Part shown: one piece after another, positions 1-64,000 of the stretch | Position numbering within the stretch: position 1 is the stretch's first letter | Layout of the letters: each line of letters begins with the position of its first letter | Origin: an uncultured Actinomycetota bacterium | GTDB taxonomy: Bacteria; Actinomycetota; Actinomycetes; JAHEKZ01 | NCBI GenBank assembly: GCA_963743915.1 | Contig: CAVURN010000005.1 | Location: forward strand, 275,358 to 339,357 | Length of the DNA stretch: 64,000 bases | Direction of reading: 5' to 3' | Notes under the pieces: generated by a model | The model's database searches: none | What the model was told of the DNA's origin: nothing | Seen by the model: the letters and a program-made list of their open reading frames with translations, nothing else | Program-made: the position numbers and the translations under genes

Positions 1-508
1 ACAGGGTGACCAGCGAGAAGATCGCGAGGATCCCGATGACAACCCGCACGATGAGCCCCTGTGCCTTGGTCACTGCGCTGGTCCCCACCACGTTGAGCAG
101 CGTCACTCCGACGACCAGCAGTGCCGTGAACACCTTCGCCCCGGCAACGCTGTCATCGGTGAACATCGCGCTGGCATAACCTCCGAACGAGGTCGCCACC
201 ATCGCAGTCACGATGAACTGCGAGCCGAAGGCGAGCCACGCCGTGATGCCGGTGAAGTGACCGTCACCGAAGCCTCGGGACACATACTCGATCAGTCCCG
301 ACCCCGACGGGAACTTCGAGCCCAGCTTGCCGAATGAGTAGCCCTGCAGCGCAGCGATCATCCCGGCGAGGAGGAACGACACCCACACCGCTGCTCCCGC
401 GATCTGACCTGCGGGTGCCAGCAGGGCAAAGATCCCAGCCCCCACCATCGCCCCTACACCGATGAACGCTGCCTGGCGAATGGTCATGGACTTCGTGGTG
501 GCAGTCAT
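1..508 (-). CDS. amino acid permease (APC family), N-terminal part; gene continues past window start
   Basis: Reverse-strand translation from ATG at 508 gives MTATTKSMTIRQAAFIGVGAMVGAGIFALLAPAGQIAGAAVWVSFLLAGMIAALQGYSFGKLG..., several TM helices typical of APC permeases; absent from ORF track because it runs off the edge. Confidence 0.6.
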   Translation of the reverse strand, partial: MTATTKSMTIRQAAFIGVGAMVGAGIFALLAPAGQIAGAAVWVSFLLAGMIAALQGYSFGKLGSKFPSGSGLIEYVSRGFGDGHFTGITAWLAFGSQFIVTAMVATSFGGYASAMFTDDSVAGAKVFTALLVVGVTLLNVVGTSAVTKAQGLIVRVVIGILAIFSLVTL

Positions 509-580
509 GTTCACCACCTCCCCATTCACGGTAGGTGGGACGATGCTGGTGGCGTCAGGGTCGGTGGTCCTGGCGCCGGT

Positions 581-1210
581 TCACCCCGGCTCGTGGTCGG
601 CGGACTCCACGGCAGCGACCGGCCGCCCATAGTCGACGGCGTCGCGCACCGGTGCCGGGGTGCGCTCGGCAAGCTGTCGGTCGGGCTCCGCACCAAGCGC
701 CGCGTTGACCGTCGAGAACGCGAGGCGGAAGGCGATGAGCATCGTGACCTCGGCGATGTCGCGGTCGGAGAATCCCGCGGCCCTCAGCGCCTCCACCTCC
801 CGCCGGGTCGTCGCACTCGGATCCCGGACGACCGACCGGGTCCACTCGGCGAGAGCCGACTCGCGTTCGGACAGCTCGGCGGGCGTATCCCCGCGAAGGA
901 CACCGGCGGCCACCTGCTCGTTGGCTGCCAGGGCCAGGTTCTTGCCCCAGGCGAGCGAGCAGTAGGGGTCCGACAGCGCAGCCACGGCCGCCGCGATCAC
1001 CACCGCCAGCTCCACCTGCGACAGCCTCATGTCCTGCCCCAGCTGGCCGCGCAGGTCGCGGAACCCCTGACAGACGTCCGGGCGGTGCGCCCATACCCGG
1101 GTGTGGTTGCTGATGTAGCCGTCGTCGGCGACATCCTCCTCGTACATCGCGCGCACGACGTCGTCCAGCGCGGGTTCGTTGAGCAGCATGGATCGATGGT
1201 GCTCCTGCAC
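581..1210 (-). CDS. carboxymuconolactone decarboxylase (CMD/AhpD-like) family protein
   Basis: 209 aa ORF; AhpD-like helical fold signature ...RVWAHRPDV...LAVVIAAAVAALSDPYCSLAWGKNLALAANEQV...; start may be internal Met. Confidence 0.6.
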   Translation of the reverse strand: MQEHHRSMLLNEPALDDVVRAMYEEDVADDGYISNHTRVWAHRPDVCQGFRDLRGQLGQDMRLSQVELAVVIAAAVAALSDPYCSLAWGKNLALAANEQVAAGVLRGDTPAELSERESALAEWTRSVVRDPSATTRREVEALRAAGFSDRDIAEVTMLIAFRLAFSTVNAALGAEPDRQLAERTPAPVRDAVDYGRPVAAVESADHEPG

Positions 1211-1260
1211 GAGGCCTGGGACAAGGAAGCGCCCCCGGCCCGACCGCGTACGGTGGCGCC

Positions 1261-2667
1261 ATGAGCGATGGCGCCTCCCGCACGGAGCACGACACCCTGG
1301 GTGAGGTCACGGTCCCCGGTGACGCCCTCTGGGGGGCAAGCACCCAGCGCGCCGTGCAGAACTTCCAGATCAGCGGGCACACCGTCTCCCCCGAGATCAT
1401 CCACGCCCTCGCCGACGTCAAAGCCGCTGCCGCCCTGTCCAACGCATCGCTGGGCGTGCTCGAGCCGCGAGTCGCTGACGCGATCGTGGAAGCCGCGGTG
1501 GAGGTGGCGTCCGGCCACCATGACGACCAGTTCCCCGTCGACCGCTTCCAGACGGGGTCCGGAACGTCGACGAACATGAACGTCAACGAGGTCCTCGCGC
1601 GCATCGCGAGCAACGCGTGCGGCGAAGCCGTGCACCCGAACGACCACGTGAACGCGTCGCAGTCCAGCAACGACGTCTTCCCCACGGCCATCCATCTCGC
1701 AGCCGCGCAGCTCCTGCGAGACGACCTGGTTCCGGCCCTGCAGGGCCTCGAGGATGCGCTCCTCATCCAGTCCCGTGAGTGGGCCGACGTCGTCAAGCCA
1801 GGGCGCACCCACCTGATGGATGCCGCACCGGTCACCCTCGGCCAGGAGTTCGGTGGCTACGCGTCCCAGATGCGTCAGTCGATCGCGCGCATCGAGGCGG
1901 TCGTGCCGCGGGTGCTGGAGGTGCCGCTCGGCGGCACGGCGGTGGGGACCGGCCTGAACGCTCCGCCGGGCTTCGCCGACCGGGCACTCGCTGCGATCGC
2001 CGACCGCACGGGGATCGCCCTGACGCGTCCGACGGATGCCTTCGAGGCGCAGTCGACCCGCGATGCCCTGGTCGAGCTCTCCGGCTGCCTGCGCACCCTC
2101 GCCGTGTCGATGATGAAGGTCTGCAACGACCTGCGGTGGATGGGGTCCGGACCGAGTGCCGGGCTCGCCGAGATCACGCTGCCCGCTCTCCAGCCCGGCT
2201 CGAGCATCATGCCGGGCAAGGTCAACCCGGTCGTCCCGGAGGCCGTGGTCCAGGCTTGCTGCCAGGTGGTCGGCCTGGATACCGCCCTCACGCTCGGGGC
2301 CACGACGTCGATGTTCGAGCTCAACACCGCGATGCCCCTCATGGGATGCAACGTCGTCGACTCCATCGGTCTGCTCGCCAACAGCGCCGTCGCTCTGCTG
2401 CAGCTGGTTCCGCGCATCAGCGTCGATCCCGAGCGGCTGCGCCGTTCCGCTGAGTCGTCCCCCGCCGTCGCCACGTCACTCAACCTGCTCGTCGGCTACG
2501 AGGCAGCGACGGCCATCGTCAAGGACGCCGCCGCACGCGGCGTCACGATCCGACAGGCGGCGCAGCGCCTGGTCGACGACGGGCGGGTGAGCCAGGACGC
2601 CCTTGACGAGGCCCTCGACCTGAACCGGATGACCCACCCGCAACAGCGACACCCGCACCCTCGCTGA
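1261..2667 (+). CDS. fumC: class II fumarate hydratase
   Basis: 468 aa; TEHDTLGEV, GSGTSTNMNVNEV, HPNDHVNASQSSNDVFPT (SSN as in fumarase, aspartase has STN), GSSIMPGKVNP signature. Confidence 0.8.
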   Translation: MSDGASRTEHDTLGEVTVPGDALWGASTQRAVQNFQISGHTVSPEIIHALADVKAAAALSNASLGVLEPRVADAIVEAAVEVASGHHDDQFPVDRFQTGSGTSTNMNVNEVLARIASNACGEAVHPNDHVNASQSSNDVFPTAIHLAAAQLLRDDLVPALQGLEDALLIQSREWADVVKPGRTHLMDAAPVTLGQEFGGYASQMRQSIARIEAVVPRVLEVPLGGTAVGTGLNAPPGFADRALAAIADRTGIALTRPTDAFEAQSTRDALVELSGCLRTLAVSMMKVCNDLRWMGSGPSAGLAEITLPALQPGSSIMPGKVNPVVPEAVVQACCQVVGLDTALTLGATTSMFELNTAMPLMGCNVVDSIGLLANSAVALLQLVPRISVDPERLRRSAESSPAVATSLNLLVGYEAATAIVKDAAARGVTIRQAAQRLVDDGRVSQDALDEALDLNRMTHPQQRHPHPR

Positions 2668-2694
2668 GGGAACAGACCCTGCGTCGTCCGCGGG

Positions 2695-3462
2695 TCAGGG
2701 TTCGAACGCGACGCGTTCGCCCGGCGGCGTCACGAGGACCTCCGTCTCGAGCCCGAGCTGGGCGACGGCATCGGCGAACGCGTAGGGCGGTGACTCCATC
2801 CGAGACAGGTGGAGACGGTGCAGGCCGGTGACGGCCAGCGTTCCCCAGTGGATCGGCACCGCGTAGCGAGGACGCAGCAGCGCGACGGCCTCCGCCGCGC
2901 GATGCGGGTTCATGTGCCCGTCCCCGAGCACCAGCCCCCAGCCCCAGACCGGCAGCAGAGCCACATCCAGCTCCTCGCCGGTCAGGTGCTTCATGCCCGG
3001 GAAGAGGTCGGTGTCCCCGGCAAAGTAGACGCGCGCCGGACCCGCCTCGATCAGGTAGCCCACCGCCAGCGCCACCGGACCGCGCGGTTCGCGCTTGCCG
3101 GAATGCACGGCCACGGTGGTGGTCACCGTGATTCCCGCGTGGTGGACAACGTCACCGGGGCTGACCTCGGCGAGGTGGTCGAACCCCTTGCTGCGCATCC
3201 ACGCCCCTGCACCGTGCGGCACCACGATGAGCGGGTCGTTCCTCAGCATCCGCAGCGACGGCAGGTCGAGGTGGTCGTGGTGCAGGTGGGAGATCAGCAC
3301 CAGATCGACCTCGTCGTAGCCCCGCAGGTCGGCGGCGTGCGGCATCCGACGCAGGATGGTTGCCCCGAGTCGCAGCACCGGGTCGGTCATGACGCGGGCG
3401 CCCTCGACCTCGATGAGGACCGTGGCGTGCCCGAGATAGGTCAGATAGTCCCGGTCCGCCAC
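2695..3462 (-). CDS. MBL-fold metallo-hydrolase
   Basis: 255 aa; HLHHDHLD metal-binding motif, YLGHATVLIE N-terminus. Confidence 0.7.
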   Translation of the reverse strand: MADRDYLTYLGHATVLIEVEGARVMTDPVLRLGATILRRMPHAADLRGYDEVDLVLISHLHHDHLDLPSLRMLRNDPLIVVPHGAGAWMRSKGFDHLAEVSPGDVVHHAGITVTTTVAVHSGKREPRGPVALAVGYLIEAGPARVYFAGDTDLFPGMKHLTGEELDVALLPVWGWGLVLGDGHMNPHRAAEAVALLRPRYAVPIHWGTLAVTGLHRLHLSRMESPPYAFADAVAQLGLETEVLVTPPGERVAFEP

Positions 3463-3491
3463 GCGCCCACCCTACGAAAGGACGGCCGCAC

Positions 3492-4784
3492 CTACAGCGT
3501 GAGGTCCTCAAGCATCTCGGTGACGAGTGCTGCGATGGGTGAGCGCTCGGAACGGGTGAGCGTGACGTGCGCGAAGAGCGGATGGCCCTTGAGCTTCTCG
3601 ACGACGGCCACGATGCCGTCGTGCCGGCCCACCCGCAGGTTGTCGCGCTGGGCGACGTCGTGGGTCAGGACGACCCGCGAGCCCTGCCCGATCCGCGAGA
3701 GGACCGTGAGCAGCACGTTTCGTTCCAGCGACTGCGCCTCGTCCACGATGACGAAGGCGTCGTGCAGCGAGCGGCCCCGGATGTGCGTGAGGGGCAGGAC
3801 CTCGAGCATGCCTCGGTCGACGATCTCCTCGACAACCTCGGTGGTGGTGATCGCCGAGAGAGTGTCGAAGACCGCCTGCCCCCAGGGGTTCATCTTCTCG
3901 TTCTCGCTGCCCGGCAGGTAGCCGAGCTCCTGTCCCCCGACGGCGAAGAGCGGGCGGAACACCACGACCCGACGGTGCTGGCTGCGCTCGAGGACCGCCT
4001 CCAGGCCCGCACAGAGCGCGAGGGCGGACTTGCCGGTGCCGGCGCGTCCGCCCAACGACACGATGCCGACGTCCGGGTCGAGCAGGACGTCGAGGGCGAT
4101 GCGCTGCTCGGCGCTGCGGCCGTGCAGCCCGAACGCCTCACGGTCCCCCCGCACCAGTCGCACCTGCTTCTCCGGCGTGATCCGGCCCAGGCCGGATCCC
4201 CGCTCCGACAGCAGCACCAGACCGGTGTGGCACGGAAGCTCGCGCGCGACATCGAGGTCGATCTGGTCCTCGTGGTACAGCCGGTCGAGTGTGTCGGCGT
4301 CCACCTCCACCTCGGCCATGCCGTTCCACCCGGACTCGACAGCACCCTCGGCGAGGTACTCCTCGGCCACCAGGCCGACGGCCGACGCCTTGACGCGCAT
4401 CGGCAGGTCCTTGGAGACCAAAGTCACGTGCCGGCCCTCGGCAGCCAGGTTGCGGGCGACCGCCAGGATCCGCGTGTCGTTGTCGCCCAGCCGGAAGCCG
4501 GGCGGCAGCACGGACGGGTCGGTGTGGTTCAGCTCCACGCGGATCACTCCGCCGCTGTCACCGATCGGGAGCGGCTCGTCCAGCCGTCCGTGGGCCACCC
4601 GGAGGTCGTCGAGCATCCTCAACGCCGAGCGGGCGAAGTAGCCGAGCTCCGGGTGTGAGCGTTTGGCCTCCAGCTCGGTGATCACCACCACCGGGAGCAC
4701 GACTTCGTGCTCGTCGAACCGCGTCCACGCGGCAGGGTCGGACAGCAGGACTGAGGTGTCGAGGACGAACGTCCGACGGTCCAC
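3492..4784 (-). CDS. PhoH2 (PIN domain + PhoH-like ATPase)
   Basis: 430 aa; N-terminal PIN (FVLDTSVLL), Walker A GRAGTGKS, PhoH-like C-terminus. Confidence 0.8.
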
Positions 4785-4881
4785 GGGTGATGGCCTCCTT
4801 CGGGTCGCGCATCATCGACGCTACGACGGTGACCGCGGACACCGGAGACGCCACGCCGGGCCCCACTAGACTCACGCCACT

Positions 4882-4907
4882 GGTGGTCCGATCGGGTGGT
4901 CCGATCG
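4882..4907. repeat. perfect 13-bp tandem duplication GGTGGTCCGATCG x2 in PhoH2/sulfotransferase intergenic region
   Basis: read directly: tGGTGGTCCGATCGGGTGGTCCGATCGagc. Confidence 0.9.
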
Positions 4908-4955
4908 AGCGACCCGATCCTGGGTGCGTCCAGCGGGCCGAGCGCGAGGAGCAGA

Positions 4956-5768
4956 GTGGGCGACTTCCTGCACGACGACCAACGTCTGGTCTTCGTGGGC
5001 GGCCTGCACCGCAGTGGCACGACCCTGCTCGCGCGCCTGATCGCCGACCATCCCGACACCACCGGGCTCGCTGGCACCGGCGTCCCGGAGGACGAGGGGC
5101 AGCACCTGCAGGACGTGTACCCGCCCGCGAAGGAGCTCGGAGGCTCGGGCCGCTTCGCGCACCATGCGAGGGCGCATCTCACGGAGGACTCGCCGCTCGT
5201 CGGGAGGGAGAACGCCCAGCGACTCTGGGACTCATGGCGTCCCTTCTGGGACTCTGACGCCCCTTGGCTCGTCGAGAAGTCTCCCCCCAACCTGCTGATG
5301 GGACGCTACCTGCAGGCGCTCTTCCCCTCCGCGTCCTTCCTGTTCATCGTGCGCCACCCGGTCACTGTCACCATGGCCACCCGCAAGTGGCGCCGCCGGA
5401 CACCGTTGCCGCGGCTGCTGGAGCACTGGTTCACCGCGCACACCACCGCCCGGACGGACTTGCCCGCCCTCGAGCGTGTCCACGTGGTCAGCTACGAGTG
5501 GCTGCTGGCGGACCCTGAGGAGACGTTGGCCTCCGTGGCGCAGTTCCTCGGTCTGCCCGGCGAGCTCGACCCCAGCGCCATCAAGCCCGACACCAGTACG
5601 CCTTACCAGCGGCAGTGGCACGAGCTGCTCGACGCCGGCAAGCGCGGGGCGACTCGAGCGCGCGAGCGGTTCGGGCCGTTGGCGCAGACGTTTGGCTACG
5701 ACCTCGACGACCTGGACGTCATCCCGCGCCACCCGCTGCTCGACGCCACGGGCACCCGACTGAAGTAG
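4956..5768 (+). CDS. sulfotransferase family protein (Sulfotransfer_3 / Stf0-like)
   Basis: PAPS 5'-phosphosulfate-binding loop VFVGGLHRSGTTLLAR near N-terminus; GTG start at 4956 preceded by GAGGAG; ORF track gives longer 4896 start. Confidence 0.65.
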   Translation: MGDFLHDDQRLVFVGGLHRSGTTLLARLIADHPDTTGLAGTGVPEDEGQHLQDVYPPAKELGGSGRFAHHARAHLTEDSPLVGRENAQRLWDSWRPFWDSDAPWLVEKSPPNLLMGRYLQALFPSASFLFIVRHPVTVTMATRKWRRRTPLPRLLEHWFTAHTTARTDLPALERVHVVSYEWLLADPEETLASVAQFLGLPGELDPSAIKPDTSTPYQRQWHELLDAGKRGATRARERFGPLAQTFGYDLDDLDVIPRHPLLDATGTRLK

Positions 5769-6530
5769 TCAGCCGCCGTAGCGACGGTGGCGCTGCGCGT
5801 ACGCGCGCAGCGCGCGCAGGAAGTCCACCCGCCGGAAGTCCGGCCAGTACGCCTCGCAGAAGTAGAACTCGCTGTGCGCGCTCTGCCAGAGCATGAACCC
5901 CGAGAGGCGTTGCTCACCTGAGGTGCGGATCACCAGGTCGGGATCGGGTTGTCCCTTGGTGTAGAGGTGCTCCTCGATGTGCTCGGCGGCGAAGTCGCGA
6001 GCGAGGTCCTCCATCGGGGTGCCCTGGGCCGCATGCTCGACGAGCAGCGACCGCACCGCGTCGGCGATCTCCTGCCGGCCTCCGTAACCGACGGCGACGT
6101 TGACCATGATCCCGTCGACGTCGCGCGTCGCGGTGGCCGCCGACTTCAGGGCCTCAGCCGTGGCCTGGGGGAGCATGTCGAGCGCCCCCACCGGGTTCAG
6201 ACGCCAGCGACCCGAACCTGCAAGTTCGCCCACCACCTTCTCGATGATCTCGAGCAGCGGTTGGAGCTCAGGTTCGGGACGCGAGAGGTTGTCCGTGGAC
6301 AGCAGCCAGAGGGTGACGCGCTCGACGCCCGCCTCGTCGCACCACTCGAGCAGCCGGGCGATCTTGTCGGCGCCCGCCTGGTGCCCGGTGCTCGGGGCAC
6401 TGCCACTGGCGCGCGCCCATCGACGGTTGCCGTCGAGGATGACGCCGACGTGCTTGGGCACCTGCTCGGGATCGAGGGATGCGAGGAGCCGCCGCTCGTA
6501 GAGCGAGTACGCGACGTCGCGAAGGCCCAC
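5769..6530 (-). CDS. uppS: isoprenyl transferase (Z-prenyl / undecaprenyl diphosphate synthase family)
   Basis: 253 aa; HVGVILDGNRRWA, DLVIRTSGEQRLSGFMLWQSAHSEFYF. Confidence 0.8.
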   Translation of the reverse strand: MGLRDVAYSLYERRLLASLDPEQVPKHVGVILDGNRRWARASGSAPSTGHQAGADKIARLLEWCDEAGVERVTLWLLSTDNLSRPEPELQPLLEIIEKVVGELAGSGRWRLNPVGALDMLPQATAEALKSAATATRDVDGIMVNVAVGYGGRQEIADAVRSLLVEHAAQGTPMEDLARDFAAEHIEEHLYTKGQPDPDLVIRTSGEQRLSGFMLWQSAHSEFYFCEAYWPDFRRVDFLRALRAYAQRHRRYGG

Positions 6531-6594
6531 GCCGGTGTCCCCTTCCGGATCAACGCCTCGACTCTACCCGCGGAGGGCCCCTTGCTGGACTCCC

Positions 6595-7056
6595 CTACTG
6601 AATCGCGGGGAGGACGACCACCGGACCGTGCGCGTGTCGCACCACCTCGGTGGACACCGAGCCCAGCCACCGGGCCAGCCCCGAGCCCCGGGCCCCGACG
6701 ACCGTGACGGCGGAGTCGGTCGACGCATGGACCAGTGCCTGCGACGCCGATGAGTGGACGGGAAGCAGGTGGACGACGCCGGCCGGGTTCGGTCCGAGCA
6801 CCCGCTCGAGGTCCGCCGCCATCTCGGCGCGCACGGCCTCGGCGAACTCGTCCTCGCTCGGGACGTAACCGACGTCTGCGGTCGCCGGTCGCGGTGCGGA
6901 CGTGAGCGCCCAGGCGCGGATCACCACGAGCGGGACTCCCCGACGCAGCGCGTCCTCGTGGGCCCAGCGAACGGCCCGAGCGGCATCCGGTGACCCGTCG
7001 TCGCCGACCACCACGGCACCCCTGGTGACCGGCGAGTCGCCCTGCTGCTCACTCAT
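6595..7056 (-). CDS. universal stress protein
   Basis: MSEQQ...AVVVGDDGSPDAARAVRWAHEDALRRGVPLVVIRAW... UspA fold; ATG at 7056 with GAGG RBS. Confidence 0.7.
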   Translation of the reverse strand: MSEQQGDSPVTRGAVVVGDDGSPDAARAVRWAHEDALRRGVPLVVIRAWALTSAPRPATADVGYVPSEDEFAEAVRAEMAADLERVLGPNPAGVVHLLPVHSSASQALVHASTDSAVTVVGARGSGLARWLGSVSTEVVRHAHGPVVVLPAIQ

Positions 7057-7082
7057 GCGCACCTCTTCTCGTTCTGGGGCCA

Positions 7083-9098
7083 TCACTCTGTCGCACCCCG
7101 CAGGAGCTGCGCGACCTGCCCCCCGTCCCGGGTGGGCCGTTCACAGCGGAACTCGCGACAGACGTAGGCCGCCGCGTGACCGTCCACCGTGGAGCGGCCG
7201 GCCAGCAGCGGGACGCCACGCGCACCGGGCTCCCCCACGGCCACGACCCGGCCGGGTGCCGGCCAAGACCACGCCGCGTGGACCAGCGCGTCGCGCTCCG
7301 GGCCCTCCTCCCCCACGACTGCGACCTCGCGGGGACCGTCGTGCCAGGCCTCAGCGACCGCCAGCCACCAGCCCGCGAATCGCGGTGCTTTCCGTGCCAG
7401 GCCGGTTGCGCCGGCCAGGACGGCCTCCGCGGCTGCTCGGTGACGCATCTCTCCGCCGAGCGCGGCTGACGTCAGCAGGGCCCCGGCGAGGGACGCCTGG
7501 CCGCAGGGGGTGGCGTTGTCGGTCCACTCCTGGGGTCGGCGGACGAGCTTCTCGGCGTCGGATGCGGTGTCGAAGAAGCCGCCCCGGCCGTCGCCGAAGC
7601 GATCCAGCGCGACATCCAGGAGGTCGATCGCCCGGTCGTACCACCGGGGGTCGCCGCTGACCATCGAGAGAGTGAGCCACCCCTCGGCCGTCTGTGCGTA
7701 GTCCTCGAGGACGCCGGCGGCATCACCGGCCACCCCGTCGCGGGACACCCGGCGGAGCCGTCCGTCGACGAGGTGCACGTCCCACAGCAGCTCCGCGCAG
7801 GCCGTCGCGGCGTCCACCAGGTCCCCTCGGCCGACGACGGCACCGATCTCCGCGAGGGCGGCGATCGCGAGGCCGTTCCACCCCGCCACGACCTTGTCGT
7901 CCCTGGCCGGACGCGTGCGCTCCTCACGGACTTCCCGCAGTCGGTGCCGTACGCGTGACCAGCGGCTGTCGTCGTCGGGATCGGCACGCCGCTGCAGCGT
8001 GGACCAGCCGTCCTCGAAGGTGCCCTCCTCGGTGACCGAGAGGAAGCTGGCCGCCCACAGGCCGTCCTCCCGGCCGAGGGCATCCACCAGCGTCTGTGGT
8101 GACCAGACGTAGTACTTGCCCTCGACCCCGTCGGTGTCGGCATCGAGTGCGGAGGCGTACCCGCCCTCGGGCGTGCGCAGCTCGGTGACCAGGAAGTCCG
8201 CGGTCTCGACCGCGACCCGCTCACCCAGTGGGCGTCCGGACAGCTGTCCGATGTGCAGGGCCACCCGCGCCAGCAAGGCGTTGTCGTAGAGCATCTTCTC
8301 GAAGTGCGGCACCACCCACCCGGCATCCACGCTGTACCGCGCGAAGCCACCGGAGAGCTGGTCGTAGATGCCGCCCGACGCCATGGCCCGCAGTGTCCCC
8401 TCGGCCATCAGCAGTGCGTCTCCGGACCCGGTTCGTGCGTGGTGACGACAGAGGAACTCGAGCACCATGCTCGGCGGGAACTTCGGTGCCGCACCGAACC
8501 CGCCGCGGGCATGGTCGTACTGACGCGCGAGAAGCGGCATCGCCGCCGCGAGGTCGTCGGGGCTCGGAGGGCCTGCGTCGTCCGCTCGCGCCTCCTCCCG
8601 AAGGCCGGCGATCCGACCGAGCACGTCCGATGCCTGGGCACGGACGTCGTCCGGCCGTTCCCGCCACACCTCGGAGACGGCGGTCAGCACCTCACCGAAC
8701 CCTGGCAGCTCGCCGCGCCGCCGCGGCGGGAAGTAGGTGCCTGCGTAGAAGGGCTCACCGGACGGAGTGAGGAAGACGGTCATGGGCCACCCACCGTGAC
8801 CGGTCATGGCCGTGACGGCGTCCATATACACCGCGTCGACGTCGGGGCGCTCCTCGCGGTCGACCTTGACCGAGACGTATCGCGCGTTCATCAGCTCCGC
8901 GATGCCGGGATCTTCGAACGACTCGTGGGCCATGACATGGCACCAGTGGCAGGCCGAGTAGCCCACCGAGAGGAGCACCGGCACTCCGCGTCGCTGTGCC
9001 TCGACGAAGGCTTCGGGGCCCCACGGCCACCAGTCGACGGGGTTGTCGGCGTGCTGCTGCAGGTACGGGCTGGCGGCTTGCGCGAGGCGGTTCGGCAC
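7083..9098 (-). CDS. thioredoxin-domain protein YyaL (DUF255 / N-acylglucosamine 2-epimerase superfamily)
   Basis: [11 protein letters not shown]...[23 protein letters not shown]...[13 protein letters not shown]; track ORF extends to 9332 but first 78 aa are R/G-rich junk; GTG at 9098 with GGGAG upstream. Confidence 0.75.
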
Positions 9099-9247
9099 CG
9101 GCTCATTCTCGCGCTCCCGCCCGGGGCGGACACAATTGCGTCTGGGGAGCGTTTCACCTGCCGTGCCGGGGCGCCGATGCCTGAAGATGGGGTGGGCCAC
9201 CTCCGGCTGGCCCCTGCCCGCCTGCCGTCGACCGTTGTGAGGGTGCC

Positions 9248-12200
9248 GTGACCTGGGCTCGCCGCCACCTGTGGTGGGCGTTCCTGCTGCTCGGGACGGT
9301 GCTGGTCGCCCTCTTCTACGCCCTCCCCTCACTCGAGTCGGTCCAGCGCCCGGGGCAGCTCCAGAGCCTGTTCTGGGTCGTCATACCGCTGCTCACCCTG
9401 GCCGCGATGGCCACCGGCCTCGTGATCCAGTCACCCCCGTCGCGCGCCGTGTGGTTCTCCCTCATGATCGGCGTGGGGCTCACGGGGCTGGGCGACACTC
9501 TGTGGGAGTACCCGGAGTGGGTGGGGGTGCGTCCGCGTGACATCCCCTATCCGTCGCTCATCGACTACGTGTACCTCTCGTCGTACGTCTTCCTGTTCGC
9601 AGGGATCCTGCTGCTGGTGCGCCGGCGCTCACCCGGCCGCGACCGGGCTGCACTGCTCGATGCCCTCATCGTCACGACGGCGGCGGCCCTGACGTCGTGG
9701 ATCTTCATCATCGAGCCGTCGATCGGTGACACCGACCTCTTGTCGGCAGAGGCGCTCGTCACGATCGCCTATCCGGTCATGGACCTCCTGCTGCTTGGCG
9801 CTGCCACCCGCCTGTGGTTCTCCTTCGACGCGGGCCACAACACGTCGCTCCGTCTGGTCGTGATCACCCTCGCTGGCGTTCTCGTCTCGGACACCGCCTA
9901 CGCGTACCTGGCGTTGCAGGGCACGTGGCAGGACGGCACGGTCTGGGACCTCGGGTGGTTCCTCTTCTTCCTCGGATTCGGTGCAGCCGCTCTGCACCCC
10001 TCGGTGGCGTCCCCGGTGGTCGCGACCTCACCGGAGCGGGCGATCAGCCGTTGGCGGTTCGTCGTCCTCCTCGCCCTGATGGCCATCCTGCCTTTGTCGT
10101 TACTGGTCGGTCAGATCAACCTCGCGGACTCCACGCGCGGCCTCGTCGTCATCGTCGGCGCGCTGATCATGTTCGGTCTGGTGCTGCTCCGCCTCAACGA
10201 CCTGGTGCTCCAGCTCCGCGAGACGCTCCGGCGGGAGCGGGTGATCCGCGACGCCAACGGTGCGCTGGCTGCCGCCGCAGACATCGACAGCATCCGCACC
10301 ACCGTCGTCCATGCCGCCGCCGAGCTGCACCCCGGAAGCCGGTCCTTCCTGGTCGAGCTGCGTCGTCAGGGCCTCACAGGTGTGGTCGTGCAGACCGTCC
10401 CCCCAGGACGGTCGTTCGGACTGCGGCAGGACACGCTCCTGGAGCTCGACGACATCGCCGGTAGCAACGTCCTGCTCTACGGCGACACGGCGATCCACCG
10501 CGATCTGGAGCTCAGCGACCAGGCGTCCGTGACCGTCAGCCCACTGACCGGGACGGACGGGATCACCGACGGGTTCCTGGTCGCCGCGGCGCACCCCTCG
10601 CTGCCCCGTGAGACACCGCTTGCGCTGGCTGCGCTCACCGAGGCGGCGTCCCTGGCGAAGTCACGCATCGGGCTGGGGCGCGTGCTGGCCGAGCGGGCCA
10701 GCGACCTACGGCTGCGGCGGATGCTGCAGCACTCGTCGGACATCATCGCGGTGCTCGACCTCGACCTCAGCATCCGCTACCTCAGCCCCGGGGCCGAGCG
10801 GATGCTCGGCATCGCCCCGCAGCACATCCAGGGCACCAGCTGGCTGGACGCCGTCCACCCCGGCGACCGCGGGAAGGCGAACAGCATCATCGAGGCGTCC
10901 ACCGCCGACCGACCCGCGCACGCGGAGTTCCGGCTGCTGGCCGGTGACGGCTCGCACCGATACGTCGACGTGGTTGCCACGCGCGTCATCGAGCACGACG
11001 AACCGGGCTTCGTGCTCACCTGCCATGACGTCACCGAGCGACGGGCCCTCGAGCAACAGCTGTCCTACCAGGCCTTCCACGACTCGCTGACCGGGCTGGC
11101 CAACCGTGCGCTGTTCCGCGACCGCCTGGAGCACGCCCTCAGCCGCACCGCCCGGGGCAGCGTGCAGTTCGCCGTGCTCTTCATCGACCTGGACGACTTC
11201 AAGGACATCAACGACTCGCTCGGCCACGCCGCGGGTGACACCTTGCTGAGGCAGATGACGCAACGGCTGCTGGACGCGGTGCGCGAAGAGGACACCGTGG
11301 CCCGACTCGGCGGCGACGAGTTCGCGATCCTGCTCGAGAGCGTGAGTGGCGAGGACGAGGTGGTGGCCGTTGCTACCCGGATCGTGTCGTCGGCGCAGGA
11401 ACCCTTCGAGATCGACGAGTCCGTCATCACCAGCGGAGTCAGCGTCGGCGTCGCCGTCACCGACCGCGAGGCGGAGTCAGCAGAGGCCGTCATGCGCAAC
11501 GCCGACCTGGCGCTGTACGAGGCCAAGAACCTGGGGAAGAACCGGCATGCCCTCTTCGCGCCGGCCATGCACGAGCAGGCGGTGGACCGCCTGCAGCTCT
11601 CCGCCGACCTGCGCGACGCCCTGGAGTCCGACCAGCTTCTGGTCCACTACCAGCCGATCGTCGAGCTCACCACGAACCGGATCGTCGGCGTCGAGTGCCT
11701 CGCCCGATGGCAGCACCCGACCCGCGGACTGCTCGGGCCCGGGCAGTTCATCGGGCTGGCCGAGGAGAGCGGTCTCATCGTGCCGCTCGGTCGCGAGGTC
11801 ATGCGGATGGCGTTGCAGGCCACCGGCCGTTGGCAGAGTGAGCTGCCCGACCACGCCGACCTCATCCTGACGGTCAACCTCAGCGCCCGCCAGGTCCAGG
11901 AGGACGGCCTGGTCGAGGAAGTGCGCCAGGCACTGGCCGACACCGGTGTCCGGGCGCAGACGCTGGTCCTGGAGATCACCGAGTCCATGCTCCTGCCAGG
12001 AGAGGGCGTGACCATGGAACGGCTGCGCGCCCTGTCCGAGCTCGGGGTCCGCCTGTTCATCGACGACTTCGGCACGGGCTACTCCTCGCTGAGCTATCTG
12101 CAACAGCTGCCCGTCGACGGGATCAAGGTCGCGCGGGAGTTCGTGTGCACGTTGCGTCCTGGCAGCGCGGACCACGGATCGAACCTGGTGAGCACGATTC

Positions 12201-12394
12201 GCAGCATCGCAGCCACGCTTGGGCTGTCGTCGATCATCGCCGAGGGCGTCGAGACGCCGGAGCAGCGCCAAGCCCTGATCGAGCTGGGCTACCTGCTCGG
12301 ACAGGGCTACCTGATGGCCCGGCCCATGTCGGAGCAGGCCCTGACCGAGCTGCTGCGCGACGAGTCGTCGCTACTGGCTGACGTCACGATCTGA
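9248..12394 (+). CDS. membrane-anchored diguanylate cyclase/phosphodiesterase (9-10 TM sensor + PAS + GGDEF + EAL)
   Basis: 1048 aa; N-terminal about 300 aa hydrophobic helices, PAS region, [11 protein letters not shown] (GGDEF), ECLARWQHP...[13 protein letters not shown] (EAL). Confidence 0.85.
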
Positions 12395-12595
12395 GGGGTC
12401 CACGGGGTCGGACGGCTCCTCTGTCTCGAACGTCGGCGGAACCTTCTTGACGTGGTGCAGCATCGAGCGGATCAGCAGGAAGGTGGCCAGCGCCAGCAGG
12501 ACCACGATCGCGAACGCGAGGAGCCCTGGCCCGATGCCGGTCCTCGAGTCCTCCACCGTCCGGATCACGAGGGGCAGCACCGCGAACGTCGACAT
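12371..12595 (-). CDS. small membrane protein (hypothetical)
   Basis: [69 protein letters not shown]; single TM, acidic tail; 3' end overlaps 3' end of GGDEF/EAL gene by 24 nt. Confidence 0.4.
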   Translation of the reverse strand: MSTFAVLPLVIRTVEDSRTGIGPGLLAFAIVVLLALATFLLIRSMLHHVKKVPPTFETEEPSDPVDPSDRDVSQ

Positions 12596-12615
12596 GGTGC
12601 GATTCTGCCGGACCG

Positions 12616-13470
12616 TCACCGGAGCCCGGCGAACAGGTCGTCCTCGGGCACCGGTACGTCGACCAGACTGCGGGCTCGCTCGTACTCCTCGGTGGGCCAC
12701 ACCGCCTGCTGGACCTCGAGGGGGACGCCGAACCACCACCCCTCGTCGTCGATCTGGGTGGCGTGGGCGCGCAACGCGTCGTCACGGACGGGGAAGAACT
12801 CGGCACACGGCACGTGCGTAGTGATCCGCCCCTGGTCACCGGGGCGATCGACCCACTCATCGAGCCACTCCTCGAACGGGGACTCGAGCCCGGCGTCGAG
12901 CATCCCTCGATGCAGGGCCTCGAAACGCTCCTTGTGGAAGCCGTGGTGGTAGTACAGCTTGAGCGGCTGCCAGGTCTCACCGAGCTCGGACCAGACATCC
13001 GGTGAGCCGGCTGCCTCGAATGCGGCCACGGTCACCTGGTGACACATGATGTGGTCGGGGTGCGGGTAGCCACCCTGCTCGTCGTAGGTGGTGACCACCT
13101 GAGGCCGGAAGCTGCGCATCAAGGCGACCAGCGGGCGGGCAGCGTCGTCGACCGGCACCCTCGCGAAGCAACCCTCGGGCAGCCGCTCCACGTCGTCGAC
13201 CGTGTAGTCCTCGAGGTAGCCGGAGTCGACGAACCCGAGCCACTCCTGCCGGACGCCCAGGATCTCGCGGGCGCGCTCCATCTCGCGGCGACGCACCTCG
13301 GGGAGGTTCGCCGCGACCTCGGCGTCGTGGGCGAGCTTGGGGTTGAGCACTTCGCCCCGCTCGCCTCCGGTGCACGTGACGACCATGACGTCGATCCCCT
13401 CGGCCACGTAGCGCGCCATGGTGGCTGCGCCCTTGCTCGACTCGTCGTCGGGGTGCGCATGCACCGCCAT
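12616..13470 (-). CDS. mca: mycothiol S-conjugate amidase
   Basis: LRLMAVHAHPDDESSKGAATMARY...VVTCTGGERGEVLNP...TYDEQGGYPHPDHIMCHQV...RDDALRAHATQID; near-collinear with M. tuberculosis Mca; start ATG 13470 (N-terminus ambiguous). Confidence 0.8.
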   Translation of the reverse strand: MAVHAHPDDESSKGAATMARYVAEGIDVMVVTCTGGERGEVLNPKLAHDAEVAANLPEVRRREMERAREILGVRQEWLGFVDSGYLEDYTVDDVERLPEGCFARVPVDDAARPLVALMRSFRPQVVTTYDEQGGYPHPDHIMCHQVTVAAFEAAGSPDVWSELGETWQPLKLYYHHGFHKERFEALHRGMLDAGLESPFEEWLDEWVDRPGDQGRITTHVPCAEFFPVRDDALRAHATQIDDEGWWFGVPLEVQQAVWPTEEYERARSLVDVPVPEDDLFAGLR

Positions 13471-13545
13471 CAGACGCAGGGCGGACGGGGCCGAGGGGGA
13501 GGCTGGCACCGGGCCAGGATAGGAGAGCCGGACAATGGTGCCGTG

Positions 13546-13981
13546 ACTCAGTCCCGTCTCCCCCGCCACCTGCGTCTGGCTCCCCTCGACGCGGATGCCG
13601 ACGTGGCCCACCTGCAGGCCCGCTACGGCGCCTCACGGCCGCCTCTGGTGCTGGCGGTGGGGGCGGCGCTGGTCGTCGCGTCGTTCCTCGGCTGGGTGGT
13701 CTGGGCGCGGTCTGGGCCAGGCCGACCGGGAGCTGCGCTGGAGCACCACGGGGTTCGACAACTCGTCGAGCACCTCGGTCACCGTGGAGTTCGACGTCTT
13801 CCTGCCGGCCGGCGCCGATGTGGTCTGCGTGGTCCGCGCGCTGGACGACAACGGCATCGAGGTCGGTCGGGCAGAGGTGCCGGTCGAGGCGGACGGCACC
13901 GACGTGCACGTCGTCTACGCTCTCCCTGTGACGGCACGGCCGAGCAGCGCGCTGGCCGACAGCTGTCGTCTCAGGGAATGA
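13546..13981 (+). pseudogene. DUF4307 membrane protein (Rv1081c-like), reading frame shifted after TM helix
   Basis: GTG 13546 frame gives ...RPPLVLAVGAALVVASFLGWVVWARSG (TM) then junk; +1 frame gives C-terminal domain ...STSVTVEFDVFLPAGADVVCVVRALDDNGIEVGRAEVPVEADGTDVHVVYALPV...; break at 9-bp direct repeat GGTCTGGGC(gc)GGTCTGGGC 13698-13717. Confidence 0.55.
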
Positions 13982-14045
13982 TCCGGTCGCCGAGACGGCA
14001 CCGCCGCGCAACCCGTACCCCGCACAGCAGCAAGGAGCGACCCGC

Positions 14046-14537
14046 ATGACCACCTGGCTCTCCCAGGACGCCTACGACCGGCTCAAGCTCGAGTACGAAG
14101 AGCTGAGCACGACCCGTCGCGCGGAAGTGGTCACCAAGATCGCGGCGGCCCGTGAAGAGGGGGACCTGAAGGAGAACGGCGGCTACCACGCGGCGCGCGA
14201 GGAGCAGGGCAAGCTCGAGGCGCGCATCAAGCAGCTGCGCCACCTGCTGGAGAGCGCGCAGGTCGGCACCCCTCCGGAGGCCGACGGCACCGTGCAGGTA
14301 GGGCACCAGGTGTCCGTGACGTTCATCGGTGGGGCGCTCGACGGGGAGACCGAAGTGTTCCTGCTCGGCTCGCGCGAGCAGGCGGGCCACCATGACATCG
14401 ACGTGTACTCGCCTCAGTCGCCACTCGGCGGCGCCGTGCTCGGTCAGGGGATCGGCACCGAGATCGGCTACACCCTGCCGAACGGCCGGCAGCTGACCGT
14501 CCGGGTGGACGCATCCACCCCGTTCGACGCCAGCTGA
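14046..14537 (+). CDS. greA: transcription elongation factor GreA
   Basis: 163 aa; MTTWLSQDAYDRLKLEYEEL...EEGDLKENGGYHAAREEQGKLEARIKQL. Confidence 0.9.
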   Translation: MTTWLSQDAYDRLKLEYEELSTTRRAEVVTKIAAAREEGDLKENGGYHAAREEQGKLEARIKQLRHLLESAQVGTPPEADGTVQVGHQVSVTFIGGALDGETEVFLLGSREQAGHHDIDVYSPQSPLGGAVLGQGIGTEIGYTLPNGRQLTVRVDASTPFDAS

Positions 14538-14555
14538 CCCGCGTCGAACCCGGGC

Positions 14556-15647
14556 TCAGGGGCTGAAGACCACGAGCGAGGCCGAGAAGCCGTGCAGGTG
14601 GTTGCGCCCGGCGACCGGACCGATCTCGCCCGCGGCGAAGTAGCCGGCCACCTCGGCGCCGCCCAGCCCGTCCCGGACGGCGAGGGCGTCGTGGTCGCTG
14701 GTCCTGAAGAAGTCCTCGCCGCGTCCGTTGCAGGAGAAGAGCAGGGCCCCGGCCGCTCGCCCGGTGGGGGTCGTTGACCCCCACTTCCCGAGCGCTCGAC
14801 GCAGATCCGCGCTGGCCGCCGCCGGGTCGCGCAGCTGGAAGCTCACCGTCTGCCCCACCTCGACGTCGTCGGCGACGACGAGCGCCCCGCGGTCGACGTC
14901 GACCCGGACCAGGTTGCGGATGAGGAAGTCGCCCTGCTGGTGCTCGTCGGCGTACTCGTCCCGCGCCAGCCCGATCTGCAGCCCGCTGCCCGCGGCGGCC
15001 TGGTCCTCCGGCGGCAGGCTGCGCAGCAGGTCCTCCAGGCGCTGCAACGCGGGACGTCCGGCCAGCTCGAGCACGACGTTGCCCTCGCACCGCGTCACGG
15101 TCATCGGGTTGCCCACCGGTCGGCACCCCTGGCTGACGACGGCGTCGATGCTCGCAGTACCGCCGAGCACCAGGCCGACGGCTCCGCGGTCGACCACCCG
15201 GTCGTCGATCAGCAGGCGGGTCGAGCCCGACCCCTGACCGCCGACCGCGAGCCCACCAGCGACGGGCAGACCGGACAGCGTGAGCGTCGACTCCTCGACG
15301 AATCCCTCGACGGGGAAGGAGTACGCATCGGCCAGGAGGACTGCCACCTGGTCGTCGGCGTGCACCTCAGGCATGCCCACCACCGCGATCGACTCCGGTG
15401 TCGGGATCACTTCGAGGTGGAACGACCGCACCGTGATGCCGGGGCCGGACGCGACGAACACGCTGACCGCCGAGACGTCCTCGATACCGTGCCCTCCGCC
15501 GATGACGCCGTGCGAGGACGAGCAGCCGATGCTGTGCGGTGCACCGAGCGTGCGGGACGCCGCAGAGAGGGCGGACTCGACATCGTCGGGACTGGCGGCG
15601 CGCACGAAGACGCAGGCGAACACCGGCGCTCCGTCGAGCTCTGCCAT
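14556..15647 (-). CDS. FIST N/C domain signal-transduction protein
   Basis: about 363 aa from ATG 15647; FIST-like pattern, GSGLQIGLARDEYADEHQQGDFLIRNL; track ORF has 58 aa junk extension. Confidence 0.55.
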   Translation of the reverse strand: MAELDGAPVFACVFVRAASPDDVESALSAASRTLGAPHSIGCSSSHGVIGGGHGIEDVSAVSVFVASGPGITVRSFHLEVIPTPESIAVVGMPEVHADDQVAVLLADAYSFPVEGFVEESTLTLSGLPVAGGLAVGGQGSGSTRLLIDDRVVDRGAVGLVLGGTASIDAVVSQGCRPVGNPMTVTRCEGNVVLELAGRPALQRLEDLLRSLPPEDQAAAGSGLQIGLARDEYADEHQQGDFLIRNLVRVDVDRGALVVADDVEVGQTVSFQLRDPAAASADLRRALGKWGSTTPTGRAAGALLFSCNGRGEDFFRTSDHDALAVRDGLGGAEVAGYFAAGEIGPVAGRNHLHGFSASLVVFSP

Positions 15648-15887
15648 CGCGCGGGACGCCGCGATGATGGCCGTGCGTGTCAGGTTGAAGCCCACGGCGA
15701 CCCCTGACCCGCAGCTGATCACGCCGGCTCCTTCGCCGCATCGGATGCACCTGTCCCCATCGTGGCCGACCGACACCCGCCCCGCACCACCCCGTGCCCT
15801 CTCGCCACCCGTCCGGCCCATGGTTGGATCGTGCGCGTGAGTCTCGTCGCACGCCCCTGGGAGTGGGTCGCCTCCACCTTTCGGGGC

Positions 15888-17069
15888 ATGCCGCGAGAGG
15901 TCGCCGTGCTCACTGCCGTGGCCTTCGCCGTCGCTGTCGGGTTCGGCATCGTCTTCCCGGTCATCCCGTTGTTCGCCAAGGACTTCGGCGTCTCGGCATT
16001 CGCCGCCAGCGCGGTCATCTCGATCTTCGCGCTCACCCGGTTCGTGTCCTCGCCGCCCGCCGGCTGGTTGGTGGACCGCGTCGGTGAGCGGGTGATCCTG
16101 GGGATCGGGATCTTCATCGTCGGCATCTCCAGCGCCCTCGCCGGCCTGGCGCAGGAGTACTGGCAGCTGCTCGTGCTTCGCGGCGCCGGAGGCATCGGCT
16201 CGGCGATGTTCACCGTGTCGGCGTACGCGTTGCTGCTGCGGGTGGTGCTGCCCGACCAGCGTGGACGCGCGGCACTCGCCTTTCAGGGCGGATTCCTCAT
16301 CGGCGGCGTGACCGGACCGCTCTTCGGCGCCCCCCTGGTGGCCATCTCCATCAGGCTGCCGTTCTTCGTGTATGCCGCGACTCTGCTGATTGCCGGCTCC
16401 ATCGGACTGGTGTACCTCGCGCAGAGCAAGCTTCAGGAGCGCGAGAAGCAGGTCGGAACCGACATCGCACCCACACCGCTGTCAGCTGCTCTCCGGCAGC
16501 GCGCCTACTGGGCGGCGATCACCAACAACCTGGCCACCGGCTGGTCGCTGTTCGGGATCCGTGGATCGGTGCTCCCACTGTTCGTGACCGAGGCGATGCT
16601 GCTGTCGGAGTCGTGGGTCGGGATCGGCATCTTCATCTCGGCAGTCGCGCAGGGACTGTTGCTCATCCCGGCCGGACGCGCGTCCGACATGCGGGGACGG
16701 CGTCCGTCCATGATCCTCGGCTCGCTGCTCGTCGCCGTCGCATTCCTCCTGCTCGCCGCCTCGACGAGCATCTGGCCGTATGTCGCCGCCATGGCCCTGT
16801 TCGGCTTCGGTTCAGCGCTCATCGGCACCAGCAGCAACGCTGCCGTCGGAGACGTGGTGCACGGACGCGGCGGCACGGCGATCGCGGTCTACCAGATGGC
16901 GTCAGACCTCGGCGCCTTTGCCGGGCCCCTCATCGCCGGCGCGCTCGTGGACGCCTTCTCGTTCTCGTGGGCCTTCGCAGCCACCGCGGCGATCTGCCTG
17001 ATGGGGACGGCGACCGCGCTGGCGATGCCGGAGACCCTGAGGCGGAGCCCCCAGGCAGAACCAGCCTAG
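15888..17069 (+). CDS. MFS transporter
   Basis: 12 TM-type hydrophobic profile, MPREVAVLTAVAFAVAVGFGIVFPVIPLFAKDFGVS...; ATG 15888. Confidence 0.8.
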   Translation: MPREVAVLTAVAFAVAVGFGIVFPVIPLFAKDFGVSAFAASAVISIFALTRFVSSPPAGWLVDRVGERVILGIGIFIVGISSALAGLAQEYWQLLVLRGAGGIGSAMFTVSAYALLLRVVLPDQRGRAALAFQGGFLIGGVTGPLFGAPLVAISIRLPFFVYAATLLIAGSIGLVYLAQSKLQEREKQVGTDIAPTPLSAALRQRAYWAAITNNLATGWSLFGIRGSVLPLFVTEAMLLSESWVGIGIFISAVAQGLLLIPAGRASDMRGRRPSMILGSLLVAVAFLLLAASTSIWPYVAAMALFGFGSALIGTSSNAAVGDVVHGRGGTAIAVYQMASDLGAFAGPLIAGALVDAFSFSWAFAATAAICLMGTATALAMPETLRRSPQAEPA

Positions 17070-18433
17070 GAGGGTCCCCGAAGAGGAGCGCCGGCCAGCG
17101 AGCCGTGCAGAAGCCGCACCGCGACGTCCGGGTGCGATCGCCCGATCAGTCCTGCCGCAGCCAGCACGTAACGCGAGTCGACGAGCGCCCTGACCCGCTC
17201 GGGGGTGCGCCACCCCCCGGCGGGGTCGGCGACCGCCTGCTCGACGATGGCCCGCGCCTCCGCCGCTGGGCTGTGCCGCAGGACACCCCCCGAGCCGACC
17301 ACGAGCGTCACGCGGCTGAGGTCCTTGCCCGGATAGCGCACGGACCCCGCCGTGTGCGGCCTGGCGTGACGCCGGAGCGCCACGGTCGCGGCGAGCTGCG
17401 CGAGCCGCCGGTCGATCCCGCGCTCGGACGGGGTGTCAGGGAGATAGCCGGGATCCTCATGCCGCCGCGCGGCCGCGGTCTCCAGCAGCTCTCCCTCCGC
17501 GAGCAGATGCTCGGAGCCAGCAGCCTCGACGATGCCGGGGGCGTTCCACCGCACTCCGAGATCGCCCTCGACGGTGCGACTGCGCCACAGGGTCGCCACC
17601 GCCTCGCGCTCAGCGGGGTCGTCGTCGGGCTCGGGCGACGTCACGGAGTAGACGTCCGTCGTGGCACCACCCACGTCCACCACCACGACGTCACCGACAC
17701 CGGGGAACTCGTCGGTGCCATCGGCGAGCAGCTCGACCCCGGAGAGCACCGCGTCAGGTGTGGCCGCCTGCACCCATGTGCCGAGGTCGACCCGGTCGGA
17801 CAGGTGCTTGCCTCCGATCACGTGACTGATGAACACCTCGCGGATCGCCTCGCGCGCTGAACGCGGATCGAGCTCACCGATCTTCGGGAGCACGTTGTCC
17901 GCCGCGGTGACCGGTACGGAGTGCCGACGCAGGACGCGCACCACCGCGTCGCGTGCTGCGACGTTTCCGGCCAGCACGACGGGCACACCCACGTCGGCCC
18001 GGGCGATCACTCGGGCGTTGTGCCGCAGCACGTCGGCATTGCCACCGTCGGTACCACCGACGAGCAGCAGCACGTCAGGTGCGGAGGCCCGCAGCTCGCC
18101 GATCTCGGCGTCACCGAGCTCGCCGGAGGCGACGTGGCAGACCCTGCCACCGGCGGACAGCCCGACGCGGTAGCCCGCCTCCGCGGTGATTGCCCGTTCG
18201 TAGCCGACCACGGCGATCCGCAGACCACCGCCGGCCGAGCTGCAGGCGAGCACCTCGTCCTGATCGCCGATCACGATCCCGGCGTCGGCCACCGCGGCGT
18301 CCATGCCGTCCATGACGTCGGTCTCGATGGTGGTGCGCGACGAGCCAGTCGCGACCAGACGGCCCTCGGCGTCCACCGCGACCAGCTTGGTGAAGGTGGA
18401 ACCGAAATCGACGCAGACGAACCGCGAGGGCAC
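17066..18433 (-). CDS. GlmL/MutL-like (glutamate mutase subunit L family, PF13941-like) protein, orphan
   Basis: 455 aa; MPSRFVCVDFGSTFTKLVAVD... actin-like ATPase fold signature DFGSTFTK, VVVDVGGATTDVYSV. Confidence 0.45.
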   Translation of the reverse strand: MPSRFVCVDFGSTFTKLVAVDAEGRLVATGSSRTTIETDVMDGMDAAVADAGIVIGDQDEVLACSSAGGGLRIAVVGYERAITAEAGYRVGLSAGGRVCHVASGELGDAEIGELRASAPDVLLLVGGTDGGNADVLRHNARVIARADVGVPVVLAGNVAARDAVVRVLRRHSVPVTAADNVLPKIGELDPRSAREAIREVFISHVIGGKHLSDRVDLGTWVQAATPDAVLSGVELLADGTDEFPGVGDVVVVDVGGATTDVYSVTSPEPDDDPAEREAVATLWRSRTVEGDLGVRWNAPGIVEAAGSEHLLAEGELLETAAARRHEDPGYLPDTPSERGIDRRLAQLAATVALRRHARPHTAGSVRYPGKDLSRVTLVVGSGGVLRHSPAAEARAIVEQAVADPAGGWRTPERVRALVDSRYVLAAAGLIGRSHPDVAVRLLHGSLAGAPLRGPS

Positions 18434-18440
18434 CGCCGGC

Positions 18441-19577
18441 TCAGCCGAGAGCTTTGGTGAGGTCGGCGACCAGGTCGTCGACGTGCTCGAGTCCGACGCT
18501 CAGCCTGATGAGGTCGCCGGGGACCTCGAGCGGGCTGCCCGCCACGGACGCGTGCGTCATCCGTCCGGGGTGCTCGATCAGCGACTCCACGCCGCCGAGC
18601 GACTCGGCGAGGGTGAACACCTCGGTGCGGTTGACCAGGTCGACCGCTGCCTGCTCGCCACCTTCGACCTGGAACGAGACCATGCCGCCGAAGCCCCGCA
18701 TCTGGCGCGCCGCGACGTCGTGGCCCGGATGGTCGGCAAGTCCGGGGTAGAAGACCCGCGTCACCTTGGGGTGCCGCGTCAGCATGTCGACCACAGCCGC
18801 AGCGTTCTCGCCGTGTCGGTCCATGCGCACGGCCAAGGTCTTGATGCCCCGCAGCACGAGCCAGCTGTCGAAAGGACCGGAGACCGCCCCCATCGCGTTC
18901 TGGTGGTACGCCAGCCGCTCAGCGATGTCGTCCGAGCCTGCGATGAGCGCCCCGCCCACGACATCGGAGTGACCACCCAGGTACTTGGTCGTCGAGTGCA
19001 CCACGATGTCTGCCCCGAGCGCGAGCGGCTGCTGCAGGTAGGGCGACGCGAACGTGTTGTCCACGACGAGCCTGGCCCCCGCACCGTGTGCGACGTCGGC
19101 GAGGGCCGCGACGTCCGCGATGGACAGGAGCGGATTCGTAGGCGTCTCGACCCAGAGCATCGTGGTGGTGGGACGGAGGGCCGCCCGCACCGCGTCGACG
19201 TCGGAGAGCGCCACAGGCGTGTACTCGACCCCCCAGCGGGTCAGGACCTGCGAGAAGAGTCGGAACGTGCCGCCGTACGCGTCGTCCGGGATGACCACGT
19301 GGTCACCCGGCGCGCAGAGGGCGCGCAGGGTGGTGTCCTCCGCGGCCAGTCCCGACGCGAAGGCCAGCCCCCGCACGCCACCCTCGAGCGCCGCGAGGCA
19401 CTCCTCGAGCGCGGTGCGGGTGGGGTTGGCCGAGCGGCTGTACTCGTAACCGCCCCGCAGCCCGCCGACGCCGTCCTGCTTGAAGGTGGACACCTGGTGG
19501 ATCGGGGGGACGACAGCGCCCGTCTGGGGGTCTGGTTCCTGCCCGGCGTGGAGCGCGAGAGTCTCGAAGTGGGTCAC
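18441..19577 (-). CDS. metB: cystathionine gamma-synthase (PLP-dependent, Cys/Met metabolism family)
   Basis: 378 aa; MTHFETLALHAGQEPDPQTGAVVPPIHQVSTF...TKYLGGHSDVVGGAL (PLP-lysine motif). Confidence 0.8.
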   Translation of the reverse strand: MTHFETLALHAGQEPDPQTGAVVPPIHQVSTFKQDGVGGLRGGYEYSRSANPTRTALEECLAALEGGVRGLAFASGLAAEDTTLRALCAPGDHVVIPDDAYGGTFRLFSQVLTRWGVEYTPVALSDVDAVRAALRPTTTMLWVETPTNPLLSIADVAALADVAHGAGARLVVDNTFASPYLQQPLALGADIVVHSTTKYLGGHSDVVGGALIAGSDDIAERLAYHQNAMGAVSGPFDSWLVLRGIKTLAVRMDRHGENAAAVVDMLTRHPKVTRVFYPGLADHPGHDVAARQMRGFGGMVSFQVEGGEQAAVDLVNRTEVFTLAESLGGVESLIEHPGRMTHASVAGSPLEVPGDLIRLSVGLEHVDDLVADLTKALG

Positions 19578-19600
19578 AGTCCGACCCTAGCCGCCGCGCC

Positions 19601-21865
19601 TCAGACGGTCAGGCCCTCGTCTGCCGCCTCGCCGGTACCGGTCTGGTCGATCTGGTCGTCCTCGGAGGGCTGCTCGCCGATCACGTCGTCGCTTGCCGGT
19701 AGGACGTCGGTCGGTTCCGTCTCGATCCCGTGGTGCAGCTCCTCGAGGTCGTCGGCTTCGTCGAGGTCGGGCCAGACCACCTCGGCCTCGCCGTCCTCCG
19801 AGCCTTCCATCGAAACGTCCCGGTCATCGACGTCGCTGTCCTCCACGCGGAAGGTGGAGATCGAGTCCTGCATCGCCGCCGCCAGCGTCGCGATCTGCGC
19901 AGAAGCCGCAGCCGTCTGCTTCGACCCAGCGGCATACTGGCGGGAGACTTCGGAGACCTGGGTCATCGCGACGACGACCTGGTCCGACGCCGACCGCTGC
20001 TGCTGAGTCGCGATGGAGATCTCCTCCGCCGCCCCCGTCGCCTCATCGACCATCGCCGCGATCCGATCCAACGCCACCACCGCACCAGCCGCCTTACCCG
20101 CCCCCCGCTCAGCCGCCTTCGCCCCCTGCTCCGACGCCACCACCGTCGACCGGGTGTGCGCCTGAATCTCGGTCACGATCCCCTGAATCTGACTGGTCGA
20201 CTCCTGCGCCCGCTCCGCCAGCTTGCGCACCTCCGCCGCCACCACCGCAAACCCCCGACCATGCTCCCCCGCCCGAGCCGCCTCGATCGCCGCATTCAAC
20301 GCCAACAAGTTCGTCTGCTCACTGAGCTCATCGATCAACACCAAGATCCGCCCCACCTCACCGATCTTGTCCCCCAACCCCGCCGACGACGCACTCACCT
20401 GATCCACCACCGACCGCAACGACTCCATCGCCTCCACCGACTCCGCCACCGCAGCCCGACCCTCATCGGTCAACACCAACGTCTCCGACGCCACCCGCGC
20501 CACCGAACCCGCCGTCTCCGCGATCTGCGCCGCCGTCGCCGCCAACTCCTCGATCGTCGCCGTCGTCTGGGCCACGACCGCCGACTGCTCCGTCGCCGAA
20601 CCCGCCTGCTCCTGGGCGGTCGCCCGCATCTGACCTGCGGCCTGCGCGAGCTGGACGCCGTGGCCTTGGGCCTGCGAGACCAGCAGGCGCAGTCGATGCA
20701 GCGTGCTCTCGAACGAGTGGGCGAGAGCGGTCAGCTGCTCGTCGTCGAAGTCGACGGGAAGGCTGACGGCCAGGTTGCCATTGGCCGCCTGGTCCAACGC
20801 CGACGAGAGGTCACCGATTCGGGCGTTCAGCCGGTCCCGCTCGGTTTCCGCCGCCCTGCGCAGCGCCTTGTTGCGTCGCGACAGCCGGAGGTAAGACCAG
20901 ACCGCGTAGACCAGCAACGGGAGGGCGAGCGCGAAGAGCGCGATGACCAGGGGTGACACTGCGGCCGCAAGCCCGGTCACGACCGCGTCGTCCGAGGCAG
21001 TGATGAACCAGTCGTTCCTGTTCACGATCTGGAGAGTCTCGGACGGGGACAGGCGGGTGTAGGCAACACGCTGGTCGCCGATCGTCGTCAGCCCTGCATT
21101 CCCGAACGAGCTCGTGGCCCCCACGAACGTGGTGTCATCGGTCTGGCCGAAGGTCTTCTCGTCGACCTGAGACATGCGGCTGTCGATGGCAGTCATGCCG
21201 GTGCGCGCGCCGATGGCCCGCATGACAGCGTCGCCCTCGCGCTCGAGCACCTGGGCGCGCAACGCCTCCAGCCGCAGCTCGAAGTAGAGAACCCCGCGCT
21301 TCTCCCCACCCACGACGACCGAGGTGCCGTTGGCGATGACCCACTCGTTGGTCTCCTCGGAGAAGTACGGCGTCGTCTGGAAGATCCAGCCCGCAGGCAG
21401 CGACGTCACGTCACCGAAGAAGGTCAGGCTCTGGTCCGCACCGGACTCGAGGATGATCGGCGGTGAGGGAGAGCCGTTGACCACCTCGGCGATCTCCTGG
21501 CCGGTGACAGCATCGACGTAGCCGGAGCGCGCGACAGACCCGGGGAAGAGGGTCTGGATGTAGGTCAGCAGCTCGTCGATCTCCTGCCGGGTGGCACCGT
21601 CGTCGGCGACCTTCTGCTTGGTGCTCCCAGGCTCGCGGAAGAAGTCCGCAAGAACGGCGTTCTGCGCGGTGAGCAGGCCGATGGCGCCGGCCCGCTCGAA
21701 CTCCTCGGTGAGCAGCACCTCGGTGTTGGCCGCCGCAGTCCGGAGCTCGGTGTTCTGGTCGCTGGCGGCGTCCCGGGCTGCCTGAGTCGCCTGCCAAGTC
21801 AGCCCCGCGGTGGACGAGAGCAGCACGAGGCCGAGCACCAGCGCGGGTCCGCGCATGCTCCGCAT
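19601..21865 (-). CDS. methyl-accepting chemotaxis protein with large periplasmic sensor domain and acidic C-terminal tail
   Basis: MCP signalling domain [42 protein letters not shown]; two TM segments; ATG 21865 ([16 protein letters not shown]) with GGAGGG RBS; track ORF extends further as junk. Confidence 0.8.
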
Positions 21866-21964
21866 CCCGTCACCCTCCGTAACCGTGGGGAGATCCTGGA
21901 AGGGGAATCGGCAGCCCCCCGACGATGGTTGAGCCAAACAGGTCACCCACCAGCAGGAGGATCC

Positions 21965-22603
21965 GTGCTCTTCGGCCGTACCACCACGCTTCCGACCCCC
22001 GCCCAGGCCCTCCCCGGTCGCCCCACCCCCGCCTTCGAGGTGCCCGAGCGGCACGCCGTTCTCGGCACCCCCTTGGCTGCCCCCGTCCCGGCAGGCATGG
22101 AGGAGCTCTTCGTCGGGATGGGCTGCTTCTGGGGCGCAGAACGCCGGTTCTGGCAGCTTGACGGCGTCTGGACCACCGCGGTCGGCTACCAGGGGGGCGT
22201 GACACCGAACCCCACCTATGAGGAGGCGTGCACCGGCCTCACCGGGCACACCGAGGCGGTGCGGGTCGTCTACGACCCCGCCGTGATCGCCTTCGACGAC
22301 CTGCTCCGGGTCTTCTGGGAGACCCACGACCCCACGCAGGGCTTCCGCCAGGGCAACGACCTCGGCACGCAGTACCGGTCGACCCTGTACTGGACGACCG
22401 ACGAGCAGCGGGTCGCCGCCGAAGCGTCACGGGACCGCTACCAGGCGGCCCTCACCGCCGCCGGGCTCGGCACGATCACCACCGAGATCGCCCCAGCCCC
22501 CACGTTCTACTACGCCGAGGACTACCACCAGCAGTACCTGGCGAAGGTGCCGAACGGCTACGACTGCCACGCCAACACCGGGATCGCGTACCCGTCCCAG
22601 TAA
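21965..22603 (+). CDS. msrA: peptide-methionine (S)-S-oxide reductase
   Basis: [14 protein letters not shown]...[18 protein letters not shown]...[11 protein letters not shown]; long N-terminal ALPGR region as in E. coli MsrA; GTG 21965 after AGGAGGA. Confidence 0.85.
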
Positions 22604-22659
22604 CCACTGGCCTCGCTGCCCTGGGCTCCTCGCCATCGCCACCCAGTACCGTCGTCGAG

Positions 22660-23313
22660 GTGGCGACGACTCCAACAACCGGGCCTGGCTGGTCCACGAT
22701 CAGGACTACTGACGAGCTGAGGGTCTTGCTGGGTGAACCCAATGCTCGTGCAAGACACAAGGTGCGCACCAGCCTGACGGAGGTGGATCGGCAATGGCTG
22801 GCAGCCACGCCCTTCTGTGTCCTGGCGACAGCATCCGCAACCGGGCAGTGCGACGCCTCACCGAAGGGTGATCCGGCTGGCCGGCTCGTCCACGTCATCG
22901 ATGAGCGGACGATCGCGCTGGCCGAACGTCCAGGAAATCGTCGCACCGACGGGTATCGGAACATCCTCGAGAACCCACATGTCGGACTGAACTTCTTCAT
23001 CCCCGGACGGGGCGACACGCTGCGCGTCAACGGGAGCGCCGCCATCGTGCGAGATGCCCCGTTCTTCAGCGAGATGGTGGTGAAGGGTCACACGCCGATC
23101 CTGGCCACCGTTGTTGCGATCGACGAAGTCTTCTTCCACTGCGCCAAGGCCTTCATGCGCTCCGGGCTGTGGGATCCCGACACGTGGGATCCGTGGGGAC
23201 ATGTCCCACGCCGGGCTGTCGTAGCGCATCTGGTCGAGCCGAACGACATGAGCGTCGAACAGCTCGACGAGTACTACCGTCCGGAGAACTACGCCAAGGG
23301 CCTGTACACCTGA
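22660..23313 (+). CDS. pyridoxamine 5'-phosphate oxidase family protein
   Basis: split-barrel PPOX-like ...LTEVDRQWLAATPFCVLATASATGQCDASPKGDPAGRLVHVIDERTIALAERPGNRRTDGYRNILENPHVGLNFFIPGRGDTLRVNGSA...; start ambiguous (no ATG after msrA stop), GTG about 22660. Confidence 0.6.
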   Translation: MATTPTTGPGWSTIRTTDELRVLLGEPNARARHKVRTSLTEVDRQWLAATPFCVLATASATGQCDASPKGDPAGRLVHVIDERTIALAERPGNRRTDGYRNILENPHVGLNFFIPGRGDTLRVNGSAAIVRDAPFFSEMVVKGHTPILATVVAIDEVFFHCAKAFMRSGLWDPDTWDPWGHVPRRAVVAHLVEPNDMSVEQLDEYYRPENYAKGLYT

Positions 23314-23330
23314 GGAGTCCTCAGTGGGCC

Positions 23331-23771
23331 TCAGACGAGGCGCTCAGCGAGCGAAACGATGATCCCTTCCGGTCCCCGGACGTACGCCATTCGCCAGGCG
23401 CCCTCGTACTCGCCGATGCCACCGACCAGTCCGTACCCCTCACTGGCCGCCCAGTCGACGGCGGCCTGCAAGTCGCCGACCTCGAAAGCAACGTTCCGCA
23501 ACCCCAGCTCATTCGCCATGGCATCCGGTCGGCCCGGGACCGATTCGGGTCGAACGAACCGTGCGAGCTCCAGGCGGGTGCCCTCGTGGGGCAGCGTCAG
23601 CATGACGATCTCGGTTCGGGAGTTGGGAATGCCGCAGACCGTGTCAAGAAACTCACCCTCGACGAACGTCCGGCCCTCGACCTCCAGACCCAGCGCCACG
23701 AAGAACGCCGTCACCCTGTCAAGGTCTGCAACCGTCAGGCCCACATGGTCGAAGCGTCGCGCGTATGGCAT
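23331..23771 (-). CDS. VOC family protein (glyoxalase/bleomycin-resistance fold)
   Basis: MPYARRFDHVGLTVADLDRVTAFFVALGLEVEG...HVAFEVGDLQAAVDWAASEGYGLVGG; ATG 23771. Confidence 0.7.
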   Translation of the reverse strand: MPYARRFDHVGLTVADLDRVTAFFVALGLEVEGRTFVEGEFLDTVCGIPNSRTEIVMLTLPHEGTRLELARFVRPESVPGRPDAMANELGLRNVAFEVGDLQAAVDWAASEGYGLVGGIGEYEGAWRMAYVRGPEGIIVSLAERLV

Positions 23772-23893
23772 CGGCTCACCTTCCACTGGCTGCGTCCACC
23801 CTGCCACTGCCCGGTCGCGTCTGCCCCCACCATGCCGTGGACTGGGTAGGTTGAAACGTGCACCCCGGCGCACGCCCGACACGAGGAGCCGAC

Positions 23894-24238
23894 ATGCCTC
23901 AGTACCTCATCTTCTTCAACCAGCAGTGGGTGGGCGACCACACCGAGGAGTGGTTCCGCGAGCGCGGGCCGCTCGCGATGGCGGTCGTGGAGGAGATGAA
24001 GGCTGCCGGCGTGCACGTGTTCGCGGGCGGGCTGGAGGAGGAACCCGAAAGGGCCTTCAGCGCGGATGCGACCAGCGGCACGCTGACGTTCAACGACGGG
24101 CCCTTCGTCGAGACACAGGAGTTCCTGGGGGGACTCACCGTGGTGGACGTGGCCGACGACGAGGCCGCCAAGCTGTGGGCCGGCAAGATTGCCGAAGCGT
24201 GCGGCTGGCCCCAGGAGGTTCGTCGCTTCAAACCGTGA
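23894..24238 (+). CDS. YciI-related (DGPF domain) protein
   Basis: MPQYLIFFNQQ...TLTFNDGPFVETQEFLGGLTVVDVADDEAAKLWAGKI; DGPF motif present; AGGAG RBS. Confidence 0.75.
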   Translation: MPQYLIFFNQQWVGDHTEEWFRERGPLAMAVVEEMKAAGVHVFAGGLEEEPERAFSADATSGTLTFNDGPFVETQEFLGGLTVVDVADDEAAKLWAGKIAEACGWPQEVRRFKP

Positions 24239-24310
24239 CTTGGCATCGAGTGATCCCCATCAGTTGGCGAGCTGTGTCAACCTCTGGGGGTGGTCCGGCG
24301 ACTCTCGGGC

Positions 24311-24883
24311 ATGACGAACTCAGCTGCGGAGGAGATTCTCTCCACAGATGATCGGCGCGTCACCCGCGCCCAGCGGGCAACGGCGCCCGCTCGAGACGAG
24401 CTCGTCGACATGCTGTTCCGACAGCACTACACCGAGCTGCTCAGACTCGCCGTCGTCATGATCGGTGACCGCGAGGCCGCGGAGGATGCCGTCCAGGACG
24501 CCTTCGCGAGCCTCCACCGCAACTGGCGCGCGCTGCGCGAACCCGACGTGGCCGAGGCCTATCTGCGTTCCACCGTGCTCAACCGCTGTCGCTCGTGGGT
24601 ACGGCGTCAGGTCACCCAGCGGGCCGCACGACCGCTGATGCTCATCCGTCAGCACCAGCCAAGCGCGGAGGACACGATCGTGGACCGAGACGAGGTCGGG
24701 TCACTGGTGGCGGTCATGCGCACGCTGCCCCGACGTCAGCGTGAGGTGCTCGCCTGTCGGTTCGTCCTCGACCTCTCGGTGGAAGAAACAGCTCATCTGC
24801 TCTCGATCAGCGAGGGATCGGTCAAGACCCACAGCCATCGCGGCTTGAAGGCGCTCGAGAAGCGGATCGAGGTGACCCGATGA
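24311..24883 (+). CDS. ECF-type RNA polymerase sigma-70 factor
   Basis: sigma-2 region DAVQDAFASLHRNWRALREP...AYLRSTVLNRCRSWVRRQ; sigma-4 LPRRQREVLACRFVLDLSVEETAHLLSISEGSVKTHSHRGLKALEKR; start 24311 or GTG 24290. Confidence 0.8.
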   Translation: MTNSAAEEILSTDDRRVTRAQRATAPARDELVDMLFRQHYTELLRLAVVMIGDREAAEDAVQDAFASLHRNWRALREPDVAEAYLRSTVLNRCRSWVRRQVTQRAARPLMLIRQHQPSAEDTIVDRDEVGSLVAVMRTLPRRQREVLACRFVLDLSVEETAHLLSISEGSVKTHSHRGLKALEKRIEVTR

Positions 24884-25800
24884 GCACCATCGAAGAGCAG
24901 CTGCAACGGGACATCTCGGCAGTAACCGGAGGTGTCGTCGTGACGGATTCAGACCTGCGAGAAGCCCGGGCAGTCCATGGAGGATCGCATCGAGGCGACG
25001 GGCAGAGCGAGCCGTGATCGCACCTTTCTGGCAGCCGCCGCGGCGGCCGTAGTGGTTGCGGGCGCTGGCCTTCGCGGCGCTTCCAGGCGCTGTCCGAGGA
25101 CGACGACACGGCGGTGCCGCCGGCCGGTGGCGAAGGTCCACCGATGACTCTACGCGGACTTCCTGAACGGAGAGGCTCCGACGCACGAGAACTCATCGAC
25201 GGGTTCTGGCGGGTCGACAACGGCAACCTCATGGTGCGGTTCCAGCAGGACGGAACCGTTCAGTTCTCCGACAAGGGCGCGGTCATCTCCGACCCCGTCA
25301 CCATCGGAACCTACGAGATCGATGGGCGACACGATCACGGTGACGCGTCCGATGCGCCTGGCTGCGTCAGCCCGGAGTGGACCATGCGCGCCGCACTATC
25401 CGCGAGCCGGGAGATCGCCAACCTCGTCCTGTCCGACTTGGAGTTCGGGACTGCGACAGCGTCGCATCGACGATCGTCCTGCACCAGGTCGTCCCGACGG
25501 GATCGATCCTCGCCGACATGGACAACTCCGGCTGTGCGTGGCTGGCAGGCGACGACCGACAGGAAGTGGCTCTTCGGCGACTGGATGGCGGAGGGCGGCG
25601 GCTACCTCCTGGAGACTCACCCAGGACGGGTCCTACTACGTCGTCGATGAGTCTGCTGACGTGGTCGACAACGGCCGCTGGCGGTTCCGCGAGCTCAGAC
25701 GCTGGAGCTCTTCAGCCGGACCGAGTCGCCACAGTGCGACGAAGGCGACTCGCTCGTACTCGGCAACCTGGAGCAGGTCACCCCCGGCACCACCATGATT
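24880..25800 (+). pseudogene. anti-sigma-factor-like membrane protein downstream of ECF sigma, fragmented over all three frames (at least 5 frameshifts)
   Basis: ATGA overlap with sigma stop; frame0 MSTIEEQLQRDISAVTGGVVVTDSDLREARAVHGG...stop at 25017; frame+1 ...RDRTFLAAAAAAVVVAGAGL (TM); frame0 ...ELIDGFWRVDNGNLMVRFQQDGTVQFSDKGAVISDPVTIGTYEIDG...SPEWTMRAALSASREIANLVLSDLEFG; later protein-like pieces in frames +2, 0, +1; 3' limit uncertain. Confidence 0.45.
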
Positions 25801-25896
25801 CGTGGGACCGTCGAGCAGAACGACTGCGGCGGGGGCTGGACACCGCAGACGTGGATCCGGATCCCCGACACCAGCCCTTCGGACACCAGCGGCGAG

Positions 25897-26280
25897 CTAG
25901 TCGGCGAGCTGACCCAGCGGGTGCAGCAGACAGAACTCGTTTCCCTCGGGATCGGCCAGCACTGCCCACGGCGCATCGCCCTGCCCGACGTCGACTCGGA
26001 CGGCACCGACATCGAGCAGGCGTTGCAGCTCAGCCTCGTGGTCACCGTCGACCGGGCGCACGTCGACGTGCAGCCGCAGCTTCTGCAACTTGGCGTTTGT
26101 GCTCGGCACGAACACGAGGGTTGGTCCTTGCTGCTCCTCAGGTGAGGCACCGATCTCGACCTGGCCGTCGTAGCGGTCAAGAACCGACCAGCCCAGGACC
26201 TCGCACCAGAACGCAGCGAGGCCCTCGGGGTCACGAGCATCCAGGACGAGCTCGCTCAGTCGTGATGTCACATGAGTCAT
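25897..26280 (-). CDS. VOC/glyoxalase-like domain protein
   Basis: MTHVTSRLSELVLDARDPEGLAAFWCEVLGWSVLDRYDGQVEIGA...LHVDVRPVDGDHEAELQRLLDVGAVRVD...AVLADPEGNEFCLL; ATG 26280; track ORF has 66 aa 5' junk. Confidence 0.6.
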   Translation of the reverse strand: MTHVTSRLSELVLDARDPEGLAAFWCEVLGWSVLDRYDGQVEIGASPEEQQGPTLVFVPSTNAKLQKLRLHVDVRPVDGDHEAELQRLLDVGAVRVDVGQGDAPWAVLADPEGNEFCLLHPLGQLAD

Positions 26281-26361
26281 GCTGCCAGGCAGCAGACAGG
26301 AGACAGGACCTGTCGGGGGTGCGGGTGTGGCGGCAGCGGTGGACAGCCAACGATTGGCGAG

Positions 26362-26405
26362 TTGCTTGCGGTTTTGGGCCCCGTGATCCCCGAAAAGCGC
26401 AAGCA
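26362..26405 (-). terminator. candidate hairpin downstream of cbs (9-bp perfect stem TTGCTTGCG / CGCAAGCAA plus TTTT/AAAA extension)
   Basis: gTTGCTTGCGgttttgggccccgtgatccccgaaaagCGCAAGCAAtc read directly; no clear U-tract on the minus-sense transcript. Confidence 0.3.
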
Positions 26406-26496
26406 ATCCGCCGGTCTGGCCTTTCTCCACCGACGAGCATCCCGCTGACAGACATCGCCGCGCTGTGAGTCCTCCCAAGGGACACTCGGCGAGCCG

Positions 26497-27864
26497 TCAG
26501 GTCACCAGGAAGCCCAGCAGGTCCTGCCGGGTGAGCACTCCGATCGGCTTGCCGTCCTCGAGCACCACCACGGCGTCGGCCTTCTCCAGCGCCGTCACCG
26601 CGGCGGTCGCCGGCTCGCCGGCACCGACGCCGGGGAGCGCGGGTGACATGTGGTCCTCGACCCGGTCGGAGAGCTTGGCGCGTCCGGTGAAGAGGGCATC
26701 GAGGAGGTCGCGCTCGAGCACGGAGCCGGCGACCTCTGCGGCCATCACCGGGGGTTCGGCGCGCACGACCGGCATCTGCGAGACGCCGTACTCGCGGAGG
26801 ATCTCGATCGCCTCGGCCAGCGTCTCATTCGGGTGCGTGTGCACGAATGTCGGCAGATCCTCACCCTTCACCCGCAGCACATCGCCGACCGACTGGCTCT
26901 CGCCTTCCTCGGGCAGGAATCCGTACTGCCCGAGCCATTCGTCGTTGAAGACCTTCGACAGGTATCCGCGGCCGGAGTCGGGGAGCAGCACGACCACCAG
27001 GTCGTCCGGCGTCAGGCGCTGCGCCACCTGCACGGCGGCCACGACCGCCATCCCGCACGATCCACCGACCAGCAGCCCTTCTTCACGGGCGAGCCGACGC
27101 GTCATGGCGAACGAGTCAGCGTCACTGACCGCGATGACTTCGTCGACGAGTGACGCGTCGTACGTCGTCGGCCAGAAGTCCTCACCGACACCTTCGACCA
27201 GGTACGGACGCCCCGTGCCCCCGGAGTAGACCGATCCCTCAGGGTCGGCACCGATGATCTGCACCCGGCCGTCGGAGACCTCCTTGAGGTAACGGCCGGT
27301 GCCGGTGATGGTGCCGCCGGTGCCGACGCCCGCGACGAAGTGCGTGATCGTGCCGTCGGTCTGACGCCACAGCTCCGGACCGGTCTGCTCGTAGTGGGAC
27401 AACGGGTTGTTCTCGTTGGAGTACTGGTCCGGCTTCCAGGCGCCAGGGATGTCACGTGCCAACCGGTCGCTGACGTTGTAGTACGAGTCCGGGTGCTCAG
27501 GTGGCACGGCGGTCGGGCAGACGACGACCTCGGCGCCGTACGCCTTGAGCACGTTGATCTTGTCCTGGCTGACCTTGTCGGGGACGACGAAGACACACGA
27601 GTAGCCGCGCTGCTGCGCCACCATCGCGAGACCCACGCCGGTGTTGCCCGACGTCGGCTCGACGATCGTGCCTCCGGGTTCCAGCAGGCCCTCGCGCTCG
27701 GCCGCGTCCACCATGCGGAGCGCGATCCGGTCCTTGACCGACCCGCCGGGGTTGAAGTACTCGACCTTCGCGTACACCGGCGCCGCGGCGCCTTCGGTGA
27801 CCTTGTGCAGGCGGACGAGCGGCGTGTTGCCGATCAGCTCGATGACTGAGTCGTAGGTCTCCAC
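26497..27864 (-). CDS. cbs: cystathionine beta-synthase (PLP domain + tandem CBS domains)
   Basis: 455 aa; METYDSVIELIGNTPLVRL...NPGGSVKDRIAL...TSGNTGVGLAMV; C-terminal CBS pair. Confidence 0.85.
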   Translation of the reverse strand: METYDSVIELIGNTPLVRLHKVTEGAAAPVYAKVEYFNPGGSVKDRIALRMVDAAEREGLLEPGGTIVEPTSGNTGVGLAMVAQQRGYSCVFVVPDKVSQDKINVLKAYGAEVVVCPTAVPPEHPDSYYNVSDRLARDIPGAWKPDQYSNENNPLSHYEQTGPELWRQTDGTITHFVAGVGTGGTITGTGRYLKEVSDGRVQIIGADPEGSVYSGGTGRPYLVEGVGEDFWPTTYDASLVDEVIAVSDADSFAMTRRLAREEGLLVGGSCGMAVVAAVQVAQRLTPDDLVVVLLPDSGRGYLSKVFNDEWLGQYGFLPEEGESQSVGDVLRVKGEDLPTFVHTHPNETLAEAIEILREYGVSQMPVVRAEPPVMAAEVAGSVLERDLLDALFTGRAKLSDRVEDHMSPALPGVGAGEPATAAVTALEKADAVVVLEDGKPIGVLTRQDLLGFLVT

Positions 27865-27886
27865 AAGGGTCAGCCTACGGCCGGCC

Positions 27887-28192
27887 CTACTCGAGCCATT
27901 CGGCGTCCGGTGCCTGCTCGTGCATGCCTCCGGCCTCGTCGCGGTCGCGGCGGACCGCGAGGAGCACGTAGCCGAAGGCGGCGCCGGTCAGCGCCACCGT
28001 GCCGAGCACCATGAGGACCTGGGCGGCAAGCGCCACCCCGAAGCCATCCATCATGAATGAGCGGCCGCGTCCACCCTCGAACTGCACCCACTGCAGCAGG
28101 GTCGAGGCGACCAGGGCGCCGAGCCCTCCGAGCAGCAGTCCCCGTGACAGCTTCGACAGGTGGGAGGCCGACTTCGTCAGGGGCTCGTCCAT
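27887..28192 (-). CDS. small membrane protein (hypothetical)
   Basis: 101 aa, two TM segments GLLLGGLGALVASTLLQWV / VALAAQVLMVLGTVALTGAAFGYVLLAV. Confidence 0.45.
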   Translation of the reverse strand: MDEPLTKSASHLSKLSRGLLLGGLGALVASTLLQWVQFEGGRGRSFMMDGFGVALAAQVLMVLGTVALTGAAFGYVLLAVRRDRDEAGGMHEQAPDAEWLE

Positions 28193-28298
28193 GCGGTCAC
28201 GATAGCCCGCTGGCGGGAGATGATCGGGCTCGCCGGACCTGACGGCGGGGTCGATTACGGTAGATCATCGACGATCCACAAGCGCTTCGGGAGGCGAC

Positions 28299-29270
28299 AT
28301 GACACGCGCCAGCCGCGCGCGCGCGATCGCCTCGGCTGCGGCCGTCGGGGGCGCCGGCCTGGTGGGTGCCGGCGGCGCCGTCTACGGCCTCCTGCTCGGT
28401 CAATCGCGTCTGGCCCGCCGCCGGATCGGCGAGCCACAGGAGGAGCCGCTCGACGCCGACGGGGTCTACGGCAACGGTGACGCGCCGATCCGCCTGGTGG
28501 TGCTGGGCGACTCCGGGGCGGCAGGCTTCGGTGTCGAGCACCCCGAGCAGACCACCGGGGCGGTGATCGCGGGCGAGCTGGCGGCCGCGACCGGACGCCC
28601 GGTGCAGCTGCGCACGCACGCCCAGGTCGGGGCGCAGAGCGGTGACCTGCAGGCACAGATCGACCTGATCGAGCCCCCGTGGCCCGACCTCGCGGTCATC
28701 GCGGTCGGTGCCAATGACGTCACCCACCGGGTGACCCCAGGCCGGTCGGTGGCCCTGCTGTCGGCGGCGATCGGGCGTCTGCGTGAGCACGGCGTCGCGG
28801 TGGTGGTCGGCACCTGCCCCGACCTCGGGACCGTTCGTCCCATCCCGCACCCGTTGAAGTGGGTGGCTCGCCGCTGGAGCCGCTCGCTGGCCGCCGCCCA
28901 GACCGTGGCGGCGGTGGCCGCCGGTGCCCGCAGCGTCGCCCTCGCCGACCTGCTGGGTGCCGAGTTCGCGGCGCATCCCGACACGATGTTCGGCCCCGAC
29001 CAGTTCCACCCGTCCCCCGCCGGCTACCGAGCATTCGCCTTGGCGCTCGCGCCCAGCCTCGTCGAGGCGCTCACCGAGCCTGCGCCTGGCCTGGTCGACC
29101 CGGCGTCCCGCGAGCTGGCCCGCGTCGCCGCCGAGGCCGCCGAGGTCGCGGGCGCCGAGGTCAGCGCCGAGCAGGGCTCGAGGGCGCGGCGGCTGCTGCG
29201 CCTGCGACGTCCCGCGTCCCCCGCCGACGACTCTGCCGACGACTCCGCCGCCAGCGAGCCGTTGCCCTAG
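28299..29270 (+). CDS. SGNH/GDSL hydrolase family protein (Rv1075c-like, signal-anchored)
   Basis: RLVVLGDSGAAGFGV (GDS block), IAVGANDVTH, DQFHPSPAGYRAFA (DxxH block); N-terminal TM/signal. Confidence 0.75.
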   Translation: MTRASRARAIASAAAVGGAGLVGAGGAVYGLLLGQSRLARRRIGEPQEEPLDADGVYGNGDAPIRLVVLGDSGAAGFGVEHPEQTTGAVIAGELAAATGRPVQLRTHAQVGAQSGDLQAQIDLIEPPWPDLAVIAVGANDVTHRVTPGRSVALLSAAIGRLREHGVAVVVGTCPDLGTVRPIPHPLKWVARRWSRSLAAAQTVAAVAAGARSVALADLLGAEFAAHPDTMFGPDQFHPSPAGYRAFALALAPSLVEALTEPAPGLVDPASRELARVAAEAAEVAGAEVSAEQGSRARRLLRLRRPASPADDSADDSAASEPLP

Positions 29271-29587
29271 AGGCGGTCCCGCAGCCGCCGGACGCGCTCC
29301 TGCCACGGCTCGAGAGGCGCCTCCCCCTGCTCGACGCGCTCGAGGAACTCCCGTCCCACCACCGCCAGCTGGTCTCCGCTGGCCAACGGATGCAGGCGCG
29401 GCACCGGCTCAGGCGTCCCGGACGCGGCAGCGGCCCAGGCGGCCAAGGCGTGGCACTCGGCCGCGACCGACCCCGCGGAGAGTCCGTCGTCAGCACGGGT
29501 GAGCCGGGCCTCGGACATCGATCGGAGACGGTCCACCACCCGCTCGAGCACCTCGCGGTCAGCGCTCACGTCGGACACGCTCCGCAC
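29267..29587 (-). CDS. hypothetical protein
   Basis: 106 aa ORF with balanced composition, stop overlaps stop region of GDSL gene; no recognisable motif. Confidence 0.3.
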   Translation of the reverse strand: MRSVSDVSADREVLERVVDRLRSMSEARLTRADDGLSAGSVAAECHALAAWAAAASGTPEPVPRLHPLASGDQLAVVGREFLERVEQGEAPLEPWQERVRRLRDRL

Positions 29588-29676
29588 GCTATCTCGGGAC
29601 CTTCGGGCTCTTGCGGAGCCCCGATGGGTCGGGCACCGTAGAGGCCACCTTCGACGTTCAGACCTTGGGAGTCGCC

Positions 29677-29910
29677 ATGTCCTCTCTGCACCACTCCGAA
29701 GAGACCCACACGAACCTCGTGACCCGGCTGCCCCAGGCGACCGGGCGCACGATGGACGAGTGGTTCCAGGTGGTGCAGGACGGCCCGGCGCTCACCAGGT
29801 TCGAGGAACGCGTGCACTGGTTGCAGGACGAGCACGAGGTGTCCCACGGCTACGCCACGGCGATCGTCCACGAGTACGACAAGCGACGCGCAGCGCGTCG
29901 CGTGCAGTAG
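29677..29910 (+). CDS. DUF4287-like small protein
   Basis: MSSLHHSEETHTNLVTRLPQATGRTMDEWFQVVQDGP...HGYATAIVHEY; ATG 29677 after GGGAG. Confidence 0.55.
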   Translation: MSSLHHSEETHTNLVTRLPQATGRTMDEWFQVVQDGPALTRFEERVHWLQDEHEVSHGYATAIVHEYDKRRAARRVQ

Positions 29911-29917
29911 GCCTCCG

Positions 29918-30763
29918 TCAGTCGGAGTTGAGGATCGCCAGGAAGCGCAGGATCTCGAGGTACAGCCAGACCAGTGTGACGACCAGGCCGAGGGCAGCGC
30001 GCCACGACTCACGCTCGGGTACGCCGAGCGCGACGGCCTGCTCGATCGCGTCGAAGTCGAGAACCAGGGAGAACGAGGCGAGGGCTACACCGGCGATGCA
30101 GAGCAGGAGGCCGAGACCGCCGACTCCGAAGAAGCCCCAGCCGTCACCGACGCCGAAGAACGAGCTGATGAGGCTCACGACGGCGATGCCGAGGTAGGCG
30201 AGCATCGCGCCCATCATCATCTTCTTGAAGCGACCGGTGACCTTGATGATGCGGGTGCCGTACAGGAAGAGCATGGCGACGAACGCCCCGAACGTGCCGA
30301 TCACTGCCTGAATGACGATGTTCGTCGGCTCCTGCCCGGAGGCAAGGTTGCTCTGGTTGACGTACTCCTGCAGCCAGTAGCTGAATCCCCCGATCACGAC
30401 GCCCTCGAGCGCCGCGTACGCCAGCACGGCGACGGGCTGGACCTGCTTGGCCATGACCTGCCAGATGGCCAGGACGGTGGCCGCGATCATCGCGATCAGG
30501 ACGATGCCGAAGCCGACCTGCATGGTCCAGGCCACCCAGGCCGTGGCGAGCAAAGGCACGAACATCGCCGCCGTCTTCACGACGACGTCGGTGACGGTCA
30601 TCGGTGCACCCACCGGCGCAGCAACAGCGGGCGGTGCCGGTGGGACGTCGTACCCCGCTGGTGCCTCCGTCGTTGCAGTGGCGGTCGCGCCGAAACCTGC
30701 GTATCCACCGTTGCGCTTGGCGTCCTGCTCCATGCGCGCGATCACTGGGTTGCGTGATTCCAT
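29918..30763 (-). CDS. Bax inhibitor-1/YccA family membrane protein
   Basis: 281 aa, 7 TM, Pro/Ala-rich N-terminus, ...GTRIIKVTGRFKKMMMGAMLAYLGIAVV... Confidence 0.7.
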   Translation of the reverse strand: MESRNPVIARMEQDAKRNGGYAGFGATATATTEAPAGYDVPPAPPAVAAPVGAPMTVTDVVVKTAAMFVPLLATAWVAWTMQVGFGIVLIAMIAATVLAIWQVMAKQVQPVAVLAYAALEGVVIGGFSYWLQEYVNQSNLASGQEPTNIVIQAVIGTFGAFVAMLFLYGTRIIKVTGRFKKMMMGAMLAYLGIAVVSLISSFFGVGDGWGFFGVGGLGLLLCIAGVALASFSLVLDFDAIEQAVALGVPERESWRAALGLVVTLVWLYLEILRFLAILNSD

Positions 30764-30866
30764 CCGGACCGATCGTCCCCTTCGTGTGGCCGACGTGCGT
30801 AGGACAAGCGTAACCGACTTCGGGTGTGGGGGCGTCCTCGCGCCCTGAGGTCACCGGAGTCACCCA

Positions 30867-30950
30867 GGTGCCCGGAGTGGGACTCGAACCCACACGCCTT
30901 GCGGCAGACCATTTTAAGTGGTCCGCGGCTGCCAGTTACGCCATCCGGGC
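30867..30950 (-). tRNA. tRNA-Leu (anticodon TAA), class II with long variable arm
   Basis: folded by hand: acceptor GCCCGGA/TCCGGGC, anticodon stem GACCA/TGGTC with loop CTTAAAA, T-arm GGGTTCGAGTCCC; CCA not encoded. Confidence 0.85.
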
Positions 30951-30972
30951 GACCGTTCCAGGCTAGTGGGCG

Positions 30973-32325
30973 TCAGGCGGCGGGGGGTGCCTTGGGCTCG
31001 GCCGGGCTCGCCGCCTGCTGGAACTCGGTGAAGGGCTCGTGCATCGACCAGAGCGAGACGATCTCGCGCTTGAAGAACAGCGCCATCGTCCAGTCGACGA
31101 TCACGCGGGTCTTCCGGTTGAGCGTCGGCACCCGACTCATGTGATACGTCCGGTGCATGAACCAGGCCAGGACGCCCTTGAGCTTGATGCCGTAGACGTT
31201 GGCGACGCCCTTGTACAGCCCAAGGCCGGCGACCGACCCCACGTACTTGTGCTTGTACTCGTGCAGCGGGAACCCGCGCAGGGCGGCGACGATGTTGTCG
31301 GCCAGGACCTTCGACTGGCGGACGGCGTGCTGTGCGTTGGGAGCGCACTCGGTGCCCTCGGGCATGGTCAGGTCCGGCACCGCCACCGCGTCGCCGGCAC
31401 CCCAAGCGTTCTCGGTCCCGGACACGCGGAGGGTGGCGTCCGCCACCAGACGCCCGCGCTCGGTGAGCGGCAGGTCGGTGCTGGCCAGCACCGGGTGGGC
31501 CTTGACCCCCGCGGTCCACACCACCGTCTCGGAGTCGAACTCGGTGCCGTCGGACAGGACGACGTGTCCGCCCACGCACGACTCGAGCCGCGTCTGCAGC
31601 TTGACGTCGATACCCCGCTTGCGCAGCTGCTCGAGCGTCCAGACGCCCATCTCGGGTCCGACCTCCGGCAGGATCGCGTCCGCCGCCTCCACCAGGTGGA
31701 ACTTGACGTCGTCCGGCTCGATCGAGTGGTAGTAGCGCGTGGCGTAGCGCGCCATGTCCTCCAGCTCCGCCAGCGCCTCGACACCCGCGAACCCACCACC
31801 GACGACGACCACGTGCAGGTTGCGTGCGCGGATCTCCGGACTGTGCGTCGACTCGGCGATGTCGAGGCACTCCAGAACGCGGTTGCGCAGCTGGATGGCT
31901 TCCTCGACCGTCTTGAAGCCGGTCGCCCACTCGGCCAGGCCGGGGATCGGCAGCGTCCGTGAGACCGAGCCGACCGCGATGACGATGTGCTCGTACTCCA
32001 GCGTGTAGGGCTCCCCCTCGAGCGGCTGGATGGTCGCGACGCGCTCGGCGTGACGGACCTCGGTCACCTTGCCCGTGAGGATCTCGGCCCCACGCAGCAC
32101 TCGGCGCAGAGGCACCACCACGTGACGCGGTGACACCGCACCGGCAGCGGCCTCGGGAAGGAACGGCTGGTACGTCATGTACGAGTGCGGGTTCACGACA
32201 GTGACGACCGCCTCGTCGTCGTGAAGCTTCTTCAGCAGCCGGAGAGCCGTGTACAGGCCGACGTAGCCGCCTCCCACGATCAGGATGCGAGGCCTGGGGG
32301 GGCGGGTGATCGGTGCGGCGCTCAT
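30973..32325 (-). CDS. ndh: type II NADH:quinone oxidoreductase (NDH-2)
   Basis: 450 aa; RILIVGGGYVGLYTALRL (FAD GxGxxG), second VVVVGGGFAGVE dinucleotide motif. Confidence 0.85.
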   Translation of the reverse strand: MSAAPITRPPRPRILIVGGGYVGLYTALRLLKKLHDDEAVVTVVNPHSYMTYQPFLPEAAAGAVSPRHVVVPLRRVLRGAEILTGKVTEVRHAERVATIQPLEGEPYTLEYEHIVIAVGSVSRTLPIPGLAEWATGFKTVEEAIQLRNRVLECLDIAESTHSPEIRARNLHVVVVGGGFAGVEALAELEDMARYATRYYHSIEPDDVKFHLVEAADAILPEVGPEMGVWTLEQLRKRGIDVKLQTRLESCVGGHVVLSDGTEFDSETVVWTAGVKAHPVLASTDLPLTERGRLVADATLRVSGTENAWGAGDAVAVPDLTMPEGTECAPNAQHAVRQSKVLADNIVAALRGFPLHEYKHKYVGSVAGLGLYKGVANVYGIKLKGVLAWFMHRTYHMSRVPTLNRKTRVIVDWTMALFFKREIVSLWSMHEPFTEFQQAASPAEPKAPPAA

Positions 32326-32416
32326 GGCACGAGGGTAGGCACCGGCCCTGGTCCGCTGGCTAGCCGCAGCGGCAAAATCTTGAGGTCAAGTTGTTCTCGA
32401 CGACCGTGTGGGCGCG

Positions 32417-33142
32417 TCAGAGTTCCGCCAGCACGCGTGCGCGGGCAAAGATCTCGTCGAGCATCGGTGCCGTGAGACGCCCAGTGAAGGTGTTCTGTTG
32501 GCTCGGATGGAACGAGCCCAGCAACGTGACCCTTCCCAGCCCGACCTCGGCCCCGTGGCTGAACCGCGGACGGGGCCGGGGCACGCTCTCGCCCGCCCGC
32601 GCCAGTGCGCCGAGTCCGGCCGTCCAGCCGAACGCCCCGAGGGCGACGACGACCCGGACGCCGGGCAGCAGCCGCAGCTCGGCGTCCAACCACGGGGCGC
32701 AGGTGTCCCGCTCGAGCGGAGTTGGTTGGTTGGCGGGCGGCGCGCACCGCACCGCAGCCGTGATGCGGACCCCCGAGAGCGCGAGGCCGTCACCGACGGA
32801 CACCGAGGTCGCCTGGTTCGCCAACCCGGCCCGGTGGAGGGCGGCATAGAGCCAGTCACCGCTGCGGTCCCCCGTGAACATGCGGCCGGTGCGGTTCGCT
32901 CCATGTGCCGCGGGCGCGAGACCGACCACGAGGATGGACGCGTCCGCATCGCCGAAGCCCGGCACGGGGCGTCCCCAGTAGTCGTCGGCGGCGAAGGCCC
33001 TGCGCTTCTCACGCGCCACCCTCTCGCGCCACTGCACCAGCCGAGGGCACGCGCGGCACCCCGTCACGCGCTCGTCGAGCTCGGCCAACGACGCAGCGGT
33101 GGCGGCTTCGCGGATGACGTCGCCGACAGAGCTGGGCGTCAC
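32417..33142 (-). CDS. uracil-DNA glycosylase, family 5 (UdgB-like, 4Fe-4S)
   Basis: [29 protein letters not shown] (GLAPA motif characteristic of family 5), HPSQQN; GTG 33142 overlaps upstream stop (GTGA). Confidence 0.7.
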
Positions 33143-33828
33143 GCCGAGAGGCGTTGATGCAGGAACTCGACGGTGCGGTCCCACGCCAGTGCCGAAGCAG
33201 CCGCGTCGTGGACCTCGGGTCGGTCGTCGTTGAAGAACGCGTGGTGCGTGCCGGGGTAGTCGAAGATCTCGACGGTTCCACCCGCACCCAGGATCGCGGA
33301 ACGCGCCTGCTGGATGCCGGACGCCGCCGAGGTGCCGTCCTCCTCCGAGCAGTGGATCATCGCCGCTTTGCCCTCGTAGTTCGGCCACTTCGGCTCCATG
33401 CGCTCCCACGGCAACGCCGGGTAGAAGGCGACCGCGGCGGTGAGCTGCGGAGCCAGTGTCCCTGCCCACAGGGCAAGGGAACCGCCCATGCAGAAGCCGA
33501 CGGCGCCGATGGCGTTTCCGTTGGTGGGGTCGCTCTCGAAGAGGAACTGTGCGGCACCGGCGATGTCCTTGGCGGCCGGATCCATCGCGAGCGCCATCAT
33601 CATGCGCATGGCCTCGTCCGGCTCGGTCGTCTTGGCCCCGTGGTACAGGTCGGGAGCCAGCGCCACGAAACCTGCCTCCGCGAACCGGTCGACCACGTTC
33701 TCGATGTGCGGCACCAGGCCCCACCACTCCTGGATCACGACGATTCCCGGTCCCCGCCCGGACGCCGGGACCGCGAAGGCTCCCCCACAGGTGCCGCCGT
33801 TGCTCGAGAACGTCACTCGGTCGGCCAT
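33139..33828 (-). CDS. dienelactone hydrolase family protein
   Basis: [13 protein letters not shown]...[13 protein letters not shown] (nucleophile elbow)...YPGTHHAF; ATG 33828 with AGGAGG RBS. Confidence 0.75.
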
Positions 33829-33987
33829 CGGCCCTCCTGGTCTGACCCAGCGGTGCTGGACCCGTGCTGAACGCGGTGCCGGACACCCTGCTGGGTGCGG
33901 GTGCCGGACGCGGTGCTGGACGCGGTGCTGGAGGAAAGGTACCGGGTGAGCCGGTCCCTGCCGAGGCCTCGCCCACCCCCACCCCAG

Positions 33988-34106
33988 CGGGTGCCCTGTG
34001 ACACCGCCTGCAATCAATGAAGGTTTCGGGGTACCCACGGCTCAGAGGCCGACGTGATGGTGTGGCGATTCCTTCAATCAATGAAGGCGGTGTCACAGGG
34101 CACCCG
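33988..34106. promoter_or_regulatory. 119-bp palindromic element: 21-bp perfect IR arms flanking two 17-bp palindromic boxes CCT(G/T)CAATCAATGAAGG
   Basis: left arm cGGGTGCCCTGTGACACCGCC 33988-34008, right arm GGCGGTGTCACAGGGCACCCg 34086-34106; boxes at 34007-34023 and 34071-34087 (centres 64 bp apart); relatively AT-rich in a 70%+ GC context. Confidence 0.6.
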
Positions 34107-34144
34107 AAACCGGGGGTCAGCGGTGTCGCCCGAACCGCCGAGGG

Positions 34145-35087
34145 TCAGGGCGCGAGGGAGGCGGCGATGCCGTCGAGGATGTCGCGCTCGCTCACCAGCA
34201 CCTCCGGAACGCCGCAGTAGGCCACCACCGCCGACAGCACCAGCGAGCCTGCCGCGATCACGTCGACCCGCCCGGGGTGGATCACCGGGTTGGCTGCCCG
34301 CTTCTCCCGCGTGGAGTAGAGCAGCTCTTCGCAGACGCGGTGCACATCGGCTGCGGTGATCACCGCACCGTGGATCCTGGCGGAGTCGTACTCCCACATC
34401 CCCATCGCCAGCGCAGCCACCGTGGTGACCGACCCGGCCAGGCCGACCAGGGTCGCAGCCTGTCGCAGCGGAACCGTCGTGGCCGCCTCACGAATCGCGG
34501 CATCGATGTCGTCACGCGCCGCAGCCACCTCACCCGGCCAGGGCGGGTCGGTCACGAAGTGGCGCTCGGTCATGCGCACGCATCCGACGTCCACGGACGC
34601 GGACGCGGTGGGCTCACGTCCCGGCTCACCCATCACGAACTCGGTCGATCCACCACCGATGTCGACCACCAGGCAAGGCGGGGCGGCAGTGACGATGTCG
34701 AGGTCGCGCGTGGCGCCCGCGAACGAGAGGGCGGCTTCCTCCGCACCCGAGATCACCTCCGGCTCGACCCCGAGTCGCCCCCGGATGCCCGACACGAAGA
34801 CATCCCGGTTGTCGGCATCACGGGTGGCGGACGTCGCGACGAATCGCAGGGCATCGCGCTCCCGTCGACTCGATGATCCCGGCGTACTCCTCCACCGCTG
34901 CGAAGGTCCTCTCGAGCGCCGCCTCGGACAGGTGACCCGTGGCGTCCACCCCCTCCCCGAGGCGGACGATGCGCATCTCCCGCGCGACGTCGACCAGGAG
35001 TCCCGACCTGTCGTCCACCTCGACGACCAGCAGGCGGACAGAGTTGGTGCCGCAGTCGATCGCGGCGACGCGCCGCGCGCCGCTCAC
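34145..35087 (-). pseudogene. ppx: exopolyphosphatase Ppx/GppA family, frameshifted near 34850
   Basis: N-part VSGARRVAAIDCGTNSVRLLVVEV...EEYAGIIESTG (ORF 34818-35216 frame) and C-part RDALRFVATSATRDADNRDVFVSGIRGRLGVEPEVISGAEEAALSF... (ORF 34145-34795) are in different frames; GTG 35087 overlaps DUF501 stop. Confidence 0.65.
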
Positions 35088-35591
35088 GATGCCGCCTCGG
35101 CGCAGGTCTGCCCGCGTGCCAGCCCGCGTTCGGCGATCTCGCTCAACGCCTCGTCTCCGAACGGGTTGACGCCGGGGCCGGCAGCCAGTGCATGACCGAC
35201 CAGGACGTGCAGACACTTCACCCGGTCCGGCATGCCGCCGGCGGTCACTCCCGCGATCTCCGGCACGTCACCGATCGCCGTGCGCTGCGCCAGGTACGAC
35301 TGGTGCGCCTTCCGGTACGTGGCCGCGAGCTCATCGTCCACCGCGAGCCGCTCCTGCATCTCACGCATGCGCCCCTCGGCCTCGAGCGTGCTGACCGCAC
35401 CGGTCAGGCGGGCACAGGTCAGGTAGTACAAGCGTCGGGAAGGGGGTGCCATCGGGAAGCCGTGGCTCGGTCTCGACCACGTCGGGCTCCCCGCACGCGC
35501 AACGGTGGGCCACTCGGCGCAGACCTCGGGGCTCGCGACCGAGCTGTCGCCGCACTGCGGCGCGGTCCGACTCGGTCACCCCGGGGGGCAT
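35084..35591 (-). pseudogene. DUF501 protein (Rv1025-like), frameshifted near 35428
   Basis: N-part ...RRQLGREPRGLRRVAHRCACGEPDVVETEPRLPDGTPFPTL in one frame, C-part LYYLTCARLTGAVSTLEAEGRMREMQERL...MPDRVKCLHVLVGHALAAG in another; junction acgcttgtactac (one extra nt). Confidence 0.6.
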
Positions 35592-35620
35592 GCCCGACGC
35601 CCCGGAGGCGTCGTCGACGC

Positions 35621-36055
35621 TCACCGGTCGTCCGCCTCCTGCACCGAGCCCCACAACGTGTCGTACCACGCGACTTCGGGGTCGGTCGCGACCCGGATCT
35701 CCGGGTTACGCGCATCCTCGACGTCCTCGGGGGACAGCAGCACCAGCCCCTTCTCGCCAGGGAAGACGTAGTGCAGGCGTTCCCGGGCCTGCTCCTCGAC
35801 GAACGCGTCGTCGCGCCAGCGCTGCGACTGCTCCTGCAGGTTGCCGACGCGCGACTCCAGCTGCGCCACCCGCTCCTCGGCCGCCGCGATCGCGCTGCGC
35901 TGTGCGAGGAACTCACGGATCGGGAACGCGAGCGACATCACCAGCGCAGCCGCCACGAGGATCAGCACGACCGCGCGCCCGGTCAGACGTGCCCACAGTG
36001 GGCGGTCGTCGACCACCTCGAGGTGCGCACGTGAGCGCGTGCCGTTGGACGCCAC
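35621..36055 (-). CDS. septum formation initiator family protein (FtsB/DivIC-like)
   Basis: 144 aa; N-terminal TM AVVLILVAAALVMSLAF, coiled coil AAEERVAQLESRVGNLQEQSQRW. Confidence 0.7.
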   Translation of the reverse strand: MASNGTRSRAHLEVVDDRPLWARLTGRAVVLILVAAALVMSLAFPIREFLAQRSAIAAAEERVAQLESRVGNLQEQSQRWRDDAFVEEQARERLHYVFPGEKGLVLLSPEDVEDARNPEIRVATDPEVAWYDTLWGSVQEADDR

Positions 36056-36058
36056 GCG

Positions 36059-38382
<2,324 letters not shown>

Positions 38383-38385
38383 CGG

Positions 38386-39048
38386 CTACTGCCCCGTGGG
38401 AGCGGGAGCCGGAGCCGGCTCGGGCTGCTCGGTCACCGCCGGGCGGGACAGGCGCTCGAGGGCACGCGGCTCGACACCTGGCACGTCCGGGTTCCACACC
38501 CCGAACCGGGGACTCACCGAGACGTCCAGGTCCTCCGCCGTGGACCGGAGTGCCTCGAGGTAGGCCGCATCTGCCTCCTCGGGACTGGCTCCGGGTGCGG
38601 CGAGAGCCTCACCCAGCGAACGGCGCAGGACGACGTACTCGGCGGCGGCCTCGAGCCTGGACGGGGGAATCGCGTTCTGCGCGGAGGCGGTCTCGCGCTG
38701 GGCCGGGTCGGTGCCCAGCAGCTGGTCGATCTCGGACGCCGAGGCGGTCACGCCCTCCTGCTCGGCGAGCGCCAAGGTGATCTGCTCATTGAGCCACCAG
38801 GACGTCAGGACCAGGGTGAGCTGGTCCTCGGGCGGCTGCTGCGCGTCGGGGTTGTCCGCGTACACCCCGGCGAGCTCGTCGGACCACTCGGCGAGCTGGC
38901 TCTCGGTGAGACGCTCCTCGCCGACGACCGCGGCGGCTCCTGCCTTGTGGCTGGCGCAGCCGCTGAGCACGACCACTCCCAGGGCTGCCAGTACCAGCGC
39001 GCTCCGCACGCGTCGTCCACCTCGCATGGCGCTCACCGTTCTCCTCAT
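38386..39048 (-). CDS. putative lipoprotein (SurA-N-like domain)
   Basis: MRRTVSAMRGGRRVRSALVLAALGVVVLSGCAS lipobox LSGC; ATG 39048 overlaps mfd stop (ATGA). Confidence 0.6.
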   Translation of the reverse strand: MRRTVSAMRGGRRVRSALVLAALGVVVLSGCASHKAGAAAVVGEERLTESQLAEWSDELAGVYADNPDAQQPPEDQLTLVLTSWWLNEQITLALAEQEGVTASASEIDQLLGTDPAQRETASAQNAIPPSRLEAAAEYVVLRRSLGEALAAPGASPEEADAAYLEALRSTAEDLDVSVSPRFGVWNPDVPGVEPRALERLSRPAVTEQPEPAPAPAPTGQ

Positions 39049-42000
39049 CGGTCGACCAGCACCGCCTCGACGAACTCGGTCACCCACTGGAGCAGAGCAG
39101 CGTCTCGCAGCGGCTCTCCTCCGACCCGTGCGGTCGTCGGTCTCGGCACCAGGATCGTACGGACCGCCGGCTTGACGGTGGTGCCCGGGTAGAGCCGGGT
39201 CAGGCGCAGGGTGGCGGACTCCGGCAGCTCGACCGGGAAGATCCGCACCCTGCTTCCCTGCACCACCACCTCGCTCACTCCGACCGAACGCACGAGCGTC
39301 CGGAGCCGAGCGACGTCGAAGAGCCGCTCGACCGGTTCGGGAAGCGGGCCGAACCGGTCCACCAGCTCGTCACGGACGTCGGCCAGTGTCTGCTCGTCGT
39401 GGGCGTCCGCGAGCCGCTGGTACGCCTGGAGCCGCACCTTCTCGGACGGCACCCAGTCGTGCGGGATGTGGGCGTCCACGGGCAGCTCGACCCGGATCTC
39501 GGCCGGTTCGCCTCCCGACTCCGGCCCCTCACCCTTGAGGGTGGCAACCGCCTCACCGACGAGGCGGAGGTAGAGGTCGAAGCCCACGCCTTCGATGTGG
39601 CCGCTCTGCTCCCCGCCCAGCACGTTGCCGGCGCCACGGATCTCGAGGTCCTTCATGGCGACGGCCATGCCGGAGCCGAGATCGGTGTGCTGCGCGATGG
39701 TGGCCAGCCGGTCGTGCGCCGGCTCGGTGAGCGGTCGTTCAGGTGGGTAGAGGAAGTACGCGTAACCACGGTCACGCCCGCGACCCACCCGACCACGCAG
39801 CTGGTGCAGCTGCGCCAGTCCGAGGGTGTCGGCCCGCTCCACGACCAAGGTGTTGGCATTGCTGATGTCGAGACCGGACTCGACGATCGTGGTGCACACC
39901 AACACGTCGAAACGTTTGTCCCAGAAGTCGACGATGATGCGCTCCAGCGCGTCCTCGGACATCTGACCGTGTGCCACCTCGACCCGCGCCTCGGGAACGA
40001 TCTCGCGGACCCGCGCAGCCGCACGCTCGATGGACTCCACCCGGTTGTGGATGTAGAAGACCTGGCCCTCCCGCAACAGCTCGCGACGGATGGCTGCACC
40101 GATCTGCTTCTGGTCGTACGCCCCCACGAAGGTCAGCACCGGATGGCGTTCCTCTGGAGGCGTGAGGATGGTCGACATCTCTCGGATCCCGCCGAGCGCC
40201 ATCTCCAGGGTGCGGGGGATCGGCGTCGCCGACATCGTGAGGACGTCCACGTGCGTGCGCAGCGCCTTCAGGTGTTCCTTGTGCTCGACGCCGAAGCGCT
40301 GCTCCTCGTCGACGACCACGAGGCCCAGGTCCTTGAAGCGCGTCGTGGCCTGCAGCAGCCGGTGGGTCCCGATCACGACGTCGACGCTCCCGTCCGCCAG
40401 GCCCTCGATCACCTCGGCAGCCTCACGGTCGGTCTGGAAACGGGACAGCGCCTTGACCGTGACCGGGAATGCGGCAAACCGCTCGGTGAAGGTGTTGGTG
40501 TGCTGCTGGACGAGCAAGGTCGTGGGCACGAGCACCGCCACCTGCTTGCCGTCCTGCACCGCCTTGAACGCCGCCCGCACGGCGATCTCCGTCTTGCCGT
40601 ACCCCACGTCCCCGCAGACGAGGCGGTCCATGGGTATCGGCTGCTCCATGTCCCGTTTCACCTCGTCGATGCAGGCCATCTGGTCGACGGTCTCGACGTA
40701 GGGGAAGGCGTCCTCGAGCTCACGCTGCCAGGGAGTGTCCGGGCCGAACGCGTACCCCGGTGCTGACTGACGGGCCGAGTACAGGCGGACGAGCTCGGCC
40801 GCGATCTGCTTGACCGCCTTGCGTGCGCGGCCCTTGGTCTTGGCCCAGTCCGCACCACCGAGTCGGTGCAGCGAGGGGGATTCCCCTCCGACGTACCGGG
40901 TCACGAGGTCGAGCTGGTCGGTCGGCACGAAGAGGCGGTCAGCGGGCTGCCCGCGGCGCGCGGGGGCGTACTCGATCACGAGGTATTCCCGCGTCGAACC
41001 CTGTACCTCGCGACGTGTCATCTCGACGTAGCGCCCGACACCGTGCTGCTCGTGCACGACGTAGTCACCCGGGGAGAGCTGGAGCGGGTCCACCGTGGCC
41101 CGCCGCCGCGACGGCATCCGTCGCATGTCCCGCGTCGACGACTTCTGCCCGACCAGGTCGGTCTCGGTCAGCACCAGCAGCTTGAGAGCGTCGGAGACCA
41201 GGCCGTGCTCCATGACGCCGGTGGCCACCTGCACGACGGAGGCGTCGCGCACGGGGTCGACCTCGGCGACCACCTCGGCGACGACATCGTCGTCACGCAG
41301 CCGCTCGGCGAACCGTTCAGCCGGACCGTGCCCCGCCGTGACCAGCACGACGCGCCACCCGTCCGCGACCGACGCGTGGATGGTCTTCAGCGCCCGGTCC
41401 GTGTCGCCCCGGTACTCATCGGCAGCGCGCAGCGTCGTTCCGGCGGTCTCGTCGTCGGGTCCGCCGAAGGGGCCGACACCCCACCAGGGGAGGCCGCGGC
41501 CGACCGCGGCCGACCGCACCTCGGCCAGCTCTCGGTAGGAGGCCGCCCCCAGGTCGATCGGCGTGCTGTTCCCGGCCGCGGCGTTCGCCCAGGAGGCCGC
41601 GAGGAACTCCTCGCTGGTGCGATGCAGCTCGTGGCTGCGGGTGCGCACCCGCTCGGGGTCGACCACCACCATTGCCGTCGCGTCGGGCACGACGTCGACC
41701 AGCAGCTCCATCCCGTCACCCAGCAGGGGCGACAGGGACTCCATCCCTTCGACGGCGACCCCCTCGGCGAGCTGCCCGAGCACGTCGGCGAGCCCTGGGT
41801 GGATCGCCACGAGTCCGGCCGCCCGACGGCGCACGGTCTCGGTGAGCGGAAGCTCGCGCACCGGCGGCGCCCACACGCCGTGAGGTGCCGTCTCCAGGCT
41901 CCGCTGGTCAGCAGCCTTGAACCACCGGATCTCCTCCACCGTGTCGCCCCACAGCTCGACCCGCAGCGGGTGCTGCTCGACGGCGGGGAACACGTCGAGG

Positions 42001-42569
42001 ATTCCTCCACGGACCGCGAACTCCCCGCGACGCTCGACGACGTCGGCCCGGCTGTAGCCGGAGTCCGCGAGCCGCCGGACGACCTCGGCGAGGTCGATCT
42101 CGTCGCCGGCGTGGATGCGGACCGGTTCCAGGTCACCGAGCCCGGTGACGAAGGGCTGCAGCACCGCACGCACGGGTGCGACCACGACAGCCAGCGGACC
42201 CGAACCGGGGTCGGCCGGGTCGGGGTGCACCAGCCGGCGCAGCACCGCGAGCCGGCGCCCGACCGTGTCGGAGCGTGGTGAGAGTCGCTCGTGCGGCAGC
42301 GTCTCCCAGGAGGGGAAGTCGGTGACGGTCTCCGGGTCGAGCAACGAGCTGAGCGCGGCCACCAGGTCGTCGGCCTCCCGGGTGGTCGCGGTGACGGCGA
42401 GCACCGGCCGGGCGGCACCGTGCATGCCGCGAGCCATCGCGGCCACGATGGCTGCGGTGGCCGTCGACGGGACGGTGAGCTCTCCGCCGGTGCCAGTGGC
42501 GGCCAGTCGCAGGGCCTCGGCCACCGCGGCGTCCTCGGCGACGAGGGGAACCAGGCCGGCCAAGGACAT
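39045..42569 (-). CDS. mfd: transcription-repair coupling factor
   Basis: about 1174 aa; CGDVGYGKTEIA (Walker A), DEEQRFGV, TRG motif, TATPIPRT; ATG 42569 (MSLAGLVPL) with GGGAGGAG RBS. Confidence 0.9.
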   Translation of the reverse strand: MSLAGLVPLVAEDAAVAEALRLAATGTGGELTVPSTATAAIVAAMARGMHGAARPVLAVTATTREADDLVAALSSLLDPETVTDFPSWETLPHERLSPRSDTVGRRLAVLRRLVHPDPADPGSGPLAVVVAPVRAVLQPFVTGLGDLEPVRIHAGDEIDLAEVVRRLADSGYSRADVVERRGEFAVRGGILDVFPAVEQHPLRVELWGDTVEEIRWFKAADQRSLETAPHGVWAPPVRELPLTETVRRRAAGLVAIHPGLADVLGQLAEGVAVEGMESLSPLLGDGMELLVDVVPDATAMVVVDPERVRTRSHELHRTSEEFLAASWANAAAGNSTPIDLGAASYRELAEVRSAAVGRGLPWWGVGPFGGPDDETAGTTLRAADEYRGDTDRALKTIHASVADGWRVVLVTAGHGPAERFAERLRDDDVVAEVVAEVDPVRDASVVQVATGVMEHGLVSDALKLLVLTETDLVGQKSSTRDMRRMPSRRRATVDPLQLSPGDYVVHEQHGVGRYVEMTRREVQGSTREYLVIEYAPARRGQPADRLFVPTDQLDLVTRYVGGESPSLHRLGGADWAKTKGRARKAVKQIAAELVRLYSARQSAPGYAFGPDTPWQRELEDAFPYVETVDQMACIDEVKRDMEQPIPMDRLVCGDVGYGKTEIAVRAAFKAVQDGKQVAVLVPTTLLVQQHTNTFTERFAAFPVTVKALSRFQTDREAAEVIEGLADGSVDVVIGTHRLLQATTRFKDLGLVVVDEEQRFGVEHKEHLKALRTHVDVLTMSATPIPRTLEMALGGIREMSTILTPPEERHPVLTFVGAYDQKQIGAAIRRELLREGQVFYIHNRVESIERAAARVREIVPEARVEVAHGQMSEDALERIIVDFWDKRFDVLVCTTIVESGLDISNANTLVVERADTLGLAQLHQLRGRVGRGRDRGYAYFLYPPERPLTEPAHDRLATIAQHTDLGSGMAVAMKDLEIRGAGNVLGGEQSGHIEGVGFDLYLRLVGEAVATLKGEGPESGGEPAEIRVELPVDAHIPHDWVPSEKVRLQAYQRLADAHDEQTLADVRDELVDRFGPLPEPVERLFDVARLRTLVRSVGVSEVVVQGSRVRIFPVELPESATLRLTRLYPGTTVKPAVRTILVPRPTTARVGGEPLRDAALLQWVTEFVEAVLVDR

Positions 42570-42694
42570 GGAGCGCTCCTCCCTGCGGGTTGCCCAGGCG
42601 CTGCCCTCGAGGCGCAGCACGACGGCCCCGGACATCGTCGATGCCGGGGAGGAGGTCAAGCCTACGGTGCCGGGACGACCCGCGGGACCTCAGA

Positions 42695-45565
42695 TCAACC
42701 GCTCCGGAGGACGACGGAGACAGTGGTCGCAGCCGCCGACTTGCCGGACGCGACCGCGGTGAGGCCTGCGCGAGAGCCGGCCAGGGCCGGGACGCCGTCA
42801 TCAGTGAGCAGCCCCGAGACGCGCACGGTGCCCGGGACGGCCGGGTCGTAGCTGCTGACGGGTGCGGCACGGCTGGTCTGGCCGAGCGGTGGCACCCAGC
42901 CCGTGGTCGTGGACGTCTTGTCCGACCAGTACGAGACGACCCAGGCCCCATCGACGGGCACGCTCACGCCGGGGGTCGTGTGCCCGAAGGTCGCGTCCGA
43001 CGCGGGCTCGTCGGCGGTCGCGACCGGTCCGACCGAGGCGACCCCCGAGTAGACGGCGGTGCTGACGATCGCCCGCGTCGCGACGGTGGTCCCGCCGTCG
43101 GAGAACTCCACGCCCACGGTCCGTCCGGCGTCGGCGGCCGTCGCCCATCGGGTGTACACGACGGTGCGGGTCCCGCTGTCGGTGACGTCACCCCGCTCCG
43201 TCCAGCCACCGAGCGGCACCTTGTCCGCGTCGAGGATGGCACCGGGATCGGCGCTGGTGCCGCCGCTCACGACCATCAGCAGCAGGTCGCCCGGCTCGAC
43301 CGTTTCCGGCAGCGGCCACGTGTGAAAGCGCACCTGCTTGCCCTCGTACGCCGCGGCCGCTCGGAAGGCGACCGTCGTGGCGATCGGCGACACTTCGACG
43401 TCGACCACAGTCGACGCGGAGGCACCGTCGTCATCGGTCACCGTGAGCGTCACCGGGTAGGTGCCGGCCTCGGCGAAGATGTGGTGCTGCGCCGTCCCAC
43501 CGGACGCGGAGGTGCCGTCCCCGAAGCTCCACACGTACGACACGAGGGAGCCGTCGGCGTCGGACGAGGACGTCGCGTCGAAGGTGCAGGAGGTTCCGAC
43601 GCAGGCGCTCCGGAAGGTGGCCGTCGGAGACGCGTTGATGGCGAACGTGGAGGGCTGGGTGGACAGGAAGAGGCCTTTCGCCCGCCAGTCGACGGTGGCG
43701 TTGACGGTGCGCGTCCCGCCTCGGAAACCCTGCGGGCCGAAGCGGATCTTGTGCAGCACGCCGTTGGAGCTGACGTAGTAGAGCCAGCTGCCGGAGAGGA
43801 ACGCCCCCCTCACGGCTCCCGCGTCGACTCCCTTGCCCGCCGATGAGTCGGGCACGGTGTGACGCACCGCGCCGACGACGCCGGACTCGGGGGTGAAGGC
43901 GCGGTAGTACAGACCACCGTCGGACCTCCGGGATCGTGAGTCCGCCCGCGTGTAGTACAGCCGGCCGGTACGGCGGTCGTAGAACATGCTGGTCACGCGT
44001 CGCATGGACGAGCGCAGGTCCACGACGAGCGATCCGCCGCCCAACGGCACGATGGTCTGGGGTCCGAGGCGGGTGCCGTCGAAAGACTGCTTGCGCAGCG
44101 TGCCGTCGTTCCACCCCGTGTAGAGCGTGTCGTCCACCATGAACGCGCCTCTCACGCCCGACCAGGCGACCCCGCCGTCGGCGAGTGCCTTGGCCTGGGG
44201 TCGGGCGGAACCGACGAGGTACTGCGACCGGACGTCGGCGGCGCCGACCGCGGGATCGAGCTGGACGACGTCGCCCGGGATGGTCCCGACCCGGTCGGTG
44301 GGGAGGGGCAGACCCCCGGACCAGGGGAAGGCCGCGAGCCGGTCGCGCCGCTCACCGGCCCAGACGGGGGTGTCCGAACCCGCCCAGAGCTCGCTGTCGG
44401 TGACCAGGAAGTCGAAGACGCCGACCCCTCGGGACCGGGTGGGGTTCCAGCTGAACGGCAGGCCGTTGCGCGTGTCGAGGGCGGCCAGCCCCTCGCGGAC
44501 CACACCGCCCGGTCCGGCCGTGCCCCCGTCCAGCGAGTACGGGTTGTTCAGCCACCGGAAGTGGCCGCCCACGTACGCGACCGGACCGGTCACCTCGACC
44601 GCCCAGAAGGTGTCCCCACCGCTGTGGTCGACCCAGGTGGGCTGCTGCGCTCCCTGAGCGTAGGTCTCCCACCGAGTCGCGGAGTCGCACAGCTTGGTGG
44701 GTCCGCCCAGCCCACCGGTGGTCACGACGACGAAGAAGGAGCCGTCCGGCGCCAGGTCGACGTCGTGCAGATACGAGTCGAAGAATCGGTTGCAGTCGCG
44801 GCTGCCGAACCGGGACGTGCGCCAGCCGTCCACGACGGCATGCCGCCCTGAGGTGTCGAGCACCGCCACCTGCGTCCGCGTGCGCCCTCCGACTGCGGTG
44901 AAGTTCCCGATGGCGACCAGGCGGTCGCCCGCAGGGGTCACGTCGATCTTCCGCACGGTGGTGACGCCACCCTGGTTGACCCCGGAGAACGGCAGGTCGA
45001 CCGCTCGCGTCAGCCATCCAGTCGACGCGTTCAGCGTGGCCAGGCCCCGGCGGGGCACGCCACCGGCCGACGTGAACGACCCCGCGACGTAGAGGCGGCT
45101 GCCGACAAGGCGGAGGTCATAGATCCGTCGGTCGAACGCCGGGCTGCGGAAGGAACCGACCTTCGGGCCGTCGGCGAGGTCGAGCTGCTGCAGCCGACCT
45201 GGGCCGACCCCGTTGATCGTGCGGAAGTCGCCGCCGACGTACACCGACCGGCCGTCGCCCGACAGGGCCAGCGCGTCGACCCGCGGCGCCACCCCGGGGG
45301 CAGAGGCCAGCACGGGGACGAAGGCGTCGCTGACGGCCCCGGTGGTCACATCGAAGGCGAACAGTCCCGTCCGCGGCAGCACGGGAGCGTCGACGCCGGA
45401 CTCCTGCACCTTGCTGAACGTGCCCCCGACCACGACCAGGTCCCCGACGCGGACGATCGCCTGGACGCGCCCGTCGAGCACCCGTGGTGTGTGGTCGAGC
45501 GGGTCGTCGCTTGCCAGCTGCTCGGCCGCGGCGGAGGCGCTGGCCGGTGCGGTCACCGCGCTCAT
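42695..45565 (-). CDS. large secreted protein: beta-propeller repeats (Delta-60/DUF5122-like) + PKD domain + unknown C-terminal domain
   Basis: repeats of type [26 protein letters not shown]; [38 protein letters not shown]...[14 protein letters not shown]; upstream in another frame (from 45674) [36 protein letters not shown] looks like the displaced signal peptide (1-nt frameshift at about 45568). Confidence 0.6.
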
Positions 45566-45912
45566 CGAGCGTCACGAGGGCTGCTGCGACCAGGGCCACT
45601 GCCCCGGCTCTGAGCCAGCGGCCACCCCTCGTCCTCGCCACCTGCGCTCCCCCACCCGTCGTCGGCGCACCCACTCGGCGCGCACTGTTGCCTCGCCATT
45701 ACAGAGCGTGCCGGGACGGTCGGGCGGCGACTGCGGTCGAAAGGGAACCATCGGCGGACGACCTACTTCGTACCGTCAACTCGTGGCTACGCAGCGTGAT
45801 CTGCGGAGAACGCCGCCCGGTGACGCACCCACCCGGGTGACGGCGCTCCGGGCGACGTCGGGGTCTGCGCTCGCACCACGTACGCTGCCGGGGACTCGCC
45901 TGAAGGGACAGC

Positions 45913-47111
45913 ATGGAGACGCACCACCCCGGCCTCACCGACGGCCTTGCGCCGCTCTGGGAGCCCGGGCCGGTCGGCCCGACCCGCCCCTTCCTGGTGC
46001 TGCCCTCCGCCGACGACCCCCGCCTCGTGCTGCCGGCGGGGCGCGGACGGGCCGCCGCCACAGTCCTGCACGCGTTGCGGGACGAGTCGACGGCCAAGGC
46101 GCGCACCCTCTCGTGGGCCCTGCGCGGCGCTGCCCTGCTCCACGTGCGCACCACCGAGCTGCCTGACCCGCCGCTCCTGGCGGCCGTCGCCAGACACCTG
46201 GCACCGGAGAGCGTCGCCGCCGACCTCGTGTACGGCGTCCACCTGGGCCCGCGTCGCGCGAACCGGAAGCCGGTCCTGGCCGTGGCCGGACGGGACGGTG
46301 CGCTCCTCGCCATCGTCAAGTGGGGCATGAACCCGCTCACCGACCGGCTTGTCGCCCACGAGGCGACGGCGCTGCACCAGCTGACCTCCCTGCCCGCGCA
46401 CTCGGGGGTGCAGGTCCCGAGACTCCTCGGTCAGGGGGATTTCGCCGGACACCCCTACGTCGTGCAGTCACCCGTGCCCACCAGCGGAGCGGGTCCGTGG
46501 TCGCTCGACCGCGCCATCGAAGCCCAGGTGGCAGTGGCGACGTCGGGCGGACAGGCGGATGCCGAGGACTACCTCACCCGCTTCGCCGCGGCGTGGCGGG
46601 ACCGACCCACCACCTGCGACCCGGTGGACCGCGACGCCGCCCAGGCGTTCGGGGCGCTGGCGACGACCTGGCTCGGCCACGTCCGACAGTCCTCGCTCGG
46701 GCACGGCAGGTGGCACGGCGACTGGCGTAGGACCAACATGGCCCTCACCCGGGACGGCTGCTCGGTGTGGGACTGGGAGCGGTTCGACAGCGGCGCTCCC
46801 CTCGGGTACGACGCGCTGCACCTCTTCCTCACCGGCCGCGCCGGTTCGGTGCAGGACCTCACCACGCTGCCCGCGGACGTCTTCGCGAACGCCGCGCGCC
46901 TGCTCCGACCGTTCGGCGATCGAGAGCCGCGACGACGCCGAGCTGGTCACCTGCGGCTACCTGCTCGAGCTGGCCGGCCGGTACCTCGACGACGGTCAGT
47001 CGACCTCGGGCGCACGTCTGGGAGACAGTCGCCCACTGGCTGCTGCCCACCCTCACCAGCGTCCTGAAGGAACCCACCACCGGGCACGAACAAGGAGCGA
47101 ACGAGCAGTGA
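45913..47111 (+). pseudogene. aminoglycoside/choline-kinase-like phosphotransferase (APH fold), C-terminus split over three frames
   Basis: HGDWRRTNMAL (Brenner HGDxxxxN), VWDWERF (DxE); after ...RLLRPFGDR continues in +1 frame (SRDDAELVTCGYLLELAGRYLDDGQ) then +2 frame (...VWETVAHWLLPTLTSVLKEP...ANEQ*), whose stop overlaps next gene GTG (GTGA). Confidence 0.55.
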
Positions 47112-47963
47112 GCAGTCTGCGGGGCAAGAGCAGAAGAGCGGCGCGAGCCGCGGCCGACCGGGTCGGCCGGCGGACGTCGTCGCGCCGGGTCCTGCCGACC
47201 ATGCTCATCGTGGGCGGGCAACGGTGCGGCACGACCACGCTCTTCAAGGCGCTGCTCGAGCACCCGGGGTTCGTCGGGCCGACGCTCCGCAAGGGCGTGC
47301 ACTACTTCGACCTCAATGCCGATCGACCCCTGGACTGGTACCGCAGCCACTTCCCCACCGAGTCCAGCGTCGAACAGGATCGCGCAGCGCCAGGGGCACT
47401 CCGTGGTCGTCGGCGAGTCGAGCCCGTACTACATGTGGCACCCGCTGGCGCCCGAGCGGATCGCCACGGCCCTGCCCGACGTGAAGGTCATCGCCCTGCT
47501 GCGTGACCCGGTGGCCCGCGCCTACTCCGCCCATGCCCACGAGCTCGCGCGCGGCTTCGAGACCGAACCGTTCGAGCGAGCACTCGAACTCGAGGAGGAG
47601 CGCCTGGCCGGCGAGGAGGAGCGCCTACGCAGCGGCGCGGTCACGCGCAGCCTCGCGCACCAGCATCTCGCCTACGTCCGTCGGGGGCAGTACATCGACC
47701 AGCTCGAGCGTCTCGAGGCGGCCCTGGGCCGCGAACGCATCCTGGTCGTCGACAGCGTCGCCCTCTGGTCCTCGCCGGAGGAGCGCTGGCCCGAGGTCAC
47801 CCGGTTTCTCGGCCTCCCGGACCACCCGGTGTCGATCGAGCGTCACAACGCCCGTTCGCGCTCTCCCCTGGACGACGCCCTCCGAGAACGTCTCGAGGCG
47901 CACTACGTGCCCTACGACGAGCGGCTGGCCGCCTGGTGGGGACGCACCCCGAGCTGGCGGTGA
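47108..47963 (+). pseudogene. Stf0-like sulfotransferase, single frameshift in a GGGG run at 47393-47396
   Basis: N-part VSSLRGKS...LPTMLIVGGQRCGTTTLFKALLEHPGF...WYRSHFPTESSVEQDRAAP; C-part (ORF 47316 frame) GHSVVVGESSPYYMWHP...IALLRDPVARAYSAHAHE...; removing one G restores APGHSVVVGE. Confidence 0.65.
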
Positions 47964-47968
47964 CGGCT

Positions 47969-48007
47969 GCAGCGGACCGAGGAGACAGCGCGGTCTCTGA
48001 CCGCTGC
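47969..48007 (+). terminator. compound hairpin between sulfotransferase and Alg14-like gene
   Basis: GCAGCGGaccgagGAGACagcgcgGTCTCtgaCCGCTGC (outer 7-bp and inner 5-bp stems); no T-tract. Confidence 0.3.
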
Positions 48008-48161
48008 TGACGACCCACGACTACCGCACGTGCAGGACACCGGACGTCCGGCAGGCGTCACCCGTTTGGCGGCACTTGTGCCAACACCGATCGGACCCCG
48101 CTACCTCCGGTGAGAATTGACCCACCGACCACCTCCCCTTCACCGCGACCGAGGAGCATCC

Positions 48162-48635
48162 GTGCAGGCACTGTCCGACCTCGAAGGTCGCGTGCTGCTG
48201 GTCGGCTCCAGCGGTGGTCACCTCGCCCAGCTCCTCGCGCTGGCGCCGCTCTGGCCGCGGGAACGACGGCACTGGGTCACCTTCGACACCGCGGACGCAG
48301 TGTCCCAGCTGGTCGCCGAGAGCGTGACGTGGGCGTACCACCCCACCACCCGGAACGTGAGGAACCTGGCACGCAACACCGCGCTCGCGCGCCAGGTCCT
48401 CGACGCCGAACGACCCGACGTGATCGTCTCGACCGGAGCGGCCGTCGCGTATCCCTTCTTCCTGCTGGGCCGCGCCCGGGGGATCCCCACGGTGTACGTC
48501 GAGGTCTACGACCGGATCGACAGCCGCACCGTGACCGGGAGGCTCTGCCGTCCGCTGTCGACGCTCTTCTGCGTCCAGTGGGAGGAGCAGCAGCAGCTCT
48601 ACCCGGGCTCGATCGTCGTGGGGCCGCTGCTGTGA
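48162..48635 (+). CDS. Alg14-like glycosyltransferase membrane-anchor subunit (PssD/Cps14F-type)
   Basis: VQALSDLEGRVLLVGSSGGHLAQLLALAPLW...VIVSTGAAVAYPFFLLGRARGIPTVYVE; GTG 48162 after GAGGAG. Confidence 0.6.
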   Translation: MQALSDLEGRVLLVGSSGGHLAQLLALAPLWPRERRHWVTFDTADAVSQLVAESVTWAYHPTTRNVRNLARNTALARQVLDAERPDVIVSTGAAVAYPFFLLGRARGIPTVYVEVYDRIDSRTVTGRLCRPLSTLFCVQWEEQQQLYPGSIVVGPLL

Positions 48636-49099
48636 GCCGCATCCTCGTCACGGTGGGCACCGACTTCCACCCCTTCCAGCGCCTCGTCGACTGGGCCGAC
48701 CAGTTCGCCGAGCAGCACCCCGAGCACGAGGTCTTCACGCAGTACGGCTCAGCCCGTCCGCCTCGGCACGGCGAGCACTCCCGGCTGCTCGACCACGCCC
48801 AGCTGCAGCGCGAGATCGCCCGGGCCGACGTGGTGGTCTGTCACGGAGGCCCGGCAACCATCACCGAGGTGCGGCGTGCCGGTCTCCGACCGGTCTGCGT
48901 CCCGCGCGACCCGGACCGCGGGGAGCACGTCGACGGACACCAGATGCGTTTCGTGCGGCGCATCGAGCGAGGCCGGGATGGTCGCCGCATGCCTCGACGT
49001 CGACGACCTCGACGAGGCGGTCGCCGCCGAGCTGGCCCGGCCACGCCGCGACCCGGGTCAGGCCGAGGACGTGGCGCCGGGCGTCCGGCGCATCCATGA
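48632..49099 (+). pseudogene. Alg13-like glycosyltransferase catalytic subunit (GT28 C-terminal domain; PssE/Cps14G-type), frameshifted
   Basis: GTGA-coupled start; VSRILVTVGTDFHPFQRLVDW...VVVCHGGPATITEV...DGHQMRFVRRIERG, then protein-like continuation AGMVAACLDVDDLDEAVAAELARP...RRIHDLIAEP lies in another frame; C-terminal limit unclear. Confidence 0.5.
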
Positions 49100-50081
49100 C
49101 CTCATCGCCGAGCCTCACCGCGCAACCTTCGACCGACGGCGACGACGACGACGCGCATCCGGGTCATCTACATCGGCGGCCAGGGACGGAGCGGCAGCAC
49201 GCTTCTCGAGCGCGCGCTGGGTGAGCTGCCCGGCGTCCTCAGCGTCGGCGAGATGGTGCACCTGTGGGACCGCGGGCTGCGCGACGACCAGCTCTGCGGA
49301 TGCGGGGAGCCCTTCCACACGTGCTCGTTCTGGCGGTCGGTGGGCGACGTGGCCTTCGGCGGCTGGGACGCCCTCGACGTCGATGAAGCGGTGTCGCTGC
49401 GCTACGCGGTCGACCGCAACCGCTACCTGCCCCTGCTCGCGCGTCCCGGCCTCTCCCGCCGCTACCGGGAGCGCCACGCCCGCTACGTCGCCAGGCTGGC
49501 TCAGCTGTACCGCGCCATCGCCGAGGTCTCCGGCTCACGCGTCATCATCGACTCCAGCAAGCACGCCTCCTACGCGATGACGCTGTCCCAGGTGCCCGGC
49601 CTCGACCTGCGGCTGCTGCACGTGGTGCGTGACAGCCGTGCGGTGGCCCACGCGTGGAGCAAGGAGGTCGCCAGGCCGGAGGCGCTCGGGGTTCCGATGC
49701 CGATGTACGGACCGACCAAGACCGCCGTGCTGTGGGACGTGCAGAACACCTTGATCGAGCGACTCAAGCGTCGCCACCCTTACCTGCGGATCCGCTACGA
49801 GGACTTCGTCGAGGCGCCCAAGGACGTCCTGCTGGCAGCCGGACGGTTCGCCGGGCTCGGGGACGAGGCCTCCACGCTCGACGTTCCTCGACGCGGACAC
49901 CCTGCGGCTGACGCCCTCGCACACGGTCGCGGGGAACCCCATGCGCTTCCTCTCCGGAGAGGTGAGGATCAGGGCGGACCGGTCGTGGCGTTCTGACATG
50001 CCGACCGGCCGGCAGCGTCTGGTCAATGCACTGACGCTGCCCCTGCAGCGTCACTACGGCTACCGATCGGCAGACTCGTGA
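49096..50081 (+). pseudogene. Stf0-like sulfotransferase (second copy), at least two frameshifts
   Basis: RIRVIYIGGQGRSGSTLLERALGELPG...IIDSSKHASYAMTL...LLHVVRDSRAVAHAW (ORF 49253 frame, no in-frame start), C-terminus FLDADTLRLTPSHTVAGNPMRFLSGEVRIRADRSWRSDMP...YGYRSADS* in +1 frame (extra g in ctcgacGttcctcgacg about 49883). Confidence 0.6.
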
Positions 50082-51013
50082 CCATGAGCCCCTTCCCCCG
50101 CGTCGACGTGGTGGTCCCGACCCGCGACCGCCCGGAGATGCTGCGGACCGCCATCACCGCGATCCTGGCGTCGGAGTACAAGGGCGACATCCGGGTCCTG
50201 GTCGTCTACGACCAGTCGTCCCCGGACTCGTCACTGGCGACGGAGCAGTCACTGGGCATCGGCGACCACCGAAGCGTCAGCGTGCTGTCGAACAACCGCA
50301 CACCCGGGCTGGCCGGCGCCCGCAACACCGGGCTGCTGGCAGCGGACGCCGAGCTCGTCGGCTTCTGCGACGACGACGACACGTGGCTCCCGCACAAGCT
50401 GGCGGCGCAGGTGGACGCCCTCGCGGCGGAGCCGGACGCGGAGTTCGTCTGCTGCGGCATCGAGGTGCTCTACGACGGGGAGTCGCACCCTCGGGTGCTG
50501 GACCTGCGCCACGTCACCCTCACCGACCTGGTGCGTGACCGACTCACCGAGCTCCACCCCTCCACCTTCCTCATGCGACGCGCGGCGGTCGTCGAGGGCT
50601 TCGGACTGGTCGAGGAGGAGATCCCCGGCAGTTTCGGTGAGGACTACGAGCTGCTGCTCCGGGCAGCACGTCGGCACCCGATCCTCAACGTCCCCGAGGT
50701 CGGTGTCCAGGTCCTGTGGTCCAGCCGTTCCTACTTCACCGCGCGGTGGCAGACGATGCGCTCCGGTCTCACCTGGCTGCTCGAGCGCTACCCCGAGTTC
50801 GAGGACGTCCCCGCGGGCGAGGCCCGGATCGCCGGTCAGATCGCGTTCGCGGCAGCAGCGGACAAGGACCGGAAGCAGGGTGCTCGGTGGGCGTGGCGGG
50901 CCCTCCGCCGGCGCCCGGTGGAGCCGCGCGCGTACCTGGCGCTCGCCGTCGCCGGTGGGTTGTCTCCGCAGTGGGTTCTCCGACGCCTGCACTCCGTCGG
51001 CCGCGGGATCTAG
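50078..51013 (+). CDS. glycosyltransferase family 2
   Basis: VDVVVPTRDRPEMLRTAITAILAS (GT-A N-terminus), FCDDDDTW (DxD), intact 311 aa. Confidence 0.8.
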   Translation: MTMSPFPRVDVVVPTRDRPEMLRTAITAILASEYKGDIRVLVVYDQSSPDSSLATEQSLGIGDHRSVSVLSNNRTPGLAGARNTGLLAADAELVGFCDDDDTWLPHKLAAQVDALAAEPDAEFVCCGIEVLYDGESHPRVLDLRHVTLTDLVRDRLTELHPSTFLMRRAAVVEGFGLVEEEIPGSFGEDYELLLRAARRHPILNVPEVGVQVLWSSRSYFTARWQTMRSGLTWLLERYPEFEDVPAGEARIAGQIAFAAAADKDRKQGARWAWRALRRRPVEPRAYLALAVAGGLSPQWVLRRLHSVGRGI

Positions 51014-51927
51014 CGGTCGATGATGGTGCGCCACGCCTGCCGGGACGGCGCGTCCCGCAACCGGTAGTCGATGTTCGGCACCTGCGCATCCCAGTACGTG
51101 ACGAACGCGGCGTTCCGCCGGTCGGTGTACCGGGCACACGCATGCAGCCAGCGCGCACGTCGGGTGCCGTCGTCCCCCGGGAGCAGCCGGCTGGCCAGCT
51201 CGGCCACCCCGAACCTGTTCCCCAGTCGACGCGTCGTGCGGTAGGCGGGGCCCATGAGCTTCCGCGGCGCCATGTACTGAGGGGCCCCGCGTGGGCTGTA
51301 GCAGTCCCACCCCATCACGTCGATGAAGTCGCCGGGGTAGTAGGTGCGGACGGAGCGGTTCGAGGAGCGGGCCGTCCAGCACATCAGGATCAGGGTGGGG
51401 TGCAGCTGCGGGTTGTCCACGCGGCGGGCGATCGCGTTGATGTGCCGCCACGCCGCGCGGTACTGGGCTGCCGAGATCAGACCACGCTCGTGGTCGTCCT
51501 CCGGCTCGTGGAAGTACGACCAGAAGGTGGGGCGCTGCTTGGGCGCGTTCCGGAAGAAGGTCCGGAGCTCGTCGTCGACCGCGCCGCTGAGCACCCGGCC
51601 GGGCATCTCACGGAACGAGAGCACCACCGGGCGCCGAAACCCCTCGAGCAGTCGGTTGAAGGTGTCGCGGACGAAGGGCTCGTACACCCGGACGATGTCC
51701 ATGCCCCCGTAACGATCGTCGGACTGCCGCACGGCGGTGCGCCAGTCGATCCCGTCGGACGGGACGCTGGCGCCGAACCGGGTCGACGATCCTCGGCGCT
51801 CCAAGCGTGTCCCGTCGGTCGAGGCCTCCGACTCCGTCGACGTGCTGACGATGAGCGGGACGAGGGCGGCGACGAAGGCCACCGCCAACAGGATCACGGG
51901 CAACGTTCGGCGTGCGTGGGAAGTCAC
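51010..51927 (-). CDS. secreted glycoside hydrolase, GH26-like (mannanase-type fold)
   Basis: signal/TM MTSHARRTLPVILLAVAFVAALVPL; TFWSYFHEPEDD resembling GH26 HE(M)N block, MGWDCY; stop shares CTAG with GT2 stop. Confidence 0.45.
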   Translation of the reverse strand: MTSHARRTLPVILLAVAFVAALVPLIVSTSTESEASTDGTRLERRGSSTRFGASVPSDGIDWRTAVRQSDDRYGGMDIVRVYEPFVRDTFNRLLEGFRRPVVLSFREMPGRVLSGAVDDELRTFFRNAPKQRPTFWSYFHEPEDDHERGLISAAQYRAAWRHINAIARRVDNPQLHPTLILMCWTARSSNRSVRTYYPGDFIDVMGWDCYSPRGAPQYMAPRKLMGPAYRTTRRLGNRFGVAELASRLLPGDDGTRRARWLHACARYTDRRNAAFVTYWDAQVPNIDYRLRDAPSRQAWRTIIDR

Positions 51928-51971
51928 AGGCGAATCCCTTCGTCGGGGTCACTCTGGGGAAGTGGTCGGTC

Positions 51972-52523
51972 CTAGTCGTTGAACTGGGACTGCGCACGGT
52001 CCAGGCCGACGGTCATCAGCGCAGCCACCGCGTCGGCGCACCTCGTCACGATCTCGGGCACCTCGGGCCGCTCGGCGGCTGCGAAGTCCCGCAGCACGAA
52101 CGACGCCGGATCCATCCTGCCAGGCGGACGGCCGATTCCCACCCGAGCCCGGTAGAAGTCGCCGGTGCCCAGCGACCGCCGGAGGGACTTCAGCCCGTTA
52201 TGCCCGTTATCACCCCCGCCGAGCTTGAGCCGCAGCGAACCGAAGGGCAGGTCGAGCTCGTCGTGCACCGCGACCACCCGCTCGGGAGTGACCTTGTAGA
52301 AGGCGCAGAGCGGAGCCACCGCCTGACCGGAGTCGTTCATGTACGTGGTGGGCTTGACGAGCACCACGCGGTGACCGTCGACGCGCCCCTCCCACGTGTG
52401 TGCGCGGGCGCGTCGATGGCTGCGGAACGCAGCACCACCGGCGAGCTCGTCGACCACGAGGTACCCGACGTTGTGACGGTTGCCCGCGTACTCCGGTCCG
52501 GGGTTGCCGAGCCCGACGACCAC
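51972..52523 (-). CDS. pth: aminoacyl-tRNA hydrolase (peptidyl-tRNA hydrolase)
   Basis: [28 protein letters not shown]... Confidence 0.9.
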
Positions 52524-52570
52524 CCAGGGACGGTCGTCGTCGGTGACCTCCGGTGGACGGTTGCGCCGGA

Positions 52571-53212
52571 TCAGGCCGGCGGCTCCACCGTCTCGGCCAC
52601 CACGGTGGCCGCCGCGGCACCTGCGGCCGCCTCGGCCTCGGCAGCCTCGGCCGCCTCGTCCGCAGCAGCCTCGGCCGACTGGGCACCGAGGATGTGCACG
52701 ACCACCAGGTCGGGGTCGGCCACGAGCACCGCTCCGGACGGCAGCGGCACGTCGGAGGCCCGGAGGCTCTCTCCGACTGTCAGACCTTCGACGTCGATCA
52801 CCAGCTCGGACGGGATCTTGGTGGCTTCGGTCTCGATGCCGATGGTGTCGTTCACGTGCTCGAGCAGACCACCAGGGGCGATCTTGCCCTCGGTGCGGAC
52901 CAGCACCTCGACGGTGACCTTCTCGCCGGTGCGGACGGCCACGAGGTCGACGTGCTCGATCGTGTGACGGACAGGGTCTCGCTGCACGGACTTCGGCAGC
53001 ACCAGCTGGGCGCCGTCGTCGAGCTGCAGCGAGAGCAGGGTGTTGGACTTCTTCAGGGCCAGCATCAGCTCGTGTGCCGGCAGGGCCAGGTGCTGGGTGT
53101 CGGCGCCGTGCCCGTACACGACGACGGGGATCTTCTTGTCACGACGCAGACGGCGCGCGGCACCCTTGCCGAACTCCGTGCGGCGCTCAGCGGCGATGGC
53201 GATCTCGGACAC
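52571..53212 (-). CDS. rplY: 50S ribosomal protein L25 / general stress protein Ctc
   Basis: [36 protein letters not shown]...; Ala/Glu-rich C-tail. Confidence 0.85.
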
Positions 53213-53420
53213 GGGCCTTCAGCTCCTGACGACGGTCGGTCGGTGGGCGTTCCGGCGCAGGTCAGCCCGCGCATCCGCGCCAGCACCGCGTCGATCACGG
53301 GCGCCGACCTTCATCTCACAAGGTCGGCACACCCTCGCCGGGACCCGCAGAGTCTAGCCGCGCCTGCGACAGCAGCCCAAATCTGGCCTTCGGGTGACGA
53401 CCATCACCCGGCGTCCTGGA

Positions 53421-54953
53421 TCACCGGGCCAGGTGGCTGCCGTACGTGGTCGTGACCTCGCGCCAGGCCTGCTTGGACGGCTCGTCGAGCAGGCGGTAGT
53501 CGCCCCCGGTGGCCACGGCGTCCCAGTAGCACACGAAGGCGGCGTCGCGTTCGAGCAGCCAGGATCCGATCGATCGCAGCCAGTCACCACGCTTGCTGCC
53601 CGTCGCGTCATCCACGCCGAGTCTGGCTCCTGTCTCGGCGACCCCGAAGGGGAGCCCGAGCTCGCGGGTCGCGGCGAGCGCCTTCCCGTACATGTCCTCA
53701 GGGTTGGCATAGGGCGACGTGGAGTGCGCGTAGCAGTCCCAGCCCATCGCCTCCACCACGTCAGCACCCGGGAAGAAGCTGCTGACGCTGCGGCCCGACT
53801 TCGGACTGGCCGTCCAGCACATCAGGATGACGGTGTTGTGCAGCTGCGGGTTGCCGGCCGCATCGGCGAGCCCCGCGATCCGTCGATAGGCGTCGCGCCA
53901 CTGCTGCGCCGTGAAGTCCCCGCTCTCGACGTTGTCCTCGGGCTCGTGCCAGTACGACCACCAGATGTCACGGTCCCTGGGGGCGGTACGGAACCACTCG
54001 GCCAGGTAGGCGTCGTGCCGCCCGGCGAGCACATCGGACGGGTTGGCCTTGAACGAGACGACGACGGGACCGCCCACCTCACCGGCACGGCCGGGCCACC
54101 GGCTCGGCAGGCCCGGGTAGAAGACGCGCACGACCTCCATGCCGCCGTAGGCCGCGTTGGAGTCGGCCAGCGCCTGGGACCACGAGCGTCCCTCCTGGTC
54201 GACGCTGGCCCCGAACAAGGTGCTGCCGTCCGCCGGCCCCTCGGTCGGGCTGTTCGTCGGGCTCGGCTGCGGCTCAGGGGCGCTGGTCGTGGGGGCGGGC
54301 TGGCTGGGGGTGGGGGACTCGGAGGGGGTCGGCGACGGCGACGAACTCGTCCCCTTGACCGGGTGCACCCGCACGCGGTCCACCTTCAGACCACTCAGCG
54401 AACGGAAGGCGGTCAAGGAGACCTGGAGAGTGCTCCGGGCTTCGCTCGGCTCAGCGAGGAAGGCGACCTGCCGCCAGTTGTCGCTTCCCGCGGTGAAGCG
54501 TTCGCCGGTCACCGAGGCGACCCGGTCGCCCTTCCACTCGTAGAGGCGGAAGGCACCTTGCACCGGGGCTCCGGTGGCGCGGACCCACGCGGACACCTGG
54601 TACTGCACCCCGGGGGCGGAGGTCGGGGCCGTCGCGCGCAGGTCGCGCAAGGTGGCCGAGGCCGCGCGCAGGTGGAGGACCGCCGCCCGTCGACTGCCCC
54701 AGACGCCACCGTCGGTGATGCCCAGCACGTCCCCGCTGCCGCTCGTGACGTCCCAGTCGGTGAAGCCGTGCTTGAACCCGCCGTTGTGCACGAGGTTGGG
54801 CCCGAGCACCCGGCGTCCCAGGGAGTCGGGGTCGCCGACCGGCGCCGCCGAGGAGGGGATCACCACCGCCGCCACACCCAGACCTGCGGTCAGCGCGAGG
54901 GCGGTCGTGACGGCGGCGACGCGGGACGGGGTGCTCGGACTGCGGTTGCTCAT
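53421..54953 (-). CDS. secreted GH26-like glycoside hydrolase with N-terminal carbohydrate-binding (jelly-roll) module and PT-rich linker; paralog of 51010-51927
   Basis: signal MSNRSPSTPSRVAAVTTALALTAGLGVAAVV; linker SSSPSPTPSESPTPSQPAPTTSAPEPQPSPTNSPT; catalytic part IWWSYWHEPEDN...MGWDCYAH collinear with the other copy. Confidence 0.5.
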   Translation of the reverse strand: MSNRSPSTPSRVAAVTTALALTAGLGVAAVVIPSSAAPVGDPDSLGRRVLGPNLVHNGGFKHGFTDWDVTSGSGDVLGITDGGVWGSRRAAVLHLRAASATLRDLRATAPTSAPGVQYQVSAWVRATGAPVQGAFRLYEWKGDRVASVTGERFTAGSDNWRQVAFLAEPSEARSTLQVSLTAFRSLSGLKVDRVRVHPVKGTSSSPSPTPSESPTPSQPAPTTSAPEPQPSPTNSPTEGPADGSTLFGASVDQEGRSWSQALADSNAAYGGMEVVRVFYPGLPSRWPGRAGEVGGPVVVSFKANPSDVLAGRHDAYLAEWFRTAPRDRDIWWSYWHEPEDNVESGDFTAQQWRDAYRRIAGLADAAGNPQLHNTVILMCWTASPKSGRSVSSFFPGADVVEAMGWDCYAHSTSPYANPEDMYGKALAATRELGLPFGVAETGARLGVDDATGSKRGDWLRSIGSWLLERDAAFVCYWDAVATGGDYRLLDEPSKQAWREVTTTYGSHLAR

Positions 54954-55118
54954 GCAGGGCTCCTCGGGCCGGGGATAGACGGCTCATCGGAGGAGCGACG
55001 GGGGGTGCTTGACGCCCTGACCACGGAGTTGGGCCATGTGGGTGGACGAATTCGGACTAAGCCGGCCGGGGGTTAGCCCGTGTGGGCGACACCTCCGTGA
55101 ACGGCGGCGTCGCGCGGG

Positions 55119-56093
55119 TCAGGCGTTGCCGTCGAAGAGGCTGGTCACCGAGCCGTCGTCGAAGACCTCGCGGATCGCCCGCGCCAGCATGGGCGCGATC
55201 GGCAGCACGGTGAGCTTGTCGAACCGCTTGTCGTCGGCGATGGGGAGGGTGTCGGTGACGACCACCTCGGAGACACGGCTGTTCTTCAGGCGGTCGATCG
55301 CCGGTCCGCTGAAGATGCCGTGAGTCGCGGTGACGATGACCTCGGCAGCACCCTGGTCGAAGAGGGTCTCGGCGGCCTTCACGATCGTGCCACCGGTGTC
55401 GATCATGTCGTCGACGAGCACGCAGATGCGTCCCTCGACCTCACCGACGACCTCGAAGACCTTGACCTCGTTCGGCACGTCAGGGTCGCGTCGCTTGTGG
55501 ATGATCGCCAGCGGGCTGCCGAGGCGGTCGGTCCATCGCTCGGCCACTCGCACGCGTCCGGCGTCCGGCGAGACCACGGTGATGCGGCTACGGTCCGAGA
55601 CCCGGCTGGCGACGTAGTGCGCGAGCGTCTCGAGCGCGAACAGGTGGTCGACCGGGCCGTCGAAGAAGCCTTGGATCTGCGAGGTGTGAAGGTCGACAGC
55701 CATCAGCCGGTCGGCCCCGGCCGTCTTGAAGAGATCGGCCATCAGACGCGCCGAGATGGGTTCGCGTCCCCGGTGCTTCTTGTCCTGACGGGCATACCCG
55801 TAGAAGGGCGCCACCACCGTGATGCGCTTGGCCGAGGCCCGCTTGAGCGCGTCGACCATGATGAGCTGCTCCATGATCCAGGTGTTGACCGGGGTGGTGT
55901 GCGACTGGATGACGAAGGCGTCGCAGCCCCGCACCGACTCCTCGTAGCGGACGAAGATCTCACCGTTGGCGAAGTCGAAGAGCGACGTGGGACACAGTTC
56001 GGTGTCGAGGAAGGCGGCAACCTCCTCGGCGAGTTCGGCGTGCCCTCGGCCCGAGAAGAGCATCAGCTTCTTGGAGTTCGTCGACTCGATCAT
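55119..56093 (-). CDS. prs: ribose-phosphate pyrophosphokinase
   Basis: [17 protein letters not shown]..., [16 protein letters not shown] (PRPP-binding). Confidence 0.9.
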
Positions 56094-57607
56094 GCGCTGC
56101 CTTCCGGATCGCCCGTCCCGCCGCGCTCATTCTCCCCCGACCCGGTTGCGCTGTCATCGGCGGGCACCGCCTCTGTCGTCGCGGGCTCGACGGCGGCCTC
56201 GGCCGCCCGGGCGGACGCGGACCCGCTCCGCTTGCGCAGCACCCAGCCCAGGATCGTCCGCTGCCTGGCACGGCCGACGCCCATCGCGCCGGCGGGGACG
56301 TCGTCGGTGATGACCGACCCCGCTGCCGTGTAGGCACCGTCGCCCACGGTCACCGGGGCGACGAGCATGGTGTCGCTCCCGATCCGCACGTGGTCGCCGA
56401 TCACCGTCCGGTGCTTCGCGACACCGTCGTAGTTCACGAAGATCGTGGCCGCACCGATGTTGGAGCCCTCACCGATCTCCGCATCCCCCACGTACGACAG
56501 GTGCGGGACCTTGGAGCCGTCGCCCACGACGGCCTGCTTCGCCTCGACGAACGCACCGGCACGCGCACCGCGGCCGAGCCGCGTCCCCGGCCTCAGGTAC
56601 GTGTACGGACCGACGCTGGCGTCCTGCCCGATCACCGCACCCTCGGCCGTGGTGAAGCGGATCACCGCACCCTCCGCCACCTGCACGTCATGCAGCTGCG
56701 ACCCCGGACCGACCTCGGCTCCGGCCGCCACCGTGGTCGCACCGGACAATGCCGTCCACGGGTGGACGACGACGTCGGGCTCGAGGGCGACGTCGACGCC
56801 GATGTCGGTGGTCGCCGGGTCGGCGATCGTCACACCGGCCCGCATCCATCCCTCGTTGATCCGGGTGCGCATCTCGGCGCGAGCGGCGGCGAGCTGGACG
56901 CGGTCGTTGACGCCCATGACCTCATGAGGGTCGTCGACGACCTCGGCCGCGACCTGTCGACCATCGCTGACGAGCAGCGCGACGACGTCGGTGAGGTACT
57001 CCTCGCCCTGGCTGTTGTCGCGCGAGAGGCGACCCAGCGCATCACGCAGCAGCTCGGCCGTGAAGGCGTAGATCCCGGAGTTGACCTCGTCGATCGCCAG
57101 GGTCTCGTCGTCGGCGTCCCGGTGCTCGACCACGGCGGTGACGGCGCCGGACGGGTCCCGCACCACGCGCCCGTAGCCTCCCGGGTCGGACATCCGGGCC
57201 GTCAGCATGGTCGCTGCCGCCTGGCTGTCCCGGTGCCGCTCGACGAGGGACTGGAGCGTCCCGGTGCGCAGCAGCGGGGTGTCACCGCTCACCACCAGCA
57301 CCGTGCCCGCCAGCTGTGGCATGGCGCCCAACGCGATCCTGACCGCATGTCCGGTGCCGTCCTGCTGCTCCTGGACGACCGGTTCGGCGCGGGGGCCGAC
57401 GAGGGCCAGGTGGTCGGTGACGGCGTCGCGCGCATGTCCGACGACGACCAGGGTGCGCTCAGGCTGCAAGGGCGCGACGGCGTCCAGCACGTGTCCGAGC
57501 ATCGAACGGCCGAGGAAACCGTGCAGGACCTTGGGAGTATTCGACTTCATCCGAGTGCCCTCACCGGCGGCGAGGACCACCACGGCAGCCGGACGGCTCG
57601 GGTTCAC
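56090..57607 (-). CDS. glmU: bifunctional UDP-GlcNAc pyrophosphorylase / GlcN-1-P N-acetyltransferase
   Basis: [13 protein letters not shown] (N-terminal), left-handed beta-helix hexapeptide repeats, 505 aa. Confidence 0.9.
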
Positions 57608-57690
57608 GGGGCTCCTGGCTCAGCGGGTGGACGGGGGTCGACCGTCCGCAGGATACCCGGCGGTCCGGTCGGCACCGTCCGCCTGCGGCG

Positions 57691-57763
57691 GGCTCCCGGG
57701 GGAGGATTCGAACCCCCATTAACGGGACCAAAACCCGCTGTCCTGCCCTTAGACGACCCGGGA
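57691..57763 (-). tRNA. tRNA-Gln (anticodon TTG)
   Basis: acceptor TCCCGGG/CCCGGGA, anticodon stem GCGGG/CCCGT, loop TTTTGGT, T-arm GGGGGTTCGAATCCTCC; CCA not encoded. Confidence 0.85.
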
Positions 57764-57850
57764 CCGACGGGCCCGTCCGCGACGGGCGCGAGCCCCGGGC
57801 GATCAGCCTAACCTGGTGGACGCTCCCGGCCCGCGACTACCATCGCGCTC

Positions 57851-58333
57851 GTGTCCGAGACCACGATGGTCGAGCTGGTGAACAGCGCGCTCACCGCCTT
57901 CGGCATCTCCGACACCGTCTCCGTCGTCGGCCAGTTCGAGCCTCGCGGCACGTCCGGCGGGATGTTCCTTGGTGGGATGGTCGGGGGCAGCGCAGGCGGT
58001 GCCCTCGGAGGGTCCATGGGCGACGCGATCGGGGTGGGCGCAGGATCGCTGGCCGGCAGACAGGCGGCCGCGGACGCCGAGGGTCTGCCGCGACAGATGC
58101 TGGTCGGTGTCTCCGCATCCATGGTCTACGGGGTCGAGGCCCGCACTCGCCACTCCGTGCCGGAACGCCTGGTCTTCGGCATCGGGCGCGAGGGTCTCCG
58201 GGCCGTCGTGCACCAGCGAGGCATGGTGCGGGTGCTCGAGCTGATCCACGACGACACCGGCTCGACGATCGAGCTGGAGGGCAGCCGGGTGCCGGTCACC
58301 CACGCCAAGGACGTCATCGACGTCCTGACCTGA
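57851..58333 (+). CDS. hypothetical Gly-rich protein
   Basis: 160 aa, GGMFLGGMVGGSAGGALGGSMGDAIGVGAGS, no recognised motif; GTG start. Confidence 0.4.
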   Translation: MSETTMVELVNSALTAFGISDTVSVVGQFEPRGTSGGMFLGGMVGGSAGGALGGSMGDAIGVGAGSLAGRQAAADAEGLPRQMLVGVSASMVYGVEARTRHSVPERLVFGIGREGLRAVVHQRGMVRVLELIHDDTGSTIELEGSRVPVTHAKDVIDVLT

Positions 58334-58373
58334 AGGTCGAGCCCGCCCAGCCCAAGGGGTCCTGTCTCGACAA

Positions 58374-58404
58374 GTTACGCTTCCGTAGGTTACGGTGCCG
58401 TAAC
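58374..58404 (+). promoter_or_regulatory. tandem palindromic operator-like boxes upstream of desaturase-TetR operon
   Basis: GTTACGcttcCGTAGGTTACGGtgCCGTAAC; perfect 7-2-7 palindrome GTTACGGTGCCGTAAC at 58389-58404, 16 nt before AAGGGAG RBS and ATG 58420. Confidence 0.5.
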
Positions 58405-58419
58405 TAGAAGGGAGTCCGA

Positions 58420-59368
58420 ATGACGACGGACCTCACCACGCTCTACAACCCCCCGGTGGACCCCGCCGCCGTTGACGCACCCCCTCGCCAGAGCGCCTTT
58501 CACCGCTTCTGGCTCTACTACTTCATCATCGTGCCGCTGCTGGCCCTGGTCGCCGCCATCCCCCTGGCGTGGGGCGGTTTCGTCGGGCCGGTCGACCTGG
58601 TCCTGCTGGTCGTCTTCTACGCGGTGAGCGCGACGGGCATCACGGTCGGATTCCACCGGCACTTCACCCACGGCGCCTTCAAGGCCAAGCCATGGGTCCG
58701 CGTGATGCTGGCCGTCGCCGGGCAGCCTCGCGATCGAGGGTCCGCTCGACCAGTGGGTCGCCGACCACCGCAAGCACCACGCCTTCAGCGACAAGGAAGG
58801 TGACCCGCACTCCCCCTGGCGTTTCGGTGACTCCGTCCCCGCGCTGCTCAAGGGGCTGTACTACGCGCACATGGGGTGGTTCTTCGACGACGGCCACAGC
58901 TCCCGTGCCAAGTACGCGCCCGACCTGCTCGAGGACCGGGCGATGCGTCGCGTCTCCGCGAACTTCGGCTGGCTGGTGCTCGCGTCGGTGCTGCTCCCTG
59001 CCCTGCTCGGCGGGCTGCTCACGTGGTCGTGGTGGGGCGTCGTGACCGGTCTGGTGTGGGGCGGCTTCATCCGGATCGCCCTCGTCCACCACATCACCTG
59101 GTCGATCAACTCGATCTGCCACGTGATGGGGGAACACCCGTTCAAGTCACGCGACCGTTCCGGGAATGTCTGGTGGCTCGCGATCCCGTCGTTCGGCGAG
59201 AGCTGGCACAACCTGCACCACGCCGACCCCACCTGCGCCCGTCACGGCGTCGAGAAGGGGCAGATCGACATCAGCGCACGACTGATCCGGTGGATGGAGA
59301 AGGCCGGGTGGGTCTGGGACGTCCGCTGGCCCAAACGCACCAGGCTGGAAGCCCGTCGCGCCGGATGA
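58420..59368 (+). pseudogene. acyl-CoA/acyl-lipid fatty acid desaturase (DesA3-like), frameshifted at GGG run 58720-58722
   Basis: first His box GFHRHFTHGAFKAKPW in 58420 frame; downstream in +1 frame ...SLAIEGPLDQWVADHRKHHAFSDKEGDPHSP...GESWHNLHH (third His box); removing one G restores VAGSLAIEG. Confidence 0.7.
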
Positions 59369-59997
59369 GCGAGCCCCAGGAGCGACGACGCTCCCGGATG
59401 ACGAGCGCCGCGCGTCGCGAACAGCTGCTGCAGGTGGGGCGCTCGCTCTTCGCCGAACGCGGGTTCGAGGCGACCTCGGTCGAGGAGATCGCGTCCAAGG
59501 CCGACGTCTCCAAGCCCGTGGTCTACGAGCACTTCGGCGGCAAGGAGGGCCTGTACGCGGTCATCGTCGACCGCGAGATGCAGAAGCTGCTCGGCATGGT
59601 CGAGGGCGCACTCACCGAGGACCATCCCCGTCGGCTGCTCGAGCAGGCCGCCCTCGCGCTGCTCACCTACATCGAGCAGGACACCGACGGTTTCCGCATC
59701 CTGGTCCGCGACTCGCCGGTGGCGACCTCGACCGGCACCTTCGCCAGCCTGATCGTCGACATCGCCGGCCAGGTCGAGCACCTGCTGGCGGGCGAGTTCA
59801 AGGCTCGCGGGTTCGACGTCAAGTACGCGCCCATGTACTCACAGATGCTCGTGGGCATGGTGGCGCTCACCGGGCAGTGGTGGGTCGACGTGCGCAAGCC
59901 GAAGAAGGCTGAGGTCGCCGCCCACCTGGTGAACCTGGCCTGGAACGGACTGCGCGACCTCGAGGCCAAGCCGAAGCTGGGTGGCGATCGGGCATGA
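59365..59997 (+). CDS. TetR/AcrR family transcriptional regulator (desaturase-linked, DesT-like context)
   Basis: ARREQLLQVGRSLFAERGFEATSVEEIASKADVSKPVVYEHFGGKEGLY HTH; ATGA overlap with desaturase stop. Confidence 0.8.
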   Translation: MSEPQERRRSRMTSAARREQLLQVGRSLFAERGFEATSVEEIASKADVSKPVVYEHFGGKEGLYAVIVDREMQKLLGMVEGALTEDHPRRLLEQAALALLTYIEQDTDGFRILVRDSPVATSTGTFASLIVDIAGQVEHLLAGEFKARGFDVKYAPMYSQMLVGMVALTGQWWVDVRKPKKAEVAAHLVNLAWNGLRDLEAKPKLGGDRA

Positions 59998-60046
59998 GGT
60001 GCGTCGATCCTTCCCCCCTCGGAGGGCAAGGGTTAGCGTTCAGACC

Positions 60047-60598
60047 ATGAGCGACCAGACGCCGCAGGACCCTTACGCCGTCCCACCGCCGGGGAGCGTG
60101 CCGCCACCTCCCCCACCCCAGGCGACCCCGGGCGCACCGCCCCCCGCGGTCCCTCCGGCCGGTGGGTACCCGCCCCCGCCGCCCGCCGGGTACCCGGCGC
60201 CGACGTACCCCGCGGCCGGTTACCCCGGTGGCCAGCCCAAGCGGGGTCACAGTGGGCTCGCCATCACGGCACTGGTCGTCGCGGTCGTCGTGGTCTTCAT
60301 CTGCTGGATCCCGTTCATCGGGGCGGGCGCAGCCCTCATCGCCCTGATCCTCGGCGTCGTCGCCTGGGTCACGTCCAAGAGCGCCGGTCGGCCGATCAGT
60401 CTCGCCGTCGCCGCCACGATTCTCAGCATCCTCACCCTGCTCGCGGGAATCGCGATCACCATCGGATTCATCGCTCTGGTCGACAAGGCGCAGGAAGCCG
60501 ACCGGTTCTGCCTGCGCACGACGACCACGCAGGCCGAGTACGACCAGTGCTTCGAGGACCGGGTCTCCAGCTGGTTCGGCATCGAACCCAGCCCGTGA
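60047..60598 (+). CDS. Pro-rich DUF4190 membrane protein
   Basis: PYAVPPPGSVPPPPPPQATPGAPPPAVPPAGGYPPPPPAGYP then two TM helices. Confidence 0.55.
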   Translation: MSDQTPQDPYAVPPPGSVPPPPPPQATPGAPPPAVPPAGGYPPPPPAGYPAPTYPAAGYPGGQPKRGHSGLAITALVVAVVVVFICWIPFIGAGAALIALILGVVAWVTSKSAGRPISLAVAATILSILTLLAGIAITIGFIALVDKAQEADRFCLRTTTTQAEYDQCFEDRVSSWFGIEPSP

Positions 60599-61119
60599 CC
60601 ACCGGCGACGCCACACGTGACCGCGACGAGGTCGACGACCTCGTCGCGGCATGGCGGCGAGAGCGCCCGGACCTCGATGTGGCACCGCTGGAGGTGCTCA
60701 GCCGGGTGAGCCGACTCGCGCGCCACCTCGACCGTGCGCGTGGCCAGGCATTCTCACGGCACAGCCTCGAGGGCTGGGAGTTCGACGTGCTCGCAGCGCT
60801 GCGACGATCCGGTGAACCGTACGAGCTCTCCCCGGGCAAGCTGCTGCAGCAGACCCTCGTCACGTCGGGCACGATGACGAACCGCATTGACCGGCTCGCC
60901 GCACGTGGGCTGGTCGAGCGTCATCCCGCGCTGGACGACCGACGCAGCATCATGGTGCAGCTCACCGAAGCGGGGGCGACGAAGGTGGACGCCGCGCTGA
61001 TCGACCTGCTCGCCCACGAGCAGGCGATCCTCGCCGAGCTGGACGCCGACGACCAGGAGACCCTCACCACCCTGCTACGGAGGGTGCTCCTCCCCTTCGA
61101 CCGGAACGCAGCCAAGTAG
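60595..61119 (+). CDS. MarR family transcriptional regulator
   Basis: ...EFDVLAALRRSGEPYELSPGKLLQQTLVTSGTMTNRIDRLAARGLVERHPALDDRRSIMVQLTEAG winged helix; GTGA overlap with upstream stop. Confidence 0.7.
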   Translation: MTTGDATRDRDEVDDLVAAWRRERPDLDVAPLEVLSRVSRLARHLDRARGQAFSRHSLEGWEFDVLAALRRSGEPYELSPGKLLQQTLVTSGTMTNRIDRLAARGLVERHPALDDRRSIMVQLTEAGATKVDAALIDLLAHEQAILAELDADDQETLTTLLRRVLLPFDRNAAK

Positions 61120-61166
61120 CCCGCCCAGCAGCCGAGACGTCCACCCGCTCAGCACTCGGCGGGAGA

Positions 61167-61877
61167 TCAGTCAGCCGCGATGTAGCGTCCGTCGCGCAGG
61201 ACAGGGACCACGTCGTCGACATCCACCTGCTCGGCCAGTCGCACGTCATCGGGGAAGCCCCAGTCGATCAGCTCGCGCCCGGACGGCACGCCCGCCAGCG
61301 AGTCCCGGTCGCGGAACGCGGCGACCGCTGCGCGCGCCTCCGGAGCCAGCTGCACGTTCGGGTCGAGGGCGAGCAGCCGCTCGGCGATCGCGCCGGAACC
61401 GACGTGGTCCTCGTAACAGACGCGGAGCGCACCATCGGGCCACTGCTCGCCGGCAGGCACGAGACCGACGGTGCGGAACCGTCCCTGCAGCCAGCGGGCC
61501 ACGGCTGACGCGTTCCGGAGCGAACCGGCCACCACGGTGAGGCCGGACATCAGGGCAGCGTGGGAGATCACCGAGCCGTTGGCCGACGGCATGATCAGCC
61601 GTTCACCGTCCTGCACGTCGAGCAGGCTGGCGGGTGACAGGGTCCGTCCCTCGCGCATGTTGCGCCCCCGCACCAGGGTGGCACCGATCGCCCGGGCGAG
61701 CTGTTCGGCGCGCTCGTGGCCACTGTGCGGCCACACCGCCGCGCCACGCGCGACGGCCACGGCGACGGATGTGGAGAACGACAGCACGTCGACGATCACG
61801 ACGCACTCGCACGTCTCCGAGAGCAGGCGGAGTCCGCGCGGCCCCCACTCCAGCTGCACCACTGTGGGGTCGACCAT
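61167..61877 (-). CDS. 2-phosphosulfolactate phosphatase (ComB) family protein
   Basis: 236 aa; VVIVDVLSFSTSVAVAVARGA...PSANGSVIS typical ComB pattern. Confidence 0.55.
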   Translation of the reverse strand: MVDPTVVQLEWGPRGLRLLSETCECVVIVDVLSFSTSVAVAVARGAAVWPHSGHERAEQLARAIGATLVRGRNMREGRTLSPASLLDVQDGERLIMPSANGSVISHAALMSGLTVVAGSLRNASAVARWLQGRFRTVGLVPAGEQWPDGALRVCYEDHVGSGAIAERLLALDPNVQLAPEARAAVAAFRDRDSLAGVPSGRELIDWGFPDDVRLAEQVDVDDVVPVLRDGRYIAAD

Positions 61878-62782
61878 CAGTCGACCACCCGCGCTCCGGC
61901 CACCGGACCCACAGCAGACACGACCGTCCGGCAGGTGCCCGACGAGGTGAGGGCGACGGCGAGGTCGAGGGCGTGCTCCTCGTCGCGGGCCAGGAAGGCG
62001 CAGGTGGGGCCCGATCCGGAGACCAGGGCACCCAGGGCGCCGTACTCCTCCCCGACGTCGAGGGTCATCGCCAGACCGGGGCGCAGCGACACCGCCGCGC
62101 GCTGCAGCTCGTTGTGCAGGACACCGCCCAAGGACACGGCGTTTCCCGACCGCAGCGCGGCCATCACCCGGTCCGAGACGCGCGGCTCCGGCAGCACCGA
62201 ACCCGCCCGCATGCGGTCGAGCTCGGCGTAGACGTCCGGGGTCGAGAGCCCGCCGTCGGCGAACGCGAACACCCAGTGGAAATGACCCCGCGCCAGCACG
62301 GGTGTGAGCTTCTCGCCGCGCCCGAGCCCCATCGCGGTGTGTCCCACCAGCCCGAACGGCACGTCCGAACCGACGGAGGCGGCAAGGTCGACCAGCACCT
62401 CCCGCTCGAGGTGCGCCTCCCAGAGCCGGTCGAGGGCGAGCAGCGCTCCGGCCGCGTCGGCACTGCCTCCGGCCATGCCGGCGGCCACGGGGATCGCCTT
62501 GTGGATGTGCAGGTGCGCTCTGGGCTCGACGCCGAGGTGCTCGGCGAGCGCCCGGGCAGCGACCAGGGCCAGGTTCTCGTCATCGACGGGAACCGTGTCA
62601 GCGCCCTCGCCCTCGACGCTGACGGTGAGATGGTCGCCGGGGAGGGCAGTGACGTCGTCGAAGAGCGAGACTGCCTGAAAGACCGTGGCCAGGTCGTGGT
62701 AGCCGTCCTTGCGCGGAGTGCCGACGATCAGCTCGAGGTTCACCTTGGCCGGGACCCGCACGGTGACCGGACTCACCCACAC
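61877..62782 (-). CDS. ispE: 4-(cytidine 5'-diphospho)-2-C-methyl-D-erythritol kinase
   Basis: VRVPAKVNLELIVG...PVAAGMAGGSADAAGALLAL (GHMP kinase motif). Confidence 0.85.
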   Translation of the reverse strand: MWVSPVTVRVPAKVNLELIVGTPRKDGYHDLATVFQAVSLFDDVTALPGDHLTVSVEGEGADTVPVDDENLALVAARALAEHLGVEPRAHLHIHKAIPVAAGMAGGSADAAGALLALDRLWEAHLEREVLVDLAASVGSDVPFGLVGHTAMGLGRGEKLTPVLARGHFHWVFAFADGGLSTPDVYAELDRMRAGSVLPEPRVSDRVMAALRSGNAVSLGGVLHNELQRAAVSLRPGLAMTLDVGEEYGALGALVSGSGPTCAFLARDEEHALDLAVALTSSGTCRTVVSAVGPVAGARVVD

Positions 62783-62851
62783 GCTCCCCTCGTCACCTGC
62801 TCATGGCCCGCCGACGGTGGGCTCGCTCAGTCTGTCAGCAATCCGGTCGGG

Positions 62852-63742
62852 TCACCTGCGCATATCCGGGCGCCTGTCCGGGCGCAGGTCGGGGTGGTGG
62901 GCGGCGACCGCCGCGAAGTCGGAGACCGACAACCGTTCGCCACGCGTCGCGGGATCGACCCCTGCCGCCCGGAGTGCGGACTCAGCCCTCTGGGCGTCCC
63001 CCGCCCAACCGGCCAGGGCCGACCGAAGGCTCTTGCGGCGCTGGGCGAAGGCCGCGTCGATGCAGGCGAAGACCTGCTCCCGACTGGCGGTCGTCGTCGG
63101 CGGGAGTCGGCGACGGAAGGCGACGAGACCGGAGTCGACGTTCGGAACCGGCCAGAACACCGACTGCGGCACCCGTCCCGCACGGGTGACCTCGGCGTAC
63201 CAGGCAGCCTTCGCGCTCGGCACCCCGTACACCTTGCTGCCCGGTGGCGCCGCCAACCGCTCAGCGACCTCGAGCTGCACCATCACGAGCCCGTGCTCCA
63301 ACGAGGGGAAGCGCTCGAGCAGGTGGAGGACCACCGGAACGGCGACGTTGTACGGGAGGTTGGCGACCAGCGCCGTCGGCGCCTCGGGGAGCTCGTCCAC
63401 CCGCAGGGCGTCCTGCTGGACGACGGTCAGCCGCCCGGCGACGGCGGGGGCACGGGTGGCGACGGTCTCCGGAAGCGCGCGCGCCAGGACCGGGTCGATC
63501 TCGACCGCCAGCACCCGCCGGCACTCCGGCAACAGACCGAGGGTGAGGGACCCGAGGCCGGGACCGACCTCGACGACGACGTCGTCGGCGACGACCCGGG
63601 CGACACGGACGATCCGGCGCACCGTGTTGGCGTCGACGACGAAGTTCTGCCCCCAGCGCTTCGTGGGGTGGAGGTCCAGCCGCCGAGCAAGCTCGCGGAC
63701 GGCGGCTGCGCCGAGCAGGGCCGACTCTTCAGGAGAGGTCAC
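62852..63742 (-). CDS. rsmA: 16S rRNA (adenine1518/1519-N6)-dimethyltransferase
   Basis: [16 protein letters not shown]...[12 protein letters not shown] (SAM motif)...NLPYNVAVP. Confidence 0.85.
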
Positions 63743-63762
63743 GACGTCCAGTCTGCCGCGGC

Positions 63763-64000
63763 AGCGGTGGGATCAGCTGAACAGCAGAGGGCCGCACACC
63801 GGCCACTGGCCAGCCCCTGAACGCTGGTAGAGGACCTGCGCCCGGTACGTCTGTTCCGACGGGCTCGCGTCGACGGGGTTTCCGGTGCCGCCCACGGAGT
63901 ACCAGGTGGAGAGAGCGAACTGGTACAGCCCGTAGTACCCGGCCGGGTTGACCGCGCGTGGGTTGCCGCCCGACTCGCAGCCGGCGAGGGCGGCCCAGTT
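63763..64000 (-). CDS. resuscitation-promoting factor-like (transglycosylase-like domain), C-terminal part; N-terminus beyond window end
   Basis: reverse translation [38 protein letters not shown]...[22 protein letters not shown]; position next to ksgA-ispE as rpfB in M. tuberculosis. Confidence 0.65.

Follow-up and report, generated by a model that had tools for sequence, protein, structure and literature searches.

The sigma factor gene and its surroundings

The stretch of DNA analysed here, referred to throughout as the window, comprises 64,000 nucleotides from an uncultured Actinomycetota bacterium and has a G+C content of about 70%. It contains an intact ECF sigma factor gene at 24311..24883 on the forward strand, with matches to the Pfam families Sigma70_r2 (E = 1.5e-11) and Sigma70_r4_2 (E = 6.5e-13). 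The 190 aa product consists of regions sigma2 and sigma4 only. It scores 75.9 bits against TIGR02937 (sigma70-ECF; cutoff 42.9), which places it among the ECF (group IV) sigma factors. Its top NCBIfam match is TIGR02983 (SigE-fam_strep), yet at 126.4 bits this lies below the cutoff of 141.55 and assignment to that subfamily is not supported. The end of the sigma gene overlaps, in an ATGA at 24880, the start of a second forward-strand gene, which we call X (24880..25900). X encodes a sigma-coupled single-pass membrane protein and is split over three frames; it was delimited by matches to the repaired protein and by frameshift-aware and DNA alignments, and its stop codon is the TAG at 25898-25900. 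An earlier note on this DNA had described an intact sigma gene with ATGA coupling to the gene that follows, and the ORF, the Pfam domains and the overlap at 24880 all bear this description out. The second gene is likewise present as the note described, except that it runs 100 bp further than was then thought.

On the reverse strand an intact, convergent glyoxalase/VOC gene (25897..26280; Pfam Glyoxalase_6, full length) marks where the indel cluster described below ends on its 3' side. The stop codons of X and of the glyoxalase gene overlap in the tetranucleotide CTAG at 25897-25900. All four genes around X, those for YCII, sigma, glyoxalase and CBS, are intact. A glyoxalase gene also occurs on the related contig L001 and on the contig that encodes the X homologue P0003, and none lies between X and the CBS gene in loci L002, L004, L007, L008 and L009.

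Upstream of the sigma gene we found an ECF-type promoter-like motif, GTCAACC-N16-CGACTC, at 24276..24304 on the forward strand, which is its sole match within the whole window. The motif occupies the same place before the sigma gene in seven loci, namely the window, L002 (5394-5420), L003 (5303-5329), L004 (9397-9423), L005 (9393-9419), L006 (9394-9420) and L008 (1432-1458). It is a likely autoregulatory ECF promoter. Only 6 nt separate its end from the sigma ATG in the window, which suggests that the transcript is probably leaderless or near-leaderless, and its position also supports the ATG at 24311 over the GTG at 24290 as the start of the sigma gene. L004 has a second copy of the motif on the opposite strand, at 9134-9161. 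We infer an ECF sigma gene of the ordinary autoregulated kind, whose translation would be coupled to that of a single-pass membrane protein.

Gene X is divided among three reading frames

In the window the ORF that begins at 24880 stops after 45 codons, while a strong GC3 coding signal persists to about 25900. The GC3 frame plot of 24880-25900 follows the coding frame through f1>f2>f3>f1>f2>f1>f3>f1>f2>f1, that is, at least nine hops, and a hidden Markov model of codon-position G+C labels 24875-25695 as ‘non-coding’, and no stretch so labelled elsewhere in the window is as long. In a frameshift-aware protein-to-DNA alignment the closest orthologue, P0001 (334 aa), aligns from its first to its last residue with 294 of 334 residues identical (88%), and 14-16 frameshifts are needed to achieve this; a further frameshift at 25894 is required to reach the stop codon at 25898-25900. 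The frameshift-aware and DNA alignments together place a cluster of 17-18 single-base frameshifting indels at 24972..25894 on the forward strand, and as given X carries these lesions and several in-frame stops. Extra bases are found at approximately 24972, 25060, 25079, 25150, 25193, 25195, 25322, 25398, 25402, 25414, 25532, 25614, 25693, 25699 and 25894, and missing bases at approximately 25345 and 25450. Insertions therefore outnumber deletions by about 15:2 (P = 0.001 against 1:1), with the reservation that the linker at about 25144-25150 can be read as one extra base or as two missing ones, so that the total could be 14 extra and 4 missing.

The cluster lies wholly inside X, beginning 93 nt past the start and ending 4 nt before the stop codon. 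The earlier note had a membrane gene shattered over three frames, a view with which the GC3 plot and the alignment agree. It had put the density of frameshifts at one per 150-200 bp, far above the rest of the window; the local excess is real, and the density is considerably higher, at 17-18 in 923 bp or about one per 54 bp. We considered whether the indels compensate for one another in groups, as they would under selection for frame, and rejected this, as f1 is regained about one third of the time, which is the chance expectation, and there are stops in the shifted stretches. Programmed frameshifting, phase variation and diversification of the DGR type were also rejected, given the 17 sites, the lack of slippery or homopolymer context, and changes that are indels and not A-directed substitutions.

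The X family

Conceptual repair of the frame followed by a search, the course proposed in the earlier note, retrieves a conserved family: 108 homologues of 300-350 aa match the repaired protein over 95-98% of its length, all of them single ORFs and most of them unnamed. The orthologues are 330-338 aa in length. The closest is P0001, whose gene lies on the 1.7-kb contig L001, where a sigma gene, X and a convergent glyoxalase gene are arranged as in the window. A scan of genome contigs returned only three distant loci, with 39-63% identity, and a scan of metagenome contigs returned two loci at 64%; there was no close relative in either set. The start of X overlaps the end of the sigma gene in eight of nine related loci, among them that of Marmoricola sp. 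RAF53, a cultured isolate; for the ninth, L007, upstream sequence is missing. Sigma and X are coupled in the same way on the P0003 contig.

The AF2 monomer model of P0001 has helices at residues 3-16 and 23-41 (low confidence), a TM helix at 50-68 and then a disordered linker. The corresponding part of X, a cytoplasmic N-terminus with two predicted helices and the TM helix ..RDRTFLAAAAAAVVVAALAFAAF.., is encoded at 24880..25080 on the forward strand and is read in f1, f2 and then f3, with frame switches at about 24972, 25060 and 25079. An Arg-rich stretch before the TM helix suggests an N-in topology. The stretch at 25196..25893 on the forward strand is predicted to encode two tandem beta-rich, lipocalin-like ectodomains, on the basis of the AF2 model (domains at approximately residues 100-201 and 225-322 of P0001, pLDDT near 90), weak profile matches and a fold match. 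The anatomy given in the earlier note is right: the N-terminus is cytoplasmic and short, a TM helix follows, the ectodomain is rich in beta structure, and these parts are spread over different frames. Four Cys residues (C159, C188, C281 and C311) are invariant. The profile matches are to DUF5640 and Lipocalin_4, which are below the Pfam gathering threshold in 15 and 11 of 19 members, respectively (P0001 scores 22.9 bits against DUF5640, where 28.5 are required). The best and only meaningful PDB fold match of the P0001 model is 4nw4, a DUF4822 protein (Foldseek E = 3e-5, probability 1.00).

The X ectodomain therefore resembles DUF4822 (PDB 4nw4, EF0375), DUF5640 and Lipocalin_4 in that it is predicted to consist of two small beta-barrel domains. 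It differs from them in that all of the sequence matches of X are below Pfam gathering and the whole-chain TM-score is low, at 0.23-0.28. No function is known for any of these three families, nor is any of them known to be linked to sigma factors.

Is X an anti-sigma factor?

The pairing of an ECF sigma factor with a membrane-bound anti-sigma factor is known in actinobacteria, for example in the SigK-RskA, SigD-RsdA and SigE-family (TIGR02983) loci. The locus described here resembles such pairs in that its sigma factor has only regions 2 and 4, its putative autoregulatory promoter is conserved and the gene downstream is translationally coupled. X itself is comparable in being N-in and single-pass, with a cytoplasmic N-terminus that is short and helical and a domain beyond the membrane. 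Unlike the proteins of such pairs, X has neither a ZAS motif nor an above-threshold anti-sigma domain, no more than about 45 of its residues are cytoplasmic, its ectodomain consists of tandem lipocalin-like barrels, and the accompanying sigma factor is under the TIGR02983 cutoff.

No anti-sigma Pfam family was detected in 19 X members at E <= 0.1, and the NCBIfam matches of X were sub-threshold only (NF038083 at 19-20 bits and NF052375 at 19.7 bits, against cutoffs of 100). The N-terminal 45 or so residues of close orthologues contain no Cys or His from which the ZAS zinc motif HxxxCxxC could be formed, and a search of the PDB returned no sequence relative of X. The functional definition of an anti-sigma factor has two parts, that its gene adjoins the ECF sigma gene and is co-transcribed with it, and that the protein would bind and inhibit this sigma factor and release it on a signal; the overlapping X starts in eight of nine loci bear out the first. 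From this conserved context we consider it fairly probable that X is the anti-sigma factor of the adjacent sigma factor. As no known anti-sigma domain is present, the term ‘anti-sigma’ is a functional one drawn from context, and membership of a known family is not supported. The label ‘anti-sigma-like’ in the earlier note is thus sound as regards the conserved coupling to a sigma gene, and does not hold as regards a known anti-sigma domain, none being detectable.

Decay of X or error in the consensus

The frameshifts in X may be real mutations or they may have been introduced during sequencing and assembly. The earlier note took the former position, in which X is a pseudogene inactivated by many frameshifts and the sigma factor is permanently released, so that its regulon would be constitutively on. 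If so, the locus would be an example from nature of an ECF sigma factor no longer tied to its membrane partner. The frameshifts are present in the sequence as given and the lesions are confined to X, with both flanking genes intact, and both points favour this reading. Loss of anti-sigma function by frameshift is also a known adaptive route; in Pseudomonas aeruginosa, mucA frameshifts release AlgU, these being one or few mutations that typically occur in homopolymer runs. The scenario for X is similar to that of mucA in that a frameshift in an anti-sigma factor would de-repress an ECF sigma factor. Unlike the mucA alleles, X has 17 non-homopolymer insertions and an intact codon bias, and since one disabling mutation suffices, the accumulation of 17 would need long neutral decay.

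The extent of substitution does not support such decay. The 3' part of X (25196-25896) differs from L001 by 16 substitutions (2.3%) and 11 indels, while in the sigma CDS there are 67 substitutions (13.9%) and no indels in 483 columns (Fisher P = 2e-7). The glyoxalase gene has two substitutions and no indels in 114 columns. Neutral decay for long enough to produce 17 indels should have left many more substitutions than are seen. The GC3 of the repaired X is 0.865, compared with 0.86 in the intact orthologue, so that codon bias has not decayed, and identity to the orthologue is still 88%. An excess of deletions is generally reported for bacterial pseudogenes, and the 15:2 bias towards insertion is the opposite of this. 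The insertions also avoid homopolymers, which is where slippage occurs, and the sigma gene and the promoter motif are still under apparent constraint. Signs of pseudogene decay were looked for in X, namely a raised number of substitutions, a weakened codon bias and an excess of deletions among the indels, and none was found. The divergence from L001 over 24397-26010 of the window is itself a mosaic, 13.9% in the sigma CDS and about 2% in the 3' part of X and the tail of the glyoxalase gene, a pattern that would be compatible both with recombination between lineages and with a chimeric consensus.

Related DNA is also informative. The exact 190-aa sigma protein is encoded on a 1313-bp Logan contig from a short-read dataset, SRR13608723, where the ORF 3' of the sigma gene begins in an identical ATGA overlap and runs without a stop through 224 codons, until the contig ends, while that in the window stops after 45. 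This contig spans only the first 224 codons of X (two thirds of the gene) and might be from another strain that shares the sigma protein. The earlier note had named a single intact ORF here in resequenced DNA as telling against its own proposal, and the contig supplies this in part, for at least 224 of the approximately 335 codons. Ten guessed repaired versions of the 224-residue N-terminus of X were looked up exactly, and none is on record. The fragment is probably absent from the protein collection, because it is also missing among the homologues of the repaired X. The identical sigma factor is recorded too as a 157-aa call (P0113) on a 582-kb NCBI/ENA contig. With an open ORF beside an identical sigma factor, an unusual indel spectrum, a retained codon bias and a low substitution load, we regard a real pseudogene, and with it the permanent release of the sigma factor, as improbable, and a technical origin of one kind or another for the frameshifts in X as highly probable.

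Most insertions fall where orthologues vary

The nature of the inserted bases suggests what kind of technical origin this may be. All nine of the clear insertions in 25196-25896 duplicate neither neighbouring base (P ~0.003-0.005 under random insertion). Each pairs with an adjacent base as an ‘either/or’, and seven of the nine pairs match alleles or residues of orthologues (L001, L007, L008 and P0006). At 25321-4 the pair is GA[T/G], encoding D or E, with GAG in L007. The pair at 25398 is CT[A/T], where L001 has CTT and the column varies, with CTC in L007; that at 25402 is CC[G/C], where L001 and L007 both have CCC and CCG was not seen. At 25413-4, [G/A]TC encodes V or I, and both residues are found in the family. 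GG[C/T] at 25532 includes the GGC of L008, and GA[G/A] at 25614 the GAA of L001, all others having GAG. Of the remaining pairs, GA[G/C] at 25693 includes the GAG of L008, [G/A]CG at 25699 encodes A or T, with T in P0006, and [G/A]GC at 25894 includes the AGC of L001, GGC not having been seen. Further upstream both members of the pairs G[C/G]G and GC[G/C] are present in L001 and L007. The distribution of the insertions over the three codon slots, 5:3:1, is not significantly non-random. Indels at polymorphic sites, retention of both alleles and avoidance of homopolymers, which together would characterise an artefact of consensus building, are thus all present in X.

A mechanism that would produce this pattern can be outlined as follows. 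Reads of two closely related, co-occurring strains would have been collapsed into one contig, and at sites of SNPs between the strains the consensus would have kept both alleles side by side. Keeping both adds one base and so shifts the frame. A few two-base runs would, in addition, have been shortened in the consensus. The two strains would then differ at about 25 sites within X, and the cluster, through the retention of both alleles, would mark where the sensor gene is highly polymorphic at the level of strains. The assembly would also have sporadic frameshift errors elsewhere. We infer both the two-strain mechanism and a long-read metagenome assembly as its source, and lean towards the reading in which the organism has an intact X, the cluster being a consensus error that arose from co-assembled strains. 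Counted against an artefact is that the cluster fits inside one gene more tidily than a random patch of error usually does.

INDEL errors and apparent frameshifts are known to arise from the collapsing of nearby allelic variants (PMC8445201). In Trypanosoma brucei Lister 427, allelic variants shift the alignment of reads, the collapsed consensus gains indels that truncate ORFs, and phasing restores the full-length genes (PMC8445201). X is similar in that its indels sit where orthologues vary. The two cases differ in that Lister 427 is a diploid eukaryote for which reads are available, while here the ‘alleles’ would be those of co-occurring strains and the mechanism is deduced from the pattern of the sequence. 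In soil samples, ONT assemblies have more frequent frameshift errors than HiFi assemblies (PMC13087279).

The related loci L002-L005 are named in the form contig_NNNNN, which is typical of long-read metagenome assemblies, and L004 and L005 belong to Microflora Danica MAGs, for which only Nanopore reads were used, assembled by Flye with one round of Medaka (PMC12313526). There are frameshifts in several genes of L002, L003 and L005, and the CBS, sigma, MutL and Cys/Met-metabolism genes of L003 and L005 are in pieces.

How local the cluster is

When the ORFs of L004, a related MAG contig, are compared with the window, every window gene in 17.1-33.8 kb except X is covered by a single full-length HSP. 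In the rest of the window we identified at least three isolated frameshifts in about 63 kb. Because the background is this low, the cluster in X amounts to an approximately 390-fold local excess (Poisson P ~1e-38). The remaining apparent frame switches in the window were examined as possible frameshifts and proved to be ordinary gene boundaries.

The first of the three frameshifts splits a Ppx/GppA gene on the reverse strand (34821-35267 and 34148-35083, junction at about 34850), where one base is missing in a G-run (ACGGG|GAGCGC). Joining the two frames makes the Pfam match contiguous over profile positions 3-271 and raises it from 154 to 195 bits. A sulfotransferase gene on the forward strand (46385-47503 and 47112-47960, junction at about 47370) is divided by a single additional base (GTC GA[A/C] AGG); once repaired it matches Sulfotransfer_3 over positions 2-214 with 39.5 bits, which passes the gathering score of 27. 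The third is a fatty-acid desaturase gene, also on the forward strand (58408-58800 and 58706-59365, junction at about 58722), with one extra base (GCC GG[G/C] AGC) and, after repair, a match to FA_desaturase over positions 7-229 (72.7 bits). In each of the three genes the match becomes contiguous and scores higher when the frames are joined. The lesions in the desaturase and sulfotransferase genes are of the type found in X, a +1 insertion with two different bases at the third codon position.

These observations bear on a further explanation, that the cluster is a technical error of another kind, such as a low-coverage or poorly polished patch, a gap filled with noisy reads or mis-polishing by cross-mapped reads. 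X would again be intact, and there would have been no retention of two alleles. The evidence that X is intact is common to this explanation and to that of collapsed strains. In its favour, there are sporadic frameshifts elsewhere in the window, that in the Ppx gene is a simple G-run contraction, and the length of the cluster, about 920 bp, would suit a local patch. Random noise, however, would be expected often to duplicate a neighbouring base and to hit homopolymers, which none of the nine clear insertions does, and most of the insertions create pairs of alleles that are known from orthologues. Residual Nanopore errors are, moreover, usually homopolymer deletions and not non-homopolymer insertions. 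We therefore consider an error of this other kind rather unlikely, though a good deal less so than a real pseudogene. More improbable still is that the 17 insertions are real in a living lineage, which would call for an insertion-prone process acting at polymorphic sites of X, with the partner destroyed and the regulon locked on.

Implications for the annotation of such loci

The value of the collapsed-strain reading is mainly cautionary: a cluster of the type found in X should not be counted as gene loss. The signature of a mixed-strain consensus would be a dense and local set of non-homopolymer +1 insertions in a gene with an intact codon bias and few substitutions. There is also a modest positive result, the definition of a conserved, uncharacterised, sigma-coupled family with a helical N-terminus, a TM helix, two lipocalin-like ectodomains and four Cys residues. 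Together with the conserved promoter motif, this family makes up a candidate new ECF sigma/anti-sigma module in Actinomycetota. Frame-shifted products of such assemblies are already entering public protein databases. One of them, P0106, is translated from a copy of X with a shifted frame, located on L002 (6001-7020), a long-read metagenome contig.

Follow-up and report, generated by a model that had tools for sequence, protein, structure and literature searches.

The window analyzed here is a 64-kb stretch of DNA from an uncultured actinomycete. The genes on its minus strand are arranged in the order mfd, hypothetical, mazG, eno, divIC, DUF501, ppx, dienelactone hydrolase (DLH), UDG, ndh, tRNA-Leu and BaxI-like, with a palindromic element located between ppx and DLH. 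The open reading frames (ORFs) around the element that were scanned with Pfam represent a core housekeeping region. One frame change each was observed in ppx and DUF501 of the window, and both genes are intact in relatives. The coordinates of the features are listed in Table 1.

Table 1. Features of the ppx-DLH region, in window coordinates.
Feature	Position	Strand	Sequence	Description
ppx, 3′ part (Ppx-GppA)	34145–34795	−		Last gene of the eno-divIC-DUF501-ppx block; stop codon 34145–34147
Candidate partial direct duplicate	34120–34137	−	CGGTTCGGGCGACACCGC	Of flank and ppx-proximal arm; gap-tolerant local alignment, p ~0.013
Stem extension	34110–34115		CCGGGG (plus strand)	Partner of 33982–33987, based on folds
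Palindromic element	33988–34106	−		119 bp; sense strand of the flanking genes is minus
ppx-proximal arm	34086–34106		GGCGGTGTCACAGGGCACCCG (plus strand)	Perfect, 21 nt; reverse complement of CGGGTGCCCTGTGACACCGCC
Box 2	34071–34087		CCTTCAATCAATGAAGG = CCTTCA-ATCAA-TGAAGG	Perfect 6-5-6 palindrome; centre oriented as in Box 1
Interior loop between the boxes	34024–34070			47 nt
Box 1	34007–34023		CCTGCAATCAATGAAGG = CCTGCA-ATCAA-TGAAGG	Imperfect 6-5-6 palindrome, 17 bp
DLH-proximal arm	33988–34008		CGGGTGCCCTGTGACACCGCC (plus strand)	Perfect, 21 nt
Stem extension	33982–33987		CCCCAG (plus strand)	Pairs with 34110–34115, based on folds
Conserved motif	33936–33945	−	CCGGTACCTT	47 bp downstream of the element; TACCTT is a putative −10 region
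Degenerate 12-bp tandem array	33850–33932		GCGGTGCTGGAC	6.9 copies; presumed DLH leader; length varies between strains
DLH	33139–33828	−		First gene downstream of the element; ATG at 33828
UDG	32417–33142			Follows DLH

Structure of the element and its spacer

The spacer between ppx and DLH has a length of 316 nt in the window. The element begins 38 nt past the ppx stop codon and lies 160–278 nt ahead of the DLH start codon, in agreement with the distances given in the original prediction. The arms, boxes and coordinates described there were reproduced to the base, and the claimed box spacing of 64 bp corresponds to the start-to-start distance measured with the repeat finder. The real palindrome, with its perfect arms, spans approximately 120–135 bp. 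The inverted repeat reported by the repeat finder has 41 nt per arm with a complementarity of 85% and 37 nt between the arms. In the window the GC content is 70.2%; it drops to 60.5% in the element and to 52% in the interior of the element.

The two boxes are direct repeats within inverted arms, as they match at 16 of 17 positions in direct and at 13 of 17 in inverted orientation. Both centres read ATCAA on the same strand. The mismatches of the long hairpin are restricted to one half-site position and three positions of the asymmetric centres, where an identical base is present in the two arms when these are read on one strand. If a plain inverted duplication had been followed by random decay, such a pattern would be expected with a probability of ~2e-5, according to a post-hoc calculation.

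The 20-mer arm was matched twice in the window (0.03 matches expected from shuffled sequences) and the box three times (0.01 expected). The element is the strongest inverted repeat of the whole 64-kb window. Its RNA folds reach −82 kcal/mol, with z-scores of −9.1 for the minus and −8.3 for the plus strand, and the single-stranded DNA fold has a z-score of −8.0. An alternative fold with two local box hairpins is 6–7 kcal/mol less stable than the long hairpin.

The covariance model R1 scores 143 bits on the element (minus strand). In the Rfam scan of the whole window, nothing in the region of the element reached the gathering threshold. With a permissive E-value on this region, the best matches were MIR5070 (44 bits, threshold 100) and MIR1437 (27 bits, threshold 168). 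These plant miRNA hairpins were rejected as homologs, since any 40-bp hairpin scores on such models. Integron attC, dif/Xer sites, parS, oriT and retrons, as well as CRP, Rex, Zur and MtrA boxes, were likewise rejected, for want of a match in sequence or context.

The region 33700–34300 was scanned for sigma-70 promoter consensus sequences and for terminators, and neither scan returned a site. No U-tract follows the stem on either strand; the sense strand continues with CUGGGGUGGGGG and the antisense strand with AAACCGGGGG. Downstream of the element, the motif CCGGTACCTT was the only spacer segment conserved between the window and the relatives L004 and L130 (p 0.01 and 0.03, respectively). 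It was also identified by eye in L001, L134 and L007, with the extended form CCGGTACCTT(G/T)C, and may represent the −10 region of the DLH promoter.

Distribution and conservation in related genomes

Orthologous loci were retrieved via homologs of DLH and Ppx (Table 2); an exact look-up of the window's own DLH protein gave no record. The gene order eno-divIC-DUF501-ppx-DLH-UDG-ndh was found to be constant across all compared loci.

Table 2. Spacers between ppx and DLH at the orthologous loci.
Locus	Spacer	DLH amino acid identity to window	Element
Window	316 bp		Full copy
L134	256 bp	96%	Full copy
L001	Contig begins inside the loop of the element	97%	Right half only
L007	174 bp	84%	Absent
L004	130 bp	89%	Absent
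L135	125 bp	92%	Absent
L129	99 bp	82%	Absent
L132/L133	93 bp	83%	Absent
L130/L131	90 bp	83%	Absent
L005/L006	88 bp	85%	Absent
L002/L003	59 bp	83%	Absent

The spacers of the eight relatives without the element are essentially unalignable, except for the ribosome binding site and the CCGGTACCTT motif. When the element was compared to these spacers, no alignment was significant except for its left half in L135 and, weakly, L132. In a further relative (P0015, 82%), the called genes leave a spacer of 38 bp, a value derived from gene calls only, with no DNA at hand. Different, unrelated hairpins occur at the equivalent place in relatives, most notably in L007 (96 nt, z −4.3), and point to the turnover of a structural feature and not of a sequence motif.

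Since the ppx-DLH spacers of eight more distant relatives lack it, the element represents a gain in one narrow clade, and the DLH-udg operon did not have it ancestrally as an operator or leader. The conservation upstream of DLH/udgB orthologs, which had been proposed as a check, was thus observed within this clade (L134 and the half copy of L001) and was missing in the eight other relatives.

L134 is an independent metagenome assembly (JGI sample 3300082266) with an orthologous full copy at positions 4967–5086, which starts 2 nt past the ppx stop codon. This copy folds equally well (−85.6 kcal/mol, z −5.8). Its stem extension differs, as a C-run and a G-run replace the flanking pairs of the window. 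With the whole structure present in an independent assembly and the right half in L001, the element is not an assembly artefact. The candidate partial arm duplicate next to the ppx-proximal arm (Table 1) is missing from L134, where a 26-nt indel was found relative to the window.

The divergence between the window and L134 was determined to be 0.209 at synonymous third positions of DLH (46 of 220 positions differ). Over the 119 nt of the element, 9 substitutions and 1 indel were counted. These are unevenly distributed. In the paired part, consisting of arms and boxes (element positions 1–36 and 84–119), 4 of 72 positions differ, and in the loop 6 of 47, one of them the indel, which is approximately the neutral rate. 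The downstream non-coding flank shows 23 differences in 121 positions and 41 gap columns. The paired part is therefore more conserved than the synonymous sites (Fisher p = 0.002, binomial 3e-4) and than the downstream flank (p = 0.0096). Conservation ends where the stem ends, and the outer arms are conserved as much as the boxes. The only open frame across the element is an upstream extension of the UDG frame, and its conservation is broken by a 1-nt indel in L134.

Within the clade, the boxes show 1 change in 34 nt. Box 1 is identical in the window, L134 and L001. In Box 2 of L134 one half-site is altered (sense strand CCTTCATTGATCGAAGG), so that a perfect palindrome is seen in just one of the four boxes of the two full copies. 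With regard to the stem, pairing is kept in 96.9% of cells. Of the 32 pairs, 29 are invariant, one changed from U-A to U-G and two are broken. No pair was altered on both sides; with two full sequences, covariation is not possible. The wobble-compatible changes favour each strand once, and a strand assignment from wobble pairs was dropped for this reason. The best-supported reading of these comparisons is that the stem has been under purifying selection in this lineage.

Further copies and origin

A second copy of the element was not detected in the 64-kb window, even when the covariance model R1 was run without filters, and in ~70 kb of relatives' loci this model matched only the known copies. 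The 20-mer arm had no match in 185,579 GTDB representative genomes, and a 17-mer of the arm had none in viral contigs. Searches of plasmids and phages with the element and the half-element (blastn) returned nothing, or chance matches of 18–19 nt inside genes. The translated open frame across the element was not found among 5.8 billion called proteins. A literature text search for the box and arm strings retrieved unrelated eukaryotic primers only.

In JGI metagenomes the 20-mer arm was matched once, in a collection that does not include the L134 sample, which makes this search weak. The matching contig, L008, is unrelated, has a GC content of ~50% and ends exactly with the arm; approximately one such match is expected by chance. 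The position of the arm at the very end of the contig is suspicious. For the box, at least 120 single matches were detected in representative genomes. They are chance matches, scattered over all phyla, and none has arm-like flanks.

The element has no target-site duplication. The flanks (CCCCAG and AAACCG on the plus strand) contain no direct repeat of 2–10 bp and extend the inverted repeat rather than duplicate a target site. No parent insertion sequence (IS) with the ends of the element (GGGTGCCCTGTGACACC) was found. The closest outgroups lack the hairpin and offer no clean empty site either, as their spacers are unalignable across the element. The Pfam scan of the window ORFs, several of which had no Pfam match, revealed no transposase, RAYT, integrase or Y1-transposase domain, and no helix-turn-helix or other one-component regulator of the MarR, TetR, ArsR or any other type. 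The regulators of these types that were expected nearby are therefore missing among the scanned ORFs.

The outgroup L135 (dS 0.35) lacks the hairpin as well. Its spacer shows colinearity with a segment that comprises left flank, left arm, box A and the beginning of the loop. The identity of this left half is ~68% (p ~0.001–0.003 from dinucleotide shuffles, with eight relatives tested). This value is close to the neutral expectation for shared ancestry and counts against a clean insertion of the whole 119 bp. Together with the other local duplications in the window, it favours, although only weakly, a local origin by slippage or template switching.

Interpretation of the element

The tentative interpretation, with a probability of roughly 0.4, is that this extragenic, lineage-specific palindrome functions at the nucleic-acid level, as a stem-loop placed between the eno-ppx operon and the promoter of DLH. 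What is observed is the structure itself, where it lies, its confinement to one clade, and a conservation of the stem, but not of the loop, well above the neutral level. The stem-loop is favoured because the conserved stem is combined with a freely varying loop, lies between the last gene of one unit and the next promoter, and has different hairpins as counterparts in relatives. Among the three options named in the original prediction (operator pair, long stem-loop or MITE-like element), the long stem-loop fits best with regard to stem, loop and position.

The element would have arisen in a rapidly evolving spacer, in an ancestor shared by the window strain, L001 and L134, either by local inverted duplication of the ancestral spacer or by insertion. 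The colinearity of L135 and the other local duplications in the window are compatible with a local origin. Transcription of eno-divIC-DUF501-ppx would run into the element 38 nt past the ppx stop codon, and the stem of 36–41 bp (approximately −72 to −82 kcal/mol) would fold in the transcript. The hairpin could then act as a barrier, setting or safeguarding the 3′-end of the preceding mRNA, and may shield the DLH promoter (CCGGTACCTT, 47 bp further on) from read-through. That the element is transcribed, that its hairpin stops RNA polymerase or exonucleases, and which strand is the relevant one, is what we infer.

Extragenic hairpins at operon ends are known as intrinsic terminators or as REP-type stem-loops with a protective role for mRNA 3′-ends. 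The element resembles them as a GC-rich stem-loop located a few to 38 nt past the last stop codon of a co-directional block and before the next promoter, with a conserved stem and a loop that varies freely. It differs from them in the missing U-tract, in the stem length of 36–41 bp compared to 5–15 bp and in the AT-rich palindromes inside its arms. In its location, directly after the final gene of a transcription unit and upstream of a promoter-like motif, the element corresponds to a terminator; the GC-rich hairpin is not followed by a U-tract of 7–9 nt, and the terminator scan was negative. The mycobacterial RNA polymerase was found to require a U-tract at intrinsic terminators in vitro (PMC3993855). 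A canonical intrinsic terminator is therefore unlikely.

Some features count against the stem-loop. A stem of 41 bp far exceeds the length required for termination or for the protection of an mRNA. Single mismatches should hardly matter in such a stem, so that the degree of sequence conservation is only partly accounted for. Nor would direct box centres be expected from a plain hairpin. The evidence comes from two full sequences and lacks covariation support. Stem size, degree of conservation and direct centres are thus left unexplained and give room for protein binding or for an origin as a mobile element.

The latter alternative is less probable: a non-autonomous MITE- or REPIN-like element, inserted in the ancestor of the clade and mobilised in trans by a transposase from another locus, whose recognition sites would be the arms and boxes. 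The element has the size and form of a MITE (less than ~300 bp, non-coding, here 119 bp with perfect 21-bp terminal inverted repeats), and its GC content is below that of the host. It is present in one clade and missing in eight relatives, with spacers of 256–316 bp compared to 59–174 bp. The contig of L001 breaks inside the element, the unrelated contig L008 ends exactly with the 20-mer arm, and the sole similarities in Rfam, all below threshold, are to MITE-derived hairpins. The orthologous copy is conserved well above the neutral level, unlike a dead insertion, and the half-element-like sequence of L135 is continuous with its flank and leaves no empty site.

REPINs have been described mainly in Proteobacteria. 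They are doublets of REP sequences that form hairpins in Pseudomonas and enterobacteria and are mobilised by RAYT transposases (PMC3337134, PMC3116915). Like a REPIN, the element is an extragenic sequence of ~90–120 bp with two short imperfect palindromes ~64–71 bp apart in one long, near-perfect hairpin (PMC3337134). The spacer is less conserved than the ends, and a target-site duplication is missing in both. REPINs occur in tens to hundreds of copies, alongside a single-copy RAYT gene, whereas one copy was found here in the window and the databases searched. In a REPIN, the inversion of the two REPs extends to their asymmetric centre, which is TT in one and AA in the other (PMC3337134), whereas the centres of the element are direct (ATCAA twice). 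In addition, no RAYT was found in the window, and the perfect 21-bp arms lie outside the palindromes.

A similar picture results for other bacterial MITEs. Correia/NEMIS, ERIC and RUP are multi-copy elements with target-site duplications (TA for Correia). The element shares with them a size of 100–150 bp, terminal inverted repeats, an intergenic location often just past a gene, and presence/absence differences between lineages. A long transcribed hairpin able to affect mRNA stability or termination is a further feature of these MITEs, and the element, if transcribed as presumed, would have it as well. It differs in that neither a target-site duplication nor a multi-copy state nor a parent IS was found in the data searched. 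A missing target-site duplication is compatible with HUH-type mobilisation (RAYT or IS200/IS605-like). Representative genomes, plasmids, phages, viral contigs and proteins, like the window and the relatives' loci, yielded no second copy, and the scan of the window ORFs gave no match to a transposase, RAYT or integrase domain. Many copies flanked by target-site duplications, the outcome named in the original prediction as decisive for a MITE, were thus not found in the window and the databases searched. The proposed likeness to a MITE holds for size and terminal inverted repeats, and it does not extend to a second copy where searched, a target-site duplication or a clean empty site. The lack of a second copy, of a target-site duplication and of a transposase gene fits a locus-specific element, and a MITE- or REPIN-like origin is unproven.

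It is clearly doubtful that the boxes form an operator pair. Dimeric helix-turn-helix regulators of the TetR, MarR, ArsR and MerR types use paired palindromic operators. A dimeric protein would bind both boxes, centred ~86 and 150 bp ahead of the presumed start site of DLH, on the same helix face, and activate or repress DLH-udg, and the inverted arms would be incidental or a looping aid. As in paired operators, two 17-bp 6-5-6 boxes lie an integral number of helical turns apart (64 bp) as AT-rich palindromic islands in DNA of 70% GC, upstream of a conserved promoter-like motif. They are nearly unchanged across the window, L001 and L134, and their asymmetric centres share both sequence and orientation, a feature not expected from a plain hairpin. 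On the other hand, the element is missing from all more distant orthologous promoters, outside the clade, and no regulator gene was detected within 8 kb or more that could be the cognate one. The window contains no further box, and exact box matches in other genomes are single, scattered across phyla and without arms, so that no regulon copies were found. Only one of four boxes is a perfect palindrome, with a half-site broken in L134, and the literature text search did not retrieve the motif. The perfect 21-bp inverted repeat that surrounds the boxes is not required by operators. The stem-loop is preferred over the operator because these outer arms, required by no operator model, are conserved as the boxes are. 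As an ancestral or regulon feature, the operator pair proposed for DLH/udgB is thus unsupported, given the eight relatives without the element, the lack of another box in the window and the chance matches elsewhere. Given the conservation of the boxes within the clade, a protein may nevertheless bind to them.

A small probability is assigned to a composite cis-element of an undescribed kind, in which two palindromic 17-bp boxes of the same orientation, recognised by protein or RNA, are placed within a perfect 21-bp inverted repeat, and which would be recent, selected and confined to one actinomycete lineage. It could be a domesticated relative, in single copy, of REPIN or IS200/IS605-type ends, with both sub-terminal hairpins read on the same strand. 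Another possibility would be a structured regulatory RNA or a DNA switch between one long hairpin and two local hairpins, which controls the expression of DLH-udg.

Least probable is that the element has no function and is left over from replication slippage or template switching, being young and not yet decayed. In favour of this, both length (59–316 bp) and sequence of the spacer are hypervariable in the relatives, other local duplications are present in it (the 12-bp tandem array that varies between strains and the partial arm duplicate) and L135 suggests that the left half is ancestral. Against it, over a dS of ~0.21 arms and boxes diverged significantly less than the synonymous sites and the adjacent flank, and direct box centres are unlike a simple inverted duplication.

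If the stem-loop reading is true, the element would be a dated case of a large hairpin that arose in a bacterial spacer and came under selection over a small evolutionary distance, being gained after a dS of ~0.35 and conserved over a dS of ~0.21. High-GC actinomycetes mostly lack canonical terminators, and the element would then inform on the turnover of operon boundaries in this group. If it were multi-copy in the full genome, it would represent a new MITE- or REPIN-like family from a lineage of uncultured actinomycetes, with an unusual arrangement in which inverted arms enclose direct boxes. With either reading no major picture is changed, and the value of the element would be that of an annotation point, marking an operon boundary and a site of assembly breaks, and of a test case for selection on stem-loops.

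Region upstream of the dienelactone hydrolase gene

Upstream of the dienelactone hydrolase gene (DLH), the motif CCGGTACCTT(G/T)C was the sole non-coding sequence conserved across several lineages. This motif probably represents the −10 region (TAnnnT) of a predicted DLH promoter. Its counterpart in L135, one of the more distant ppx-DLH loci without the 119-bp palindromic element, is CCGGTAGCGTGC. The motif was absent from four further loci of this kind (L002, L005, L129 and L132), which may have a different DLH promoter. The region of the degenerate 12-bp tandem array is shorter than in the window by about 37 nt in the two closest relatives, L001 and L134, and the array length therefore differs among strains.

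Features in the window and in related or matching contigs
Feature	Location	Description
Motif CCGGTACCTT(G/T)C	window 33936-33945, minus strand; L004 150-159; L130 about 1140-1150; L007 about 2964-2973	
Tandem array, unit GCGGTGCTGGAC	window 33850-33932	6.9 copies; between promoter-like motif and DLH ribosome-binding site
Nested 96-nt hairpin	L007 2835-2935 (GCA_045807165.1)	ppx-DLH spacer; z −4.3; unrelated to window element
CGGTTCGGGCGACACCGC	window 34120-34137	similar to left flank and arm CGGTTTCGGGTGCCCTGTGACACCGC with 7-8-nt gap; p about 0.013
20-mer arm GGGTGCCCTGTGACACCGCC, then AA	L008 2351-2370 (JGI Ga0182024_10251032)	exactly at contig end
ppx	window 34145-35216	frame change: frame −3 35078-34860, then frame −1 34855-34154
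DUF501	window 35102-35585	frame change: frame −3 35585-35433, then frame −1 35491-35102
tRNA-Leu(taa)	window 30867-30950	between ndh and BaxI-like gene; ARAGORN

Hairpins and arm-like sequences

The spacer hairpin of L007, a relative at 84% identity, has as its outer arm the motif CGCCGAGTGCAC, which occurs twice as direct repeats in the ppx-DLH spacer of L004. For the window element, a sub-threshold Rfam match over 33987-34107 was obtained with MIR5070, a plant miRNA precursor. This match is taken as a generic long-hairpin score, although the primary-sequence agreement is still curious: the string GGGTnCCCTnTGACnCnGC is common to MIR5070 and the element arm, with 15 of 21 positions and compensated pairs. 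In L001, the strain at 97% identity, the contig assembled from short reads (ENA ERZ27272652 k141_360865) begins, at its position 1, within the loop of the element, so that the assembly break falls at the hairpin.

Outside the element, the CGGTTCGGGCGACACCGC copy lies within a 26-nt stretch missing from L134. The arm on the unrelated metagenome contig L008, which has a GC content of about 50% and carries a PAS histidine-kinase gene, either is a chance match, of which about one is expected, or marks an assembly break at one end of a related repeat.

Gene calls in the window

The Rfam scan at gathering thresholds listed tRNA-Gln (57691-57763) alone, without the tRNA-Leu(taa) found by ARAGORN. The adjacent genes ppx and DUF501 are both split in the window, while their orthologues are intact. 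The truncated Ppx of 216 aa (P0121) is also the public gene call for the same genome. Either the two genes are adjacent pseudogenes, or their frame changes are indel errors from long-read assembly.

Follow-up and report, generated by a model that had tools for sequence, protein, structure and literature searches.

The only genetically studied example of the gene cluster family considered here is wps-1 of Actinoplanes missouriensis, described in 2026 (PMC13390465). Its genes encode, in order, a GT2, a sulfotransferase (ST), a GT26, a DUF4262 protein, a GH26, an MT, Wzx, a second ST, a kinase-like protein, Wzy and Wzz, with a PAPS synthase adjacent, and every gene except wpsD is required for normal sporangia (PMC13390465). 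The predicted product is a sulfated Wzx/Wzy-dependent exopolysaccharide, sulfation being a prediction by the authors' own account (PMC13390465).

Studying the window, i.e. the whole 64-kb stretch of DNA analysed here, reveals a related set of genes in a block of about 12 kb from mfd to prs, in which pth and rplY are embedded. The features are as follows.

39045-42659, minus strand: mfd, backbone gene (Pfam)
42695-45565 as read, 42695..45674 repaired, minus strand: secreted propeller/PKD protein (PKD_4, E 5e-21, and a weak DUF5122 match)
45913-47111, plus strand: APH-fold kinase-like protein (WpsI-like), 398 aa after removal of extra bases 46918 and ~47025
47108-47963, plus strand: sulfotransferase 1 (WpsH-like), 284 aa after removal of extra base 47376
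48162-48635, plus strand: PssD/Cps14F-like (Alg14-like) membrane-anchoring subunit of a two-part glycosyltransferase, intact (Alg14)
48632-50081, plus strand: PssE/Cps14G-like (Alg13-like) catalytic domain fused to sulfotransferase 2 (WpsB-like), ~480 aa repaired
50078-51013, plus strand: GT2 (WpsA-like), 311 aa, intact (Glycos_transf_2, E 1.7e-20)
51010-51927, minus strand: secreted GH26-like hydrolase, small paralogue, clan GH-A, intact (modelled fold)
51972-52523, minus strand: pth (Pfam Pept_tRNA_hydro)
52571-53212, minus strand: rplY (Pfam Ribosomal_L25p and Ribosomal_TL5_C)
53421-54953, minus strand: secreted GH26-like hydrolase, large paralogue (homology to the small paralogue)
55119-56093, minus strand: prs (Pfam)
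56090-57607, minus strand: glmU (Pfam)
57691-57763, minus strand: tRNA-Gln (tRNA search)
eno and mazG: further backbone genes (Pfam)

The gene content listed in the original prediction (propeller/PKD, kinase-like, two sulfotransferases, PssD/PssE, GT2 and two GH26-like proteins) is real, and the translational coupling it proposed is visible as GTGA start/stop overlaps at three plus-strand junctions: kinase/ST1, where the GTG start of sulfotransferase 1 overlaps the kinase-like stop, PssD/PssE and ST2/GT2. Its reading of the genes as one operon whose products act together to build and trim a glycan, probably a sulfated one, is supported as well, and the cassette recurs over many actinomycete genomes. 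The small GH26-like gene is convergent with the GT2 gene (overlap 4 nt), and the two GH26-like genes flank the housekeeping pth-rplY pair (51972-53212, minus strand) on both sides.

The locus had been taken for a system not described before, but the wps-1-type cluster of Actinoplanes (PMC13390465) is a homologue of it. Judged from their sequences, five components are homologous to wps-1-type proteins: GT2 to WpsA, sulfotransferase 2 to WpsB, the GH26-like proteins to WpsE, sulfotransferase 1 to WpsH and the kinase-like protein to WpsI. These names were given via an Actinoplanes sp. locus (L090) fitting the published description, and not via A. missouriensis sequences; L090 agrees with the published order gene by gene, and its proteins are 33-52% identical to those of the window. 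The proteins at the WpsH, WpsA, WpsB and WpsI positions show 49-52%, 47%, 45% (ST2 domain) and 33-34% identity, respectively. Unlike wps-1, the window has PssDE in place of the GT26 (WpsC), it joins PssE and a sulfotransferase in one protein, and the locus is without Wzx, Wzy and Wzz.

For the window copy of the kinase-like protein, direct searches of Pfam, NCBIfam and PDB gave no significant match. Within its family, 14 of 34 members match PF01636 APH (best E 2.5e-7), and the motifs W-H-G-D-x4-N (HGDxxxxN) and W-D-W-E-R (DWE) are invariant; the orthologue P0121 is an intact protein of 398 aa with 97% identity. Repaired sulfotransferase 1 covers positions 2-214 of 216 of Sulfotransfer_3 (E 1.6e-9), matches Sulfotransfer_1 (E 2e-9) and carries the PAPS-binding motifs GQRCGTTT and RDPVARAYS. 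Both sulfotransferases had been called Stf0-like; no match to the Stf0 family was found, the top matches being PF13469 and PF00685.

PssD matches Pfam Alg14 (E 4.7e-8) and NCBIfam NF041549 PssD (E 1e-30; 107 bits, the cut-off being 110), and is 79-86% identical to the 157-aa orthologues of L002 and L005. Alg13 and the second sulfotransferase, originally counted as two genes, are joined in a single ORF of 480 aa in every close relative. In the window, once the extra bases at 48969, 49112, ~49152 and 49883 are taken out, the reading frame has no internal stop and matches Glyco_tran_28_C (E 2e-13) and Sulfotransfer_3 (E 4e-7). The fusion is a single ORF of 480-481 aa in L002, L005, L009 and L093, whereas Micromonospora has two separate genes. 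PssD/PssE-type enzymes use as acceptor a lipid-linked sugar that was primed beforehand, and the initiating role originally given to the pair is not supported. Nor is the assumed processivity of the GT2, whose best NCBIfam matches are non-processive enzymes, all of them far under the cut-off.

Neither GH26-like paralogue has a sequence match in Pfam, NCBIfam or PDB. They are 41% identical to each other and share as invariants HEPED and the Glu in A-E-x-G. An AF2 model of the small paralogue (pLDDT 87) was compared by Foldseek, and the closest structure is the GH26 lichenase CtLic26A (E 1e-14, TM 0.71-0.77), followed by GH26 mannanases and xylanases. With the HMM of the family, the Actinoplanes protein in WpsE position scores 41.8 bits and a Pfam-GH26 protein 40.6 bits. 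The large paralogue (57% identical to the 515-aa orthologue of L002) consists of a signal peptide, a CBM-like N-terminal module, a Pro/Ser/Thr linker and the catalytic domain; the N-terminal module has a weak CBM_4_9 match (E 0.0023, under the cut-off), and PF02018 or PF24517 is present in some of the homologues.

After deletion of extra base 45571 the propeller protein comprises ~981-992 aa, with its signal peptide upstream of the frame break. Its orthologue P0241 on L092 is intact (981 aa, 99% identical). The AF2 model (pLDDT 86) is all-beta, with two propellers, a PKD domain and a C-terminal beta-sandwich. The best Foldseek matches are tandem-propeller proteins such as the heparin/heparan-sulfate sensor domain of BT4663, a likeness which is generic because the TM scores are low. 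Full-length orthologues adjoin the cassette in Actinomadura, Janibacter, Microbacterium, Nocardioidaceae and Mycobacteriales MAGs.

The gene order common to the relatives is prs, GH26-like, rplY, pth, GH26-like, GT2, PssE::ST, PssD, ST, kinase-like, propeller, mfd. L002 and L009 have the same order from mfd to pth/prs as the window (tblastn maps), and all cassette ORFs are intact in L002-L004 and L009. A sister-clade MAG (L093) shows pth-GH26L-GT2-PssE::ST-PssD-Wzx-ST-kinase-Wzy-Wzz-propeller-GT-mfd-mazG-eno-DivIC-DUF501-ppx-DLH; its backbone is that of the window, with pth-rplY upstream on the same contig (L013). The pth-rplY pair is embedded in the cluster also in L002, L009, L011-L022 and L042. 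The cassette occurs in Micromonospora (>30 species), Nocardioides, Janibacter, Pseudokineococcus, Microbacterium, Actinomadura and many MAGs, and in many genera it adjoins Wzx, Wzy and Wzz genes. Among the best 80 loci with a GH26-like gene, a GT2 is present in 67 and a sulfotransferase in 69, Wzz in 55, Wzy in 52 and PssD/PssE in 45-47. We regard the block, with a probability of roughly 0.7, as an ancient, chromosomal but reduced member of a cluster family found in many actinomycete genera, its frame breaks being likely consensus errors.

The product of the cluster is probably a sulfated surface polysaccharide. In the proposed pathway an unlinked phosphoglycosyl transferase would prime undecaprenyl phosphate, the membrane-anchored PssD/PssE pair, replacing the Actinoplanes GT26 WpsC, would add the second sugar and the GT2 one further sugar. 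Sulfate would then be added to the lipid-linked repeat unit by two cytoplasmic PAPS-dependent sulfotransferases, of which the one fused to PssE would be positioned at the membrane assembly site. The APH-fold protein may phosphorylate a sugar or supply a sugar phosphate. After export, the two secreted GH26-like enzymes, of which the larger has a CBM-like module, would cut or trim the polymer, and the secreted double-propeller/PKD protein would bind or organise it.

Genes for Wzx, Wzy, Wzz, a priming transferase or PAPS synthesis were found neither at the locus nor within the 64-kb window, and because of the missing Wzx, Wzy and Wzz a Wzy-dependent polymer is proposed from the relatives only. 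Instead of such a polymer, the three transferase genes might build a short lipid-linked oligosaccharide carrying sulfate, a glycolipid, or a glycan attached to the wall or to protein; the two sulfotransferases and the kinase would modify this product. Such a product would explain why the loci of the window, L002 and L009 lack Wzx, Wzy and Wzz and yet keep their other genes under purifying selection, and it fits with the lack of any homologue of the sister-clade Wzx, Wzy and Wzz in the window. However, the retained pair of secreted endo-type GH26-like enzymes (one CBM-like) and the propeller protein fit an extracellular polymer best, and flippase and polymerase may act from other loci, the view of the genome being 64 kb; we therefore consider a non-Wzy product unlikely.

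Somewhat more doubtful still is the possibility that the operon consists of recent pseudogenes, useless once the locus lost Wzx, Wzy and Wzz and now being inactivated. The sister clade has these three genes and the window locus does not, and eight breaks affect four of the nine non-backbone genes (45571-49883) while mfd, pth, rplY, prs and glmU, which flank them, are free of breaks. All eight fit single extra bases. Seven are missing from whichever of the contigs L092 (99% identical), L008 (97%) and L009 (89%) spans the site; the eighth, at ~49152, is part of 4 surplus nucleotides in the variable linker between PssE and ST2. Deleting all eight gives full-length stop-free ORFs with no nonsense mutation or further lesion, and dN/dS against L009 is as low in the repaired genes (0.08-0.20) as in their intact neighbours (0.07-0.17). 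Purifying selection acts on all cassette genes. Outside the cassette, unrelated genes show a like shift, a desaturase with a +1 insertion and ppx with a frame break of an offset compatible with +1.

In total, all ten breaks fit +1 and none needs a deletion; the eight with readable context are single non-homopolymer insertions. Natural decay of bacterial pseudogenes, in contrast, is expected to give mixed indels in which deletions dominate. Four of the ten sites lie at most 6 nt from ATCGAG/CTCGAT against a background of 1.9% (motif picked post hoc), which suggests a context-dependent base-calling error. Eight of the ten breaks are clustered in 4.3 kb, a distribution more like that of a dying operon than of evenly spread errors. 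Errors of a single base in the consensus are the likeliest cause of the frame breaks, so that the organism itself probably has intact genes; the decay considered earlier is improbable given the close contigs, the full repaired ORFs and the low dN/dS.

A lineage-specific accessory island, brought between mfd and pth-rplY/prs-glmU by recent horizontal transfer as originally proposed, is very improbable: although the cassette lies elsewhere in the genome in Micromonospora and Actinoplanes, and the core neighbourhood in Mycobacterium presumably lacks these genes, the cassette sits at the same position in L002, L009 and L093 (sister clade) and close to pth-rplY in Pseudokineococcus and several MAGs, a whole clade has pth-rplY embedded within the cluster, and the block, with a GC content of 0.70-0.74 at the upper end of the remaining window (0.66-0.74), shows no GC deviation, integrase, border tRNA or flanking repeat. 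As far as gene order and composition tell, the block is an old resident of its chromosomal site and not a recent insertion.

For the reduced cluster as we read it, the lineage of the window, L002 and L009 would have lost Wzx, Wzy, Wzz and a Branch-like GT from the locus. Because the reduced layout recurs with intact ORFs in L002 and L009, selection appears to maintain it in this form, and with Wzx, Wzy and Wzz gone from the locus, flipping and polymerisation would be supplied from elsewhere, or the product may be shorter.

Nine non-backbone genes extend from mfd to prs in the window, whose GC content (about 70%) is that of actinomycete DNA. Their content and their translational coupling stand as originally predicted: the backbone genes named there are borne out by Pfam, and GTGA start/stop overlaps are seen at kinase/ST1, PssD/PssE and ST2/GT2 (ST1 is the WpsH-like sulfotransferase, ST2 the WpsB-like one fused to PssE).

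Genes of the block and of the backbone around it
eno, mazG and mfd (mfd at 39045-42659, minus strand): backbone genes (Pfam)
42695-45565, minus strand: propeller/PKD protein, 956-aa ORF (PKD_4, E 5e-21; weak DUF5122 propeller match)
45913-47111, plus strand: kinase-like protein, without a direct Pfam, NCBIfam or PDB match
47108-47963, plus strand: sulfotransferase ST1 (Pfam)
48162-48635, plus strand: PssD/Cps14F-like Alg14 protein (NCBIfam, E 1e-30)
48632-50081, plus strand: PssE/Cps14G-like Glyco_tran_28_C domain, then a second sulfotransferase domain, ST2 (Pfam, NCBIfam)
50078-51013, plus strand: GT2 (Pfam)
51010-51927 and 53421-54953, both minus strand: secreted GH26-like paralogues bracketing pth-rplY
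51972-52523 and 52571-53212: pth and rplY, backbone (Pfam)
55119-56093 and 56090-57607: prs and glmU, backbone (Pfam)
57691-57763: tRNA-Gln (tRNA scan)

Within the 64 kb no PAPS-synthesis genes are encoded, the ORFs scanned contain no priming-transferase domain, and the Wzx, Wzy and Wzz proteins of a relative's locus (L005) and of the Actinoplanes sp. locus L090 find no match.

The block had been regarded as an island inserted into the backbone, a view that the relatives contradict. In the related metagenomic contigs L002-L004 (about 67-80% protein identity to the window) and L009 (89% DNA identity) the order is prs, a GH26-like gene with a CBM, rplY, pth, a GH26-like gene, GT2, PssE::sulfotransferase, PssD, sulfotransferase, kinase-like gene and propeller gene. 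Every cassette ORF is intact in these four loci, with kinase-like orthologues of 391-393 aa; in L002 mfd comes after the propeller gene, and L009 ends inside that gene. L093, a locus in a MAG of the sister clade, holds in this order genes for a GH26-like protein, GT2, PssE::sulfotransferase, PssD, Wzx, a sulfotransferase, the kinase-like protein, Wzy, Wzz and the propeller/PKD protein. These are followed by a Branch-like GT, mfd, a 218-aa ORF, mazG, eno, DivIC, DUF501, ppx and DLH, and the backbone is the window's own. The contig (L013) also carries rplY and pth, upstream of these genes, and has a further GH26-like gene at its start. The propeller protein of L093 is 60% identical to that of the window and the GH26-like gene of L013 55%, the same value as for the best GTDB representative for the window GH26-like gene. 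This shared placement in L002, L009 and L093 had been named beforehand as the observation that speaks against an insertion. Neither a tRNA at the borders nor an integrase or a flanking repeat marks the block as an island, and a repeat search across it picked up nothing but the similarity between the two paralogous GH26-like genes, and no mobile-element signature; its GC content is 0.70-0.74, compared with a window range of 0.66-0.74. The block is not an insertion; it has long occupied this site and is conserved there.

Compared with the sister clade, the locus in the lineage of the window no longer has Wzx between ST1 and PssD (window 47963-48162; L093 3085-4590), Wzy and Wzz between the kinase-like and propeller genes (window 45674-45913; L093 6625-9863), and the Branch-like GT (PF02485, weak) beside mfd (L093 12964-13944). 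The gap between ST1 and PssD now measures only about 200 nt in the window. The cassette genes left after the loss of Wzx, Wzy and Wzz are under purifying selection.

Four window genes change frame in comparison with L002, L005 and L009. By DNA alignment the window carries one additional base each at 45571, 46918, about 47025, 47376, 48969, 49112 and 49883, and a 4-nt surplus near 49152, in the variable linker between PssE and ST2, gives a net shift of +1. All eight frame breaks lie outside homopolymers, and the related contigs L008 (97%) and/or L009 (89%) lack each of them. In a further relative, L092, which is 99.0% identical over 4.87 kb, the sole gap relative to the window is the base at 45571. 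Two more breaks lie outside the block: the plus-strand fatty-acid desaturase gene carries a C that L005 lacks (+1 insertion at 58727), and the minus-strand ppx gene is split at about 34843, with positions 3-54 and 62-272 of the Ppx-GppA profile in different frames and an offset that fits +1. All ten frame breaks of the window fit a +1 shift, and in the eight that DNA alignment could resolve the window has a base too many. Four of the ten sites (45571, 46918, 48969, 58727) lie within 6 nt of ATCGAG/CTCGAT, for a background of 1.9% and a motif chosen post hoc; the motif, more a lead than a test, may mark a sequence context, possibly a methylated one, in which base calling for a long-read assembly goes wrong.

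Two explanations of these breaks have to be weighed. That the operon consists of real pseudogenes in decay, as the original prediction considered, would account for the clustering of eight events within 4.3 kb, and we think it improbable. Deletion of eight bases yields stop-free ORFs at orthologous lengths, including the signal peptide of the propeller protein, and dN/dS relative to L009 is as low in the repaired genes (0.08-0.20) as in the intact PssD, GT2 and GH26-like genes (0.07-0.17). Consensus errors are the more likely cause. Cassette genes in multiple tblastn pieces (the kinase-like gene in two, ST1 in three) are also seen in L005 (MAG MFD09730.bin.1.8, 16754-17726), L033 and L058, and because such split genes occur in several long-read MAG loci, assembly errors of the frameshift type seem to be common in MAGs of this kind. 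What looks like decay of the locus in the window sequence should be read with caution, as it is probably an assembly artefact.

The PssD/PssE pair consists of adjacent Alg14-like and Glyco_tran_28_C-like genes (Pfam) with a GTGA overlap. PssD scores 107 bits against an NCBIfam equivalog cut-off of 110 (E 1e-30) and PssE 62 bits against 120, the latter value being that of the frame-broken fragment. Enzymes of the PssD/E type work on a primed lipid-linked sugar, for which reason the earlier designation of the pair as an initiating Alg13/14 transferase has to be rejected. The GT2 was likewise called processive; its NCBIfam matches are weak and mostly to non-processive enzymes, with NodC and PgaC/IcaA among the weakest, and we do not retain that term. 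Both sulfotransferases match PF13469/PF00685. They had been described as Stf0-like, and the Stf0 profile (PF09037) is unmatched even at E<=1, where only PF13469, PF00685 and PF17784 were found. PssE and the sulfotransferase form one polypeptide of 480 aa in this clade, at 48632-50081 in the window, 6171-7616 in L002, 12317-13762 in L005, 4396-5838 in L009 and 1046-2488 in L093, with a length of 480-481 aa in L002-L004 and L009; in Micromonospora (L006 12058-13547) the two are separate genes. We found no mention of the fusion in the papers on wps-1 and on synechan (PMC13390465, PMC8205485).

The two GH26-like paralogues are 41% identical to each other. Neither matches PF02156 or any other Pfam family at E<=0.01, direct searches against PDB, Pfam and NCBIfam gave nothing, and PF02156 is carried by none of the 120 homologues among the matches listed. 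Identification of this family and of the kinase-like one went through homologue sets, a structure model and profile comparison. A search of 5.8 billion proteins found 173 homologues of the small paralogue, chiefly in actinomycete MAGs and Micromonospora and nearly all without a Pfam domain. Among 1.84 billion representatives searched by profile, 364 belong to the family at E<=1e-30; it forms a group of its own that is linked to the cassette in almost every case. The AlphaFold (AF2) model of a GH26-like paralogue is a (beta/alpha)8 barrel (pLDDT 87). Apart from the first-ranked Foldseek entry (6zpl_C, labelled as a glycine-transporter complex), the best match is the lichenase CtLic26A of C. thermocellum (PDB 2bv9/2cit; E 1e-14, TM 0.71-0.77, about 16% identity), whose entries occupy ranks 2-7, followed by GH26 mannanases/xylanases at ranks 8-18 and then by GH5. 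E132 (HEPED) and E234 (A-E-x-G) are invariant in 28 aligned sequences and match the expectation for acid/base and nucleophile in clan GH-A; from the model we infer that they lie on strands 4 and 7. The prediction of GH26-like hydrolases is correct at the level of the modelled fold, though it failed at that of the Pfam GH26 profile. A comparison of the family profile with the Pfam-GH26 protein of the Actinoplanes locus gave a weak but significant 40.6 bits. The N-terminal module of the large paralogue weakly matches CBM_4_9 (E 0.0023).

The kinase-like protein of the window, raw or repaired, has no Pfam match, and a direct comparison with PDB found nothing. Fourteen of 34 aligned homologues match PF01636 APH (best E 2.5e-7), and the motifs W-H-G-D-x4-N and W-D-W-E-R (HGDxxxxN, DWE) are invariant in the family, whose profile gave no significant PDB match (top: fructosamine-3-kinase, E 0.6). 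By its motifs and family matches it is a putative kinase of the APH/protein-kinase-like fold. For the propeller protein the AF2 model (pLDDT 86) predicts two beta-propellers, a PKD domain and a C-terminal beta-sandwich. Foldseek found only generic tandem-propeller matches (TM 0.15-0.25), and a heparin sensor as top match was dropped as a functional clue for this reason. Because full-length propeller orthologues adjoin the cassette in several orders, we consider the protein part of the system.

A closely comparable system has recently been described. The wps-1 cluster of Actinoplanes missouriensis (AMIS_7280-7380) encodes WpsA-K, namely GT2 (WpsA), sulfotransferase (WpsB), GT26 (WpsC), DUF4262 (WpsD), GH26 (WpsE), methyltransferase (WpsF), Wzx (WpsG), sulfotransferase (WpsH), kinase-like protein (WpsI), Wzy (WpsJ) and Wzz (WpsK), and a PAPS-synthesis gene adjoins it (Tezuka & Ohnishi 2026, PMC13390465). 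Its product is predicted to be a sulfated, Wzx/Wzy-dependent exopolysaccharide, the sulfation of which "awaits experimental verification", and according to the authors none of the Wzx/Wzy clusters characterised earlier included a GH26 (PMC13390465). Normal sporangia need all of the genes except wpsD (PMC13390465); since the organism of the window is probably not sporangiate, this phenotype need not carry over.

Via a homologue of the kinase-like protein we reached the Actinoplanes sp. locus L090, which has the published wps-1 gene list in the same order. Its proteins match those of the window by tblastn/blastp with E 1e-33 to 1e-89 (GT2 47%, ST2 45%, ST1 49-52%, kinase-like protein 33-34% identity). 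The protein at the WpsE position gave nothing by blastp at 1e-3, and the GH26-like family HMM matches it with 41.8 bits (HMM positions 121-352), a remote homology. GT26 (WpsC) and the methyltransferase (WpsF) have no tblastn match in the window, where PssD/PssE take the position corresponding to the GT26; both are second-step transferases on a primed lipid-linked sugar. Beside the wps-1-type cluster, at 3727-6657 of L090/L091, lie a gene for a bifunctional ATP-sulfurylase/APS-kinase and a canonical Pfam-GH26 gene.

The window block and wps-1 share a homologous GT2, two sulfotransferases of different subfamilies, a kinase-like protein and a GH26-type hydrolase; the sister clade of the window has the same sub-order Wzx-ST-kinase-Wzy-Wzz as wps-1, and neither cluster contains a priming transferase. 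They differ in that the window has PssD/PssE in place of the GT26 WpsC, with PssE and the WpsB-like sulfotransferase joined in one protein, a divergent pair of GH26-like paralogues where wps-1 has a single GH26, and an additional propeller/PKD protein, whereas it lacks the methyltransferase (WpsF) and DUF4262 (WpsD) and, at the locus, Wzx, Wzy, Wzz and an adjacent PAPS synthase. The genomic location also differs, the window cluster being wrapped around pth-rplY. Given the homology to the L090 proteins and the profile match at the WpsE position, the block is a variant of the wps-1 type and hence a real, coherent system of a recently described kind, not one without a described counterpart as first thought.

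Other known systems also invite comparison. PssD/PssE of Rhizobium and Cps14F/Cps14G of Streptococcus pneumoniae (NF041549/NF041548) are likewise two small adjacent Alg14-/Alg13-like genes with translational overlap. The window scores fall below the equivalog cut-offs, and the catalytic half continues into a sulfotransferase, a fusion that the named families are not known to have. With the CAZy family GH26 the hydrolases share the (beta/alpha)8 barrel of the model, the two invariant glutamates and a weak match of the family profile to a Pfam-GH26 protein, and differ by their identity of about 16% and the missing PF02156 match. The xss (synechan) pathway of Synechocystis sp. PCC 6803 is the sole bacterial sulfated-exopolysaccharide pathway with chemical proof (PMC8205485). 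It is a Wzx/Wzy-type exopolysaccharide cluster that, like the block, has two sulfotransferases of distinct subfamilies, a likeness of gene content; however, it is cyanobacterial and plasmid-borne, has eight glycosyltransferases including a priming one as well as its own regulators, and contains neither a kinase-like gene nor a GH26. Bacterial sulfated polysaccharides are certain only in cyanobacteria (PMC13390465, PMC8205485), and it is this rarity which makes the system of the block interesting.

To describe its distribution, one genome per GTDB species was scanned with the GH26-like alignment and the best 80 loci were kept. A GT2 is encoded in 67 of these, any sulfotransferase in 69, PssD in 45, PssE in 47, the kinase-like protein in 40, Wzz in 55, a Wzy-like protein in 52 and the propeller protein in 19; loci without partner genes are mostly truncated contigs. 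The carriers include more than 30 Micromonospora species, Nocardioides, Janibacter, Pseudokineococcus, a Microbacterium, Actinomadura cremea and many MAGs. Wzx, Wzy and Wzz are all present in the sister clade (L093/L011-L020) and in Micromonospora, where the cassette has a different genomic location. As core cassette we define GT2, two sulfotransferases, the kinase-like protein and the GH26-type hydrolase.

Elsewhere in the window a large PAS-GGDEF-EAL c-di-GMP protein (9185-12394, plus strand) and a methyl-accepting chemotaxis protein of 941 aa (19601-22426, minus strand) are encoded. These make a motile or chemotactic organism probable, which fits lineages of the Actinoplanes, Kineosporia and Nocardioides type, where matrix polysaccharides and swimming stages occur together. 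The region from about 22400 to 27000 has a GC content of 0.66-0.68 (about 0.70 elsewhere) and contains, at 25168-26109, short plus-strand segments in alternating frames without a Pfam match; this is possibly a further region that is disrupted or of foreign origin. A suspected split of the DUF255 gene (7092-9155) was ruled out by its single intact ORF.

Beyond the identities of the components, the operon structure, the homology to the wps-1 type, and the conservation and selection, which are established, we tentatively propose a function. PssDE and GT2 would build a repeat unit linked to Und-PP. Sulfation would take place in the cytoplasm, the PssE::sulfotransferase fusion placing one sulfotransferase at the assembly site, and the kinase-like protein might phosphorylate or supply a sugar phosphate. 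Export and polymerisation would be provided in trans; outside the cell the GH26-like enzymes would trim the product and the propeller protein would bind it. On the most far-reaching view, the cassette would equip many actinomycete genera to make an extracellular polysaccharide whose chemistry has never been described, one that is sulfated and may also be phosphorylated. The repeat unit would be sulfated at the membrane while lipid-linked, as implied by the glycosyltransferase-sulfotransferase fusion, and the polymer would be processed by a previously unrecognised GH26-related hydrolase family and bound by a dedicated tandem-propeller protein. To this far-reaching view with all its features jointly we assign a probability of roughly 0.3.

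The possibility of sulfated polysaccharides in actinomycetes was raised from a single genome by the 2026 Actinoplanes study (PMC13390465). New here is the extension of the core cassette from one Actinoplanes genome to further actinomycete genera (Actinomadura, Janibacter, Micromonospora, Nocardioides, Pseudokineococcus) and many uncultured lineages, in at least two variants distinguished by the second-step transferase (PssDE or GT26). One clade has this transferase and a sulfotransferase in a single protein, and one lineage has kept the cassette around pth-rplY long enough for divergence to about 55-60% protein identity. Experimenters gain culturable strains and specific enzymes to test. If the proposed function is true, the lineage of the window would represent a natural experiment, in which the cassette stayed under selection after the loss of its own Wzx, Wzy and Wzz.
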